Assembly (NCBI GenBank): GCA_010093605.1
Contig: MU004196.1
Coordinates: forward strand, 580,606 to 644,605
Source of the DNA: Lophium mytilinum
Taxonomy: Eukaryota
Length of the DNA: 64,000 bases
Reading direction: 5' to 3'
This document shows positions 1 through 64,000 of this stretch, one piece after another. A program made the position numbers and the translations under genes. Each line of letters begins with the position of its first letter. The first letter of the stretch is position 1. Under the pieces are notes generated by a model. The model searched no databases and had not been told where the DNA came from. It saw nothing but the letters and a program-made list of their open reading frames with translations.

Positions 1-132
1 AATTCCGAAACATATGTTCCCTTCGAAATAGCGACGGTATCCTCTCTTCCACGGAACAATAAGCCAAGGCCATCGACCATGAGGAGAGCACTCGTCAAGG
101 CACCCCAGTACGGTGGATGCGTGAGCGATATC

Positions 133-3100
133 TCAAAGATCGACCTTGATTATAAGAACGTATCCCGAGTAACATCCAACAGCAATATTGTTGTTGCAGA
201 CAGCCACTACATCGTCCCCAGCGAAGGATATGTACTCGTGTGGAAGGCGAAGGACAGGCTTCCCCTTGAAGACAAGCCATTCATTTTCTACTGATAAATC
301 AGATCGAAGGTATTGTTCGTCAAGAGGTTCATTCGGGAACGCAACTGCGCTGACTTGTGAAGGATTGCATGCTACAGTGTCGATGAGCGCGTCGAGTGTG
401 TGTAGCAGCGTGCCCTTGGTCGCGTCCAAAACCCGTACTGTGGAGTCCCACGAGCCCGACGCCAGCTTCGGGCCGTCCCCGACCCGCGAGAACGCAACCG
501 CCAAAACTCCTTCAGAATGGCCCTCAAGCGTGTGCTTCAGCGTGCCCTTTGCCGCGTCCCAGACCCGCACTGTGTTATCTCTTGAGCCCGACGCCAGCAT
601 TGAGCCGTCCCTATCCTGCGAGAATGCAACTGCCAAGACTGATGAAGAATGGCCGCAAAGCGTGAACAGCAGCTCGCCTGTGGCCACGTCCCAAACCCGT
701 ATTGTAGTGTCCTGCGAGCCCGATGCCAGCTTCAAGCCATCCTGTGAGAACGCAATATCGTTTACTCTATAAGAATGGCGGTCAGGCGTCTGCTGCACCG
801 TGCCTATTGGTGCGGTCATGTCCCAGACCCGCACCGTTTTGTCTTGTGAACCCGATGCCAATTTCAAGCCGTCTCGTGAGAACGCAACTGCGAGGATGAA
901 TGAAGAATGGCCGTAGAGCGTGTACTGTAGCGTGCCCGTGGCTACGTCCCAGACCCGTACTTCCTCTTCACTCGACGCCAGCTTCGAGCCGTCCCACGAG
1001 AACGCAACTGCGGTTAATCGCACCGAATGGCACTTAAGCGTGTGTTGTAGCGCGCCCGTGGTCGCATCCCAGACCGTTATTGTCCCGTCAATTGAATTTG
1101 ACGCCAGCTTCGAGCCGTCTCGCGACAATGCAACCCTGTTACCCAGTACAAAATCGCCCTTGAGTGTGTGCTGAAGCGTGCCCTTGGCCACATCCCAGAC
1201 CCGCAGTATCTTGTCTGATGAAATGGATGTCAGCGTTAAGCCGTTCTGTGAGAACGCAACCGCTTGAAGTCTCTTGGAGTTGTCGGTAGCTCTAAGTGTG
1301 TGCTGTAGCGTGCCATTAGCTGCGTCACAAATCCCTACCTCCCCAAGAGACAAACCCCACGCTAGAATCGAACCATCCGGTGAAAACGCGAATACATTAG
1401 CTGTAGCGATATCGCTGTCATGTGTGTACTGCAGCGTGCCCGCGGCCACGTCCCAAACCCGCACCGTCTTGTCGCTTGAACCTGATACAAGCTTCGAGCT
1501 ATCAGATGAAAATGCGACAGCCCCAACATATTGTCCATGGCCATGAAGCGTCTGCTGTAGCGCGCCTGTAGCTGCGTCCCAGATCCGCACTGTCCTGTCG
1601 AGCGAACCCGATGCCAACAATGAGCCGTCCTGCGAAAAAGCAACCGCGCTCACGGATGAACCATGGCCCTCGAGCGTCTGTAAGCACGCGCTCCATTCAT
1701 CTGATAAAGAGGAGTGAACTGTAATCCCCTTTGGTGTTTCCTGCTTGAAGTAACTTCTTATCAGGCTGCGAACCGGACTAAATACGAGCGCAGACGCGTA
1801 TGCCTGGAGAGGACTGGTCTCTATTGCCACCTTGTGGTACATGATAAATCGGTATGCATCGTGAACCAATTCGAGTAATCTGGATGCGTCTGTTCTTGTC
1901 TATATAATCTTAGTATACGTTACGCTTGAAGGCTAGAAGAAGCATACTTTGAGGAGAGATTCGAGTTTCGCTACTGATGCCGCCCCTTCTGACATGCTCC
2001 TGCAAAGGCTTAAAGCCTCGAGCCAGTAAAGATACTGCTCTTGGAGGAAAACATGCACGGCGCCACCGTCTTGCAGATATCTGTCCTCTTTGATACTCTT
2101 GTCGGAAAGAGAATTACAGAGGTGGTCAATCCAGTAGACGCATGAGTACCGCGACGTCTCTAACGGGTCATTGGTTGGCACTTGGACTTTGTCGATCGGG
2201 AAGCCTGGTTCGTTTAAGGAGTACATGTCACGTTTCAGTGTATCAGACATGAGCTCCAGAGATCGAATATAGATATCTTGGTGGGTCTTCTCCTGAGATG
2301 AAAAGAATGTAGCTCGCGCCTCATCGCTTAGGTAGTCCTTAGCCGATTGATGGATTAGGTAGACTTGATCCTCTTGCACAGTAAGAAATGAGCCGCACAT
2401 GTCTACGGTCTCTTTTACAATATCTTTCGATACTCCACACAAGCTACCTATCTCAGATAGGTGAAGTGGACGATAGGCGACGGTGGCAATGGAAAGCATG
2501 AGCTTGCAAACCTCCGAGATACTCGCCTTACGCTGTTGGATCTGATCCACCATGCGATCGTACAGATGGACTAAGCCTTCTGGCACATCTGACACCACTT
2601 GTAACGGTTTCAAGCTCTCAGGACTCTCGAGCTCCTGGATTACGAAGGCGGCCCAGAGGAATGTGCCATTCGCCTTCTGGCGTAGGATGTCTCGTACTTC
2701 ATCTCTTAAGCTGTTGTCTTGGAGTGCCCTTGTACGGGGCAGCTTATCGTCGATATAGTCGTCGACGGCTTGAGACACCAGTTTCGCGTTTTCCTGCAGC
2801 TCGAGATTCAGCCTTATCAGCTTCTTAGCAGATCCTAGTTCCTGCTTTATTAGGACCTCGTTCCGACTTGTTAAGAGCCATTTTATGCGGGAGGGTGGCG
2901 ACGAGGTGTCGATAATGAGTTTTAGCAGCTTCCGCAGGTCGATAATACATTCATCCAGGGCGTCGACGACGAGGCAGGTCATCTCCAGGCTCGGGTCCCG
3001 TAGTATATTCCCAAAGATCTCTGATAGAGCGACCCAAGAATTTGCGTCTTCGAAGAGTGCTTTGCCTGCGCTGTCGTACTGCTTCCGGAGGTGTGAGGCT

Positions 3101-4603
3101 AGCGATGGATGTTGATCAGCGAGTAGGTAAATCAGACCGCGCAGAACAGCTGTGGCACTATTGATACGCGAGTCGGTGGCTTGACAGAAGAAGAAGGACA
3201 CAAAGCCACAGCCGGTTGACTTCTTTAGTTCGTCGAGAATCCCACAGAGCAGCATGGTCTTGCCCTTGCCCGGATCGGCGCTAATCCAGAGCAGTGTCCC
3301 TTCTGGGCCATCTTGCCATTGCTTGAGCTGAGGACTGTCGAGGATCCAGCGACAAGATTCACGCAAAATACCGCCTTTGGCCTGCTCAATACGTGTCTTG
3401 TCGTGGCGGGAATCGGTGGCCCGGAGGTCTCTCAAGCACTGTTCATCTTTCTTTTTCTCCTCATCTTCCTTTGATTGTTCATCTCGCTTTGATTGTCCAT
3501 CATTCTGTGATCTTAGGTTTGCGACAATCCGCTCGCCGGTATAGGCCTTGCGATGCAGTTCAAAGCGTTTCTCAGCATCCCGGATAGCTTTCAGATTGCC
3601 GTCCCAGTCATCAAGCTTGACAATGTCCCGTAAGAATTCGAGACCACGATGACGATAGTATGAGTAGACGCTCTTAATTTGGTATGTGAGAAGTACTTTA
3701 TAAAGATCTACAATCTGATTTTCCAGCTGGTATCTCACTTCAGAAAGTTCCCTGGCATCATCTGTAGATTCCTGGAGAAGGCTACTGAACAGGCTGCAGT
3801 ACCAATTCATGTTTTTGATAACGTATTCAACGCCTTGGCGGTTGGTTTCGGTTGCCTTGATGGGATTGGCAAGCATCTCCGGCAGTCAGCATGCGAAAAT
3901 ATCATTATGTAGACAAACTTACCTCCAAGGCAATGCAAACGCCGGTCCAGGGTAGGGCAGCTTGGGGCGCGACCCCAATAGCGGAACTGATTATATCCCT
4001 GGCTATTAGGACCGGGCCCATAGTGCGGCTCATGCCTTCTTTCATTTTAGCCTCCGGTGCGGTCTTGTCGAGACCGGTATAGACAAGCTGCTCCATTTGA
4101 TGTCGCCTTTCGTCTGGGTCACTCTGGCAGATGTTATTTGCCTGGTGCTCCGGTTCAGTAGAGGCACCCCTGTCCTTCTGCAAATTGTGAGACAAAATCC
4201 TTTCGTATTCGTCCAGGAGGGCCGGCTCCTTTTCTTTGAGGTCGTCGTAGGCTCGATCCCAGAGTCGCTCGGACGGGCTTGCAGTACGAGTGACATTCGC
4301 GTGTGTCGACCCATCGCCAGAGGTAGCCGCTCGAGCATTTGGGAGCGGCGAAGCGGACGTAGAGGTGGCAGTGGGTCCTTGTAGGAGGGGCGATATAGAC
4401 TCGAGTAGAGTAGCAGGTAGAGGAACGCCTATGGTGGTTGTAGAGTTTTGCATAGCATCTTCGGAGGTCGTCAGCACGACAGAGGTGCCAGTCGTACTTG
4501 CTTGTACAGCGAGCTGGGTTCGTTCTTTGTGTTTTTCCCGACCTGTCATGCCGCGACCTATTCGCGGAAGCCACTTCCGCCAGCATGATGATCGTTCCGG
4601 CAT
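133..4603 (-). CDS. NWD-type NLR (NACHT_N + NACHT + WD40 repeats), HET-E-like STAND protein; 3 exons (4603-3923, 3876-1948, 1899-133)
   Basis: NACHT_N-type motifs (ERLWDRAYDDLK, AALPWTGVCIALE); Walker A SADPGKGKT; Walker B LVVDALDEC; ~10 WD40 repeats (TLEGH..V.AVAFS.DG..LASGS.D.TVRVWD). Introns GTAAGT 3922..3877 and GTATGC 1947..1900 join the three ORFs in frame. Confidence 0.93.
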
Positions 4604-5262
4604 GGCAGCTAGGTAAAGGATGGGGGTGATTGAGACAGCGCGAGTGAAGCAGTGTTGGTGGTAAAAAGTTGGACTTGAGTTGAAAAAGTGTGTTACATCT
4701 GATTTACTGAAGTTGAGCGGAGGAACTGATGTAGAATATACTAACGGACTGGGGACGACCCCCTGCACGGCCATCCATACAGTCCTAATAGTCGTACACG
4801 TACAAAGGTAACGCAGTTTTGAGGAAAGAGGTCTGTCAGAAGCCGCCTAGTCAATTATTTTTGAGAGAGGTTGCCTCTAATGGATGCGACCACAGCACCA
4901 GACCTTGAGCAACCTGATGATTGGCCTTACTGATTCTAAGCTGCAGTGTCGGGACTGCGGTATAACTAAAGATGCTGGCAACGGTTGCAGCTGTGCTCCT
5001 CCCATTAGTCAATCAAGCCGGATCGATTATATTGCCGGATTATCGGTGATTAGAAGCCAAGTTTTATCAACGTCCTTTAGAACCATTGCTAACAATACTT
5101 TCTGGAAGGTGAGACTTCTAGCCCTATTATTATTCTATCAAGAGGCAGCGTAAGCCCTATTCGAGCCCCAGAAGTTGTCAATGTTAGGTTGTATTGCTGA
5201 ACGTCTAAAGTAATTAAGATATAGGGGTTACCTACGGCGTTCTGTCTAACTCCACTATCCCC

Positions 5263-5341
5263 GCCAATTTTCCCTTGCCAATTTTCCCTGCCAATTTTCC
5301 CTGCCAATTTTCCCTGCCAATTTTCCCTGCCAATTTCCCCT
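5263..5341. repeat. Tandem repeat, 6 x 13 bp GCCAATTTTCCCT
   Basis: Read directly: four exact units plus a first unit with an extra T and a last unit with one change. Confidence 0.95.
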
Positions 5342-6318
5342 ACGAATATCGCTCCGGAAAGTAACATCCCGGAGTGACGAGCCACAGCCCCCCTTGAACC
5401 ACAGCGAATGCTGCGGCATCTACAACCGTCCAACCACTCTCCACAAACCACCGCCACACGCTCTCCGTCTTAGACCCCGAGGCCCGCCACACCCAACTCA
5501 CCGCCAGCACCGCAAACACGATACTCTGCGATACCAGCGTCGCCGAACAGAGCGTACTCACCTCGCCCTCTCCATCCTGGACCTTCTTGATCACCCGCCA
5601 CTGCGGAAAAAAGGAGTAGAGGAGGAGAAGAGTAGTGAGCGGATTCAGAATCACCGCGTGAAAGCCGAAGAAGAAGGATTCGAAGACGTCGCGAGAGGAC
5701 ATCAGATCGTGATGGTGTAATTCAGTGTGAGCGAAAGAAATAGCAGCAATAGTCGGTACGAGGGAGAAGAGGAGGTAGGTGAGATACGCCATGAACACGG
5801 CCACCTTCGAGACGGCCGGGTCGGGGTCTTCAGCGGGCGAGACGAAGAGGGCGAGGAGGAGGCTGGAGGTGTTAGCGGGGATGGACTGGATGGATGCTAA
5901 GGTGTTGGAGGACTGACAGTGCGGAGGAACACACGAATACGATAGCGAATTGTGCGATGTTGAGGTAGGAGAGGATAAAGAGGTGCGCGTTGTCTTCGGG
6001 GTCGCTGGTGAGGCCGTTGAAGGAAAAGAAGAGGATGACGGTAAGGTGGGAGGTGGCGGCGACGCTGGTGCAGAGGAGATATGGGAGGGAGATGCCGGTG
6101 CTAGAGCGGGTGCGGATGATGCGGTGGTATTGGGGGAGGTAGGTTAGGGAAGTCAGGAGGAGGAGGATGCTGGGGCAGTGTCAGAGGGCGGAATTGCCTA
6201 CGGACATCGCGAGTTGGGACTAGACAAACGTGCTGGAGATATTGAGGATTATCGTCCCCGGGGAGTTGGAATTGATGGGCGGGGGAGTTGGGAACGCGGG
6301 CGGTAGTGTAGCTGCCAT
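5340..6318 (-). CDS. PQ-loop-type integral membrane protein, 3 exons
   Basis: Manual splicing (GTTTGT..ctgac..CAG; GTCAGT..ctaac..CAG) gives MAATLPP...LTYLPQYHRIIRTRSSTGISLPYLL (PQ-loop motif), a second FFPQWRVIKK motif and several hydrophobic helices. Confidence 0.75.
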
Positions 6319-7826
6319 ATTTTGGGATCCTGCTCTCGGGCTAATTCAAAGATACAGAACCGATATCAAAGAACGAGGTCTTCATTTTTCAATCAAAATA
6401 GAATTAAGACAAACGCATGGAAGGAAAAGAATGGGACAACAGAAACAATTCTCGATGTGGTGTCGTTGATCAGGCAGAAGTTCTAATCCCTGCGGCGGAG
6501 TCCTCGCCCAGGTTCTGCAAGTTGGAGGCACAGTATTAGAGTCACCTTTCTGAAGTTTGGGGGCCGGAACTGAACAACTCGCATGAAGAGAATGTTCTTT
6601 GTACTGCGTTCCCGAGATGCTTAGATGTCGCAATATGCGACCGACCGCAAGAGCAAGACGGTCGAGATTGGACTACGATCAAGAGGATGAGAATAGGACT
6701 CTGGAAGACCTCCGTGGAGGTGCTATGAATTCTAGATGCAAGTTCTCCCAGATCTAACCGCATGAGAGTTATAACCGCATGACAAAATGAGGATTTACAG
6801 CCGTGTTTCATTGGACGGCCGCGGAGGATCACTTCGCTCACATGAGACACACGTGAATGAGTTATGAATCGGGTGTAAAACTTCCGTCCGACTCCAGAGA
6901 TCGAGCTGGCAGGGGGCGTTTGGCTCCCATGGAGGATGCGGAAGTGCGGTTCAAGACTAAGCTGAAAGACTACACCATGGCTCCGCAGACATCTCTTTCT
7001 CATGATGCTCATCACCCTTACCTCATTGTAATGCTTTCCACCACCTCGTCTTACTGATTGTTGCCACTGATCTGGCTCATAGACTATCAGCATCGTCGTA
7101 GATAGCCTCCACCATCGCCAATCCACAGCACCGCTACCCAACCTCTCCTCGCCTCTACTCTCCTCTCGCCATGGGCTGTCTATGATGGCGGATTTGATCA
7201 GACCGCCGGCCCACAGGCCTCTCCATTGGGCGCTGTCGGTTCTGTGTTTTACCACCAACGCCGCCGACTCCAGGGGTCTTCCTCCGCGGGTCTTCCAACC
7301 ATGAAGTCTGGCGGTGTTCCAGTTTCAAATTCGCATTCAATGACCCCATTACTACAGGGAGAAAGCAGCTCACAGCGGGGGTGAGCTTTTATACGTGGGA
7401 GAAGTTGCTCTGCATGTGACATGGGAGACTCTCACATGACCTTGATCCCCTTCTGAATCGACCACTGGCCATGTAAGAGGGGTCTCGTAAAAGCAAGATA
7501 GAACGAAGGTTGAGAGGTAAAAGTTAATAGATCACTTCTCCTCTGGCTTACATCTCTCTATCGTCTTCGAAAGATAGGCGGCCAGTACCAAAAAAGTGTA
7601 CAGTATATCGAACCCAAAATCCTACCACAACGCCACTCAAAGAATTGCCGGGAATCCCCACAGCCGAACCACGGCGCGAATATCAATATTTCCCCCTCCT
7701 CGAACCCCAATCCCAAAACGCCAGATACGCTCAAGTAGCACACATATACCCTCCACACATCCAGACCCCTGGAATAACGCAAAGTAACCCCATCCCTACT
7801 ATCCCGTATTACTACACACCCAAACT

Positions 7827-10512
7827 CTACCCAACACCCCCGTTTCCACCCCCATGCCCCCACCACTCCGCAAAACCCGCGCCCCCCGCCGTCCCCATCC
7901 TACCCCCTCCCCCTGCACCTGCCTGCGCCGTTCCCATCCCATGGCCCCCCTGCCCCGCAAACCCCATGTGATCGCCAGCCTGCTGCCAGCTCTCACTCAT
8001 CTTGAAACCATCTCTCGAAAAATCGTCCCACTGGTCTACCGCCCCGAGCATGTTGCTCAGATCCATCGGCGAGACGTGCATGTTGTTTCCAAGCAGTGGG
8101 ACGCCCTGGCCCTGGAACGGCGTCCAGAAGAGCTGTTCTTCGGCCGGCGCGGCGGCGTTGCTCGCCTGCGCGTTATTGGGCGGGGATGCGAAGGTGAGGG
8201 GCGGCGACGTGGTGTTGGTGGTGGCGACGGTGCAGGAGCGGGGCGGAAGGGAGGAGGTGGTGGCGAGGGTTTGGGGGGTGAACATCGTAAGTGACTCTCT
8301 GCGGGTGGAGTCTTCGGGTGTAGCCGATGGGTACTCGGCTCGCGGGGGCTGGGGGCCGGTTGGCGGTGGGATGGCGTCGTAGGTCTCGAAGAAGTTTGTT
8401 GTACGCGGTCGAGGCGAGGTTAGAGGGGCTTCGTCCCCGACGGGGACGAGGGGGCTGGACTTGAGCTCGTCGGGGAAGGCGAGGTTCCATTTCTGGCAGA
8501 GGTTGTAGATGATCTTGAAGCAGCGAGCGGTGAAGTAACTTTTGGCCACTGTTAGGATAACTGTGCCTTAATGAAGATTAATAGCAGAATGACTTACTGG
8601 CAGGTGGACATGTCTTCCATGGCGCGGAGGCCGGCAATGAGGTTTCGGCGGCCGACCGGGGTGGAGGAGTTGATAAGGTGGACGGTGGTTATGGAGAGAA
8701 GGATGTGGGTTAGTAGTAGGTTGCAAGATCGGAGACTGTAGTGCTGTCGATATAGTCTCATAATGTCGGATACTGTATTTGCGCTGTTTATGCACACCTC
8801 GCGGGGTCTAATGTCGGAATGAAGGATGTCCACTTTCATGAGTGGCCTGAACAGATGGACGATGCACGTGTGGTAATACATGCTTTGTTCATATTAGTAT
8901 ATTGCAGCAACGAGCCGGCGCCAACTTACTGAAGTGTGAGAACATGCGGTATTGGCAGCACCTTATCATTCGGGTCAAGCTGAAGTGCTTTAGGTAACGA
9001 CTTGTACCAGTTCTTGTACTTGCAATAGGTGTCGAGCAATCTACGGCTAGTAAACCGTTCTCTGGGCGCGTAGAACATGAAAACGGAGTCGCTGACTAGT
9101 TCCGACAGCGTACTAAACTCCTGAAGGAACTGCCGATTAGTGAAAACCGGCTGCGATTCGCGGGAAGCATCCAAAAATAGTTGCCCTTTCTCAAGGGCTA
9201 CCGGTTCTTCAAGAATTGGCTTATCCAGATTAATGGCAGTACTGGGAAGCTGAGATATGCGTCCAATTGCTAGCGACCATGCCCTTCTACACATTAGTTG
9301 TGCATTCTGTCTTTTTCTACATGCATGACTTACGTATCGAACGTGAAGCAGCCCCAGAACGTGACTTTCCGGACTTCTATTTCAGACCGGGTCAGTCCTA
9401 AATTTGCTGAAGAGGAGTAATTTAGATGCAAGCCTAATTCCACCGCCATCCTCATGCACCTGCCAGCATACATGAAACCAGAACTGTCACGTCCAGCAGA
9501 TGGCTCCCGTAAGCCCATGACAGCTAGAGCTTGGACCGTAGTGAGGCGCGGCGACTCATCCTCGAAGAGCAGTCGTCGAGCTTCCGCAAAGAAATGGTCT
9601 CCAGCTGTACGGGGATTGCTTGGATCCGTTCGAGCGAGTGGCTCGTCGGAGGAGTGACAAGCGTAGGCACAGATGGCGTTCACCAGCAGAGGGCTGCAGT
9701 ACTTCTGACGACCGGTCCTGAAGTCTTTGTAGAAGCATTCCCTAGAGAAAAGCACGTAGAACGGATGAGACCACTTGAAGTACAGCTCGAAGAGATGGTA
9801 GAGAAACTTAGTATCCTTGGTGACGGTGGTCCAGGTATCTACGTTCAAAGGTGCGGGCATAATGGTGTTAGGCTGAGTGTAGTTCTCATCCTCGCGCACC
9901 AGTCCCAGACTCGAGGTATGGCCATAGTGCCTCGATACACCAGACTTCGTCAAGGCGGGCTTCCCGATGAGGACGGCAAGGTCTCCCTCCAGCGAAGACG
10001 TCTGGCTCTCCAACTTTGGGGGCAGAGTTACGACTCTCCGCAGCGACTCAGCCAGCGAGTCCAAGTTGTCATCCCTCCGGATCTGGTGTATGATGTCCTG
10101 GATCTCCGACTCTGGCAGACTCCGAATGGACGCCACTATGATATCTGCAGCTCCCGAACTGGTCTCGGCGATGGAGGCACTGTCTCGCTTCACGGCCGTT
10201 TTCCCGCGACGGTTCTCGCTTTCGGCGTCGTAGTGGCATTCCGTCTTATACACGGCGGTGCAAGTTGCGCACACGGGGGTGCCGCCATCGCACTATTAAG
10301 CAGATAAGTCAGCAGCTAGTTCGGCGGCAGGCTCAATTCCAGATTCGCGACACTCGCGCAACGGGACTTGCCTTTGACTTCCTTTTCCTACACGGCACAC
10401 AAGCGCTCTGCACGCATCGCCGCTTGGATGTCTTTTGCTCGGCCTGGCTGCTGCTCGACGCCACCGGGGACTCGGTGGTATTGTCCTCCTTCGAGGCGAC
10501 AGCACGCGCCAT
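7827..10512 (-). CDS. Zn(II)2Cys6 transcription factor with fungal-specific TF middle domain, NirA/Nit-4-like paralogue; multi-exon
   Basis: Spliced cluster KRRCVQSACVPCRKRKSK|CDGGTPVCATCTAVYKTECHY; middle region YCSPLLVNAICAYAC, TTVQALAVMGLRE, MAVELGLH, RKVTFWGCF. Confidence 0.9.
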
Positions 10513-11469
10513 ATTTCAGGAGGGAGTCGCGAGAGGAGAAGGGCGACGAAGCGTGAGGCGCGTAGAATATAGGATTCGCGATCTTCTACGGATCGCAGAG
10601 TGGAAGTGGGAGGCCTGAGTCAGGGACAATGCAATTCATGCTGCGCTATGTACATCCAAAGCTCTGTTGCTCGTTCTGGGCGCGTCGATGAAGACAAGCT
10701 ATGACGTTGCCGCAGCAGAGTCCTTGCAACCAGCTGCGGAGTGTGGAGGGACTAGCGAGAGAGCGGCAGCCTCGCGCGGCGGAGGATCATGAGGGGGGTG
10801 GGAGCAGTGGGCGGCGGGCTGCGAGTTGGGGAAGCGTATAGGAGGCTTTGAAATCCAACTGCCATGAAGGCTGCTTGCAGTATTCCCAGTATTCCCGAGG
10901 AGATGTTCAAGGATGCTACCGCATTCCGCGTCCCGCCCGTTGTACTCTCGGATCGAGTCGCCGTCCGCCTTCTCCAACCACAACACAGAAATTTCTGCAG
11001 TGCACAGATTCCAAATCCACGCGTTCTGGAGGCAGTTGCCGAGAGCTGGTGATTTAATCCTTGAGCACTAGTGTGGAGTGCTCTCCGGCAGTTCTTCGAC
11101 GCCACAGCCGTCCCATCCTTACCATCTAGATAACCTCAACTTCGCCACATCTGGACCATTTGTCATCTATTATCCTGTCACCAGAAAAACAGAAAAAGCA
11201 ACGTTAGGATATCAGTCGATGCACGTTCAAAACATGCCTAGTCTGAGCAAGCAATGTAGAATGGTTCTTTTGGTGGGTTTGGTGGGAGAACTCTAAGAAT
11301 GGGGAATCGATGTATTAAATAGGGTATTCAAGTCCAAGCCTACGCGCTCGTCGCAAATGCCACAATGCAGGCCTCTATCTATGCTGTTGAAATGACGAGA
11401 TACTTGGAAACTATGGTCAATGAATTCAGGCAGCATCACTTCCTGTGCCTTGACAGCACACGCAAGTCC

Positions 11470-13919
11470 CTATTTGTGCAAACCAGCTTCTACCAAACTC
11501 TTCGCGGTCCCCGCTCGCTCCTCATACAGCCTCCGCAGATCATCAACCGAAGCCTTCTTTAAGTTCAACTTATGAGGACGCGGCGCAAGTCCATTGGGAG
11601 GAGTCTGTGAAGGCGCCGGTTCAAACGAGGGCATCCGTTGAAGGAGTCCTGGCGACAACGCCCTAGGTCTTGTTGCTGGAACAGGCAGAGATGCCGACTT
11701 CGCAGGGGGCTGAGGGGCTGGCGGTTTGGCTTTGTTCAAAGAAGGGTACACAGGTCGCGCAAGGGATGTAATGGTTGGAGTCCTGCTCGCAGATGCGGGC
11801 CAGCTAGGCCGTCGAAAATTACTCACTGGCGCCTGTGGGTCCACAGAGCCGCGCCTTGTCCAGCTTGGACCTGTCGACTCTTTTGGAGAAGGAGATGATG
11901 ACTCGCCTCCCTTTTCTACTGTCGTCTCAGGCGCATCCTTGGGGGACTGCACGGGCTTGCGCCGGATGGAATCAGTTGGACTTCCGCCGGTCATCCCAGG
12001 CAGCGCCATCCTGCCATCTGAAAACGCTCGCGATTGGGCTTGCGTGGCATTCTCCGCGTTACCTATCTGCTCTGCTGTCAGGGCTTTCCTCTTGGGGAGT
12101 ATGATTGTAGGAGTGGGAGGTTCGCCAGCACTGTTCGTACCAGATTTCTTCTCGTCTGGGAATTCTTTCCACTGAGAAGGACGAGGAGGAGCAAACCCAT
12201 CAGCCACGTAGCTAGTTGGTGACTCAGCAACATCTAAAGGACTGTCGCCTACAATGGTAGAGTATCTAGGTGGTAGTAGCGTGTTTAGTGGAGGCGCCGG
12301 TTTTCGCTTTGTAGTTGAATCAGGGGACTCTGAAGAGCGCTGCTTCTCTATCCGTCGGGGTGGCAGAGGAGGTGGCTGATCTGACGCCGCGGCAGCCTCG
12401 TTATCCTCCAGGATGATGCCGGTGAAGTGTTTCTCGTCAACATCTTCTGGCGCTTGGGTATACACTTTCCCTTCGAGTGGGTCTTCCCATTCATTGGGGT
12501 CTGTCGGGAGAGCGAGGTCCTTTTGGAATGCAGCCGGATCTATCATGCAATTCTTTCCCAGGTCGTTAGGCCAGAGGTCGATTGCTGCCATCAGAATTCG
12601 CCTGACGATTGACGAAGTTTTTGCATCTTCCAGCTGATCTGGACCGCAGAGCAGCGTTGGAGCAAAACACACTGCGAGATTTTCCGAATTCATTTTGTTT
12701 TCATGCTGTCGTGCTGCTATGGCGGCTAGCAGTGGGAGAAGATGTCTAGTCATGATCTCGCGGGAGATAGAAGGAAGACTAGACCATTCCGAGGTTGGTG
12801 ATATCAGCTCCGTAAGCCTTTCCAGCGACGGAATCTCATCAGGATCTCCAAATATTCTCTTTAGGTCTTTGTACGAAGATTGAGGGAATATTGGCTGCCG
12901 AAGATCCGCATACCAAGACTTGATCAGCCCTGCCGCCATTGTGACTCCGTACGCGTCCCTTTGATCAATTTCTCCGATAGCCTCTTCGATAGCATCAGAG
13001 CGTGGGTACTCAGGAATGGGGAGCGCAATCTGCCCCTCCTTCCAGACAATAAACTTCTGTCCGCGATCATAAGCTTCCTTCAATATTTCCTTTAGCTTAG
13101 AGTGTGGCGGTATCCTGAACAGGCCCTCGGTGCCTATGTTCTCCTCCATGAGAACGAAATTTGTAGCTTCTCGGAGCACACGGGGAAGCCTCGTTTGGCC
13201 TTGGCTAGTCTTTGGAAGGGATTGTCGGACCCCAAAGGCCCGTCGTCCACTCGCGTAGGGGGCAAATATATCGTCTGACAGGCGGCGATCGTGCAAGTAC
13301 GCCGAGGGCGGAATAAGCAGGTCTTCGATTGCGAGATGTAACGCCAGATTGCTCAATGTGGACACTGATTACAGAATTCGTCAGTTCGAGCTCGATACAG
13401 TACGCTATTGAGTACAAGACACATACCGTGCACGATCTTTCTCCTAAACTTTGGACTCACGATCGTGGAGAACATCTCGACTAGAATCCTGACCCAACTC
13501 CGCTCGTGGACAATGTAGAGCCTTTGCAATCGCTTTCTCATCGCCCTCGAAAGGACATGATATGCCTGTATGAACCATCCCCAGCCTGGTCTGTTCTTTC
13601 TGGCAGCTGTAGCCCCCTCGGAACCTCCTCCGGCAAAGAATATGACCTCGTACTCCGAGCCCTTCAAGAGCTCCTCTTCCCCCGGCAACCTCGCAAGTAC
13701 GTACGGTAGCAGCGCGTCGAAATCGGCCTCGCGGGTATCGGGTAGGGCCGCGGCATTCAGTATGTAAATAGGTCTGCCATCTTTCGAGGTTATAGGCGAA
13801 CGGTAAAGGACGCTGGCCGCTACTCGGGCGAGGGGTGTTGAATAGTCGGCAGATGTTTGCGGAGGAGGGACGGCACTGAGTGACGAGCTTCGAAGGCGGT
13901 TGGCAAGATGAGACCGCAT
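11470..13919 (-). CDS. ECM25: Divergent CRAL-TRIO (BCH) + RhoGAP protein, Ecm25-like; intron 13426-13365
   Basis: BCH-like RAMRKRLQRLYIVHERSWVRIL...SPKFRRKIVH; RhoGAP EGLFRIPP arginine finger and NKMNSENLAVCFAPTLL; Pro/Ser-rich tail. Confidence 0.85.
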
Positions 13920-15205
13920 GTTGAGGAGTTGTCAATGCCGTGACAGTGTTGGTATGGCTTTAGGTGGGCAGAACGCAGCCGGGTGGTGAATACCCAGGTA
14001 GGTCGCCACAAGACGTCTACGCAGAGCTGTGGCAATGGGCCGTTTGAACGACTAGTAGAGAGGAGAGGCTAAAAACAAGAGAAAAGTCAAGCATGCGCAA
14101 ATGAGGTCACTTCGCCATAAGGTTCGCCGCGGTCGTTGAGAGGATGCTCCAACGCGCTTCTGTCAACAGGTGGTTGTACCCAGGCGGGGCTTGCGTGGAA
14201 AATCAGGTTATGCTGTGCAATCGAGCTAATCTGCAGGCGAAATAGAGACGAGGTGTTTCCTTCGTGTATCGTGCCCCGTCAAACATCGACGTCAGCAGTC
14301 TCAAGGTTCAAGGATTGCGAGTAGAGGAGGAGCGGAGCTGGAGTGTTGGGCTGCGCTGGCTACGGACTTGGCCCGCGCCTATTCTATTGATGCCAAGCAA
14401 TTATGCGCAATCTCGAGGTCGAGTAAACAACCTCGTCACGCGGAGGGAAGCAACAGATATGTCAATGGGAGATACCGTATAGTTTCGGAATATCCGGACG
14501 CCACCCTTGGCAGCGCTAGTAGGGGGCTCTAATTTTAATTCCTTATCCGCCGCACCCGCTCAGTGCCTTAGTACATTAATCCTCTATCTAAATATACCTA
14601 AATCTATATATCTTTCTATTTAATAATAGCCTATACAACTATAAATAAAGCCCTAATTACTTTAGGGGAATTTAAGGCAGTTTATATATATTTTTTCCAC
14701 TTTTCTTATATATTACTTTACTAATTCTTATCTTATAGACGCTATACATAACTTTATTAATTCTCCACGCTTTAAAATAGATAAGAAGTATATCCTTATC
14801 TATTATTAGCCTATAGATTAGACGTATAATATATCTAGAGGTCCCGGAATCTCTCTCTAAGATGCTAAGGGATAATACTAAGGTTAGGTAAAGAAAGAAA
14901 ATCGCGTGCCTATTAATACACGCCTGTAAGCTAGCAGGCGTGTTATTAAATATATAATATGCCTAGGCTAAGGCTATAAGCGTCTAGATAGCCGCCTTAG
15001 TATTAAGTAGAAGATAAAGTTTAGTATAATAGTAGTATATATTTTACTAAGTTTCTAAGTATAGATTTCTATCTCTATAATAGTTGCATAGAGTTCTACT
15101 TTAGGTAGTAAATAGATTAGATAAACGCAATTAATTTAGTTCTAATTTAAATAAAATCTATAGAAATTTAAATAAGTTATAATTTTTTTTATAATAGACT
15201 GCATA

Positions 15206-15953
15206 AAATAGGAAGTCTATAGAAGGGCTGCGCAGTCTTGCTATAAATCTACTTAAGAGTAATAACTTAATTAAATATTTATTAATTCTTACGTACTTTT
15301 TACAGGTTAACAGTATATATACAGGCAAACAGCGCGCTTAATTATAGCTAGACTATATTAGTAGATTTAAGAGATTTATAGTTTAAAGATCTATATATAT
15401 AGAATATTTTATAAGTAAATTTATCTAGTTCTAGTATAGCTTAGTAGTTAGTATAGTACTTCTGTAGATTAAATTCTTAATATAATAAGCTTAAGGAGCT
15501 TTTATTGCGGGAATTTAATCTGCGGAAGCATAGAGAGTAGAAGGTTAGTAGTACTCTTTTTATAGTTTAATTTCTAGCTAGACTGCTTTCTTTTTACTTA
15601 AATATTTATTAATCCGTACGCGCTTTTAATAGGTTAACAGCGTATATACGGGCTAACAGCGCGCTTAATTATAGCTAGATTACATTAGTAGATTTAAGAG
15701 ATTTGCGTACTAAAGAAAGTGTAATAGCCGGAGGCGTAGACTGTTTTTATGCTCTAGGCCTATACACCTTATTTAAACCGCGAATCTCTTAAATCTACTA
15801 AGGTAATCTAGCTATAATTAGGCGCGCTGTTAGCCCGTATACACGCCGTTAACCTATTAAAAGCGCGTAACTATTCTATAATAATTAACTAATTTATTAC
15901 TCTTAAGTAGATTTATAGTAAGGCTGCGCAGCCCTTCTATAGACTTCCTATTT
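15206..15953. repeat. Nested foldback (long inverted plus direct repeats) inside the transposon
   Basis: 15206-15265 matches the reverse complement of 15894-15953 at 58/60; 15617-15707 matches the reverse complement of 15779-15869 at 86/91; ~15290-15378 is a direct copy of 15617-15707. Confidence 0.9.
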
Positions 15954-16149
15954 CCTTATAATATACTCTCGGCAGCTACCGCCGGAGGACGTAGAACAGC
16001 TAATACTAGACGGATTAGAACGCGCTTTTAGATAGAATAAGGTATAATATATTATAATTAACTAGTAGTTAGTCTAAATAGAAAAAGTATATTATATATA
16101 TTAAAATAGGCGTTTATAGTAAGAATAATAAAAAATTAGCCCCCCCTTC

Positions 16150-18070
16150 TACTACTAGCCCCTTAGTTTACTCTATATAACGCCCCTGTAATTCTAAACC
16201 GCTATAACTCTACTAATATATATTATATTAAGAATCTAAGACTATAGGCCTATTACCTAAGTTACCGGCTTTAAAGCTAGAAGATATAAAGCTATTATGC
16301 GGCGTAGTTATAAGATTAATAGGGTTATCCGGAGTATTTAATTACAGTTCTAAAACCTTATTTTAGCGCTTAAGATTATACGCCATTAATAGCTTAATAA
16401 TTAGCTGTTTCCGGAGCCCTAAGTACTTCTTAATTCTACGCTTTTTATACAACTTAGTAAGCTATTTAATAGTTCCGTTCTTATACTAATAGCTATTTAT
16501 CTTATTATCTCTACTTATAAAGTGTAGGTTATTATTATTAAAATTAGGCTCTTATTTAATGTATATTAAAACAATAGGTGCATCGGCCCACGTAGAGAGG
16601 TCCTATTCCTCTAGCTTATAGCCCTTAATGCGGAGCTTACTATTCTTGCTTCTATTAGCTGCTAGCAAGATTCCTATATCTTAGAATGCTTTAATAATAA
16701 GCTCTAGCCGTAATTAGAGTATCTTCTTAGCAGCAGAGACCGCCTAGGTAGTAAGGATTCTCTTATCCTCTAGCTTATCTTTCTTAGGCTTCTCTCTAAT
16801 AGTATACCGCTTCTCTAGGAGGTCCTCTATATTCTAAGTAATCTACTTCTTATAGGGCTTATTAATAGCTATATTAAGAGGCTATAGATAGCCTATGCAG
16901 CCGCCGGGAATTATTAATATAAATACCTTATTTAATATAAGAAGGTTTTTAATAGCCTTAGTCTTATAAAATGCTGCAGCATTAAGTAAAAGAAGAGACT
17001 CTAGCGCGTTGCCTTCTGCGTTCTTATTAGCTAGAAAATAGGTTTCTATTATCTAGAAATAGAATAGCGTCTTATTATTATATATATGCTCGTTAACGTG
17101 CATAATTATATTCTTAGAGTACTTTTCTCCTTTCTTTTTAATAATTATTCTAGCCTTAAATAATAAACCTTTAAATATTATTATAGGTTTATATCTGCCT
17201 ACACTATTAGCGCAGATATAGAGTATAAGAGTAGCCTGCCGCTTATTATAGCCGCTTTTAAAGACTTATATAGTAACCTTCTTAGCTTCTTTAAAGTTAT
17301 AAGTATACTAAGTAATCTACTTATAAGGAATAGGCGTCTTATTAAGGTTTACAATTTAAGATAGAGAAAATTAATAGTAAATAGGCTATAGAGAGTTAAG
17401 AGGTTAATTAAGAGCTATTTTAAAGAAAGCCCCTAGAATAATTAGTTACGTAATCTACTAGTTATATAGCAGAAACGCTAGTATATACTTCTTTAAGAGA
17501 ATAGGCGGTTTAAAGGCCTTCTTTATAACTGCCTAGTATAAAATTTAAGTATAACTAAGGAAGCTACTAAACTAGCCTTTTAAAAAGGTAAATATAGTTT
17601 TACCCTCCTTATAGAGGTCTTTAAAAAGCTTATTTAATTGCCTTTAGAACTAATAAAGGCGAACCTAGAGTCTTCTTTCCCTTTTAATAATAAATTCCTT
17701 ATATAATCTCTTCTTAAGGAGGTTCTATTTACAGAAGTAGTTAATATAAGCTAGGTAATAATTTAAACGCGGCGTTTATAAAAGTAAATTAACCTATAAC
17801 GCCTACGCTACTATATTTAACTTGCTAATCTTCTAGAAGCATTCTGCCTTATTAAACGTAGGTTTATATTAATTATAAGTAGGTATCTAGAGGGGATAGC
17901 TATAGAGAATATAGTCCCTTTTATAAGGTTATATATTAATACGGGTTAGATTACACTATATAAGGACCTCTAGCTTCTTCTTAGTAGAGTACGTAGTTTA
18001 TTTTATCTAAACCGGCGTTGTGCGTATTCTTTTAGTAAGTATATAGTTATCTAAAGCCTTTCTTTTCCAT
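16150..18070 (-). pseudogene. RIP-destroyed pogo DDE_1 transposase (ends approximate)
   Basis: Minus-strand translation: IVNLNKTPIPY (from N.DETP), KRQATLILYICAN, KPIIIFKG, LLLLNAAAFYKT (from LLLDAA.FHKT), IPGGCIGYL*PLNIAINKPYKK (from QPLD), LRIKG. The many TAA/TAG stops fit C>T/G>A changes. Confidence 0.9.
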
Positions 18071-18770
18071 CCTATTAATACTAAGTCCCCTTTTAATAGA
18101 CGCTTAGTTAAGCAGCCTATAATATTTAGATTAAGTTCTTAGAGTGCTATTAAAGCTATATATAAGAGGAAATAGTATAGCAATAAGTAGTTAAAAAGAT
18201 ATAGTAAAGTAATAGAGGATAGATAAAGAAAAGGGTTTATTATTATTTATAATTACTAGCTAGCTGTATATCCCCCCTAGGGAAATTATACTATAAATTC
18301 TCCACGCCTTAATTTTTGTCCAATTTCTATAATTCTAAGCGCGATTAATAGGAAATTATAAGCTCTACAACTCTTCTTATATATATATAATTAAAAAGTA
18401 ACGTTTTAGTAGTATAGTTATAGGCGTTAAAACGGGTAATAAGGGGAATCGCGAAAATCTAATATAATTTTCTTATCTATTATCTATACACTAAACTACA
18501 CTACGTTACCTGCCGATCACCCCCCTTGGAGCGTGCCAAGGGTGGCGTCCGGATATTCCGAAACTATACGGTATGTGAATAGACTCATTTCCCCAAGCCC
18601 AAAGATTGTTCACTTGGAATAGTATTACAGGGTTTACAACGCCGGGAGCTTGATGTAAGCGGTTTGTGAGCCAACGAAGCAGTCCAATCACATCGAGTCT
18701 CGCCGTTGGCGTGTTCGTGTTATGCATTTCCCGAGACTCATTTTGTGACAAACCATAGCAAAGTTTCGAC

Positions 18771-20926
18771 TCAGTGCTCATCAGACTCCTCATCTTCCGT
18801 GAGAGCGAGTCGATTCTCGTCGTCCTCATCCATGTTCGGATCAAACTCGATATCTCGAAGATATTGGCGCAGTTGCTCAAGCCTCGTCGTCCGTTGCGCT
18901 ATAGTCTCAGGCGCAACTCCGGATTCCCTAATTGCACGCTCCACATCTGCTGCCGTAGGCGGAGCGCCAGTCTCTGGGTTGATCGCTGTCTCTTCGAAGA
19001 GCCATGGTATTAAGCTTCGGAAAAACGACTGGAGGTTGGCATACTCGTGAAGAATGGTCGCTGTGTTCTCCATGTTTGAGTGGCCACGCCCGCCGGAGAC
19101 GCTGAGATCATATGAAGAGAGGTTGTCCGTCGGAGGTAGTGGATCTGAAGTGGAAGTGTATCGGGCCGTGAGACGGCGACTTAGGAGGCCAATAAGCGCT
19201 GGCGTATCTGTCAAGATAACGTGTCGGGCCACTTGAACCTCGTCGAAGATGACTTTGTCATGGGGCTCATAATCGGTCCAGTCACAGGTCGAAGCCACCT
19301 CTACCAAAAGGGAGGTAGCTTCTGGGGTATTCCAAAGATCCTTCGCCTTCGTAACATAGAGCTCGCAAAGCAGATTTTCGTAATCGCCTTCCGGCTCTTT
19401 TCCCCAGACTGGTTTGGGGATGGGGTTAATCTCGAGCTCTCTACACAGTCGACTTGCTATCCACGGATACTGCTGAAAGGCTGAACGCAACTTGGACCTA
19501 GCCAGCTCCGGTCTATTGTGCTGACTGTATGCTAGGCCAACAGAGGTTGCCAGATTTGGAGGCATGTGCCAAAGATCCTGGAGAAAATCAGAGCTTACAA
19601 TGTCGATCAATTGCTTGGGCTGGCGGGCTCGGAGAGCAAATTGGTCAAGCACTAGACGTATGCAGTACGGATCGCCTTCAGGATCTATGCTTAACAACAA
19701 TTTCGACCACTCGAAGGCCGTTCTCCAAGTCGAGCGCATGCCAAGGTTAGAGATATACCTCCATCCCGCCAGCCAGAACTCGCGGTTCTCGGGTCGCCGG
19801 AAATCCAGGCGTGCCTTTCCCTCGGAGAGATTCCTCGAGAACGTTGAATGGACTGATCGACCGAAGGAGAACAGAGCTCGCTCCAGGAGGTCCCCGGACG
19901 TTGTATGATCGCGTTCTTGCTTGGCGATCTCTGAAACCTGTAGTAGCGTAGAGATGTGATACGCTAGAATAATGTTAGTAGGGGTGGGGCTCTAGTACGC
20001 ATCGCGGGCCTAGATAATCGAGACACCTCGCGAAAAGGTATCAGAGTAAAGGAAGACCTACGATTGTTTCGAAGAAGCTGAATCATGCGGTTTGGATCCA
20101 TAGACGCTACACATGCTTCGAATTGTTTTTGCACATCCTGATATGCCATGTTGTGCACAAATCGATACTCGACCGTTCCATCTTTCCGCTTCTCCACCAC
20201 TTCCATCCCGAGACCTCCAGAGGGGGCTCCAGGCCATTCTTCTTTCCCTTGAATGAAGATGTTCCGCCGACGCCATATGGCTGCTAGATTACGCCCGCCT
20301 TGCACATTTCCACGCACAGCACCAGCAAGACCGACCTGCTGAGCACCTCTACCTCGGCGTCGTCCACCAGCTGCTTCTGCGTCATCGTGTCCCTCCAGAG
20401 CAGCCCTACCGAATAATCTGCGCATCTCGTTGGATGCGTGTAGGTGTTGCGTGTCCACAGATAGGATAGAAAAAAGTTCTTGTACCTCCGAACTGATGGT
20501 TTCAGTTAGTGTGCCCGATGCTCCGTCTCTATTGGAATGAGAGCTCAGAGAGAGCGCTAGTAGAGCACGATCGATCTCATCAAGCTGCTGCGAGTTTGCG
20601 GACTCCTTCGTCTTCTTCTGAGGTACTGGCTCTTTTCCGCGTTTGCTCTTCTTCTTTCTGCGCCTGGCGGCCTTCGTGGTCCGCTGTTGTGGCGCTGGAT
20701 CCTCAACTGTGGCTACTTCGTCCGAATTCTTCTCGCCTTCATCTGAGTCTTTCGCTTCGTCTTCGTCTTCATCATCCTCTCCGAGCATAGCGAACATGCT
20801 CGCTTTATTGCTTGGGGCGACGATGGGCTCGTCATCTGACTCATCAGTCTGTGGATGAGATAATTTTTCCAGCTGTTGCTTCTCTTCAAGCTCCCTCTGA
20901 GCTTTTCGGAGAGCTCGGGAAGACAT
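18771..20926 (-). CDS. RQC1: Ribosome quality control subunit Rqc1 / TCF25 (Nulp1), one intron
   Basis: MSSRALRK N-terminus; FVHNMAYQDVQKQF; spliced NNPYHISTLLQVSE...DLLERALF; RPENREFWLA; TWRTAFEWSKLLLSIDPEGDP. Confidence 0.92.
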
Positions 20927-21167
20927 GTTTGCTTGGGTTGAAGTGTTGTGCTGGTGAAGGACGGTGGCGGCCTGTGATGTGCTTGATTAGATGATGCTTT
21001 CCTAGCGCGCAAACTACGTCACGTGCCTTGAGATCGGGATCGGCCCTATTCACCCAGCACGGTTCGCCTTTACCTCATCAACCATCCGTCCCTCCCTCGG
21101 CTCTCACCTCACAGCGTCCAAATTCCCCCTCGACCTCCCCTCGACCTCCCCTCTTCCTTGCGTCCCA
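20927..21167. promoter_or_regulatory. Probable bidirectional promoter for RQC1 and PTC5
   Basis: 241 bp between divergent ATGs; GTCACGTG (bHLH/Cbf1-type box) at 21018-21025; CT-rich tract before the PTC5 ATG. Confidence 0.5.
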
Positions 21168-23109
21168 ATGCGTCGAGCAGCTATTCAAGCGTTTCGCTCT
21201 GCTCGCCGTCCTACTCTCCGCAAGTTTGTCAGAAATCGCAGCACCCCGTTCAGCCATGTCGCAGGGACGCGCTCTCTAACTACCCGGAGGGAGCGAGTGT
21301 CTATTAGTCTTTTGCACTCTTCCATGCTCTTCAGGAACTTCACGTACGCCGCAGTTGGTGCTGCTGTCGCCTCGGGTGCCTTTTACGCCATTCGCGGCAC
21401 GAGTTCTACCTCCCCTATCGGCGCCGCAAACCCAATCTCAGCAGACCAAAGTCGCAGTCTTAGCACGTCGAATGCTTACGCGAATTCCCCCAAATCGGAT
21501 CCCACTGGTACCGCAGCAGACAAGACCTCAGAATCTACTCGACGGGCTCTAGTGGTTGGACAGGGCTCATTATACACCGGCACGATTTCCGGTGACGGTC
21601 CACTATCGAAGGAAACGGACGACTACGGCAGGAAGGTTCTCGAGATGTTGACGCCGGAGCAAGCGACCCAGAAGCTTAGGAAAAATGAGGAATCATGGCT
21701 CGTTGGGAGAGGACAAGGCGTGGTTCGGTACGATGTGGTCCAAATCCCAAGCAACGATCCCATAGAGGATGACCATGCGGAAAAGATCATAGAGGTACCA
21801 CAGAGTGTGGCCGCAGCGACCGAGGGCTCTTCGGCAAGTGACTGGATGTTCTGGGGAGTCTTCGACGGTCACAGGTACGAACCATCTGCAATGGCGGCCG
21901 TCCGGAAAGCTAATATGTAACAGTGGATGGGTCACATCCGCCAAGCTTCGCCAGACCTTGATCTCATTTGTAGCACGCGAGCTTGACTCGACATACAAAT
22001 CAGCCCTCGCAGATCCTGCCTTGAAGTTCCCAGCTCCCGAGTCTATCGACAAAGCGATCAAGCAAGGGTTTCTCCGCCTCGACAACGAGATAGTCCACGA
22101 ATCCGTTGCAAAGGTTAAAAAGGCGCAGTCAAAACTTGTCGCAGCCGAACTTCTGGCTCCTGCTCTGTCGGGGTCCTGCGCCCTTCTCTCCTTCTACGAT
22201 AGCAGATCAAAACTTCTTCGCGTGGCCTGCACTGGCGACTCTCGAGCGGTCTTGGGAAGAAGAGCTGCGAGTGGGAAATGGACAGCGATGCCTTTATCAA
22301 TAGATCAGACGGGCGGGACACCTTCGGAAGTGGAGCGGTTGCAGAAGGAGCACCCCAACGAGCCATACGTCACCAAGAACGGCCGGATATTGGGAGGTCT
22401 CGAGCCAAGCCGTGCTTTTGGGGATGCGATCTACAAATGGAGCCTGAAAACCAATGAGGAGTTGAAACGCTCTTATTTTGGCCGGACCCACTCTAGCCTG
22501 CTCAAAACGCCTCCTTATGTTACCGCTGAGCCGATTGTCACGACTACAAAGGTCGACCCAGAAAAGGGAGATTTTGTGGTAATGGCTACCGACGGCCTCT
22601 GGGAAATGCTTACGAACGAAGAGGTCGTCGGACTGGTTGGCCAATGGCTAGACTCTCAGAGTGGTGGAAAGAACGCGAAAAACGGCCAGAGTGATTCGTG
22701 GCTCAAAAGCTGGTTCAGTACCCAAAAGGGCCTCCCAGTTGAACAAGGGGGGGCTGGAGACCCAAGTGGACAACGTGCACCCATTCGCCAACAGCAATGG
22801 GGCGCAAAGCCTCCCTACAGCGACCGCTTCGTCGTCGAAGACAAGAACGCGGCAACTCATTTGGTTAGGAACGCCCTCGGAGGGAAAGATCAGGATCAGC
22901 TTTCTGCGCTCCTGACTCTCCCCAGTCCCTACTCGAGACGATACAGGTAAGCATCCAAATAGACACTAGAATCGTGATCTTTTCTAACGGGTCCTAGGGA
23001 CGATCTCACTGTCGAAGTTATCTTCTTCGGCGAAGGTGCCGGTAGCGGAAACGTCACTTTGAATAAGGAAGCTAGCGCCTCTCACTCAGACGTGAAGCCG
23101 AAGCTATGA
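21168..23109 (+). CDS. PTC5: PP2C-family pyruvate dehydrogenase phosphatase (Ptc5), 3 exons
   Basis: Arg-rich presequence; PSNDPIEDDH, WGVFDGH(S)GW, SGSCALL, TGDSRAVLG, LEPSRAFGD, MATDGLWEML, SRRYR|DDLTVEVIFF; ends DVKPKL*. Confidence 0.93.
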
Positions 23110-23860
23110 TCCAGGCAGATCAATATAAGACCTCACAGAAATCCTTGATACCCACTCCTCAGTCGCAATACAAAATCTGGCGTAAGGAGTTCCACTTGGC
23201 ATACCCATCAAACCCATCGTCATGGCTGGACTGGCGTTACCGTCTTGGGTTCGATCGGCCTCCCATATCCCGGCGTACACGGCGAGATTACATCTACACG
23301 TATCCTTGTTTCCTTTTGAGCAGTTCCTTTCAGCCTTTTCATCCTGATCCCCTGCAATTGAGGCGCGGATTACTTTCTGCTCAACGTGTTATGATTTTCG
23401 AGGCAAATAAGGTCAGCGTGAGCCGTAATTAGCGTTTAAGAGCCGAAAAGCGCCTCTTGAGTTCGTAGGGGTGAGAATCTTCGCGTAACATCTTAGATCG
23501 ATGCTCTTTTGAAGCGCCGGCAATACTACTTCTAACCAAAGCATAGATCAGAGATCTATGCATGTCCCCAAGAACCCTATTGCCTAGCCATCTATATAGG
23601 CTGATTTGCGTATCTTTACATGCCGCTCGTTCTATGTGATAATGATTCACGAGTGGAATCCCCAGCTAATTAACACTTTCTTTTTTACTCCAGCGACGGA
23701 GCCTCCCGACGTCCGCGCTGCAAGGCTGAGAAAAGCCTTGGAGTCTGCCGCGGCTCAGCCTCGACCCCATTCTCTACCTTCCCAAGTGAACAAGAAGGCT
23801 CGAAGTCGCAAACATTAGAAAGTCCACATTTTCTTATACGTTTCAAACCCAACAGGCCTC

Positions 23861-26800
23861 ATGAGTGACCCAATCTCTGTTGCCGGCACGGCAATTGGAG
23901 TGGTCTCTCTAGGACTCAGCCTTTGCCAGAATCTTGTTGATTACGTGGAAGCTTTGCAGGACCGAAAGAATAACGTTCGGTCGATCTTGAGTAAAGTAGA
24001 TTGTCTCCGAACCTCTCTAGACATGGTCAAAGATGCAGTCAGTCACGTTTCACCCAGCCATCGGAATGTCGTCGATGCTGTGGAGAAGTGCCTTCGCGAG
24101 TCCGAGGCTGAGATGCGCCGCTTGGATGTGTATCTCAAGAACCTGAAGTGCGATTACATCATCACAGATAGCAAGAGCAAAAAGGTTAGATCGACCGCCC
24201 GAAAGCTCTTGTACCCTTTCAAGACGGCCAGCATCTAGAAGTTGGAGAGCGATATTCAAGCCATCAACGGTATCTTGGCAACTGCATTGCAGGCCCTTGG
24301 AATGTTAGTTACACCTTTCATAGTCCTCACATTGTCTCCAATCCACAATTCACGCTATTTCGCACTTTTTTCGGCAGTGTATTGTAGAGGTCATATATTA
24401 TAGCGATTTGACCTTGCGCGGAGGGTTGGTCCGACCGTCTTGTAGACATCATGTCTTACTGTCCCAGCTTCTCTGTTTAAACCCCGGCTTATTCGCTTTC
24501 AAAGTTAACATTGCACTCACAGCGACATCGGTAGCACACACTCAGGGCAGCTTTCTTCGCTCATCTCTACATCGGCCACCACGTCTGCTGCTGTTGGTTC
24601 TGTTCTCGATGGCGTTGTGGCTCTCCGTACCGATGTCTCGAACCTGTCATCAGACCTTTCAGTATCCGGTTCCTTGAACGAACAGAATCTCAACGAAGTT
24701 CGCCGAAATGTCTCAGTTATTATGCCAGAAGTGCACTCAGCGTTGCCTGCTATCAAGTACTCCGCAGCGGAAACGACGAAAAGCACGACTATCATTCAAT
24801 CTGATGTAAAAGCAGTTGGACAGGACATTGGCCAGATTAAGCAGGAGATCTTCGCATCGTCTAGTAGGCTAGAGCGAAACTCGGATCTTGTGCAGAGCCT
24901 GTTCTCCGAGCTCACCGAATTTCGATCAGATCATGCATCCCGGATGGAAAGTCTTGTAAGTAGCGACTGCCATCAAGCTCTGCTATGCTGACAATGTAGA
25001 AGGAAACAGAATTGCGCACTCTTCAATGTCGCCTACTATCAAAACCTGACGCCCTGCGTACCGTCTGCGACGACTACAAAATCTCTCAACCACCAAATCG
25101 CAAACGATCTCGTTTTGGGTCGCAAGGAATAAGGCCCTCTCATGCTTACTGTTGCTTGTTATGCAATTGTACTGCGAGCCGTTCCCTGGCCATAGGTCGT
25201 TATCTCTCGGGCTATCTATCCATATCTATCGAAAGGGAGGCTCATAAAGAGGTTCATGAGCAAGATTGCCCATTTCACAGCTCTCCAATGCGAAGCCGGT
25301 CCGTGAGGGCATCATTGTCTTGCTATGGGTCGTTCCTAGCTGGTACTTTGTCCACTGAGTTATCTTTCAGGACAGGCGCTGGTGGATGCTCGATCGCTCC
25401 ATCCCTCTCCTACAGTAGGATCGTGGCATGGGATTCCCCCGCATTCTTCCTTCTGGAATGCGAAACGGACTACTTCATCCGCGATAGATTCTCAGTGCCA
25501 CGGTACTATAAGGATACTGAAGATATCTTAGATCTATTGAATGCAGTGCCAACAAAGCTGCTCGAGATATTCGCTCGAAGACAGAGTTTACCGACAGATC
25601 TGAACGAACGAGGACAGTCGTTATGTCATGTAATAAAAATTTCCGTCCAATAGCGTATTCTCAGATGCTTACCGTTGACAAAGGTCGTTATGAAACTTAT
25701 AGACAAAAGAATGTGTAAAGACACCCAGACGGTTGAAGCTTTTCTTAGGATACTTCGCGTTCTGGTTTCGGTCGGAGCTCCCGTCAATCGTCTTGACTAT
25801 TCTGGCTGGTAAGCTATACCGTGGCGAGTCTAAGTCAACTTCTCTGCTAAGTGACTATATCAGTTCCCCAATGGATCAGTTTTGGCTTGAGATAGATCCC
25901 AATTATCCCTGTGACCTGGCACATATGGTGAGAAGTACAACCCTGGAATTGATCGATGGAGGCCTAGACATAGGTCCGGAGTTCCAGCCATCTCATCATC
26001 TAGGTTCGTTTTATCAAAGCTGTCTATCGGAGTGCCATGAGCTTGCAGAGAGTAAGAACCCGTAAGATAGTACAATGACCGCGAACTAAGAACATCAGTC
26101 TTCGAGTGTGGTCTCCTGAGCATGGCAGTACTACGGAAGTCTGAAAGGGAGATGCTGTATATCCTATCGAAATCGCCGAAAGCCGTACAAGAAAGAAACA
26201 AATTCGGGCAGACGCCGCTGCACCTATCTTGCGATTGGGATCGAGGAATGAAGATATTGATCGATGCAGGTACCGACATCGATGCGGTAGATTGCTGTAG
26301 TCGTCCAGTATTTCGTTACTGCGCCGAACGCAACTCCATCGAGTCGCTCGACCTCCTGCTCGAAGCTGGCTGTTATCTGTCAGGTCTCTGCGCCTTAGGG
26401 ACTGTCCCTGCACTCTCATTCGCGTTTGAAGCTGCTTCTTTGGACATCAAGCGACTGTTAGCAAATTCAATAGCGCAACGGCGATACGGCTTAAAACAAC
26501 TAGGGCTGGCTGCTTTGCCTATTCAGTCTCACCAGGCGCTTGGCCTACTTAATAGCGGAGCTTTGGATGGGAAGCTAGAGGGGCTCCTCGGTGCTTTGAG
26601 GACACAAAATATCCATATTCCATCGTTGTTCGAGAATCCGGGATATTTCGGACGTTGTTCTATCTATCATATGCGGGAACTCTCAATCGAGAGCGCAGAG
26701 ACTTTGTACAACGCTGGATTCATTGACATTGACGCATTAGACGAAGACGGCTTGCCACCGGTTTGCTTTCATTCGATGCAAAGGTCCTATTTAGTTTACT

Positions 26801-27840
26801 CTTCGGACTTCTCTCTTTTGAATTGGTTCTTACTGAAGGGTGCTAACTTGAATGCAAGCCTTCGCATGAAGGTTGGCAACAATACGACTCGATCGTGGAA
26901 GACTGCGCACGTTTTAGCGTACATGCTCGGCCAGAACATGCATAATCCAGGTTCCGGCTGGCATGCAGAATGGTATCATACTGTGTGCTGTCAACTAGAC
27001 CCGGATTGTCACGACATTATCGCCGGCAGCTGTATTGAAACATGCAAAATCGAGAGTCCCGACAGTTGCACTTGCGGGTGTTCCTTGCAAGGGTGTACTT
27101 CAAGCACCTTCATTATTAAAGGCTTGATTAGACGGTCCCAGGCATCTGACGGGTTCATTCAAATTCTCAGTCGCCACTGCTCACCAAACCAGACGTACTG
27201 GTCCTGGCAAGTACAGCAGGCGATACGAATCCTCACATTCAACGCATTGGGCTTGCGACACACTTGCTGTCTGTGGTTTTCATATAGGCCGTACGTCTCC
27301 GTTCAAACGCAAGAGGAGGTAGACGAGATCCGCGACGAAGACCGTCACCAACTCGAGCGGTTTGAAGACCTTGTCCAGGAATTCCAAATTGCATTCAACG
27401 AATCCGAAGAAACGTTACTGTCTTTTTTCCGCAACTACTGGACCCCGCGTATTGAAGAGGTGTTGAACGAACCCTACCCCGAGGACGAAGAAGAAATCCG
27501 ACGAATCGAGAATATTGGCGTCGTCTTAGAGAGACCACCTCTTACTGAACGCGAAGGTCAACTTGTACCAACTCCGTCAGTAGTCTTTGAGGACATCTAC
27601 TGCGACAACTGTGACATGCTCGTAGCAAACGAGCACTTCCACTGCTGCATCTGCAATTTTGACGACTACGACCTCTGCGCAGCTTGTTTCAACTCCGGCC
27701 TTCACTGTCATAGCAGAGACCACTGGATGATCAAGCGCTTCGTAAAGAACGGCATAATCACCGAAAGTAATACTGAGCATATTGGATTCAAAATGAAGTT
27801 TAGACCTACTCCGAGGATAGCGTGTCAAGTGCTTTCATAG
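23861..27840 (+). pseudogene. HeLo-like N-terminal domain + ankyrin repeats + Cys-rich region + ZZ zinc finger; 6 exons, one in-frame TAG at 24236-24238
   Basis: MSDPISVAGTAIGVVSLGLSLCQ (Helo_like_N type); ankyrin-like GQTPLHLSCDW; ZZ YCDNCD...HFHCCICNFDDYDLCAACF. Exons 23861-24303, 24523-24955, 25000-25629, 25684-25808, 25864-26051, 26099-27840 splice in frame; the TAG is the only lesion seen. Confidence 0.8.
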
Positions 27841-28827
27841 GGGACAAGATCACCGCACTACCCGCACAAGACCTACAAAGGCAGTATCGATGAAGTCGTC
27901 CGGGGCTGCTCAACTGCGGCGCATGCATTGTATGGCCTGTGCAGCCCGTTCACATCTTTCTTCTCTCTTCTGAAAAGACTATCAAGATATCATAGTATGC
28001 AATACGGAGCATACAACAACAACACTCTCTTCATAGTACGAGAATAGCTTGAGGTGAGTCACCTTACAAAAGCAGCCTTTAAGTCGTCCTTACTTGGGCT
28101 ATATGTTTCAAATTAACCCCAATACCATCATTCACTAACGTGACCAGCAGCTCAATTGGTATTAAACTACCTTGAACGTAAGCCCACCCTCACCACCATC
28201 GATAACCCTCACCCGCGTCCCATATTCGATCATTACCTCTACCGTCGACGTTTCCAACTTCAAGAACGTAGAGAGGCTCGGATGCCTACTAAAGAGGACG
28301 CATGCAAGTGGTGTGTGAGACTGAGAATGGCTGGTGAAGATGACGGAATCAATTGGAAAATAGCGAACTTAGAGAAAGCCCTCGGGGTGGATACACCCTC
28401 AGAGAGGATGCCGTTTTGCTCCTAGGATGTACTTTTCTTCTTGCTCTGAGGCTATATAAAAACGGTTTTTCCTACTATCTAATTCTTCACTCACGCGTAC
28501 CGTGACTCCTTCACTAGTATGAAGGGCGACCAAACATTCACGTCCGGATGGTGTAGGCAGAGGGACATAGAAGGCTGTATTTTATCTTTTTCAGTCTTCC
28601 ATAACATCTGTATCCCAAACACCGTCAACGTGCTTTATCCAGTAATTTGATAAATCAGTCCTTGGTAACAACATCCTATGTATACCAGCTCCAACCCAGC
28701 TCGACCCCCCACCAGCCAAAACACCAAAGCCAGCAGTGACAGTTATATGGCATCAACCAATTCAACGCCTTCCACTCATATGTACCCAACTAGACCTCCT
28801 ATTCCAGCATCCCACACTCTCGTAAAA

Positions 28828-30605
28828 CTACTCATTCACAACCTTCAACCTCCCACCCGGACTCCTTTCCCCCCTCTGCTTCCCCATCGGCCCCCCACCA
28901 GCACCCCCACTCATATTAAGCCCCTTCTCACTGACTTTGTGCACCAGGTTTCCTAGTCGCGCGCTTGTCCTGCCGCCTTCTCTGCCCTGTCCCACTGCAG
29001 GCCCATCAGCAGTCACAGTCGTGTAATTGCCATACTGCGGCTGCCCCTGTACCTGCGCAGGCCTCGGCCGATTAACGTGCGCCAAATGCCCCGTCTCAAT
29101 TTCAGATCTGCCAGCATCGATGACGGCCTGGTTCCTTGTACGCGTGGCTTCGGGTGCACCCATGTGGCGGTCGACGGAGCTGTTTAGGGTACCGCGGAGG
29201 GTTTCGCCGACGCCCTGTGATGATTGTCAGCAACATTCATCTCCATGGAGCATGAAAGGGAAATTGAGGGTAAGCTTACATGAATCCCCGCCGCCGCCGT
29301 CTTCAGATTCGCGAGCGTCGACCCACGACCCCCTCCGCCCTGCTGTCCCTGAGGCACCGAGTTCCGCGGACTCAACGCAGCGGGCACGTCAGGGTGGGAT
29401 TGCGTAGGATAACCTCCCTGCTGGTGCGGTTGTTGCTGGAAGCCTCCTGGGTTCGCGTGCATGTACTCCTGCGCAGGCACCTGCACCGGCACGCCGGCGG
29501 GTGGTGTTCGGCCGGGGTATGAGAAATTCTGGCGATTTGGGGAGCCGGGTGTCACGGGCGATGTGCCGTATTGTGGCGCACCTGTCTGCTGTCCCGCTGG
29601 TATAGGTGATGAGTCGAGCTCTACGGACATTCTGTCCCGCATAGTGCTCTTGCTAGGGATTGGTGGTGAGTGTGATTGGTTGGAGGTGTTGGCTCCGGAA
29701 CCGGTCATATGGGAGGGTTGTAAGTGGGGTGAGACAGAGGGAGCGGGTGGGTGTGGGCCGGTGGTGTTCGTGACATTAGGATGAGAATCGTTGGACTCGA
29801 CTTCCTCGTTTGGCACCTGGACAGTCGTGCTACCTCCGGGTCCTGTATAATCTCAGTATAGTGCCAGTGCAGACAAGTACATAACATACTGACCAGTTGT
29901 TGTAGTCGTCGTGGTTGTTGTGGTCGTAGTTGTCGTGACGGTATAGCCGGTTTGCGGGTCTTGGTGCGTTTCCTTCGCAATCATCTCTTGGCTATGACTG
30001 TTAGATAAACCTGGAGAAGCGCTCCGAGGAGCATTGGGAGGAGGCTGTGTTGGAGGGTTGTATGCAGGCGTAGATGCAGGCGGCGTGGGAGCCGTAATAG
30101 TGGTTTTTGGTGGAGCTTGGGGAGGGACGGGAGTGGTGGTTGGAGGTGGTCTCGGACGCTCTCGAGAGGATCCTCGAGGTATCTCACCACTGACCGGACG
30201 AGTGTTCGAATTACGGCGCTCAGCGCTAGAGAAACTAGGAGCTCCATTCGTATCGACCTCTGAGAAGGAGTTGGGGTTCTCGCTGCTTGCATACGCTGAG
30301 TCGGAAAATCGAGCCTCATTCGGCTCCTTGCGATCTTTGTCTTTGGAGTGGAAGGGGTTGGATAGACGAAAGCGAGACTTCTTCTCCTTGTCTTTCCTCT
30401 CCTCTGTATCGTTTAAGGGAGGCATTCTTGAGGTAGTGTCGTCTAAGGGGTCGGATGGTAAAGGTGGAACAGGGGGAGGGCCCTCGTCGAAGCCGCCTGC
30501 GGGGTTGGCTGTGAAGATAGGTGTAGTCCGCTCGGGCGATTGCGAAGCTGAGCCTACCGGTCTCCGTTTTATGAGTTTTGAACTAGATCTGGGGGGAGCG
30601 TTCAT
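28828..30605 (-). CDS. Pro/Thr-rich fungal hypothetical protein, 3 exons
   Basis: Three minus-strand ORFs joined by plausible GT-AG introns; poly-Thr tract; C-terminal block STLANLKTAAAGIH|GVGETLRGTLNSSVDRH...GRSEIETG. Confidence 0.75.
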
Positions 30606-31155
30606 AGTCGTTCACAGCCGATATCTAAGTAGAACACAATTCGAGATAACAAGAGGAAGAAATAGCTTGAAATCAGCGGAACACGCTCACCATAATCAAG
30701 ACAACGGCCAGTGATGTCATCCACGTACTTGACGCCACAATGATGTGGCTGGTGAGCGTTAGCGTTGATGCTTGTCCTTGTCGGGTGATCGTCTCGGACG
30801 ATCATGTCTGCAAACAGGCTCTGCAGACGTAGCGACAGCCTATCGAATTCCGTTCACGACTTGAGGGCGTTAGAGCTAGCACTCGATGAGGTAAAGCATC
30901 TGACCGCTTTACCACATTGAGACCCACGATGTCATGGCTGAATCCTTCAAAATGTGACCAACAGCCTAAATTATGCTACACATGCAGCGGAGCAGTATCA
31001 TGGATCTTTGAGTGACTGGGTAAGGGAAAGCATATAGGGAGCGAGAAAGAACTATAAGCTAACCCGTCAAATAGTACGTCCTGTTTACCCTACTGTGTTG
31101 ATCACATTCCAGGCAGATGTTGGACTTTTAAACTTGAGAGCTTTTGGAACAAGCA

Positions 31156-32022
31156 TCAGTCAAATTTACTACAAAAGCAATCCTCCTCAGAGTCTTCAGC
31201 TAAGATGGCTCCCTCTGCTTGCGTCAAATCACTCTTCCACTCCCAAGGATGCAAGGGCAGCGATCTGTCCATGACAGCTTCCATATTGCAGCTTCTCCAA
31301 CCCAAATGGGGATATCTTGTCCCATCCGCTTGACTCCTAAATTCGAGATTTTCTCGGCTTTCGAAATCTTGACATTGGAAGGAATCGCGGTTCTTGTAGT
31401 ACAGTTCCACATCGATTCTCCCCGCGTTACCGTGGGCTTCATGAAGTATCCACCGTACCCCAAAACTCGCCTCGAATTGGTCAGCAGGCAGAAGAGCCAA
31501 AAAGCCCTCCACAACATCGTAGAGCAGGCCCATGGTTATTCCTCCCTCTTGCTCTATCTCCACATAATCCCGAGGTTTTTCATTGCGCGGGGCATGCCAG
31601 GAATCCCCGATTCGCGAGAAATGCGACCGAAGGATGGTCAATTTTGTGGGTGGGGGCTGAATAGGCAGCATATGTCGCCAACTTGCCTCTTTCCTCAAGA
31701 GTACCTCTCTCCGAGACGTTGATCCGAACCATGGTAAGCCAATAATGCTGTGCCGGCTAGGAACGCTCTCGCGATCGGCTGGATATGTGAACCATGGCCG
31801 GAATTGCTCGATGAGGATGTGATTTGGCTCCCAGGCATACGACGCGGTCTTGGGTTCTGGGCGCAAGTAGAGGGCGCGTTGGAGAATAGGTGAGGAGCGA
31901 ATCGTATGCCAGAAGCTACGTGAGACAAGCTGCACAGAAAGGAGGGAGTGGATCGAGAGCGGGAGAAGAATGAGTTCGAGGAGTTCAGGGATTTCGAACA
32001 CACGTTGGGTGGGTGTGGCCAT
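31156..32022 (-). CDS. F-box protein (fungal lineage-expanded type)
   Basis: RVFEIPELLELILLPLSIHSLLSVQLVSRSFWHTIRSSPILQRALYL F-box, followed by EASWRHMLPIQPP typical of this family. Confidence 0.85.
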   Translation of the reverse strand: MATPTQRVFEIPELLELILLPLSIHSLLSVQLVSRSFWHTIRSSPILQRALYLRPEPKTASYAWEPNHILIEQFRPWFTYPADRESVPSRHSIIGLPWFGSTSRREVLLRKEASWRHMLPIQPPPTKLTILRSHFSRIGDSWHAPRNEKPRDYVEIEQEGGITMGLLYDVVEGFLALLPADQFEASFGVRWILHEAHGNAGRIDVELYYKNRDSFQCQDFESRENLEFRSQADGTRYPHLGWRSCNMEAVMDRSLPLHPWEWKSDLTQAEGAILAEDSEEDCFCSKFD

Positions 32023-32328
32023 TGCAATGATAAAATTGCTAGAGGTTTCTTGATAGGGGATTGTTGACAAAAGGGACTATACGTATGTAACGTCGTGGCT
32101 GATGTAACGCACTGATCAGAAGTAGGTGGAATTGTTCCCCAAGGTGAGGGGAGTGAAGTAGGGGCGATGAGATTAAAGTCGGGAGGCATTGAATTAGACT
32201 ATGTGGGCCGATCACGTGCGACGTCAACTGCAACCTCCATCAACCTTATCTCAGTTGCCCTCAAACCCTCTACCGAGGAAGGCCCGTCATCACGGCACGT
32301 GATGACGGCATTCCTTATAGAGGGTCTA

Positions 32329-32987
32329 AGGACATTTAGGCACAGTTTATAAGGAATAAACAGCTAAAACAGCTAACCTTTAACGCTGCATCTTAACCCT
32401 TAATATAATACTAAATAGCCTACTATAACTATAAGGCGCTAGCCTATCTTCTACTCTATCTCCTGCATTTAATACTAAGTTTAGCTATACTATAACGCGC
32501 CTATATTTTTAAGAAAGTAGAGCCTATACTAAAAAGTATATAGGCGTACTAAGAAATCTTTTAATACTATATATTAACTATTAATATAACTCTAAATAGC
32601 CTACTATAACTATAAGGTGCTAGCCTATCTTCTACTCTATCTTCTATATCTAATACTAAGTCTAGCTATACTATAACGCGGCTGTAATTCTAAGAGAGTA
32701 GACGTATGCTAAAAGGTATATAGGCGTGCTAAAAAATATATAAAGAGAAATAAGGTATAGTAGTCTAGTTTTAAAAAATATACTTTTAACTTTAATACTA
32801 TATATTAACCCTTAATACTATAGCTAGCTAGGTATAACTCTTAAAAGATAGTAGAGAAAAAACTTATAATTAAAATATATTAAATACTAAGACTATAGCT
32901 AATAAATTTACCTTATAGTTAATATTTAAAAAAGGTATACCTCTTAAAAATAGACTAGTTTACACTAAACGGGCGCCCAAATGTCCT
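32329..32987. mobile_element. RIP-mutated non-autonomous TIR element (MITE-like), 659 bp
   Basis: Left end TA|AGGACATTTAGGCACAGTTTA versus reverse complement of right end TA|AGGACATTTGGGCGCCCGTTTA; AT-rich TpA-rich interior; ~150 bp internal direct repeat with 181 bp period (starts 32411 and 32592); no ORF. Confidence 0.85.
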
Positions 32988-33446
32988 TAGACGCGTCTCC
33001 GAGGAATTTTGGGGGGGTGGTAGGAGGGCTGGGGGCTGGGGGCTGAGGGCGGCAGGTAAGGGGGTGGGGCGGGCCTTACTGTATTGAGTTGGAAATGACT
33101 CGGAGACGCGGCTGAGGCACCTGAGATAACATCAACCTAATGATGATCTCTGAATGCTTCACTTTTGTATGATAAGTTATATATCTGCTAAAATGGACTC
33201 TCCGTCACAGCAAATAATGACCTTCAAACCGTAAACTCCTGATCGAAATGATGCCTTAGCGAATCAGGCACATATCCCGAGGTCAGCATCAAGGCTCAGC
33301 CTCGTAAGCCGCCACCCTCCATAGCCACTGTACAGCCTTGTCTACTCGGAACAAAAAGATGGCCAGAGCATGGTTCGAGTGGATAGAACGAAATTGACAC
33401 TATGATGTCTAAACACTGAGGAGAAATCCTCCAACGACTTAGCATC

Positions 33447-36400
33447 ATGGCCGAGATCGGGCTCATAGCGTCCGTCATCCAAGTCGCCGGCGCAGGCCTT
33501 AAGCTCGCCGACACGTTATACCAATACGCCGAAGCTGTCTCAACCGCCGACAGACGCATTAAAGACATCGCTAGAGATGTCAAATTGACCTCGCGCGTCA
33601 TCGACGAGCTAGGAAGCATCTTTAAGCAGGACGAAACCGCGTTGTTGCTCTCCAACAATGCCGTCAGTACAGCCCAGGAGACGGTGCGCGAGTGCTCCAG
33701 TCTATTCGAAGAGATGGACGCCGCGCTCAAGAAAACGAAGAAGAATACGCTGGGAAGATTCATGATGCCTTTCCGAGAGCCGAAGATGGAACTTCTCCGC
33801 GCGAATATCGATCGCTTGAAGAGCACGTTGCAGTTATTGATGCAGGTTTTGACGCATGCGTATCAGGTGGCTTCTCAGTATGTTTTGAAGATCAACAGCT
33901 ACTATAAGCACCTAGCTAATGACGGCATATAGTAAGGCGCCGAAAGAAGTGGTGGCAGTCCAGCGCCATAATATCAAGGTTCTGATTAAGGCTAAAAAGG
34001 AATCTACGAAACGATATCAGGAGTCCTTAAGAAGCTACAGTATGAGTGACGAGAGCACAGTCTTGAAGTAAATCACGAAACTTTTGTTATCATCGAGTTC
34101 GTAGACTGACATTCGCAGTGACGACGAAATCTCTATCAACACGAAGGCGCTCGGCACGTCGACAGAGAAAGGCAGTGGATTTGTCACAACCGCCTCCTCG
34201 ATTAGCTCAACCATCACCAAGACAAGCCTAGCGTCATGTGTTGCACATATCCAGAAATTACTGAACGATATTGAACTCGTGCAGCATGCGCTAAACTCCA
34301 ACATCGAAGGCGAAGACGCTTCAGAACACGAACAGGCTCTTGTCGGCTCCTACTTTAGTGCTCGTAAACACCTCGACACCATCATTCTCGGCGGCTCGGG
34401 CCCAGGGAGAACCGACTCAGGCCTCTCAGAGGAGACGCTAGTAACGCCTCAAGGAAGAAATAACAATCAACAAGAGAACGCCGCAATGCTCGCCCCTCCA
34501 CCTGAAGAGACAAAGCCGGCGGTAAAGTTCGTTGATGCCATAGGGAGAAAGTTCGCTTTCCCATGGCAGTCAGCCAAAAGTTGGAGCGTGAGCCCACCCA
34601 CCCTTCTTTAATTCGGTTGCAATTCCCTGCTCTTCCTCCTTTCTAATACATTCAAAGGCAACACAAGGGCTGATCAACGCCGGCTTCGCTCCTATAGAAG
34701 GCTTGAACGAACACGTTGAGGCTGGCCACTACGACCTCGTGGGCCCGGACGGCGAAATCATTCTGCCCCAAATTTGGGAAACCTTCATCGAGCCTGGTAT
34801 GACTGTCAAGATGGAAATGTGGCCAATACCTCCACCGCCTCCACCACTTCCGCCAGCCATGGGGCCAAGTATGCCGGGTCCTCTTGATACCGGCACCTCG
34901 CAAGATCCGTCTGTACTACATGATCCGTTGAGGATACCAACAAAACTAGGACGGGAGCGTGGAAGTGCCAAAAAAGCAATAAAGTCGGGGGAAAAACCAA
35001 AAAGCACGACCAGCCCCCTCCCACCTCCACCTCCTCCTCCTCCACCCCCATCCCTTCCTCCCTCAGACCTCAAAATAGAGTCTACACTTGCCAAAAAGAC
35101 AAAGAAGTCGAAGAAGAAGTTAAAGAAAATACCAAAAGCCGGAATTCTCTGGGCATCTGGAAGCACTTCGCCGCCCGATTCGTCCGCAAAAGACGAAGTG
35201 AGCACAAAAAGCACCGCAAGAATGGTAAATGTAGGACCTGACTACGCCTTCCGAGAACGCGCTCGAAGTCGCTCAAGAGAGCGACAAACCTCTCTAGAGC
35301 CGGAGCATGGGAAAGCTAAGGCAGAGCGCGAGTCGGTGGAGATAGCTCGTGAGCAGATTCTGCGAGGGAGGATGGAGGAGCTTTCGAAGAGGAGAACGAA
35401 TTTGATGATTACCAAAGATGAGGCAAGGCGCAACAGAAAACATGTACGCATCGAGCTCGAAATGGATCACCTTAGAGAAGACATGGAAAGGATGCGCTAT
35501 AATGCCAGAAGGGAGCGTGAGGGTGAAGAATCACTCCGAAAGCGAGAGGAGGAGGAAGAGGCTATGCGAGAAGAGTTACGTCATAGGCAAAGGAACGAAG
35601 AGGAAGCTCGCAACGAGTTCGAAGAAGCTCTCCAGAGCAGGGAGCGGCCCGCTCGTTCAAGATATCAGTTCGAACCTGATGACTCCTTGGACGAAGACGA
35701 AAGCAATCTGGACGCATTTCTAGGCGCTACGAAGCGGCTGAGCGCGCTAGCTAGAGTCACAGGCCAAGAAGTGGACACGCAGAACACAAGTATCTCGCGA
35801 ATCGTCACAAAGACAGATAAAGTCGATGACCAAATTGCTCTCGTAAGCCCACTCGTCACCATTTCTTGACTGAAATAGAAAAGATCCACTAATATACCGA
35901 ACTATAGAATCGACAGCGACTTGATCGAATCGGGTTTGATCCTCCCAAACGACCCCAATCTCCTCCCAAACCCTACAGCGCCCAAGGAGGCCTCCACGTT
36001 GGCGACAACGACATCGACTTTAAGCTCGACAACTACTATAGAAAATCCAAAAATACTGACTATAGTCCCCACCCCAAGGCGGACATCTTCGAAGCTAAAA
36101 TAGCCAACGCAGTCGACGACAACACCAGCGACTCCGAGTCGTTTGTGTTTACCGCGGATTTTCTTGCCTCGGATTTGGACGCTGCTCCAAGTCAAGGCAA
36201 ACGTCAACATTCCCCGGCCCCCGCAGCGGCCGCGGTTTCAGGATTGGTAGAGTACGGGTCCACTGCCTCATTCACCCCAAGTTCGGAAGCGGAATACTCT
36301 GAAGGCGAAGAGCTCAGCTCTCCTGATATCGCGATCGACGGCGAAGTGGATGATGCGGAGGCCGTGCCACCGCCCTCTCAGCCTGCCCCGAAGCTGCGCA

Positions 36401-36825
36401 AGAGGACCAAGACGGGATGTTTGACATGTCGTAAGCAGAGGATTAAGTGCGGAGAAGAACGTCCTATTTGCAACAACTGCATCGACTCGAAACGTCTTTG
36501 CGAAGGATACAACCAGCGTGTTGTTTTTAGGGCGCCCACCGGAGAGTGGCCCAACCATCCGTCCACTGTCAACACACTTCCCCGGTACAGTTCAATGTTT
36601 TCCGGGGCCCGCCCTCAACAGGTAGAAGAGTGGGAGACTGGAAAACCCAGTAAACGGGATGCGAAGATGCAATTCATTGATGTTAAGGCTGGGGTTGATG
36701 AGGATGACGAAGATGACGACGAGGGCGAGGAGGATGCTGAGGTGGATGACCTGTTGAGTGAATGGACGACGCTCAAGAGGGAGGAGTATATGGAGGGAGG
36801 GGTAGACGTGAGAGGGGAGGCGTGA
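33447..36825 (+). CDS. Mosaic protein (~1045 aa): HeLo-like N domain, fungal ubiquitin-like domain, Pro-rich and coiled-coil region, Sec9-like Qc-SNARE, Vac7-like motif, Zn2Cys6 cluster; 5 exons
   Basis: Exons 33447-33877, 33933-34067, 34119-34587, 34658-35842, 35908-36825 total 3138 nt with no internal stop; each intron has a GT donor, a CTRAY branch site and an AG acceptor. Confidence 0.82.
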
Positions 36826-39735
36826 TTTGCCTTGCTTAGATGGATGTACGTAGCATCAAAATCCCAAAAGAATAAATGGCTGGAGCCCGGTTCGAACCTG
36901 GTCCTCGATGAGCGACCGAAGAAAAAGCAACGCAGGACATCTTAAACGTTTGGTGACTAAAAAACAATGGAAAGATGTCTCGACAATTCCTTCGCCAGTA
37001 GGCAAAGGGGTATGTACCTGTCAAAATTCCAAGGTTGAGGACGAAAGAATAAAGCAAAACATATACCTCAGTGAAACGAAACTGTTTGTACTTCGCTGCC
37101 CACACCCTACTCCGATTATATTTTCTTTTCACCATATCACGCAAGAGGTTTTCCACCGATGTAGTGCAAAACCAAGTGCGAATATGCCAGTGATCAGCGA
37201 TCTACTGTCTCCGCCTAGCGTGCATGACACGATTCTACTGTTGTCTATCCCAAAACAAAAATCCCAAAACTATGCAACCGCCCAACCTTGTTCTAGAAAT
37301 CACGATAAACAACCTATACAACCAGCCCCTTCGACTTCTAGAAAGCATGATACAGCCCATTCACTTCCCTGTTTCGAAGGTTGCCCCCTTCCACGCATAA
37401 GTGCAGTATGACTTGAATCGAGGTTTCCGTGTAGACCAAGCCCTCTATTATGAACTCCCGATCCACTTCAAGATACCACCAAGTGACCTTGAAAGTCAGT
37501 CTAGACGGTGAGGTTCTAGATTCCACCTCTACCCATCCATACCCTTAGCCTCACCTCCCATCCCCTCTCCCCCCTCCCCTCTCCTCAATCCCTCAAACCC
37601 ATCCGCCCACCTCAAACCCCAAAATACACAAGTCCCTCACCCAGCCCCTCCCCTCCATCACATGCCCGCCTCGGCTCCCTCCCCCAGCGCCCAGCCTCCC
37701 TAAACCCCATCACCGAGCTTCCCTCGCCGAGCTCCACTCCCCCGTCCCGGCGTCCAGGAACCAGGTGCCCCGGAAACCCTGTCCCTGCCTCTTGCAGATT
37801 GCACCCGCCGTCTCCAGATCCTACGCGCTGACGCCATCCCGGCCCGCGCGTTCGCGTTGTCAGATCAAGATGACCGCGCTCGGCGCCGAGATGCGGGCTT
37901 GGCGGTAAGGGCGGCGGATGAAGGGCGGCGGTGCGGGTGAGTAGCGCTGAGGCGAAGGGCTGGGCCCTAGGTTTGGCGGGAGGGGTGGGTGTTGGTGGAG
38001 GTGGTCGGACGAGGGTTGTAGTGGTGGGACGTCGGGTAGTGGGTGCTGGGCGGCACTAGGGGAGAGATGGGCGGAGCGCCATCGTGCCGAGAGCGGGCGG
38101 GATGGGAGGAGAGGAGGAGAGAGCGAGAGGTGTGGCTGATTTTCGTAGCTTAGGGTTCTTGCTTCCGCTTTTGGAGAGTTGGGGTGCTGGCTTTCTTTTT
38201 TTCTTTAGACGGGATATGTTGCGGCTTGGTTTGAACAATTAGGTCAAGAGTCCGATTCTGCCTGTATGGTCTTTTTCTTTGAAGCTAAGAGCTTTGGGTG
38301 TGATGGGCCATTCTCCACGGTGGTTTTTGGGGCTGTCGGACGGGGAATGCGAGGCCCTAATTCTAGACGTCTCGTCCTTCACATTGTTCTTGGGACTTCA
38401 TAGCTGTACGAGACGATTGCACACGGTAGAACTGTAGTCCTATCATGGCGAGACCTTTAGGAAGTTGACCAGATGTCGTGCTTTTTTGCATTGATAGACG
38501 CCATTCTGGGATTACGAAGCTACCTTAGACCGCGTAGAAGTAGCTATCTTAGAATGAGCAAGTCAAGATGCTGACTCCGACTGGCTCGTTGGTCTTGCGA
38601 ATTTCGAGGGCACGAGGCCTCATTTGACGGCTTGAAGTACATCTTTTAGGCGAGTAGTTGCAGTGCTTTGTTTCGAATGTTTCCATGATGGTGATGGCCC
38701 CGATCATTCTACTAGTACCGAGCTACTTCAGACGGAGTGATGATAGCTCTGTGTGGATGAGTGATCCGACACATTGATTTGGGCTAGCTCGTTATTTACA
38801 CTGGCCTTCGGATATTTCAGTCCGCTAGGCTACCTTAGACGGCTTGATAGTAGCTCCACAGACGAGCAGATCCACGGACCTAATTCCGGAGCCTCATCGT
38901 TGTGTTGTTTTGCCGAGCGCTCATTTAAGTTTTTCGTCACTGTCTAAGGCAACTCAACGGGCGTCTAAGATCTAGGTACCATGTCAAGCCTGATGCCTTG
39001 AAACCTGGGCTGTCTCTGAGGCAATACCCTGATTTAGCACGTGCAGAGTTGAACAGTGTACATCTGAAACCTCGGATCTGCCAGAGGTCTTCTGGAATGA
39101 TATTACATCTTCCAAAATGAAAGCACAAGAACAAGAGGAAGGATCTAGGTGGCTGGACTTCCATGTGCGAGAAACATATGACTTAGCATTCGGTATCTCT
39201 CTGGGAGTCATGCACACTGTTTGGCACTGTGTGAGGTGGCCCCGTAGGCTTCAAAAAGATGATGGGGATGTAAAGTTCCATACGGTGCAAGTTGTACTGC
39301 TTTTTGACCGAGGGGCCACCTAGCGCGGGGGTTTCTCCTGACAGTGGCATCCGTTTAGCAAAAGCGCCGCCTATGCGGTTCAATATCCCGAGCCCAACCA
39401 CGAAATCTACTAGCATGCTAAATCGACGTGGTTTCAACGCGTAGGGGTCGATATCCAGACGAGGGACAAGAATAGGGGCTTTATCGTCACGTTTTCTTTC
39501 CATTTGGTAGTAAATTGAACCACACGACCACGAGAACTATAGGAACTCTCACCCAGTGCTGACTTACCGCTCCCTCGATCGTGAACATAAGGTCGGCAAA
39601 AAGCAACGCCGGGTGCACGTGGTCACGCGCTATCGCGCCAGCGACCTCACTCCTCACTTGCTTTTGCTGCCGCCTTTTGGACTTCCTTCTTCTTGTTCTT
39701 GTTCTTCTTCAACTTCTTCATCAAACAACGACACC

Positions 39736-40134
39736 ATGGCTATCAGAGCCTTCCTCAAGCGTTGGTTGTCCCGGGGGCAGTGGCTGCCGTAAGTACCCCT
39801 TTTGACGACGCGTTTGATATCAGCTCTAGCGAGGCTTTGTACTGACTATATGTATACAGCGTCAAGACCACTCCGGCGGCTGCAGCCGACTGGGACTGGG
39901 AGCAGACGTTCGCTGCTCCCAGTTCCAGCCGGCCGGCGGTTGCGGAGGAAGAAACCGGCGAGATCGTAAGATATCGCGGAGAGTTTCGCTGGTGCCTGCG
40001 AAACGAAGCGGTAAGCTTATCTTTCTGTCTTTGCCTTAATTCAACGGTTACAGATTCAGGATTGGACAACCAGGAGCAAAGCCATCGACTTCCCTCTCCG
40101 GATTAGGATGCCAGGAGCCCGGATCCGGATTTGA
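39736..40134 (+). CDS. Candidate small orphan spliced gene (~94 aa)
   Basis: CT-rich leader, caccATGG start, introns GTAAGT(39789)..ACTGAC..CAG(39859) and GTAAGC(40011)..CAG(40053); the spliced frame is open. No recognisable domain. Confidence 0.4.
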
Positions 40135-43100
40135 ATTTAGAAAGAGATAAGAGATGGATGACGATGTAAGCTGAGAGAAAGAGATAACAGATTTGACGAT
40201 GTTGATAACTAAGGAAGATCCTCCTGGGCTATTCGAAACCTACACTCAAGTGATGTCAGAAGCACCGAGTCCAAGATCACGCTGGATCTTCGCACTATCA
40301 AAAAAGCAGTTCAAACAACCTTATCGTCGACTCGCGCAGATCCAGCCAATGCCAGAACAGTCGCGTGGAGCTACCAATCTTGCCATAGGCTTCGGCCGAA
40401 TAAGGCGCTACCCCTCACCTTCTTTCGACGACGCCGCTGTTGCTCGATCGGCACGCTGCGAGCGAATCAGGCGCGTCCAGCACGATAATCAGGCCATGCG
40501 ACGAATCAAGGCGGGGCGGACTCCAGGGCTTGCTTCTGAGAGGTTGGCTGTCCGTTGATACATATTCAGGGCGGGAATATGTATGTACAGTGTGGCAGCG
40601 TCTCACACCGACATTTGGCATCCCCGCGCGTTAACGAGGGCAATATGAAAGTCAATATTCGCGCCTGGCGACGGCGGCGGCAAAGTAGGTGCGAGGGCGC
40701 CCAAATCGGTCCCGCGGAGACTGGGATCGGAAGTAAACAGCCGCTGGCGGGTGGTCGAGGTGGTGCGAGTGTTGGGAATCGCGGAGAGGAGGTCAGAGTC
40801 ATGGCCACGGGTACTTATCGAATAATCCCCCACAACGAAAGCGAGTGCCTGCAAGCGAATCCCGCGGACGGCGAGCACGCTAGCCCGCAGCCTATCCAGA
40901 GGAGGATAGGCTTGCCACGTGTTGCAAACCCTGCTCGCGCGGGCTTTGGCCAACGGCCATGACTCGGCGACCAGAAAGCTGCCCAGGAGAGCCGATTCGC
41001 CGGATGATCTACGGCAAGCCGTAGGGCAGAGACGGGATTCTGAGGGCCTGAAGGCTGCGGAGGCTTCAGCCCACGATACACATCCAACGAAGAGATCGTG
41101 AACGCGTGCAGCCATCATGCAAGCCTCAAGTTGCGTGCGAGATCCAGGCCTCTTGGCCCAACAGACGCATCCCAGCAGTCCATGCCCCCAACCAGCCTGT
41201 CCAGCCTTGCTCCTTGCAAATTGTCGAAGCGATGCAAAGGCTCCCCCGTTCTCGCAGTGACCCCCAGCACCGCGTCGACGCAGCAGTATGGACCACAGGC
41301 GCTGTGCGCTGCGGAGACCGAGTGAGCGCGCCTGGCGCTGATATTTACGGCGGGTATCTCGGAGGAGGCCCATCCCAGCACGTCTCTTGCCTCGCTCTTT
41401 GCGCTCTGCGGGCTTCCTCGGCCTATTGCTGGTGAGGCGCGAGCGGTTTCCACTAGCCATGCTGGCTGCATGCGGACACGAGGCCACAGTCGGTCCAGCG
41501 TGTCATATGCTCCACCAACCCGCTCGCTACTTGACCGCAACAACGAGCGGAATAGGCCCGCCAGATATCGGTGATCGGCCCAAGTGCCGTCCACGATGCT
41601 GCCGGGAGCACTGCCGGACGCTCTGCTGCCGGCAAACCGGGCCTCGAAGTGTCGACACTCGAGGGCGTTTCACAGCCCCTTGCCGATGATGCTGGCACGG
41701 CGACACGCAGGACACGAGGGCGAAACGTGGGGGGCGTGCGCTGGGGCCGAGTCGGAGATTTCGCCAGGCTTCTTGCCAGATGCGACTGGTGCTGATGGGC
41801 GAACGTTCTGCCCGGCTTCGCTGCTAGCTGCTTCGGCATCCCGAACCCCTGACGGCTCGGCACACAGCTCCTTCGTCTTGTTCTCCCGCCCACGCTGACC
41901 AACCGCGCCGACTAATGCCTCCGCCAGCGTCCCCACCAGCGTCTCCACCCTGCGCAAGAAGCACATCTCAGACATGCGGGCAGCCGGGCCATTCCGCCGC
42001 TGGTGCCGGCGGAGAGGAAGGCTTGGTTGTCGCGGGAGGCCGCGCCCGGAAACCCTGAAACCCTGAGGGCGGTGGAGGCAAGGAGCTCCTGGCCGCGGGA
42101 GAGCTGGGCTCATGTCTCGCAGCCGCAAGCAACGTGTCTCACTGCGGGGACGTCGCACACGTGGAGCGATCAGTCGAGAAACATGTCGTCAGGCCCGCGT
42201 CCATCCACAACACACACCCAGCCGTCGCACTGCGTTGCCGGCGCGGCAGATGTCACGTTTGCCGCATGGGCCTGAGGATCTGCGGCACGCGAGCCGGTTG
42301 GTGTTTGCGCGTCGTCGGCCTCGTGTACGGTGTGCGTGCTGTGCGGCCTGGCTGCCCTGTTGCCTGTCCGCCGCTGAGACGAGGCGGTGCTGGGTGTGGC
42401 ATGCGGAGGACCACGGCCCTGACTCTCTGCTCCTGAGCATGAGATGAGGTTGTGCTGCCGCGGAATGTGGGCGGAAGGCAGGAGGCGGTGCTGACGGGAG
42501 ACTGGTCGGTCGGTCCGGGCCAGGGTGCAACGTGGAGGGCACGTTGTTGTGGAAAATTGTGGAATGGAGCTAGCAGCCACGTCCCGCACCGTCAGCGGCT
42601 TCAGGCATCAAATCCTCCAGCGCCCGTCTCGAGCCAGGGCGCTGCAGGACCGTCAGGTTAGTGACTCCAAGGGACAGAGCCGCAGTCCAGGCCGGCGATG
42701 CGCGCAGCCGTGGCCGCTGTTGCACACGACGGGGCTTTGAGGAGGGCAAAACGGCGGTGCAGCCGTCGAAACCCGGTTGACCTGGTGCCGTGCTGCTGTC
42801 TGAGAGGCCACGGCCCCGCTGCAGAAGGTATCCCGGCGACAACGTGCTGTGGAGCGCAGACTCGCAGATTCCTCCAGATGCAGAGCTGTCGTCAAAAGTC
42901 ATGCAGCGCCTCTTGTGAGCCATGCAGCGTCGCCGCCCGCGATCAGCACAGTATGCAGGCGCCATCGCCGTCTTCTCCGCCGCGTCGGCGAGCCCAGCGA
43001 GCCGGTGTCGACGGACCCGTCGAGGGTTGTTTGGCTTTGGCGGTGCTTGCTGGCGGTGCCCGTGATAGTAATCGGCGAGACTCTGTGCGGCGAAAGGGGC

Positions 43101-43612
43101 TTGCGATCCCGCGTCGGGGAGCTCCAGGGCCTCGTTGGACTCGTTCGGGGGCCTCCACGTGGGCATGCTACGGCGTGTCGCTGAGAGGAGTGGTGGTGCT
43201 GGCCCGATGCCGCTGTGGTGCTTTTGCAGATGCGCTGCAGATTCTCTGGATGCTCTGGATGCTTGCCAGAGCGCTGGAAGAGGCGTGGAGGTTATAGCCT
43301 GCGAAACATCAGCGCCCCATCCGCTCGTTGTACCTCAGCACTCTGCTCCCAAATTGCCGTCCCACCGCGATCTGCAGGGATGCCTCGTGGTCGCCCGCCA
43401 TGGATCGCGTTAGCTCTGCCCTGGAGTCTCACGGCCGGGGGCGCTGGATCATCACCAGGCGGGTTTAGGGCAGGCCAGTGTCGTAGGCCCAAGCCAGCGT
43501 GCAGGTAGCTCTGAAACACCCTTGCTCGTACCCACTCCGTCTGCGACCTGCCCAGGTCTGTGAGGTGCTCTCGCTGAGGAGCGCTCCTACCCTCACCCGC
43601 CCAGCATCCCAG

Positions 43613-46244
43613 ATGCCGTATACTACCTCCCCCTTCGCCTCACTCGACTCCATCTCCCCACCACTCCTCCCACTGCACTCCCACTACACTGCCCGCGCGC
43701 CCTCCCTCAGCGACACTGCCTCTGCTCCCGCTGCTGCGACTACTCACTCGTCGACGGCCCGATTGTCAGCAGCCTCGCTGATTGTGACCTCGGCCTCCGC
43801 TGCTGGTGAACTCTCTTCCGCCAGCGACACCACCGCGGACCCCAATTTTCAGCGAGCCGATCGAGCCCCGAGCGACCCCCGCCGCCTGTCTCGTCGCCTG
43901 CCGCTGCTGTCGAGGAAGCCGTCGCGCCCAGACGTTGCAGCACCCGACCACCAGCAGTCCGCATCGTCGAGCACCTCACCCGCCCACTCAACCGTCTCTA
44001 CGCCCTCACCACTCGCAATTCAGCAGCCGGCCCGCCCTTCTCTTTCGTTGCCGCGAGCCCGCGACAGTTCCGCCAGCCTGGGCTCGATTGCTGCAGAGGC
44101 ACGCCCGCCGACGCAGAGGAATCCCAGTTCGGGGTCGCTGTCTCAGACCGCCTTGTCGCCGCCGCTGGCGCATATAAACAGTTCCCGCAAGTCCAGCGAG
44201 GTGCCCGCTTCTTCTGTCGCCAACCGCCGCGGGAAGCTCCAGCTGTCTCGTTCGCTGTCTCGGCTCGAGTCTGGCCAGCGTAAACACAGTACTTCAGGCG
44301 TGGCCCAATCGCAGACCGCCAAGGACAAAAAGATGCATCAAACGTCGTCGAGGCTGCTCCGTATGACGGACGATGAGCGCCCATTCACTAGAGTAAGTGC
44401 AAACATTTTGTCGTGTCCCGGCGTGGCCCGGCTTCCGCTTTGGGCAGCCACGTTTAAACAGCCGCGCTCCTCGACCACCAACCTCGCTCCCCCACCATTA
44501 CTTTCCTTTTCACCTCCACCCACCTCAATTCCTTGAAGTCCCCGCCAGGATGCCCGCTATGGACTGGCGACAGACCCTCAAAATGGCCCTGGAGGTCACT
44601 AACCCAAACATGGCCGCCCACAAAGGCACTCCCGCAGGACTCCTGGCACGTCGAGAAGCGTTGGAATTGGCCGAGCGAATCACCTCCGCCCGCACCCGCG
44701 GCTGGCTCTCTCAGGTTGTCCTCTCCTGGATCAGCTAACTTTTACTATTCTGGATCTCGCATTTTGTAGTGAATTGGCTTAGCTAACGTGCATCTCATCT
44801 AGGACTTCAAAGATCTCTTCTCAACGCTCATGGTATCTCTCCCACTCATTCCGCACCGCGTGCGCTTCCACATGATCGACCACACCTTCACGACCGAGGA
44901 GGCCATCACCAACCTCGGCAGTCTCAAGTTCTCCCAGTCCAACCGCATGCCAGACCCCAAGGACTCCTCCCGCGTCGTAACCACGACCACAACAACCACC
45001 TTCTCAATGGCGAAAGAGATGGCTCGCTCAGTCTGCCAGAAGTTTCTTGACGCTCGGTTCATTGAGTCGGTGGATGGCAAGTCGGACTTCAACAGCAAGA
45101 GCTCCGTCTGGCAACTCACCCCCAAGGGCATCCACATCCTCGAACGCTTCTGCAACCGCAATGGCATCCAACAATCACATGTTCGCGACGTGACCAACTC
45201 CTCTCGGAATGCTGGAGCCCTCGTGGTTCTGGAACGTGAGCACGAGACGGATAGGCTAAACCGCGACGGGGACACGCTAAAGATTCTTTTCTCTCGATTC
45301 GTCGGCCACAAGGCAAATGATGAAGGAGGCTCCGACTCTGACTCGCTACACGAGTTTTGCCGCTCCAACGTCGGCGTCAGGATGATTCGGGAGCGCCGAT
45401 TCAATGACAAGCTCTACCTCTACACTTTCACCGGCAAGGCTACCGTTGACTGGCTCATGGACTGCTGCAGCATGGTCGACAAACGCGAGACGTACGAAGT
45501 CGGCGGCTTGTTCCTCGAGCAAGGCTTCATGGCTCCGGTAGAAGGCTACACTCCTCGTGATCGGTTCGTGGCCTCGAAGCAAGCTATCTACTACGTCACC
45601 CCGCTCGGAGAAGAAGTCGCGGGCTGGATTGCCACTCCTGAGGGCTCCGTCAACGGCGAGGCTAACGGCAAGCCCCGTGACGGTACGATGCGAGATTCCA
45701 ATGCCAATCGCATGGGAGTCATCATCACCAACCCGGCAGCACGTCTCCTGTTCCGCGAGTTCCTGCAGGAGAGCCATTGCGCAGAGAATCTCTCTTTCTA
45801 CCTCGAAGTTCAAGATTTCACCAAGCAGTATAAAGAGGCGAAAGCTATGAGCCCAGCCCCCAAGGTCGAGGTCATCCGCGAGACATTGGCTGCGGCGTAC
45901 AGCTTGTACAACGCCTTCCTTGCCCCTGGTTCTCCGAACGAACTGAACATCGACCATAGTCTCCGGACTCAACTCGCTAGCCGCATGACTCGGGCAGTTG
46001 GTGACGATACGTCAATGCTCAAGAGTCTAGATGAGGTTGCACTCCTGTTCGATCGTGCCCAGAACTCCATCTTCAAACTGATGGCCAGCGTAAGGATCCC
46101 CATGATTAGTCTATTCCTCTACTTATTACTAACTTCAGTCAGGATTCCGTGCCCAAATTTGTCCGGAGCCCGAAGTATCTACAACAGATCCGAGAGCGCA
46201 ATCTGGAGTCTTCCCTAGGAGCACCATCCCGCTCATCACCATAG
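43613..46244 (+). CDS. flbA: Regulator of G-protein signalling FlbA/Sst2 (DEP-DEP-RGS), 3 exons; start uncertain
   Basis: MHQTSSRLLRMTDDERPFTR|DFKDLFSTLMVSL; SQSNRMPDPKD; TTTTTTFSMAKEMARSVCQKF; FTGKATVDWLMDC; HCAENLSFY; AFLAPGSPNELNIDH; KLMAS|DSVPKF. Confidence 0.95.
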
Positions 46245-48410
46245 ACGCCGACTTTAATCGGCTCCTTCCGGCGTCCGTACGGCTCATGACTTTTCCCTTC
46301 GACAGATTTCACCCACGGTCTTCCCACGATTCATACGGAACTCCCCGATCTACTTCTGTTGCGCAACTGCGCCAGCAAATCTTCTGGCCCTCTGCCCACA
46401 TCCTTGTTCTTACTTTACGTCAAGGATATCCATGGACCGCTGAGCAATCCCATCACATGCTGTCATCTAACACCCCTTCTGAACAAGGGGAGCTTTGGAT
46501 GATGGATGGCAGGAGACTTCCCTCCGACATTTCTGCATGCATCCTCTTTTTCCTTTTTATTCACCGAATTCCCCCTTTGATCAACTTCATTGCATGGCAC
46601 AGCTTAGAAGCTTTGGCGTTTCACGGTACCGGAAAATAACTCTCTCCCCACCAAATTCACTCTTCCGGCATTTTTCTCATGGGTGGGGCTGGGTGGCTAT
46701 TTGCTTTGAACTTTTTTTTTCGGCTTTGCGACTTTTCCTTTTCTCTCTCTACATGCTTGTTCATAAATCATCTGCCTTTTTTCTCGAGTGTTGCTCGTAG
46801 AGGAGGAAGTCTTTTTTCTTTTCTTCGACTGCACACTATTATCCGACCGAAAAGGATCCGGCATATTCCCACTCCAGTGGGTTCTGCGAGGAAACGAAAA
46901 CGGTCGAGAGCTGGAGAGGGGCGGGTAAGGCATAGCAGAAGAGAACGACCCTAACCAAGAGGGGGTGAAGAAGGATTGGTGGAGCATCGGATGTATGATA
47001 AATTTTTCATTCCCACTTTAGGAGATTCCTAAACCTCCTGAATATTCCCGGAATGAAGATAAAGCTACGGCTAGATTGTTTGCAAAACAACTCCCCCTTT
47101 TTTTGCTCTAGTGCGGCTGCTTGTAGTGCAGGTGGGTGCGATGTGAAAATGTGGAGTGTGGTGGGTCTTGGCTATTACGTCCAGAATCGTGGGTAGCGGC
47201 TGCTTGCATGCGCGGCGCGTCAGGGCGTGTGATTGTGATTGTGATATCGATGAGCGCCGCACGCAGCTCGTGCATTGATTGCATGTGCGGTGTGCGCGTG
47301 CCGTGCTGCCCATAATGGCCGCAGCTGCTATTTTTATTGAGTAAAGCGGGAGGGGATGTCGCCACGCGCTGATCGCTGCTGCGCAACTCGGGAATAAAGA
47401 TGCAGGTGGTAGTCAGTAGAGGAGCACGCGTGGTGGGCTCGGGAAACTCGGGCGTTCAGAAGGGGTGGGTATATGTGTGTGTATGCAGGTGGGTAGGGGC
47501 ATTTCATCTATAGACAGGCGATTGACAGGCGAGGGCCGTGGTGAGTATGTATGTGTGCTTTTTGAGAAGGTGGGGAGGGGGGCTTGGCGGGCGGGCGGGC
47601 GAATACGAGAAGCACGTGGGATTGAGAAGGGGTGGGGAGGGGGTTGGGTGGGAATAGGGATGGAAAGGGAGAAAGGGGTGGTCTGGCGCTGGATGGAGTT
47701 TCAGTTGTCGGGGGGGTGATGTTGGTCTGCCTTTTGAGGCTCTTGGCGTCGGAGAGTTTATATGTAGTAAGTAGGCACGTGGTAGGTAGGGAGCCTTCAA
47801 GCACTACTAGAGCCTGCGGAGAATATTAACCTCTTAATTTATATTATACTATGTATAGTGGTAGATTCTGCTAGGAACTGGAGACTGCGTTGTGCAGAGG
47901 CTACCTAGCTTTGTAGATGTTGAGTAACTTGGTGGTATAACAAGATAGCAAGAGGACTAGAACGGAATGCTCTACTGTTGCGCCTATATAGTTCAAAACA
48001 GAAAACACTATGCTTAGATTTGACGATAAATTTCTTGGGCCTGAGCAGTGTTGATATCTTATAGGACTAAATCTTGTCCTAAGTTGTTCAATTCTATACC
48101 CACGTAGCACATCTTTAGAGCCTTCTTCACTAACGTGTTTATAGATTCAGTCGTTTTGCTGACCATCCTTGATAGTCATTAGCGGTGATAAGGAAATTAA
48201 TTCTTCATGTGAAAGAACCGAGGATCTCAAATATTTTTTTGCTTTTTGAACGTCATTCAAGTCATAGAAACATGTTATAGAGCCAAGATTGCTTTCTAAT
48301 TGTAAAGACCTAATGATCAGCGCTCATCGCTAGAAAAGTTACGCTTACAACATCATTACGCTGCTTAAAGCTGCACAAGCTAGAGAATTCCAATTTCAAA
48401 AAACACAAGA

Positions 48411-49494
48411 TCACTCGAGCTCAAAGCGCTTTTCGCCTAACCTCACCACTGTGAAAGGAGCATCTCCCAGCTCCACCGAATCGTTCTTCCCTAGACTTGT
48501 TTCAACTACAAACCTCTTTGGACGAGTCACCGCTTTCAACGGTTTCCACAGGTCCTCTTCCAAATCAGCATCCAACACTGACACAAGATCCATAGGGTTA
48601 GACGATGTGCACAGATCTACGAGGCGCACGTTTAGCTCTCGCAGTCCTTTCATGCTTGCAATGACACGCCATGCCCGTTCCCAGATGAGCTTATCGTTGC
48701 AGCCGGCCCAGTTGCTTGAAGTCGGGTCGAACTTGAGAAACACGAATGAGACGTCAATGTCTAGTCTCTGGATAGAATGAAACCGATGCGGGAGTACGGC
48801 GGCGGAGAATGCGGTGATGGGCTCAAAGGCGGCAAAGGAGAAGGTGTTCAGGGTATAAAGAGCTGGAATCGCCTCGGAGTAGCTGTAAAGGTTAGTATCG
48901 GGTGCTCGAAAGCATGCTTGAAGTGCTGTGGATGGACATTTACATTCTTCGGCATGCCAATGGGAGTGCCAAGAGTCCTTCTGTAGCCGGCGAGACGTTA
49001 CTCCAGCCATCGAGACTCGGAACTCCGTAATCGTAGAAATCTAACTTGGTGTAACGGTCCCACCCAAATAGCCTCCAGCAATCCTGCTTAGAGTGCGAAG
49101 GATCTTTGCATTTCATGTGCTCCAACTTTCGGTCGTCTGGGTTCGGCCGGACATGAATCTGGCTATAACCCAGCGCGGCTTCCCATATGAGAAGGCGTAT
49201 CTCAGCAGGCAGTTTGTTGTACAGTGGAGATTGAGATTGGTCGAAAGTCACTTGATCAGAGTCCGAATTCTCTTCGCAAGTGAGAGATAAAGCCCGTTTC
49301 CGCCGAGATGGAAGCGGTTTGACTGATGGATTCGAAGGGCCGTCAGGGAAGTAGCCGTGACTAGGTGGCGGGCCAAGCGGTATCAGAGGCGATATAAGGC
49401 CTTTGCTGAGCCGTCGGGGGATATCGGTGAGATGCATTCTCAACCTCAAGCTACGAAGTATTAGCCTGAACATTTCTTTCGTTGATTTACGCAT
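48411..49494 (-). CDS. DUF7730/2EXR-type (F-box-like) fungal protein, 2 exons; start uncertain
   Basis: DQSQSPLYNKLPAEIRLLIWEAALG and LLALPLACRRM|YSEAIPALYTLNTFSF, then WERAWRVIASMKGLRELNVRL. Confidence 0.78.
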
Positions 49495-52400
49495 GTTGAA
49501 TATGCAATGTATTCAAACTTGTGCAAGATCAATGGAGTATAACGGAAAACGATTGTAGAGAATCATCCATCGTGAAAGAGAACCATGTCGTCATTTCGCC
49601 GAGGCATTCTAGTGTTGAACTTCTGACGAGACCGTGACGAGAACCTGAAGACAACTTGGGGCTAGAGATATGCCCCGATCGACGCAAAGTATGACTGCAA
49701 ATGAAGCTTTTACAAGCTGAAACGAACTCCTTTCTTACCTTTCCGTATATTGAGTGAGCCAAACTATGAATACGCTAAGATTGGACAGCACGATGAGCTG
49801 GAGGAAGGGGACTGTGAAGTTGCAACTGCGGGGGACGGGGACGCGGGCGGCTTATGAGACTTGGAGATAGATCTGCATGGTGACGACTATAAGAAGACAC
49901 AGCCCAGGTCCCTGGCAATCCTTCATGCATGATCAGCATTACAACAGGACGGTAGTCGGCGCTGATGTTGGCCGTTTTGCCTCCTCCAGGGTTATCCCAA
50001 AGGGGGCTGTTTCTTAGGCCTACGCATTTTAGCCGGCCGCGAAGGACTAAGTCTTGAAACCCTACATTATGCTCGCACTGAAAGCTTGAGGGTTATAGTA
50101 TAGCCGGACTTTGAAGATAAAGATGATTGAAATACGATTGGAGGTTTAAAAGATCCTTTTCCTTGCAAGATCATAGGAAGAAATGAAGTATTCGCTCCCT
50201 TGGCATGGTCCCAGTTAATATCGAAGAGGGTCTAGTTTCAACGACATCGCTTTCCGTCGATCCCAGCGACCTCTCTGCTCCGACTTCATTCCATTTCGCT
50301 TCCAGACCAGAGCGGTTCCTGGCTGATCAAACCAATAACCGCTCTTCTAGAAGCATTAACACTGATGATCTTACCAATTCAGATTCAGCGAGGCCCAAAT
50401 AAGGCCATTGCCAGGAACTGGCGACACAGTCTCCTGGGCTGCGCTACAAGATCGCCCCCATTGCGTGCTGCATATTCGGACATGTGCGAGCTACGCCTGA
50501 GAGACGAACGGTCTCGATGGATCTGATGCTAAACACAACGGCATCGTACTCGGGTGACCTCAAGAGCTTCCCTCGCCTAGGCATCTAGCTCGTGTGCCGT
50601 TCGTGAAGGGTCTCCTTCGTTGGATCGGAGGTCCTTCTCTGACAAGCCAAAACTAAGATATGGTATAGCTAGTTCATACTGCTTGTTTAGGCGTTCGGCA
50701 TCCGAGGCTCGCCGCGGGACATACCCCGGCTAGGATAAAAGAGTCGAAGATTGAAGAAATCTTACCACTATGAAGCCTTCTCGCTATCCGGGCCGCAATC
50801 ACTAAGTCCTACTATTGAACTGGAAGCCCTGTAGATCTGGAACACGGGATTCTGAAGCAATGGCTGCGCCGAATCTTCGGGCTAGAAGCAAGGATCTGAT
50901 AATACGCAGGCACCCACAGAAAAAATATCTCTTAGCCCTTCGTATCCAGCTCTAGATATCGATAAGGATGAAACCAATGGACAGCTTCGAGTGATGAGAG
51001 CTGTAGCGAAATACTTAGCACCACATGCCCTCCAGGGTTTTCATACACTAGCCTAGTGCCCTTGTCAGGAATTGCCGAATTATGGCTTTCCTATAGATTC
51101 GACAGCAAAGTCACGCGTAAATGTTTCCTATAGATTCGACTGAGAAGTCGCGCGGAAACACAATAAGTCCATCGTCACGGAGTAGACCGCCCGGGGTTTC
51201 TACACTCTCCCTCGCGGAGAGTAGTCTCTTGCTTTTTGAATCTCATTTGTTTTTGCCCCTTGGTGCCAGGCAAAGCCTATGCAGCATAAATTGTCGACAG
51301 AGAATTCTTCGCGATGGCTCAAAAAAACAACCGTCGCACAGATTTACCTTTCGATGATTCTGCCTGCATTCAGACCAAGCCTCGTAAATTACTCCGAACG
51401 TACGTACCAAAACACCTACGCGTGCCCGACTAACCAAGCAGGTGCCGGACCGAACCCCGGAGGCGCGGTTCAGGACGAGTTTCAGTCGTAGGTAAGTGTT
51501 CACATTTACTATCAAAAGACAAAAGCTCTACTTACTGGAAGTAGCTTCCCTTTTATACGAGAGCTAGTTTTTGTGCGCTTTCGCTATATCTAGGGCGTTT
51601 GAACCTATGGGGCGGAGGAATATAAACTTTTAGCTAGGAAGCACGAGAGCTGTACTCTTACATAAAGTCCACGAACGGCTCGGGCCGTCCGCCGAGCAAA
51701 TGCTTGTTAAGCACTTCGGAAATGTTTCCAGCCAGTAAAGCGCGGGAACGGCGAATGTTTTGAGCCTCGCGGTGGTCCCCTTGGGTTTCATCTTTGCACT
51801 CCGCCGCAATGCTCGGCTGCGTCCAACTACCTTCAGACCACCACTTGCACCACACCACCTTCAGCATGCCTACGTCTTCCGCGGCCGAATAGTAAGAGCC
51901 TGCAGTACAAGCAAGGCGGTTGCTTTATGGAATTACAGAACGCCACATCCAGTGGGTCTCCTGCAGACCCGCCCCCTGCACCTTCTGCACCATATTCGTT
52001 GGTCGAGGATTGAAACGTTGGACACGCGCAAATGCGCGCAAGAACCCACAACCAGAGACGGGGCCGAGCCGCGATAAAGAAGCGCAAGCCTCCCTACGTT
52101 GTCTACCTAGAGCACAGAGCTCGTCACTGGCGTCTACATCTACTCCTCTTTCTATTCTACCGTACACCTACAACGCCATCGCTCTGATCATCCGCAGTCA
52201 GAACGGTCTCCCTTCTATCAATATACCGAGGATGCTTTCTTTTCAGGAGATTATACAGCTCTTGAGTTTCTTCGTCCAAATATTTCATTTCTCCTGGGAT
52301 GCTTTCCCACGAAGCGGACGCCAAACTTCCCCACACGCTTCTGATACGACTCGAGAGCAGAATCCTTCCTGTTTGTTACCGGTAGTACTCGATAGAACCT

Positions 52401-54712
52401 CGAGCTGACTCCTCCCAGCTTCTCAAGGGCCCGAAAACCCTGTGGAATCGTACGAGTTCTTTGCGCTATATAACCCGCGCGAGACAGATCAAAGGCGAAC
52501 GAGATTCCCCCCATACCACGGCCCCTTGATCCCACTCGGTCGACTTGCGTCTAACGGTCCACGTGGAACAAGTAGCGATGATGGAGCCAGCGTCTTCAAC
52601 AACGATTTCGCCGGCCATGAGACCTGGCTTTATCGTTCACTTAGTTTGCCTCGTGGATGGGGCACCATCTCCTCAGACAACAGCATCACATATAGACGTC
52701 GAGCAGTCTCAGCGTCAATAAGCGCGGTCTGATATCCGGGGCCACTGAAATGCGTGGATATACAAGAAGCGTGATCACAGGAGAATGTAGTATTTGGAAG
52801 TTCACAGGCACCGCAGGGTGCAGATGTACACTGAATAGGATATCTGAACGGTAAAGACGCGTGCTGGTCACGCACTTTCCCTTTCGCTACGGGTGGGAGG
52901 ATATGTCTAGGTTCTTTTTATAAAGTTTGGTGATCTCACAACGCTCACATCTCGTATGTCAGGTTCCACAAAAGAAGGAAATAGGAGGTTCGCTAGTAAA
53001 GAAGCATGTATCCTCTAGGTTAACCAGAAAGCAATTCAAGAAACTCCGTATGCCCCGTCAAGCTCTTTCAATTACCGTAAAGGTACCAAAACAGGCCCCA
53101 ACTTCGTCATCCACGAGTGATCCGAGCTGTTCTGCGGCTGGTCGCCCTGGCATTTCCCCTCCTCCACAGCTCCTCGACAACCAACGATGTTGATAGCACC
53201 AACGACGCCAGCAACCCCCTCAACACAAACACACCCATAATTGGCCCTCATAGACCCCTTATTAACATCCCTCGAACCCGTTCCCATCCCAAAGAAAACC
53301 TCATATAACGAACCCCACCCCATTCCTCCCACACAACCTGCCATCTAGCAACCCACTCCCGCGGCCCCAGTACCGCACGCCACGTACCCAACCGCTCCAA
53401 AACCCACCCCCAGCGCGCGCCCTAGACTAAGCTAGTAGCAGCAAGATGCTATCCAGCTCATCGAGGCCCTCTCGCATCAGAACGATTGGGAACATCCAAA
53501 TCATCAGATTTCTAAATAGTCACTTGACCTGATCGTATATCACGTGCGACGTGGATCTATCTTATTATAAAGACGGACTGCTTTTCGACTTCTTACCATC
53601 TACAGTGTGTTCCGCGAGGCGGGTCGACGTTAAAAAGGCGACCACATTGAAAGCCATGGTGCGGTGTGGTGGATTGGATGGTCCGGTGTTCAAAGTTTAA
53701 TCAAATATTCCCCTATGAGAGGAGGGAGAGAGGAGCGGGGAGAGGAACACACTGAGAAACGACGATGTTGAGTGTTATTGAAGAATGGTGGAACTCAGCA
53801 GAGTATAGGAATGATAGCAATCACACTGATCCAACGAAGAGACTCGCGCCTTTAGCAAGCGATAGAGATATCGAAGAGCATGAAAAGATGCTGGTGCTAA
53901 GTATCAGAATCGAATGGTAGCCCACCGCTCCCCCAGGGTCATGATTCACCGCTCCAAAGAATTTTGAAGGAACCTCCCAACCCGCCATCGCATGGTCCGT
54001 CTGACTTTTTTGATCAGCCAAACGCAACGCACTCTGTGGCTCAACATCTCGACTCCCCGAGAGGTTTTATAGGTACTCAATCAGCATAGTAACGTGACGA
54101 TCTAAGTGATCTCAGCATGACTAAACGATGATATCATATTGCAATATCACAATCTGCCCCCAGGACAGCTCACCCGCCCTCGTCTATCCAGAACACTACG
54201 CCCCCTTGGCATCAGTCCCCACCGCCCAAAACCGATCAACCTCCCGATTATATTATACAAAGGCCCATCTCGCACGCCTACCCTCCATTCCATGGAGCTC
54301 ATACGCTCATAGCCAGAAAACGATCCAGAGACTGTTCATAACCGTCTCTCATATCCCCCGCCCGGATTCCCAGTATGCAAACCGTAAAGTGATTTCAGAA
54401 CGAAAAAAAGAGAAAAAAAGAAAAAGAAAAAAACGCATCCAAAAGCCAGCCACTCCGGAATTCCTTCATTTCGGAATTGTTTGGAAAGATGCAGACGCCG
54501 CCCACCATCCCATCCAATCCAAATGGAAAAATTCCATGTTTTTTTCAACACCGGTCCCCCCCACCTCCCCCTTTTTCCCAAAAACTCCAATACCCCATGG
54601 ACTCCTTTTGGCTCCGGCGCTCGAATGATATAGTACAGAAAAGACAGTGCTTTGCAGGATAGGGGAGATGCTTGTATGCTAGTGCTCGCTTCTTTCGAGT
54701 ATTGCGAGCGGT

Positions 54713-57700
54713 CTAAGACGGTGGCGTTTTCGGGTGCGAGTTTGGCCCAAGCATGGACGGGATGGGTTTCCGTCGTGCTTTCATCTGAGGCATCCGGGGC
54801 ACGCCTTGGATGACTCGTGGCTCTTTCATGAGGGTGGGGTCCAATTTCGCAGGAACTAGTGGGGGGCTCAAGTTAGTTGAATGTTGGACATGAGCTGACA
54901 ATTGTCTTTGGCTTACTTCTGCTAGTGACCTGCCGATAATCTCCGGGAATACGGGCGTTGGGAGGTGTCGCAGCAGCAGAACGCCACAAGTGGTCGTTTG
55001 TATCAGATAAGAAATCCGTCGTTGACTTGTGGAAGAAGGATGTGCGACCACGATTCTTCTTGGACAGAATGATCTGATCGAAAAGCTTGATAGTAGGGTC
55101 GTCCGGGCGCTTGCTCTCACGCTCATGGATGAACTCGTTGAAGGCTGCAAAATAGGTTAGCTCACGGGTCAAGGCTTGCTATCTTGTGCTCACTGACCTT
55201 GTGTATCTTGAAGAGCCCTAATATAGTCCGCAGTCTCATGAGGCAGGCTCTTCTGGAACTCGTCCATCTTGAACCTGTATATCAGCCCAGACTTCTTCTG
55301 ATCGCCAGACGCTGGGTACAAGTGTCGGCGGTAAGTGTAAACGAGACTGGCGAAGCAGCGAACAAAAGCCGCTCGAACCTGGTCCGCGCGAAACGCCGAA
55401 GGACAGACCACAGCAATTTGATTAGCGCATCGCCCGTGGGCACAAGCACTGCAGCCTGCGGAGATGTCAGACGCATGTAAGGTTGCACTGCGTGTGGGTT
55501 ACTCACCTGTACACCTGTAAATTCCCTCGTCCGATTTTTCATCGCACACAGAGCAAGTCGCCTTCTCATCATGCGGCCTCCAATGCAGACAATGCCCTTC
55601 AACCCAACGCACAGTTTCAGTGTTCCGAACAGGCTGCATGAGCATCCCGGGCATGATGGTGGAAGCGGCCAGGGTTGACTGGGCGTATACAGACGGGGCG
55701 TACGAGGACGGAGCCCGAATCTCATGGCTCAGCGTCGATGTCGAAGCGCTAGGAGCATGCCCAAGGAAGGGTTGGCTAGGACGTCGAAGAGTTGGGACCC
55801 GCTCAAACCCGAACTGTTTAACCTTGTTAGATATAAACGTAATGGCAGAATCTTTAGAGTGTACCGAAGAGCTCCTCCTGGATGAGGTCTCAAAATGCCC
55901 TGATCGCTTTTCTCGCAAATTTGCCTGCAGAGCATACGCAGAGTCGCTTCTAGAAATTGGAGTGGTGGGCATAGGCGGGAAGGCCGTAGAAATTGGTGAT
56001 ATTTTAGGAGAAGGAGGAGAGCCCGTTTTCATCGTAGACGCTGTGGATGGCCTTTCATTGCCACGGCTGTGATCGTTTCTAGATTGTAGGAAAGCATTAA
56101 ATATCATAGGCTGAGCACCGGAAGGCTGGTTGGTCCCAAAGGACGTGGAATTCAGTCCAGCGTAAGTTGCTAGAGTGGAGGGGGCGGGTTTGTGGGTGAA
56201 GACAGTCGGGTTTTCTGAAGAGAAAGCGTCGTGAGGAAAGGCCTCTTGAGCGTACGCAGGAGGTCCTACAGGTACGCCATATCGGTTGTGATGAGGCGCA
56301 GCTAGTTGAAGCAATGAGACGAGCTTCCTTCGCTGCTGACGAGGTAGAGAGGTTGGAGGACCAAAGTTACTTCCCACAGAATCGTGATCCAGGTCCACAA
56401 GAACGTACTCATCTTCGGGGTAGTCCGCAGGCTCGTATCTTCGCTCTATACCGACGATATACGGGCACGGCGCTTCTAGAGTCTGTACGAGACGAGCTGG
56501 AAGCACAGGGATGAAAACACCGGCCCACTTCAGCGGATATAGGAGGTTCGCTAGAGCTGCGCTGGCGAGATGCAGCATAGCGGTGTGATCTGACAGGAGG
56601 ATGATCCTTGCCTCTGTCAGGACGTACTCGAACAAGGTGACGATATTCGGGATCGAAAGCGACCTAAAGAGAGCGTAAAGATCGGTGTTCCGGGAGCCAG
56701 GCAGTTCGTTGACAGCCTCCTTCCGTGCGTAAAGGCGAAGCTCTCGGATTGCAATCTCCACCTGGGTGATCGAGGTTATTGGACTCAGCGCTTCGGCACA
56801 GAGGTTGACGACGTAACGCTCCAGGGGCTGCCACATTCCGATCTTGGGTGAGCTTGCGGGCACTCGGAGGACTCCTCCATGCGTCATTGGAACCACGACC
56901 GCCTTAAGCCACTCTTTCCAAAAGCTCGTCATGCCACCGTCTCGTCCAAGTACTCCGTAAGCTCGAGGTATCCACAGCCCGGTCTCTCCATCGGTAAGTC
57001 CTTCGATTTTAGAGGCAGCGGCGTGCCTCACTGGTCGCAACAGATCCGTCATCAGGCCGATTTTCTCCTCCACAGCGCTGATATCGTCTTCCAGTTGATC
57101 TCGTTCGTCGGAACCGGACGCCACGGTGGGCAACAAGGCGAGTAGTCGGGACAGTTTTGCTCTCTCTCCAGCCAATCGTTCACCAAGGCTGCTAGCTAGT
57201 TCCCTCTCCTCCGTGTTCATGTTTGCTCTTCGCCAATCCTCACATTGCCGCTCCAGACCTTCAGCCGCTTTGGCATTTAGAGGTAGCCATGTTATGAGGC
57301 ATATACCATGGAGTTTGGAACTATCCCCATTCGTCATGGCAAACCCATGCCAAGTCGCTCGCGGTCGCTCGTCGGAGGACATGACTTTGACGTCGTTCGG
57401 GAAAGCAAACATAGGCACGTAGTCTGGGAATGGGTTCCGTCTTCGTAGCTCTTCCACCATGTTCTTTGGCGGATATCGATCCAATAGCACAGGCTCGTAG
57501 CTCCGCAGAAGGGGATGCATATCGGGGGCGGTTTGGAAGGGCTGCGGGGCAGGGATGACTGAGTTGTAGCCACTCAATCGCTTGGAAGTGCGTACTGAAG
57601 CTTGCGGGGTGTCAGCATTCGCTACCATCTCAATTGCTCTAACATATAGACGTACCTTGACGGGCCATTGAGGGCTGCCTCTTGAGGCTGCTCATGGTCG

Positions 57701-58256
57701 AGATGCGCCTCCGTATGCTGCCCACGCCAGACCTCAGGTTCCCCACATCTTCGTTCACGATGCGCTGCGGTTTAGGCCGTGGCTTCGAGGGCCGACTCTG
57801 CTGCGGAGCAGCGCCGGCATTGTACTGGATCTCCTCTAGGAACGTGTCCCGCTCGGATGCAAACTTGCGGAGGGCCTGCTCGAAGTCGGCATCGCTGAGG
57901 CCTGAGCCTGTCTGCACGCCCTTGATGGTGGTGCTGCTCCTGTTGCTGGCTGATCCCTTCGCATCGGGGCCAATGATGCTGCCAATGGACTTGCGAGGCT
58001 CGAAGCTTAGGCGGGCAGATCTGCGGTTCGCGGCGTCGCCATTGGGGAAGCCTTCCTGCGAGGTCGGGCGAGTGGTGGAGTCGGTCTCCAGGGCCTTGTC
58101 CTCCTCAATTGTGGCATCGACGTCGACGGGCGGGGCCTGGACGCCGTTCGACTGGGCGCGCTCGTCGAAGACCTGCTGGGACTCGACGCCGCATATGAAG
58201 AAGTAGTCGGCCAACGGCGCAGACGACGAGTCCTGGGCGGACGGGGCTGGAGCCAT
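54713..58256 (-). CDS. DENN-domain Rab GEF with a C1-like Cys/His finger; multi-exon
   Basis: PLADYFFICGVES; YEPVLLDRYP; PMFAFPND; EARIILLS; FIPVLPARLVQTLEAPCPYIVGI; H...CSVCD...YRC.GCSACAHGRC; dDENN-like DTQ|AFNEFIHER. Confidence 0.92.
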
Positions 58257-60113
58257 GGCGGTTGCTAGAGCATGGGATGTCGCTCGCTCGATGCAAGGAA
58301 ACGAGGGTGAATGGTGAGAGCGCGTGGCGGGCTGCTCATATCATTGCTCGGAGGGAGAAGACGAGGGGAGCGAGTGGGTTAGATGGCTCAACGGCGGGCA
58401 CGGTGCGTGGCAGGTGGACGCGGAGCTTTCTCGTGTAACCGTGGAAGTGTGGTGCTGGGTAGGGCGCCGGTGTCGCGGTGGAGCGGACGCGGTGAAGGGG
58501 ATTCGGCGACTGCTGGGGCTTGTATGGGGCAGCACCTGCAGCGCGCCCGGTTGGAATTGGGAGCAAAACAGAGCAGACGGTGGGTGTGGAGGATGAAGTG
58601 GTGTTGGCAATTATGGGTTAGACGCGAGGGTCCCTGGCCGAAAGATAGCACTGAGATGCACGCAATGGCCGATAATTGGCCCCATCCCACCACGCTCACA
58701 ACGGCCGGCAGAGTAGCACTGCGATGGCAACACCTACGACGACAGCAACACGATCGGACCGCGCGCCGCAAAGAGACGGCGGCGTCAGCGCGGGCAGCTG
58801 GGGACGTTTGAGCGGCAAACCTCATCATCGGGGGCTCTACGAACTGCCAAATGCGATACCCAGCCTGCCACACCTTCGCCCAAAGCGAGCTCCCCCTCAG
58901 GCGTTCCTGAGTCTAGCCTGCGAGTTAGTGTGCCTCTTCAGGGGCGGCGCGAACACGCAACCCACCATTGATCGCCCGCCGCAATCAATCTGCCTGCACG
59001 GCACGGTGAAGCGGCTCGTCCACGACAATCTACCAATCTATCTCCAACTGCACAGCACTACACAGACACATGGCGACGGCTGGCGGCAGAATCAGACGTG
59101 AAAACAGGGCGGGAATAGGGCGCCAGGCCCAGCAGCCGCCATCTTCATGTGTTTATCGATGCGTGTCTCACGGCTAGGTACAGGCCATGACGCCGTCCCT
59201 GGTCGGTCGAGACTCCGGAGCCCCACCCGTGTACATACGTACCGCTGTGCGCATGCAGCGGGCTACTTGCAAAATAAACCCCGAATTCCCTTTCACCTCG
59301 TCCAGCCCTGCAGTGGCGGCCTCATCGCATTCACAAAACCCCACGGCGCCCCGTCGCCCGCCCGTATGCTGCTGCACACTTATCAGCCCGGCGCCGTTGC
59401 GACCTGGAGAAGATACACCAGACTCCAATCTGGGAATCGCCTCCCCTGCTCTCGCACTAACAACGCAGGGCCCCTGGGCCGGCGACGCTGCTTGGCCGCA
59501 GCTCGACTATACTTTTAGAACACACTATCCCCAGAACTACCTCTCCTAGACTCTCCTATCCCTCTCGTGAAGCAACATCGCGTCCAGTCGCGTCCAGCCG
59601 CCTCCTTTCCCGCGTCGCCTGCAGCTCTCCCACGTGAACGTGTACGGCGTGACTACAACCTCAAATGTGGTGTCCGCCGACGGCTTGCTGCATCTCTTTA
59701 GACGTCCCCTTCCATCAATCCCACCCCGGGCTGTCAACGCTCGACCCTGACACGGTGCCGGCTAACTGCAGCACGGCCTGCACGATTGAAGCTAATCTGC
59801 CAAATCAACGCCATGAGATCTTCCGTAACACCCTAATGACCGCCCCCAACTTCCACCAGCCGCTTTGCAGACCGCCGACGTTTGGTGCAACAAAGTTCCG
59901 AAACAGCCTCTAGCTCCCGTGACTGGTCGCCAAATAGCGTGACAGTAGTCTGGGCCTCCCTCATGAGTGAGTAAGGGTCTATTTGGAATCGGAGACGGAG
60001 ACAGTGCCGTCTGCTGCTTGTGGCTGCGGAATGCCCCTGTGCTAGTTGCGGAGGTGGAGATAGAGACGTGTGGTGTTGAGCTCCCTACTTTGCACAGTTG
60101 TGCCACCAGCGCG

Positions 60114-61191
60114 TCACCGTCGACTGGTGAGCCACCCCGTGCTCAGCGAGCCGCGATCGCCCAACGCACTCCGCCATTGGATGGTCAGCTGTCCAAGCAC
60201 CTTTCGCGGGTCGCCTGCAGGTACCCGTCCAACGCTGTCGTTGGCCTCGGCGTCCTCTTGCTCCTCGAGGAGGAAGGCGACTTGGATGACATCACGCGGA
60301 TTCAAGATGGGCGAGTGTGCGGCTTCCGGGCCTGGGACTCGCAGATCCCAATTCAGTGACGTTGACTTGAACGGTGGCTTGGGATTCACATTGACAGCCT
60401 GTGAATGAGAGTCAGTGACTAATGTCAGTGACGAGAAAGAGTAGACTCACCTCCAGCGAGACGGCGCTCTCGCCCATATTCTCCAGCTGCGCTTCCAGAG
60501 CATATTTCGAGAGCCGTCCCCGTGTCGGCAGATCCCCAGTCTTCGTGCGTACGCTCAGAAGCTGTTGGGCGATGAACTGATACAACTTCCTAAACGTCCG
60601 AACACGGCCACTTGCAGCCTTCCCTTCACCAGCCAGCTGTGTCTCCGTGTACGTGACTGTGACTGCAAGGACGTGTGGCCCCTCCTCCTTAAGCTCGAAC
60701 CGCAAGATCTTCTGCAATGATTCACCGGGGCCTGGCGACACTTCCTCCTCTTCTTCGGCCCCAGCCAGATCCAGAGCCACTCCTGCTGCGACCGAGGGAG
60801 TCTGCATGTCCGCTGCAATCCTGACTCCGCTTATGGAGCGTGCATGGTCCGACTCTTCTAGCTCGTTGTTGGCACAGAGAGTGCACGAGAAGTTTTCTCC
60901 CACATAAGCGCTGCCGAACGCCTCGGGGAGGTTCAGTACAGGACTGACGATGAATTGGTCATGTATATTGTCGGACGGGTAGCTCAGCGAAGCTTTGGGG
61001 GAGATTCCGAGGGCGGTCGAGTGTGGGAGCGGGTATTGGTATGCCAATGATGGCCTTGATAATCTTGAAGAAGATATGTATTAGCTCAAGCCTCGAGGAT
61101 TGGAGACAATCTCTTACCGAAGGACCTTCAGGCTGACTGTGTGTGGCCCCTTGAGGCCCTCGCCCATGGACTGGGTTCGCTGGTGTGCCAT
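60114..61191 (-). CDS. TRAPPC13: TRAPP complex subunit 13-like (DUF974), 3 exons
   Basis: HTVSLKVLR|LSRPSL; LNLPEAFGSAYVGENFSCTLCANN; LKEEGPHVLAVTVTY; FRKLYQF; LEAQLEN; LGQLTIQWRSALGDRGSLSTGWL. Confidence 0.9.
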
Positions 61192-61365
61192 TACAGCAAC
61201 GAGGACGATGGTGGGTTGTTGTTCAGCGGAGCTTCGAGTAATGTAGTGGGGTTTACAAATCCTCCCTATTGGCCGGTAGCTCGCCAAGGCCGCATTAACT
61301 TTGTCTCCAACTTATTTCTTAATTTTACGGAACTTGAGAACAGGCCTGGCCCTGGTCCTAGAAAG

Positions 61366-62013
61366 ATGGAGTCCGCAATTAATGATAATCCGATAGCATT
61401 ACACCGCTGCGCGGACATGGTCATTCTATCCAACACTCCAAAAGGTCGTGAGGATCTGCCTAGCTCGATTTGATATATTGACGGAAGTGCAGGGCGAGGT
61501 GTATTTGCTACTAAAGACATCCCAGCGAGGACAATCATAGATGTCTGTCCCGCTCTGGTTTTAGGCATAGGGGAAAACGAGGAACATATCAGACACACCT
61601 CGTTATACCACTACACCTAGTAAGCGACCTTTGATCATGATTGTTCTTCGGACGGGGTGAACATTGATACTATTATGCAGCAATTGGCCCATCAAGGATG
61701 AAAGCGGTAGAACTAGAGTTTCACAGGCCGTGATCTTCGGCCTCGGGTCGATGTTCAATCACAATACCGATCAAAATGTAGGCTGGGAACGGGACACTGA
61801 GCGCCTTTTGGTCTCATATCGCACTCTCCGTAACATCACCGCTGGAGAAGAGCTCTGTGCGTATACTAGATCTTGTTCTCCGGGAAGCCTCTAACATCAC
61901 CCCTAGGCATCAGCTACGGACCTCGGTTGACTTTCAAGGATGCAGATGGTGAAACCAACGTTCTCGAAGAAGAAGACGGACTAGAACAGTTGAATAGAAT
62001 ACAGCTTGGGTAG
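61366..62013 (+). CDS. Small SET-domain lysine methyltransferase (S. pombe Set7-like), 4 exons
   Basis: Manual splicing gives PKGRGVFATKDIP, YHYTYNWP, GLGSMFNH and ITAGEELCISYG (SET motifs GxG, NH, ELxxxY). Confidence 0.9.
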
Positions 62014-62224
62014 TGATTACACCTGACCTATCGCTACAAAGCATAAGAAGTCTGAGACGTTCCTCCTTCGCACCAGGAATTACGCCTCCCGAGTTCCACC
62101 ATATCCGGATACGCACGAAATGGAATCTATGCTGAATCAAAGGTACCGCCGAACTTAAACGCCGATAAAACAGAGTCAAGCAACCACAATTCCAAAAACC
62201 TGCCAGTTGCAGTTCTGGTTCGCA

Positions 62225-63988
62225 CTAAGTCGCAGCAACCTCGGTCTTTGCCACAAGGTCATCCTCGTTGTCAGATTGATTCTCTTCCGCTTCCGTGCGG
62301 AGTTCGTATAGAAGCTCGAAACACTCTTCCAGCAGCCCAGTGACGCTGCCCTGTCCGTCTGGTATGTCTGATCCAACCATGAACTTGCCATCTACCCTCA
62401 TGTTGTCGATCGAGTTCAGCTTCATGCTGTAGGGGTAAAGCTCTCGTGGGGAGTCGATGCCTCCGGATTTCTTCACTTCTACTAAGCATCGTTTCAACGT
62501 ATTGAGCTGATTGTAGATCGGTAGCAGGGCCTCCGAGACGGGTTCGGACGAGATGATGAGGTGGTAGATGATAGCGTAGCTCTTTCGTAGTAGGTATAGA
62601 AGAGTCTAGCACATTGTTAGCGCTACTTCACAGGCTCTGTAGGAACAGCCTACTCGTTGAGCATGTAGATCTGCCGGGACGTTCGAAGCATCCAGGAAGT
62701 TTCCGTTGACACGAGCCTCATCTATCCGGTCAAGCTGTCGTTGGAAGCTGTAAAGGTCCGTCTCCCTCAGCGACCAAGCTTGAGTGAGAGATAGCTTTTC
62801 CAACTTGTTGCGAATGTCCAGCAATTTGTCGTAGGTCTCTTGGAATCTCTCATCGATCTTTCCCTGCCTAGACAAACTGTAAGTCTAAATGAGGGCAAGA
62901 TTCGGAGACTACGTACTTTTGTTTAATGAGTTCAGTCCAAAGAAAGCATCTCGAGAGCAACGTTGCAACGAGATTAGTGGCCTCCGGGGCAGGCTCGGGA
63001 TGTTCGATGGCGAGTTTCAATTTCCGCGCCATCTCCGCCAACTGCTCATCCATCGTGCCCTCGGTCTCAAGTGGGACGACTCCATCTGCAACTAGGCTTT
63101 CCTGAAGCTCCACAAGCTGCTGTCGGAACTCTTCAACTTCGGCGGTTGGGAACTGTGAAGCTTTAGTTAGGTGTCAAAGTAAGGCCGAATAATACTTCAG
63201 TACCTTTGATCTGGTGTTGCAAGCAGACAGGGACCGGAGGATGGACACCAGTTTGTCGTACTTCGGGCGCAGTTCCGGAGTTAGGTGAGACAGGGACAGC
63301 TCTAGCTCTGAAAGGATGTCTTGACAAAGTTGAATCCTGGCTTCCAGAAGGGTCAATAAGTTGGGACTGTAGCTTTCTCGGCCCCTTTCACAGTAATCTC
63401 GGGATTTCTGCAGACTGGTACTGATAGAATCCAGGTCCTTCGGAGAGAAGAATGACGCTTCCTTGAGATGTTCGAGTAGACGCTGCAACAGTTGATAAGC
63501 AAGAGCCCATGAAAGCCGGTGTTTTATTCGTTACTCACTTTTATCGTTGATATGGCGGAATATCTGGAAGCGCAAGTTAGTCAGCAAGTGGCAACAGTGG
63601 CAATCATGGATAGGAATTGATGTTGCGTACACAGCAGGTGCCTCGTGGTTTTTGCCTATTGTCAAGAATGATAGCGAGATGAGTTGGAAGCAATCATCCA
63701 AGACCGTATCGACTAGTGATTGGCCGAGGTAATCAGCGGCATGTATCGTCAGTTCGTTCACGGACAAGTACCTCTGTTCTGCTCATTGCGCTTGTTCGCC
63801 CGGAGCTCGTTGAGTATGGTCACTTGCTCGATGAGTTGATTGTACAGGGCTACTACATCCTCCGACTTGACATAGGTCGACCTGTCCCCTTTCAAGAGCT
63901 CGAGGTCCGTTCGAATGGAGAGCAGCTTGTCCAAGATCGGCTGCTCGCGCGGATCCAGCGGTATGCGCACGGCGGGAGAGTCGGTCAT
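62225..63988 (-). CDS. CUB1: UPF0662 / Cub1 (YPL260W-like, DUF2408) protein; multi-exon
   Basis: MTDSPAV...DRSTYVKS; VLDDCFQLISLSFLTIGKNHEAPA; LSLTQAWSLRETDLY; EPVSEALLPIYNQL; RELYPYSMKLNSIDNMRVDGKF...IPDGQG. Confidence 0.9.
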
Positions 63989-64000
63989 TGTTGGTTGCGC

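Follow-up and report, generated by a model that had tools for sequence, protein, structure and literature searches.

Analysis of a 64,000-nt stretch of Lophium mytilinum DNA (the window) reveals a gene which, with a probability of about 0.9, is a real, transcribed, single five-exon gene encoding a 1045-aa protein; it belongs to a family that is conserved in Dothideomycetes and has an N domain, a long disordered linker, and a tail, the linker accepting pieces of other genes. The family combines a conserved N domain and tail with a variable, module-capturing middle; a literature search, whose coverage left most subscription journals outside, yielded no paper on a HeLo-like N domain combined with captured modules, including ubiquitin-like or Zn_clus ones.

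The five exons (33447–33877, 33933–34067, 34119–34587, 34658–35842, and 35908–36825, all on the plus strand) form one intact ORF, as proposed in the first-pass annotation: scripted splicing produces 3138 nt, i.e., 1045 codons and a stop. The four introns (33878–33932, 34068–34118, 34588–34657, and 35843–35907, plus strand; 55, 51, 70, and 65 nt, respectively) are all of the GT..AG type and have CTAAT or CTGAC branch-like sites. The transcript evidence is the splicing of a short-read contig from run X1, whose type is given as 'RNA?' by guess. This contig has 3396 nt and spans positions 33145–36781 (word depth 53.9; 0 other letters); its gaps coincide precisely with the four introns, and it ends 44 nt short of the stop codon. 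It is one spliced contig, in line with one gene. Since introns 3 and 4 each interrupt one domain (the ubiquitin-like domain and the Sec9-like helix, respectively), these splices are supported independently; adjacent modules are linked, pair by pair, by a common exon or by a domain crossing an intron. The modules lie between the family's own N domain and tail, and hence do not belong to a neighboring gene. Two or more genes in a mis-joined model, or a chimeric assembly, are suggested by the four separate ORFs in the ORF track, and a short-read assembly could in principle chain overlapping transcripts; however, the contig omits exactly the four introns with 0 mismatches, the frame is open over all 1045 codons, two domains cross introns, and homologues in other genera start with the same N domain and finish with the same tail, making this explanation extremely improbable.

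The contig also covers a 5' leader of at least 302 nt (33145–33446, plus strand; the contig starts at 33145), with 10 upstream ATGs and short uORFs of 2–26 codons. An in-frame stop (33417–33419) precedes the main ATG, whose context is ATCATGG.

The database family consists of 80 Dothideomycete homologues (E from 0 to 7e-54), and many fungi that attack cereals and vegetables have a member (Alternaria, Bipolaris, Pyrenophora, Didymella, Plenodomus). The N domain of ~280 aa together with the tail is conserved across 54 of the 81 proteins, while the middle differs; homologues gathered by the N domain keep the EWTT tail and vary in their middle modules, an outcome that favors the bait reading in the test proposed with the first-pass annotation. 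In the N-domain tree, Didymellaceae, Pleosporaceae, and Plenodomus come out as groups, and the Lophium protein is sister to a Lepidopterella protein (SH-aLRT 99). The branching agrees with taxonomy for the most part, pointing to a gene present in single copy.

The conserved N domain (aa 1–282; 33447–34398, plus strand, exons 1–3, containing introns 1 and 2) is predicted to form a HeLo-like four-helix bundle at aa 1–143, followed by a helical extension of ~140 aa. Its identity to the family is 45–61% by BLASTP, and up to 66% in the tree alignment. The AlphaFold2 (AF2) model of exon 1 contains helices at 2–30, 36–62, 70–96, and 111–142 (pLDDT 75), and AF2 models of the family N domain show four long helices (pLDDT 70–96). 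Helix 1 is rich in small residues, with G5, A8, S9, Q12, A14, and G17 invariant. The HeLo-like assignment made earlier agrees with these models and with the nearest Atlas clusters, which are PF17111 (feature score 0.95; structure TM 0.84, normalized to the match), but the domain's own score against PigL_N (PF17111, formerly Helo_like_N) is 24.1 bits, below the Pfam cut-off of 27.2; this match covers profile positions 4–131 of 209, the query being the 143 aa of exon 1, whereas the domain extends beyond the first introns. Of the 80 family members, 69 match PF17111 at E<=1e-3, and 14 reach 27.2 bits.

The top structural neighbor of the N domain is chlamydial IncA, a SNARE-like four-helix bundle (Z 11.8–12.1; Foldseek E 4e-3); others are MLKL (4btf, Z 9.2–9.8, rmsd 2.5–2.8 over ~100 residues; 6ux8, Z 8.6–9.1) and the plant CC domains of Rx (Z 9.4–10.3) and MLA13 (Z 8.4–8.8), Z values of 9–12 being within the chance background of helical bundles. 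Foldseek against PDB with two N-domain models yields nothing at E<=1e-3, and the HET-s HeLo domain is not among the best 50 VIA-align rows, an absence that carries no weight. Judged by the models, the N domain would structurally be called 'a four-helix bundle' and no more. PF17111 itself is presented as a HeLo-like, MLKL-related pore-forming class whose relatives are cell-death effectors (PMC9815663).

The ubiquitin-like domain reported in the middle of the protein is recovered as ULD_2 (Pfam PF22893; 34510–34828, plus strand), interrupted by intron 3. Profile positions 2–27 are found in exon 3 (aa 131–156, 24.6 bits) and positions 30–84 in exon 4 (aa 3–57, 63.1 bits), both halves exceeding the Pfam cut-off of 24.5 bits; identity to ULD_2 of other fungal proteins is 30–54%. 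Exon 4 has only four matches among longer proteins, all on the ULD_2 part, with no close orthologue carrying the Sec9 piece. ULD_2 is common across the family, probably old, and not a fast-turning bait. The low-complexity linker that follows (34829–35650, plus strand) contains, in translation, two poly-Pro runs (poly-Pro was noted in the first pass), a patch rich in Lys, and a stretch rich in Glu and Arg that looks helical. A Macoilin match in this interval is at chance level (E 0.017), and no other Pfam family is found there.

The next module (35651–35931, plus strand) is copied from Sec9: it comprises the C-terminal (Qc) SNARE helix and the acidic RYQFE lead-in to it, and is interrupted by intron 4. 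Its identification as Sec9-like is borne out by a PDB sequence search (yeast Sec9, E=1.8e-4; the SNAP-25 C-terminal SNARE motif, about 3e-3) and by the database matches to this stretch, all 24 of which are Sec9-sized proteins of 294–453 aa (identity 49–64%), named, where a name is given, as Sec9 or plasma-membrane t-SNARE. The alignment crosses the exon 4/5 joint (DQIA–LNRQRLDRI, the dash marking the joint) and reaches the last residues of Sec9. Compared with Dothideomycete Sec9s, the motif is 61–73% identical, and the changes avoid conserved columns: the Sec9 residue stands in 29 of 33 Sec9-conserved columns and at 12 of 16 layer positions, and the 0-layer Gln is retained. The Qc helix is complete and ends where Sec9 ends. 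Unlike in Sec9 and SNAP-25, however, it is placed mid-protein and no Qb helix is detected, the upstream BLAST alignment being only 31–34% identical, gapped, and charged-rich, with no Pfam SNARE match; the protein, with one embedded helix in place of the two of a Qbc SNARE, each with a 0-layer Gln, is not a Sec9 orthologue. In L001, a genuine Sec9 gene, an intron position lies 1 nt from that of intron 4, as would be seen if the piece was copied from genomic DNA.

Two further modules are located in exon 5. The proposed Vac7-like motif (36067–36249, plus strand) scores above the cut-off for Pfam PF12751 (32.8 bits, and 36.8 on a shorter piece; cut-off 28.7), but it covers a fragment of 59 profile positions (61–119 of 383), and is thus a piece of Vac7 and not an orthologue. 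The Zn2Cys6 cluster with its flanks (36340–36672, plus strand; core 36412–36519, CX2CX6CX6CX2CX6C), also noticed earlier, has all six Cys and matches Zn_clus at 30.3 bits (cut-off 21). A search with exon 5 against 1.84 billion representatives gives 1907 matches, including 225 at E<=1e-10 (best 1.4e-32), the latter mostly to residues ~13–125 of 300–500-aa proteins; over its whole length, the stretch is similar to the first ~110 aa of small, stand-alone Zn2Cys6 proteins. The 150 of these 1907 matches that are listed all cover the Zn cluster with its flanks; the Vac7-like stretch is covered by none of them. The same search led to the proteins P0053 and P0066. Fungal_trans and Fungal_trans_2 have no Pfam match in the 1045-aa protein, which hence has the cluster of a Zn2Cys6 transcription factor (CX2CX6CX5-12CX2CX6-8C) without a recognizable middle homology region, and does not qualify as such a factor. 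The Zn-cluster tree (76 rows by 87 columns) leaves 51 of 73 forks open and does not tell one capture from several.

The middles of other members contain Snc1 SNARE motifs, Rpb1-CTD-like heptads, a Gcn4-type basic region, ACP, Zn clusters, and ULD_2. Exocytic SNARE motifs are found in 5 of the 81 proteins (Snc1-like in P0163, P0196, P0228, and P0229, the gene models of the last two being truncated at the N end; Sec9-like in Lophium), and these proteins occupy at least three separate places of the N-domain tree. A recognizable module is present in 26 of the 80 database members, and none is recognizable in 54; a PDB sequence search of eight long members leaves five without a module (nothing for P0217, P0193, P0212, and P0174; a chance-level flagellin match for P0192). 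The recurrence of modules is partly an ascertainment effect, as detection favors short, highly conserved motifs.

The linker varies from ~150 to 850 aa across the family and is poorly conserved in sequence (windows of 0–52% identity in the comparisons made). Such variation would be expected if a disordered linker tolerates gene pieces from DNA-level duplications, function resides in the N domain and the tail alone, and the pieces are functionless passengers until they decay. The module-less majority of members, the origin of the modules from unrelated pathways, and the position of the Sec9-piece intron point the same way, and the apparent 'housekeeping' bias may be inflated, since only short, highly conserved motifs are recognizable. 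However, the modules are intact and not decayed: the Sec9 helix has diverged to 61–73% identity, yet its conserved columns are spared. In two Paraphaeosphaeria orthologues, the Zn-cluster windows are 78–88% identical, compared with 38–72% in the linker before and 18–48% after; they are as conserved as the N domain, whereas most flanking windows are not. CTD-like heptads are common to all four Pyrenophora-clade proteins, persisting across a genus-level clade. Modules can be constrained, and neutral accretion is, in our view, rather unlikely.

The family tail motif EVDDLLSEWTTL (36739–36774, plus strand) follows an acidic run. The first-pass annotation had the protein end in DDLLSEWTTL; the motif is indeed there, but 16 further residues precede the stop codon (36823–36825). 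The family consensus, DEVDxLL[RK]EWTT[VL][LF], is found in 53 of the 80 homologues and in the Lophium protein; Trp is invariant and usually 4–5 residues from the C-terminus. In the six-frame translation of the window, the motif occurs once. The D-E-V-D at its start, considered as a caspase site, is taken as coincidence, since fungi are not known to have caspases. A Pfam scan of the final 81 aa (E<=10) finds no amyloid-motif family, and the tail is not a known amyloid signaling motif. The AF2 tail helix has a pLDDT of about 57–71, and a complex of the N domain with the last 35 aa of P0173, predicted without alignments, scores 0.00, which carries no weight either way.

Atg8-interacting motifs (LIR/AIM) consist of an acidic stretch, then [WFY]-x-x-[LIV]. 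In the 54 family tails, the residue at Trp+3 is Val, Leu, or Ile in 44, about 5 of the 12 residues preceding Trp are acidic, and 34 fit the xLIR pattern; an Atg8 interaction is putative. This acidic W-T-T-[VLI] tail could make the protein a selective-autophagy receptor or a trafficking regulator within a working adaptor or scaffold, in which the N domain would be a helical-bundle interaction or membrane-binding domain and the modules would act as in their donors: the SNARE helix would bind exocytic SNAREs as a 'decoy SNARE', and the Zn cluster, basic region, and heptads would reach nuclear partners. Tomosyn provides a precedent for such decoys: it regulates fusion and, like the Lophium protein, is soluble and carries a SNARE motif (an R-SNARE motif in tomosyn) without being a SNARE. 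The taxonomy-like gene tree, the housekeeping neighbors, the long leader, whose 10 upstream ATGs suggest regulated translation, and the SNARE-like fold of the top structural neighbor, IncA, are also consistent with an adaptor. Still, the modules have no common pathway, the SNARE motif is found in only 5 of the 81 proteins, a lone Qc helix without the Qb helix of Sec9 is a poor SNARE partner, and relatives in PF17111 are known as cell-death effectors; we consider an adaptor somewhat unlikely.

The absence of a NACHT/NB-ARC domain, stated in the first pass, is confirmed: none of the exons has a Pfam match of this kind at E<=1, and none of the 80 homologues has one at E<=1e-3. No NLR domain is found among 18 ORFs of at least 150 aa at 18.7–49.5 kb (within about 15 kb), and the neighboring genes are housekeeping genes. 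With no amyloid motif in the tail and no NLR among the scanned ORFs, the protein does not fit the scheme of an NLR-controlled amyloid effector. Free-standing HeLo-like proteins are considered to depend on control from outside, in most cases by an NLR that acts via an amyloid motif (PMC9815663). Similar to HET-S and HELLP (PF14479, PF17111), the Lophium protein is free-standing and not an NLR fusion, and combines a PF17111-type N-terminal bundle with a small-residue-rich helix 1, a disordered region, and a short C-terminal element. It differs in that this element is an acidic Trp motif of 13–15 aa and not an amyloid signaling motif, no NLR is seen among the nearby ORFs scanned, the bundle has an extra helical extension of ~140 aa, the linker in the family holds foreign modules, and the tree largely follows taxonomy.

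In plants, NLRs carry integrated decoys, e.g., HMA domains in RGA5 and Pik-1, and WRKY in RRS1. Putative integrated decoys are described for NLRs of Sordariales (PMC12258605). The Lophium gene and its family share with these the copies of host proteins beside a cell-death-type N domain and a content that differs between orthologues, the two features expected of an integrated decoy; the Lophium copies are close to their donors at functional positions. On the other hand, the protein has neither a nucleotide-binding domain, which an integrated-decoy NLR would contain in the same chain, nor a repeat sensor domain; several unrelated short motifs stand in a row in place of one folded domain; and no effector is known. 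The integrated-decoy or bait reading is, at the level of sequence, partly supported: the modules vary between orthologues and are intact.

Autoinhibited or protease-tripwire executioners include NLRP1 and CARD8 with their linkers, gasdermins, and MLKL with its four-helix bundle and brace. The Lophium protein is similar in having a predicted N-terminal killing domain, which a disordered linker joins to a conserved C-terminal part that could restrain it, and MLKL is among its structural neighbors, although the match at the above Z is not specific. In contrast to these proteins, the C-terminal part is a short motif and not a domain, and neither a cleavage site nor a protease is known.

The captured modules may be interaction surfaces mimicking host proteins, and retained in the linker as such, with the HeLo-like N domain as the output and the tail holding it off; we propose this tentatively, as a possible arrangement. 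The output would be membrane attack or cell death, as for HET-S, HELLP, and MLKL. To keep the protein off, the tail would either bend back onto the N domain or pass the protein on to a partner, for example Atg8. Cutting, binding, or modification of a linker bait would then uncouple the tail and free the N domain, resulting in a self-guarded 'tripwire' executioner without an NLR. A more specific form of the bait arrangement, in which a pore-forming HeLo-like domain would be locked by the protein's own DEVDxLLxEWTT motif, the tether would be an evolving bait array (SNARE helices, CTD heptads, DNA-binding motifs, ACP, ubiquitin-like domain), and an antagonist's protease or modifier of any such host target would spring the trap, is rather unlikely. 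The intactness of the Sec9 helix, of the six Zn-cluster Cys, and of ULD_2 (63 bits) counts for an executioner; the taxonomy-like tree, unlike that of most fungal immune genes, counts against. This tree, the 54 of 80 members without a module, the lack of a nearby NLR among the scanned ORFs, and the sub-threshold HeLo-like score weigh against a typical immune gene.

The Lophium family, for which neither a controlling NLR nor an amyloid motif is seen in the sequences scanned, combines a conserved Trp tail with a linker in which intact copies of conserved host motifs recur. Should the modules be baits, fungi would have a kind of decoy-based surveillance that works without a receptor, and, if the executioner reading is true, one conserved gene would correspond in fungi to both the integrated decoys of plants and the NLRP1 tripwire of animals. 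Should they be adaptors, the family would represent a new way to connect a protein with a four-helix bundle to exocytosis, to the nucleus, or to autophagy; and if they are neither, it would be a clear case, provided by nature, of exon-sized pieces being captured by a disordered linker.

On the forward strand, where four separate stop-to-stop ORFs cover 33.4–36.8 kb, five exons (33447–33877, 33933–34067, 34119–34587, 34658–35842, and 35908–36825) join into 3138 nt, i.e., 1045 codons and a stop; the four introns (55, 51, 70, and 65 nt) are GT..AG with branch-like sites CTAAT or CTGAC. One public sequencing run, presumed to be RNA (the label "RNA?" is guessed), contains 84% of the words sampled from this stretch, and a 3396-nt contig of the run (word depth 53.9, no mismatches) spans 33145–36781, from 302 nt upstream of the ATG to 44 nt short of the stop codon. 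It omits exactly the four predicted introns, hence it is spliced; being assembled as a contig, it is no proof of a single molecule. Both splice and contig bear out the single ORF of about 1045 aa from five exons claimed in the first-pass annotation, and the gene is one expressed gene. Separate genes for its modules are very unlikely, judging by the open frame and two intron-spanning domains, and a mis-joined gene model deserves hardly any credence.

The main ATG at 33447 has an in-frame stop upstream and the context ATCATGG; the N-terminus MAE.. is shared by most complete models of the family, and 69 of the 80 database homologues start with MA. The leader (33145–33446, at least 302 nt) contains 10 upstream ATGs with uORFs of 2–26 codons, each terminated upstream of the main ATG, and may provide tight translational control. 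Two further contigs of the same run end or begin a short way outside the gene, in 33093–33129 (with a loose end at 33129) and 37230–37300, and are presumably transcripts of neighbours.

The Pfam profile search, performed exon by exon, yields on the forward strand PigL_N (PF17111, the former Helo_like_N) at amino acids 4–130 (24.1 bits, below the cut-off of 27.2); ULD_2 at the end of exon 3 (profile positions 2–27, 24.6 bits) and the start of exon 4 (30–84, 63.1 bits; cut-off 24.5); Vac7, only at profile positions 61–119 of 383 (32.8 bits, 36.8 on a shorter piece; cut-off 28.7); and Zn_clus in the exon-5 region (30.3 bits; cut-off 21). All six Cys of the Zn cluster are present, and the cluster with its flanks is similar to the N-terminal ~110 residues of small, free-standing Zn2Cys6 proteins (best E = 1.4e-32). 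No exon matches NACHT or NB-ARC in this search, in agreement with the annotated lack of their P-loop, and every module listed in the annotation is present. The comparisons identify the modules as intact copies of host motifs.

A search of PDB sequences with the end of exon 4 recovers yeast Sec9 (E = 1.8e-4) and, at about 3e-3, the C-terminal SNARE motif of SNAP-25. All 24 protein-database matches to this stretch are Dothideomycete proteins of 294–453 aa with 49–64% identity, the named entries being Sec9 or plasma-membrane t-SNARE. In BLASTP with the spliced protein, the Sec9 alignment runs from about amino acid 677 through the intron 4 joint to ..DQIA|LNRQRLDRI, ending at the last or second-last residue of Sec9 proper. 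Of the 33 columns conserved at 95% or more in 24 real Sec9s, the captured helix retains 29; in its heptad layers, 12 of 16 positions are identical, the other four changes are conservative, and the 0-layer Gln is retained; it averages 0.69 identity to real Sec9s, vs. 0.85 among Sec9s themselves. No credible Qb helix is found upstream of this Qc helix, the alignment there having gaps, many charged residues, and 31–34% identity. Introns were compared with those of ten real Sec9 loci on metagenome contigs of unassigned taxonomy: five have a Qc-helix intron at ..QK|SD.., 10 codons upstream of the intron 4 position, and three lack an intron in the final part of the helix, one of the three having one further upstream. 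At the Sec9 locus L001 (2700–2870, compared with window positions 35800–35935), an intron lies 1 nt off intron 4, in phase 1 vs. phase 0. Due to this proximity, one of the ten taxonomically unassigned loci hints that the Sec9 piece may have been copied from genomic DNA, not via reverse transcription.

Applied to the homologue P0173 with the family alignment, AF2 predicts N-domain helices at 2–31, 37–62, 71–97, 112–184, 215–240, and 249–271 (pLDDT 70–96), followed by a disordered linker (33–40) and a tail helix (about 57–71); exon 1 of the Lophium mytilinum gene modelled alone gives four helices (pLDDT 75, pTM 0.67). Foldseek returns no match at E ≤ 1e-3 for either N-domain model. VIA-align neighbours are IncA (Z 11.8–12.1), Rx CC (9.4–10.3), MLKL 4btf (9.2–9.8), MLKL 6ux8 (8.6–9.1), and MLA13 (8.4–8.8), all within the chance range of helical bundles according to the tool. 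Over residues 1–143, chlamydial IncA, whose four-helix bundle is SNARE-like, ranks as the best neighbour of both models (Foldseek E 4e-3 to 8e-3), a curious likeness beside the SNARE pieces of the family. The protein atlas places the N domain among PF17111 clusters (feature score 0.95; same family set in 19 of 30 matches), with a structure TM of 0.84 to a PF17111 cluster, normalised to the matched structure; of the 80 members, 69 match PF17111 with E ≤ 1e-3 and 14 reach its cut-off. Due to the atlas placement and the matches across members, the N domain is filed as a predicted divergent HeLo-like domain with a helical extension of ~140 aa. PMC9815663 describes PF17111 as HeLo-like, an MLKL-related pore-forming class, and free HeLo-like proteins as normally having C-terminal amyloid motifs and adjacent NLR genes.

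No amyloid signalling motif is found by Pfam at the C-terminus of the protein, no NACHT or NB-ARC among 18 ORFs scanned at 18.7–49.5 kb, and the tail motif is not repeated anywhere in the window. Around the gene lie ordinary genes, by Pfam, in order, Tcf25 (18771–20986, reverse strand), a PP2C phosphatase (21793–22950, forward), an ankyrin-repeat gene (26071–27840, forward), DEP+RGS (44803–46218, forward), and DUF7730 (48411–49512, reverse). Tcf25 and DUF7730 each extend over two ORFs, hence the Tcf25 gene has an intron. An AT-rich block at 14001–18000 (GC 0.31–0.37 vs. about 0.5 elsewhere) may be a degraded repeat; 42001–44000 (0.656) and 58001–60000 (0.614) are GC-rich, and the ORFs there have no Pfam match at E ≤ 1e-4.

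Two homologues found by the exon-5 search, P0053 and P0066, match amino acids 1–282 too (about 55% identity) and end in ..LLRDWTTVL or ..LLKEWTTILG. The P0066 search, which scored the 8000 candidates with most shared words, so that the true range may be wider, yields 80 proteins with E values between 0 and 7e-54; the named sources include Ascochyta, Didymella, Alternaria, Bipolaris, Curvularia, Pyrenophora, Stemphylium, Plenodomus, Paraphaeosphaeria, Periconia, Melanomma, Lojkania, Lophiotrema, Cucurbitaria, Pyrenochaeta, Zopfia, and Lepidopterella. A quick IQ-TREE tree of the N domain (74 rows) places the Lophium mytilinum protein as sister of the Lepidopterella one (SH-aLRT 99, 66% identity); it recovers taxonomic groups and has one row per named species, hence the gene looks single-copy and vertically inherited.

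Of 81 proteins, the Lophium mytilinum one counted, 54 carry the tail D-E-V-D-x-L-L-[RK]-E-W-T-T-[VL]-[LF]-(G). Its W never varies; 49–53 of these tails have V(−7), D(−6), L(−4), L(−3), and T(+1), and in 46 the W lies 4–5 residues from the C-terminus. Many of the 27 tail-less proteins resemble truncated or misjoined models, several ending at the ULD_2 intron. The tail start D-E-V-D, e.g., at 36739–36774 (D in 39, E in 44, V in 49, and D in 52 of 54), is the classical caspase-3 tetrapeptide; the likeness, though striking, is treated as coincidence. An adaptor or scaffold with a putative Atg8-type tail, a doubtful reading, would fit the conservation, the LIR-like tail (W-x-x-[VLI] in 44 of 54; 34 of 54 fit the xLIR pattern), the uORF-rich leader, and the IncA likeness; however, the modules share no common pathway.

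In the test that the annotation had proposed, homologues gathered via the N domain have conserved ends and a variable middle. Pfam (E ≤ 1e-3, all 80 members) detects at least one linker module in 26 and none in 54: ULD_2 in 13 (cut at the intron in six), Zn_clus in six, the Rpb1 CTD repeat in five, Synaptobrevin in three, and PP-binding in one. P0178 has about 13 true YSPTSPx-type heptads, and heptad-like repeats turn up with a looser pattern in 14 of 81 proteins, with 4/4 in the Pyrenophora clade; the ACP piece in one member retains the ..GMDSL.. serine. Synaptobrevin pieces are nearest to yeast Snc1 among PDB sequences (P0229, 4.4e-13; P0196, 2e-3). In P0163 (Cucurbitaria berberidis), a Gcn4-type basic region (E 0.011) is immediately followed by a Snc1 piece (8.6e-6), two unrelated captures being adjacent in one linker (residues 700–803). 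The PDB-sequence search of eight long members leaves five without any match.

Modules are scattered across the N-domain tree and always lie between the family N domain (an N-truncated model in P0228 and P0229) and the family tail, hence they do not come from a neighbouring gene. Two same-genus orthologues are 78–88% identical in windows of the Zn cluster and 75–92% in the N domain, vs. 38–72% in the linker upstream of the cluster and 18–48% downstream; at least some modules are constrained. Neutral capture by a linker tolerant of insertions would fit the linker variability and the detection bias, but sits poorly with intact modules and local conservation, and we consider it rather improbable.

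All statements on function are inferred. With a probability of roughly 0.3, it would be a self-guarded executioner with a bait linker, as suggested by the family of the N domain, by modules that are intact, mimic-like, and subject to turnover, and by the repeated capture of exocytic SNARE helices, although the vertical, apparently single-copy pattern, the many members without a module, and the age of ULD_2 argue against it. At most, the protein would work like a HeLo-like effector (HET-S, HELLP) or like MLKL, whose control element is absent here. Similar to plant NLRs with integrated decoys, the family carries host copies differing between orthologues, but lacks the NB domain that defines them; putative integrated decoys are proposed for Sordariales NLRs (PMC12258605), and the SNARE piece is reminiscent of tomosyn-type decoy SNAREs (PMC8612732). 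No description of the family or architecture was found in the openly accessible full-text literature searched. The family-wide module pattern is real; as to novelty, we rate the protein as a putative HeLo-like protein whose control architecture is new.

Follow-up and report, generated by a model that had tools for sequence, protein, structure and literature searches.

A Sec9-like Qc-SNARE helix inside an expressed mosaic protein of Lophium mytilinum with a possible HeLo-like N-terminal region and a Zn2Cys6 cluster

The stretch of Lophium mytilinum DNA analyzed here (64,000 nucleotides, the window) contains an expressed five-exon gene whose 1045-residue product carries in its interior a single helix derived from the C-terminal end of Sec9. 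Only this helix of Sec9 was copied, and it sits in an unrelated putative regulator with a candidate HeLo-like domain and a DNA-binding cluster. Sec9, a Qbc t-SNARE of exocytosis from the SNAP-25 family, is essential. In fungal allorecognition, PLP-1-type NLRs are described as monitoring it (PMC12881547, PMC10197012, bioRxiv 10.1101/2022.04.03.486892). The gene is a test case for whether a lone Qc helix can redirect a protein to exocytic SNAREs, for whether fungi can build decoys of guarded proteins, and for how multi-domain proteins assemble inside hypervariable linkers. The reading favored here, with a probability of roughly 0.4, is that the captured helix lets the protein dock on exocytic SNARE partners or compete for them.

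The coding region was modeled from reading frames and compared with public sequence data. The model ends with a TGA stop codon at 36823-36825 and has the following parts.

33447-36825, plus strand: complete coding span of the mosaic gene; five exons, 1045 codons.
33447-33877, 33933-34067, 34119-34587, 34658-35842 and 35908-36825, plus strand: the exons.
35843-35907, plus strand: intron 4; 65 nt, GT..AG, phase 0; joined 35842>35908 in the X1 contig, with an unambiguous cut.

A 3396-nt contig of public run X1 aligns to window positions 33300-36781 with 0 mismatches and extends 155 nt past the 5' end of the aligned stretch. The run is labeled 'RNA?', and its RNA nature was judged from the four GT..AG joints in the contig, which lacks introns 33878-33932, 34068-34118, 34588-34657 and 35843-35907. 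The omission of intron 4 together with the three others indicates that the 5-exon, 1045-codon frame is expressed as one spliced RNA; the splicing evidence is one assembled contig, and contigs cannot reveal unspliced or alternative forms. The mosaic gene is real and expressed, with five exons and a 1045-aa product. Intron 4 splits the SNARE helix between Leu740, beside layer +6, and Asn741, which is layer +6. It begins with GTAAGC, contains a CTAAT branch-like site and ends with TATAG. No sign of an introner-type repeat was found, and the intron-4 sequence occurs once in the 64-kb window. Retention of the intron would stop the frame at 35867-35869, truncating the helix beyond layer +5 and removing the Zn cluster. 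A preliminary description of this DNA had claimed that the helix lies mid-protein, is completed only by splicing of 35843-35907 and is followed by about 300 residues of open frame. The X1 contig bears this out, since its 35842>35908 joint carries the protein beyond 35869 into 305 codons of open frame, with 297 residues following Ile748, the last residue of the helix.

The captured helix is encoded on both sides of this intron.

35654-35842, plus strand: exon-4 part of the Sec9-derived Qc-SNARE segment; Arg678-Leu740, with the acidic YQFE leader and layers -7 (Leu696, 35708) to +5.
35908-35931, plus strand: exon-5 part of the segment; Asn741-Ile748, layers +6 to +8.

The peptide quoted in the preliminary description is present at these positions. 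The segment had been given there as 35650-35931, of which the start falls 4 nt before the first quoted codon. The zero-layer glutamine, said to be retained, is Gln720 (CAG, 35780-35782).

Over its 71 residues the copy matches the final 75 residues of Sec9 from five dothideomycete proteins with 64-67% identity. Exon-4 residues 320-395 were searched against 5.8 billion protein clusters, covering proteins of 217-692 aa only. Five of 80 candidates matched at E <= 0.01, each of them a dothideomycete Sec9 (E 5e-14 to 7e-12, 61-64% identity). Among solved structures, yeast Sec9 is the top of 27 listed matches (E 1.2e-4), and C-terminal helices of SNAP-25 rank next (E 2e-3 to 1e-2). A profile built from five Sec9 proteins gives a single match to the spliced model, with a score of 81.4 bits that reaches the last profile positions; the model aligns with Sec9 residues 343-417 of 418, across the intron-4 junction. 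The Sec9 likeness of the helix is thus far above chance by sequence comparison, and the derivation from Sec9 proposed in the preliminary description is upheld by the profile, the dothideomycete matches and the yeast structure, although the Pfam SNARE models gave no match on the helix stretch even at E up to 10. ESM Atlas matches to the SNARE part were all below 0.9, including t-SNARE/SNAP-25 clusters at 0.85, and are leads only.

Of the two Sec9 SNARE helices, only Qc is present. With all filters off, the Sec9 profile found one domain only, aligned confidently from about aa 678, and no Qb helix upstream; blastp of the upstream region returned only low-identity alignments between charged stretches. 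The mosaic protein shares with native fungal Sec9, such as Didymella exigua Sec9 (P0005), the homologous last 75 residues, the acidic YQFE leader and the zero-layer Gln, but it has neither the Qb helix nor the Sec9 N-terminal region. The helix is internal in the mosaic protein and C-terminal in Sec9, where all nine native sequences (9/9) end at or one residue past the matching Ile. A second long protein with the helix was sought by comparing the SNARE part with proteins of 693-2000 aa, and none of the 73 candidates gave a score, which is weak evidence of absence. A search with the whole of exon 4 in the same size range returned ULD_2 proteins as the only matches, again weak evidence of absence. 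Word searches of open-access text found no description of a Sec9-derived helix within a non-SNARE fungal protein.

The remainder of the coding region defines the host protein.

33447-34398, plus strand: conserved N-terminal region, aa 1-282, common to P0058 and P0071; 55-56% identity.
33456-33836, plus strand: weak match to PigL_N (HeLo-like, PF17111); E 2.7e-5, with a score of 24.1 bits that falls short of the 27.2 cut-off.
34510-34828, plus strand: ULD_2 ubiquitin-like domain (PF22893), aa 320-402; intron 3 (34588-34657) interrupts it.
34829-35287, plus strand: low-complexity linker; polyproline tracts at aa 403-408 and 467-476, polybasic patch from aa 491, no family match.
35288-35653, plus strand: highly charged helical stretch leading into the SNARE helix; 122 aa with 31 Glu and 25 Arg by composition count.
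36067-36249, plus strand: Vac7-like stretch, aa 794-854; matches positions 61-119 of Pfam Vac7 (PF12751).
36412-36672, plus strand: Zn2Cys6 cluster (36412-36519) with a conserved extension of ~50 aa; Zn_clus E 4.6e-7.
36739-36774, plus strand: C-terminal motif (EVDDLLSEWTTL), common to P0058 and P0071; their third aligned segment.

Two relatives place this protein in a family. P0058 is Paraphaeosphaeria minitans KAL5401059.1 (871 aa), which its source names 'transcriptional regulatory protein C15D4.02-like'; the other, P0071, is a protein of 770 aa. The N-terminal region aligns with them over 283 positions (E 3e-94 and 9e-94), and identity around the Zn cluster is 75% to P0058 and 43% to P0071. 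PigL_N is recognized above its 27.2-bit cut-off in P0071 (28.7 bits) and below it in P0058 (25.4 bits). Both relatives follow the same order of 282-aa N-terminus, extended Zn2Cys6 cluster and EVD.LL.EWTT motif, but their linkers contain none of the ULD_2 domain, SNARE helix or Vac7-like stretch found in the mosaic protein. The two linkers resemble neither the host linker nor one another. By these alignments, the host is one of a small family of proteins in which a hypervariable linker connects a putative HeLo-like/PigL_N N-terminus to a Zn2Cys6 cluster, with a short motif at the C-terminal end. This is not a SNARE protein; the two SNARE-less relatives with the same N-terminal and Zn-cluster ends point to a regulatory protein. 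The preliminary description lacked this host architecture (HeLo-like N-terminus, ULD_2, Vac7-like stretch and Zn2Cys6 cluster), which changes the nature of the finding.

The individual domains differ in how clearly they are recognized. The ULD_2 match is divided between the exon-3 part (E 2.9e-5) and the exon-4 part (E 2.8e-17), which cover consecutive profile positions 2-27 and 30-84. The Vac7 match, with a cut-off of 28.7 bits, scores 32.8 bits on exon 5 (E 6.4e-8) and 38.4 bits on a 73-aa piece (E 1.2e-9). A search spanning the cluster block gave 1907 library matches. Most relatives carry the block at the N-terminus. In each of the 150 listed of the 1907, the best stretch covers the cluster block, at about query positions 145-255, and a few extend further on either side. 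Exon-5 residues 9-150 gave nothing usable in the ESM Atlas. The first 143 aa are predicted to form a four-helix bundle of four long helices (AF2 mean pLDDT 67.8). Foldseek found no match to this bundle at E <= 0.001 and ranked IncA first (E 7e-3). VIA-align gave IncA (Z 13.2), the Rx CC (Z 11.3), the NRG1.1 CC-R (Z 7.8) and AtMLKL3 (Z 7.1), with many unrelated bundles near them; Z values below about 13 are common for any helical bundle, and the fold matches do not discriminate. Pfam searches of all large exons found no nucleotide-binding (NACHT/NB-ARC, NOD) domain in the host protein, and a repeat sensor domain is absent from it.

Sec9 is usually single-copy in Pezizomycotina, according to the account in PMC2639358. 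The preliminary description had proposed a comparison of intron positions with the native sec9 of this genome. Of four native sec9 loci examined from other genomes, one agrees to within 1 nt and three do not. The last intron of the native sec9 at locus L002 lies inside the Asn codon directly after the chimera's intron, an offset of 1 nt, and the other three loci have their Qc-region intron elsewhere. Locus L003, the closest in sequence, has an intron that is absent from the chimera and none at the chimera's intron position. The likeliest origin of the copy is DNA-level capture of the 3' end of a sec9 gene, followed by quick divergence.

The captured helix has the same residues as native Sec9 at layers -1 and +1 to +8. 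It also retains the zero-layer Gln and contains no helix-breaking residue, stop or frameshift. Layer residues are identical at 12/16 positions against Pleosporales Sec9 and at 14/16 against L002 Sec9. The four core changes are conservative (-6 Leu>Phe, -5 Ala>Thr, -3 Gly>Ala and -2 Met>Thr), and two of them are states present in the native Sec9 of L002. Compared with Pleosporales Sec9, the copy departs at four of its seven N-terminal layers, and its acidic leader is shorter by 4 lost residues. Unique substitutions number 12-15 in the copy and 0-3 in native Sec9 (relative-rate p 0.0002-0.02), and by this measure the copy evolved much faster than native Sec9. The rate excess is equally compatible with relaxed constraint and with a new function. 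Substitutions are not depleted in the core, where identity to Pleosporales-type Sec9 is 12/16 against 27-29/39 at non-core positions, and this test leaves constraint and drift indistinguishable. When the copy is set against the closest available native gene, pN is 0.23 and pS 0.90, values that combine changes on the native branch with those on the branch of the copy. Values of pS against native sec9 genes are 0.88-0.99, and dN/dS is not computable because the synonymous sites are saturated. About 65% amino-acid identity persists despite this saturation, and the comparison cannot date the copy.

With its zero-layer Gln and an unchanged core throughout the C-terminal half, the helix should still be able to enter, or compete for, a four-helix bundle. 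The target would be the bundle in which native Sec9 joins Sso, the plasma-membrane syntaxin, and the synaptobrevin Snc; alternatively, the helix would bind further partners of the Sec9 helix. The helix might hold the regulator at sites of exocytosis, coupling the state of secretion to the Zn-cluster end, or it might dampen SNARE assembly in the manner of tomosyn. Tomosyn acts competitively on SNARE assembly. Single-helix soluble SNAREs and SNARE-motif regulators are described in PMC2639358, where fungal Vam7 combines a PX domain with a Qc helix and tomosyn/Sro7 carries an R-SNARE motif. The mosaic protein resembles tomosyn/Sro7 and Vam7 in having a lone SNARE helix, without a membrane anchor, joined to unrelated domains, which suggests docking on SNARE bundles or competition for them. 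It differs from them in that its helix is a Sec9-type Qc helix and its partner domains are HeLo-like, ULD_2 and Zn2Cys6. The searches of this analysis found no other case of a SNARE helix joined to any of these three domains.

A somewhat less probable account is that a recent duplication placed the sec9 3' end in a hypervariable, disordered linker, where it persists as a tolerated and decaying helical spacer with no SNARE-specific role. The wholly unconserved linker of the family, the much faster evolution of the copy, the similar change at core and surface positions and the lack of the helix in any other species among the 73 candidates are all consistent with this account, as is the position of the helix directly behind an extended charged helix that belongs to no recognized family. 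It is opposed by a frame in which all 1045 codons are open and precisely spliced, by the absence of any helix breaker, stop or frameshift with all eight C-terminal layers unchanged, and by the ~65% identity that outlasts synonymous saturation. Even a passenger of this kind would be a clean, RNA-verified partial gene capture with an intron inside the captured piece.

It is unlikely that the Sec9 helix, perhaps with the Vac7-like stretch, instead mimics trafficking proteins that microbial effectors attack or NLRs monitor, so that a hit on the mimic would release the HeLo-like bundle or the Zn-cluster end and lead to cell death or a transcriptional defense. The precedent comes from NLR/SNARE incompatibility pairs, explained by a guard model, that arose in four fungi; the SNARE is a SEC-9 homologue in three of them and a syntaxin in Botrytis, as reported in PMC12881547, PMC10197012 and bioRxiv 10.1101/2022.04.03.486892. 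PF17111 is presented in PMC9815663 as a HeLo-like family that aligns with the MLKL executioner domain, and putative integrated decoys in fungal NLRs are proposed for kinase domains in PMC12258605. The mosaic protein resembles the PLP-1/SEC-9 guard pairs and plant-type integrated decoys in that a guarded Sec9 was copied and lies beside a domain family that serves to execute cell death in fungal NLR systems. The predicted N-terminal four-helix bundle, with plant NLR coiled coils and AtMLKL3 among its matches (Z 7-11), the rapid copy-specific divergence often seen in decoys, the Vac7-like stretch as a second trafficking-protein fragment in the same linker, and an NWD-type NLR and a further HeLo-like gene with ankyrin repeats in the window all speak for this account. 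However, the structural matches are within the range for any helical bundle, the PigL_N score is under the Pfam cut-off, and the host protein differs from the PLP-1/SEC-9 pairs in lacking a NOD domain, a repeat sensor and an adjacent patatin NLR. Pfam scans of 47 ORFs found no patatin-type NLR in the 64-kb window. The SNARE-less relatives with the same ends suggest that the core job of the family is independent of any mimicry. The preliminary description had suggested a decoy of a guarded protein or a SNARE-complex competitor. Both are hypotheses, and the missing NOD domain, the lack of a patatin NLR in the window and the SNARE-less relatives lend the decoy no support.

Quite improbable is the more specific proposal of a single-chain immune protein without a NOD, in which linker baits copied from trafficking proteins that are pathogen targets (the Sec9 Qc helix and the Vac7 fragment) would restrain a HeLo-like membrane-attacking bundle until cleavage or binding released cell death or a Zn-cluster-driven defense, although, if true, it would be the first integrated decoy of guarded SEC-9 in fungi.

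The window also carries another HeLo-like gene, this one with ankyrin repeats. Its sole NLR is the NWD-type gene at 133-4846, ~30 kb away from the mosaic gene.

At 33447-36825 (+) lies a gene whose product, a mosaic regulator, belongs to a defined family and carries an expressed and spliced, Sec9-derived Qc-SNARE helix. The peptide quoted in the preliminary description is confirmed, with Arg678-Leu740 encoded by 35654-35842 and Asn741-Ile748 by 35908-35931 (+), and the zero-layer glutamine (Gln720) is retained as CAG at 35780-35782. The two parts are separated by the 65-nt intron 4 (35843-35907), which starts with GTAAGC, contains a CTAAT branch-like site and ends with TATAG. The unspliced frame terminates at 35867-35869, and splicing carries it on, as had been proposed, for 305 further codons to a TGA at 36823-36825. 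The chimeric stretch was present in one run, X1, where a single 3396-nt contig maps to 33300-36781 with 0 mismatches. The contig omits 33878-33932, 34068-34118, 34588-34657 and 35843-35907, each with GT..AG ends and exactly the four introns predicted from the reading frames. X1 is read as cDNA because four precise intron-sized joints occur in one contig; its RNA status is a guess, and contigs are blind to minor unspliced forms.

The Sec9 identity is borne out by cluster search, structure search, pairwise alignment and a profile of five Sec9 proteins. A search with exon-4 residues 320-395 covered 5.8 billion protein clusters, restricted to lengths of 217-692 aa, and 5 of its 80 candidates matched with E <= 0.01. 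All five are dothideomycete Sec9 proteins (E 5e-14 to 7e-12, identity 61-64%), from Didymella exigua, D. glomerata, Lophium mytilinum, Didymosphaeria variabile and Paraphaeosphaeria minitans. Yeast Sec9 heads the 27 solved structures listed (E 1.2e-4), followed by SNAP-25 C-terminal helices. Residues 343-417 of a 418-aa Didymella Sec9 align with the spliced model at 66.7% over 75 positions spanning the splice junction. The five-Sec9 profile returns one domain in this model (81.4 bits) that ends at the last profile positions; its confident alignment starts only at ~aa 678, and it detected no Qb helix, the other helix of Sec9. The Pfam SNARE models gave no match to the Sec9-like stretch.

Features of the mosaic gene and of the window.
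33447-33877, 33933-34067, 34119-34587, 34658-35842, 35908-36825, +: exons 1 to 5 (1045 codons)
aa 1-143: weak PigL_N (PF17111; Pfam E 2.7e-5, under the cut-off)
aa 320-402: ULD_2, split by intron 3 (Pfam)
between ULD_2 and the charged stretch: two polyproline tracts and a polybasic patch (read from the translation)
aa 556-677: charged stretch of 122 aa (31 Glu, 25 Arg)
aa 678-748: Sec9 helix
aa 794-854, 36067-36249, +: Vac7-like stretch (PF12751, 38.4 bits on a 73-aa piece, cut-off 28.7)
aa 909-944, within block 36412-36672, +: Zn2Cys6 and, in the block, a conserved extension (Pfam and library search)
C-terminal end: acidic tail with the motif EVDDLLSEWTTL
133-4846, -: NWD-type NLR gene with NACHT_N, NPHP3_N/NACHT and a long WD40 array, ~30 kb from the mosaic gene

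The host family was defined with exon 5, which gave 1907 matches at E <= 1e-3 among 1.84 billion representative proteins. In the best 150 of these the top stretch spans the Zn cluster together with the extension (~query 145-255), a few matches extend further on either side, and the block is N-terminal in most targets. Two of the 150, P0058 (871 aa, Paraphaeosphaeria minitans) and P0071 (770 aa), also share model aa 1-282 at 55-56% identity (E ~1e-94); P0058 is named 'transcriptional regulatory protein C15D4.02-like' by one source. Their Pfam domains are PigL_N and Zn_clus only, and they align with each other in just three blocks, the N-terminal region, the Zn cluster and the end motif; the family thus consists of two conserved ends and a non-conserved linker. 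In the mosaic gene this linker contains ULD_2 and the charged helix as well as the Sec9 helix and the Vac7-like stretch, and both gain in the window lineage and loss in the others fit the two relatives. The Vac7-like match (59-61 aa, Pfam Vac7 positions 61-119, over the curated cut-off) is absent from both and may be a second membrane-trafficking protein fragment in the same linker. A search of proteins of 693-2000 aa, which is weak evidence, found no Sec9-type helix in another long protein. The Zn2Cys6 block with its extension is 56-63% identical to the N-termini of two ~360-aa proteins, P0010 and P0011. An older fusion with a gene of that kind may have given rise to the PigL_N...Zn2Cys6 family itself.

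Intron positions were compared with native sec9 at four metagenome loci, whose Qc-coding parts have three different positions. The preliminary description took a shared intron as the sign of capture at the DNA level; the chimera comes within 1 nt of L002 and differs from L001, L003 and L004. L002 has, within 3959-4037, a 50-nt phase-1 intron inside the Asn codon following IAM, and the chimeric intron lies in phase 0 directly before the same codon. The final mini-exon of L002 completes this Asn codon and then carries eight further codons. The chimera has no counterpart to the intron after IIGK in L001, nor to that of L003 and L004, a phase-1 intron splitting the Asp codon of the NLD motif where the helix starts. 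By our rough estimate, an intron placed at random in ~222 nt would lie no more than 1 nt from one of the three positions in ~4% of cases, which hints at capture of genomic DNA including the last intron of an L002-type gene. Against this, the locus nearest in sequence, L003, is structured differently, and the 1-nt shift would have to be explained separately.

Nine native Sec9 C-termini, five from database proteins and four from the loci above, served for comparison with the helix. No change is seen at the zero-layer Gln, at layer -1 or at any of layers +1 to +8; relative to the Pleosporales type, layers -6 (Leu>Phe), -5 (Ala>Thr), -3 (Gly>Ala) and -2 (Met>Thr) differ, the last two being the states of native L002 Sec9, and the acidic leader is 4 residues shorter. 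The intact zero and C-terminal layers, with Vam7 and tomosyn as precedents of single-helix SNAREs and SNARE-motif regulators (PMC2639358), suggest by analogy that the helix may still act as a SNARE-type docking or competing module (probability about 0.4). Its fast, evenly spread divergence counts against this. Relative-rate counts give 12-15 chimera-unique and 0-3 native-Sec9-unique changes (p 0.0002-0.02 over nine triplets), and identity to six Pleosporales-type sequences is 12/16 in the core and 27-29/39 elsewhere, with no preferential sparing of the core. The second reading, a decaying passenger tolerated in a hypervariable linker, is rather unlikely; the divergence is neutral between it and the third, a bait. 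Against L003, the nearest native gene available, pS is 0.90 and pN 0.23, but synonymous sites are saturated and both branches mixed, so these values neither date the copy nor measure its own constraint.

Least probable of the three is that the helix would serve as bait for agents targeting Sec9, an analogy drawn from the guard model for PLP-1/SEC-9 (PMC12881547, PMC10197012 and bioRxiv 10.1101/2022.04.03.486892), the integrated decoys proposed in fungal NLRs (PMC12258605) and the putative HeLo-like N-terminus of the mosaic protein. The classical form is disfavored by a protein with neither a NOD domain nor a paired NLR. The NWD-type gene is the sole NLR of the window, and a Pfam scan of the window ORFs found no patatin domain. 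PF17111, the HeLo-like family, can be aligned with the executioner domain of MLKL (PMC9815663). Aa 1-143 form four long helices in the predicted structure (pLDDT 67.8); Foldseek gave no match to this model at E <= 0.001. VIA-align placed IncA first (Z 13.2), with plant NLR coiled-coil domains and AtMLKL3 at Z 7-11, scores that helical bundles of any kind commonly reach.

A Sec9-type helix within a non-SNARE fungal protein did not turn up in word searches of open-access papers. That a SNARE motif can stand alone on a different scaffold is an established principle; what is new here is the Sec9 donor, the mosaic scaffold and the RNA-verified intron that lies within the captured piece.

The immediate neighbours of the mosaic gene have no family match. 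A second, distant HeLo-like/PigL_N ORF lies ~9.5 kb upstream (23819-27837, +; Pfam E 4.3e-5; 21% identity to the mosaic N-terminus), followed by same-strand ORFs, the last with ankyrin repeats; no NACHT or NB-ARC domain was detected between them. At 41000-44000 the GC content is 0.64-0.66, and both strands carry long ORFs that overlap and lack a Pfam match. AT-rich blocks occur at 15000-18000 (GC 0.30) and 32000-33000 (GC 0.36), compared with ~0.52 elsewhere in the window; the latter block lies just upstream of the mosaic gene 5' end and has the appearance of degenerate repeat DNA.
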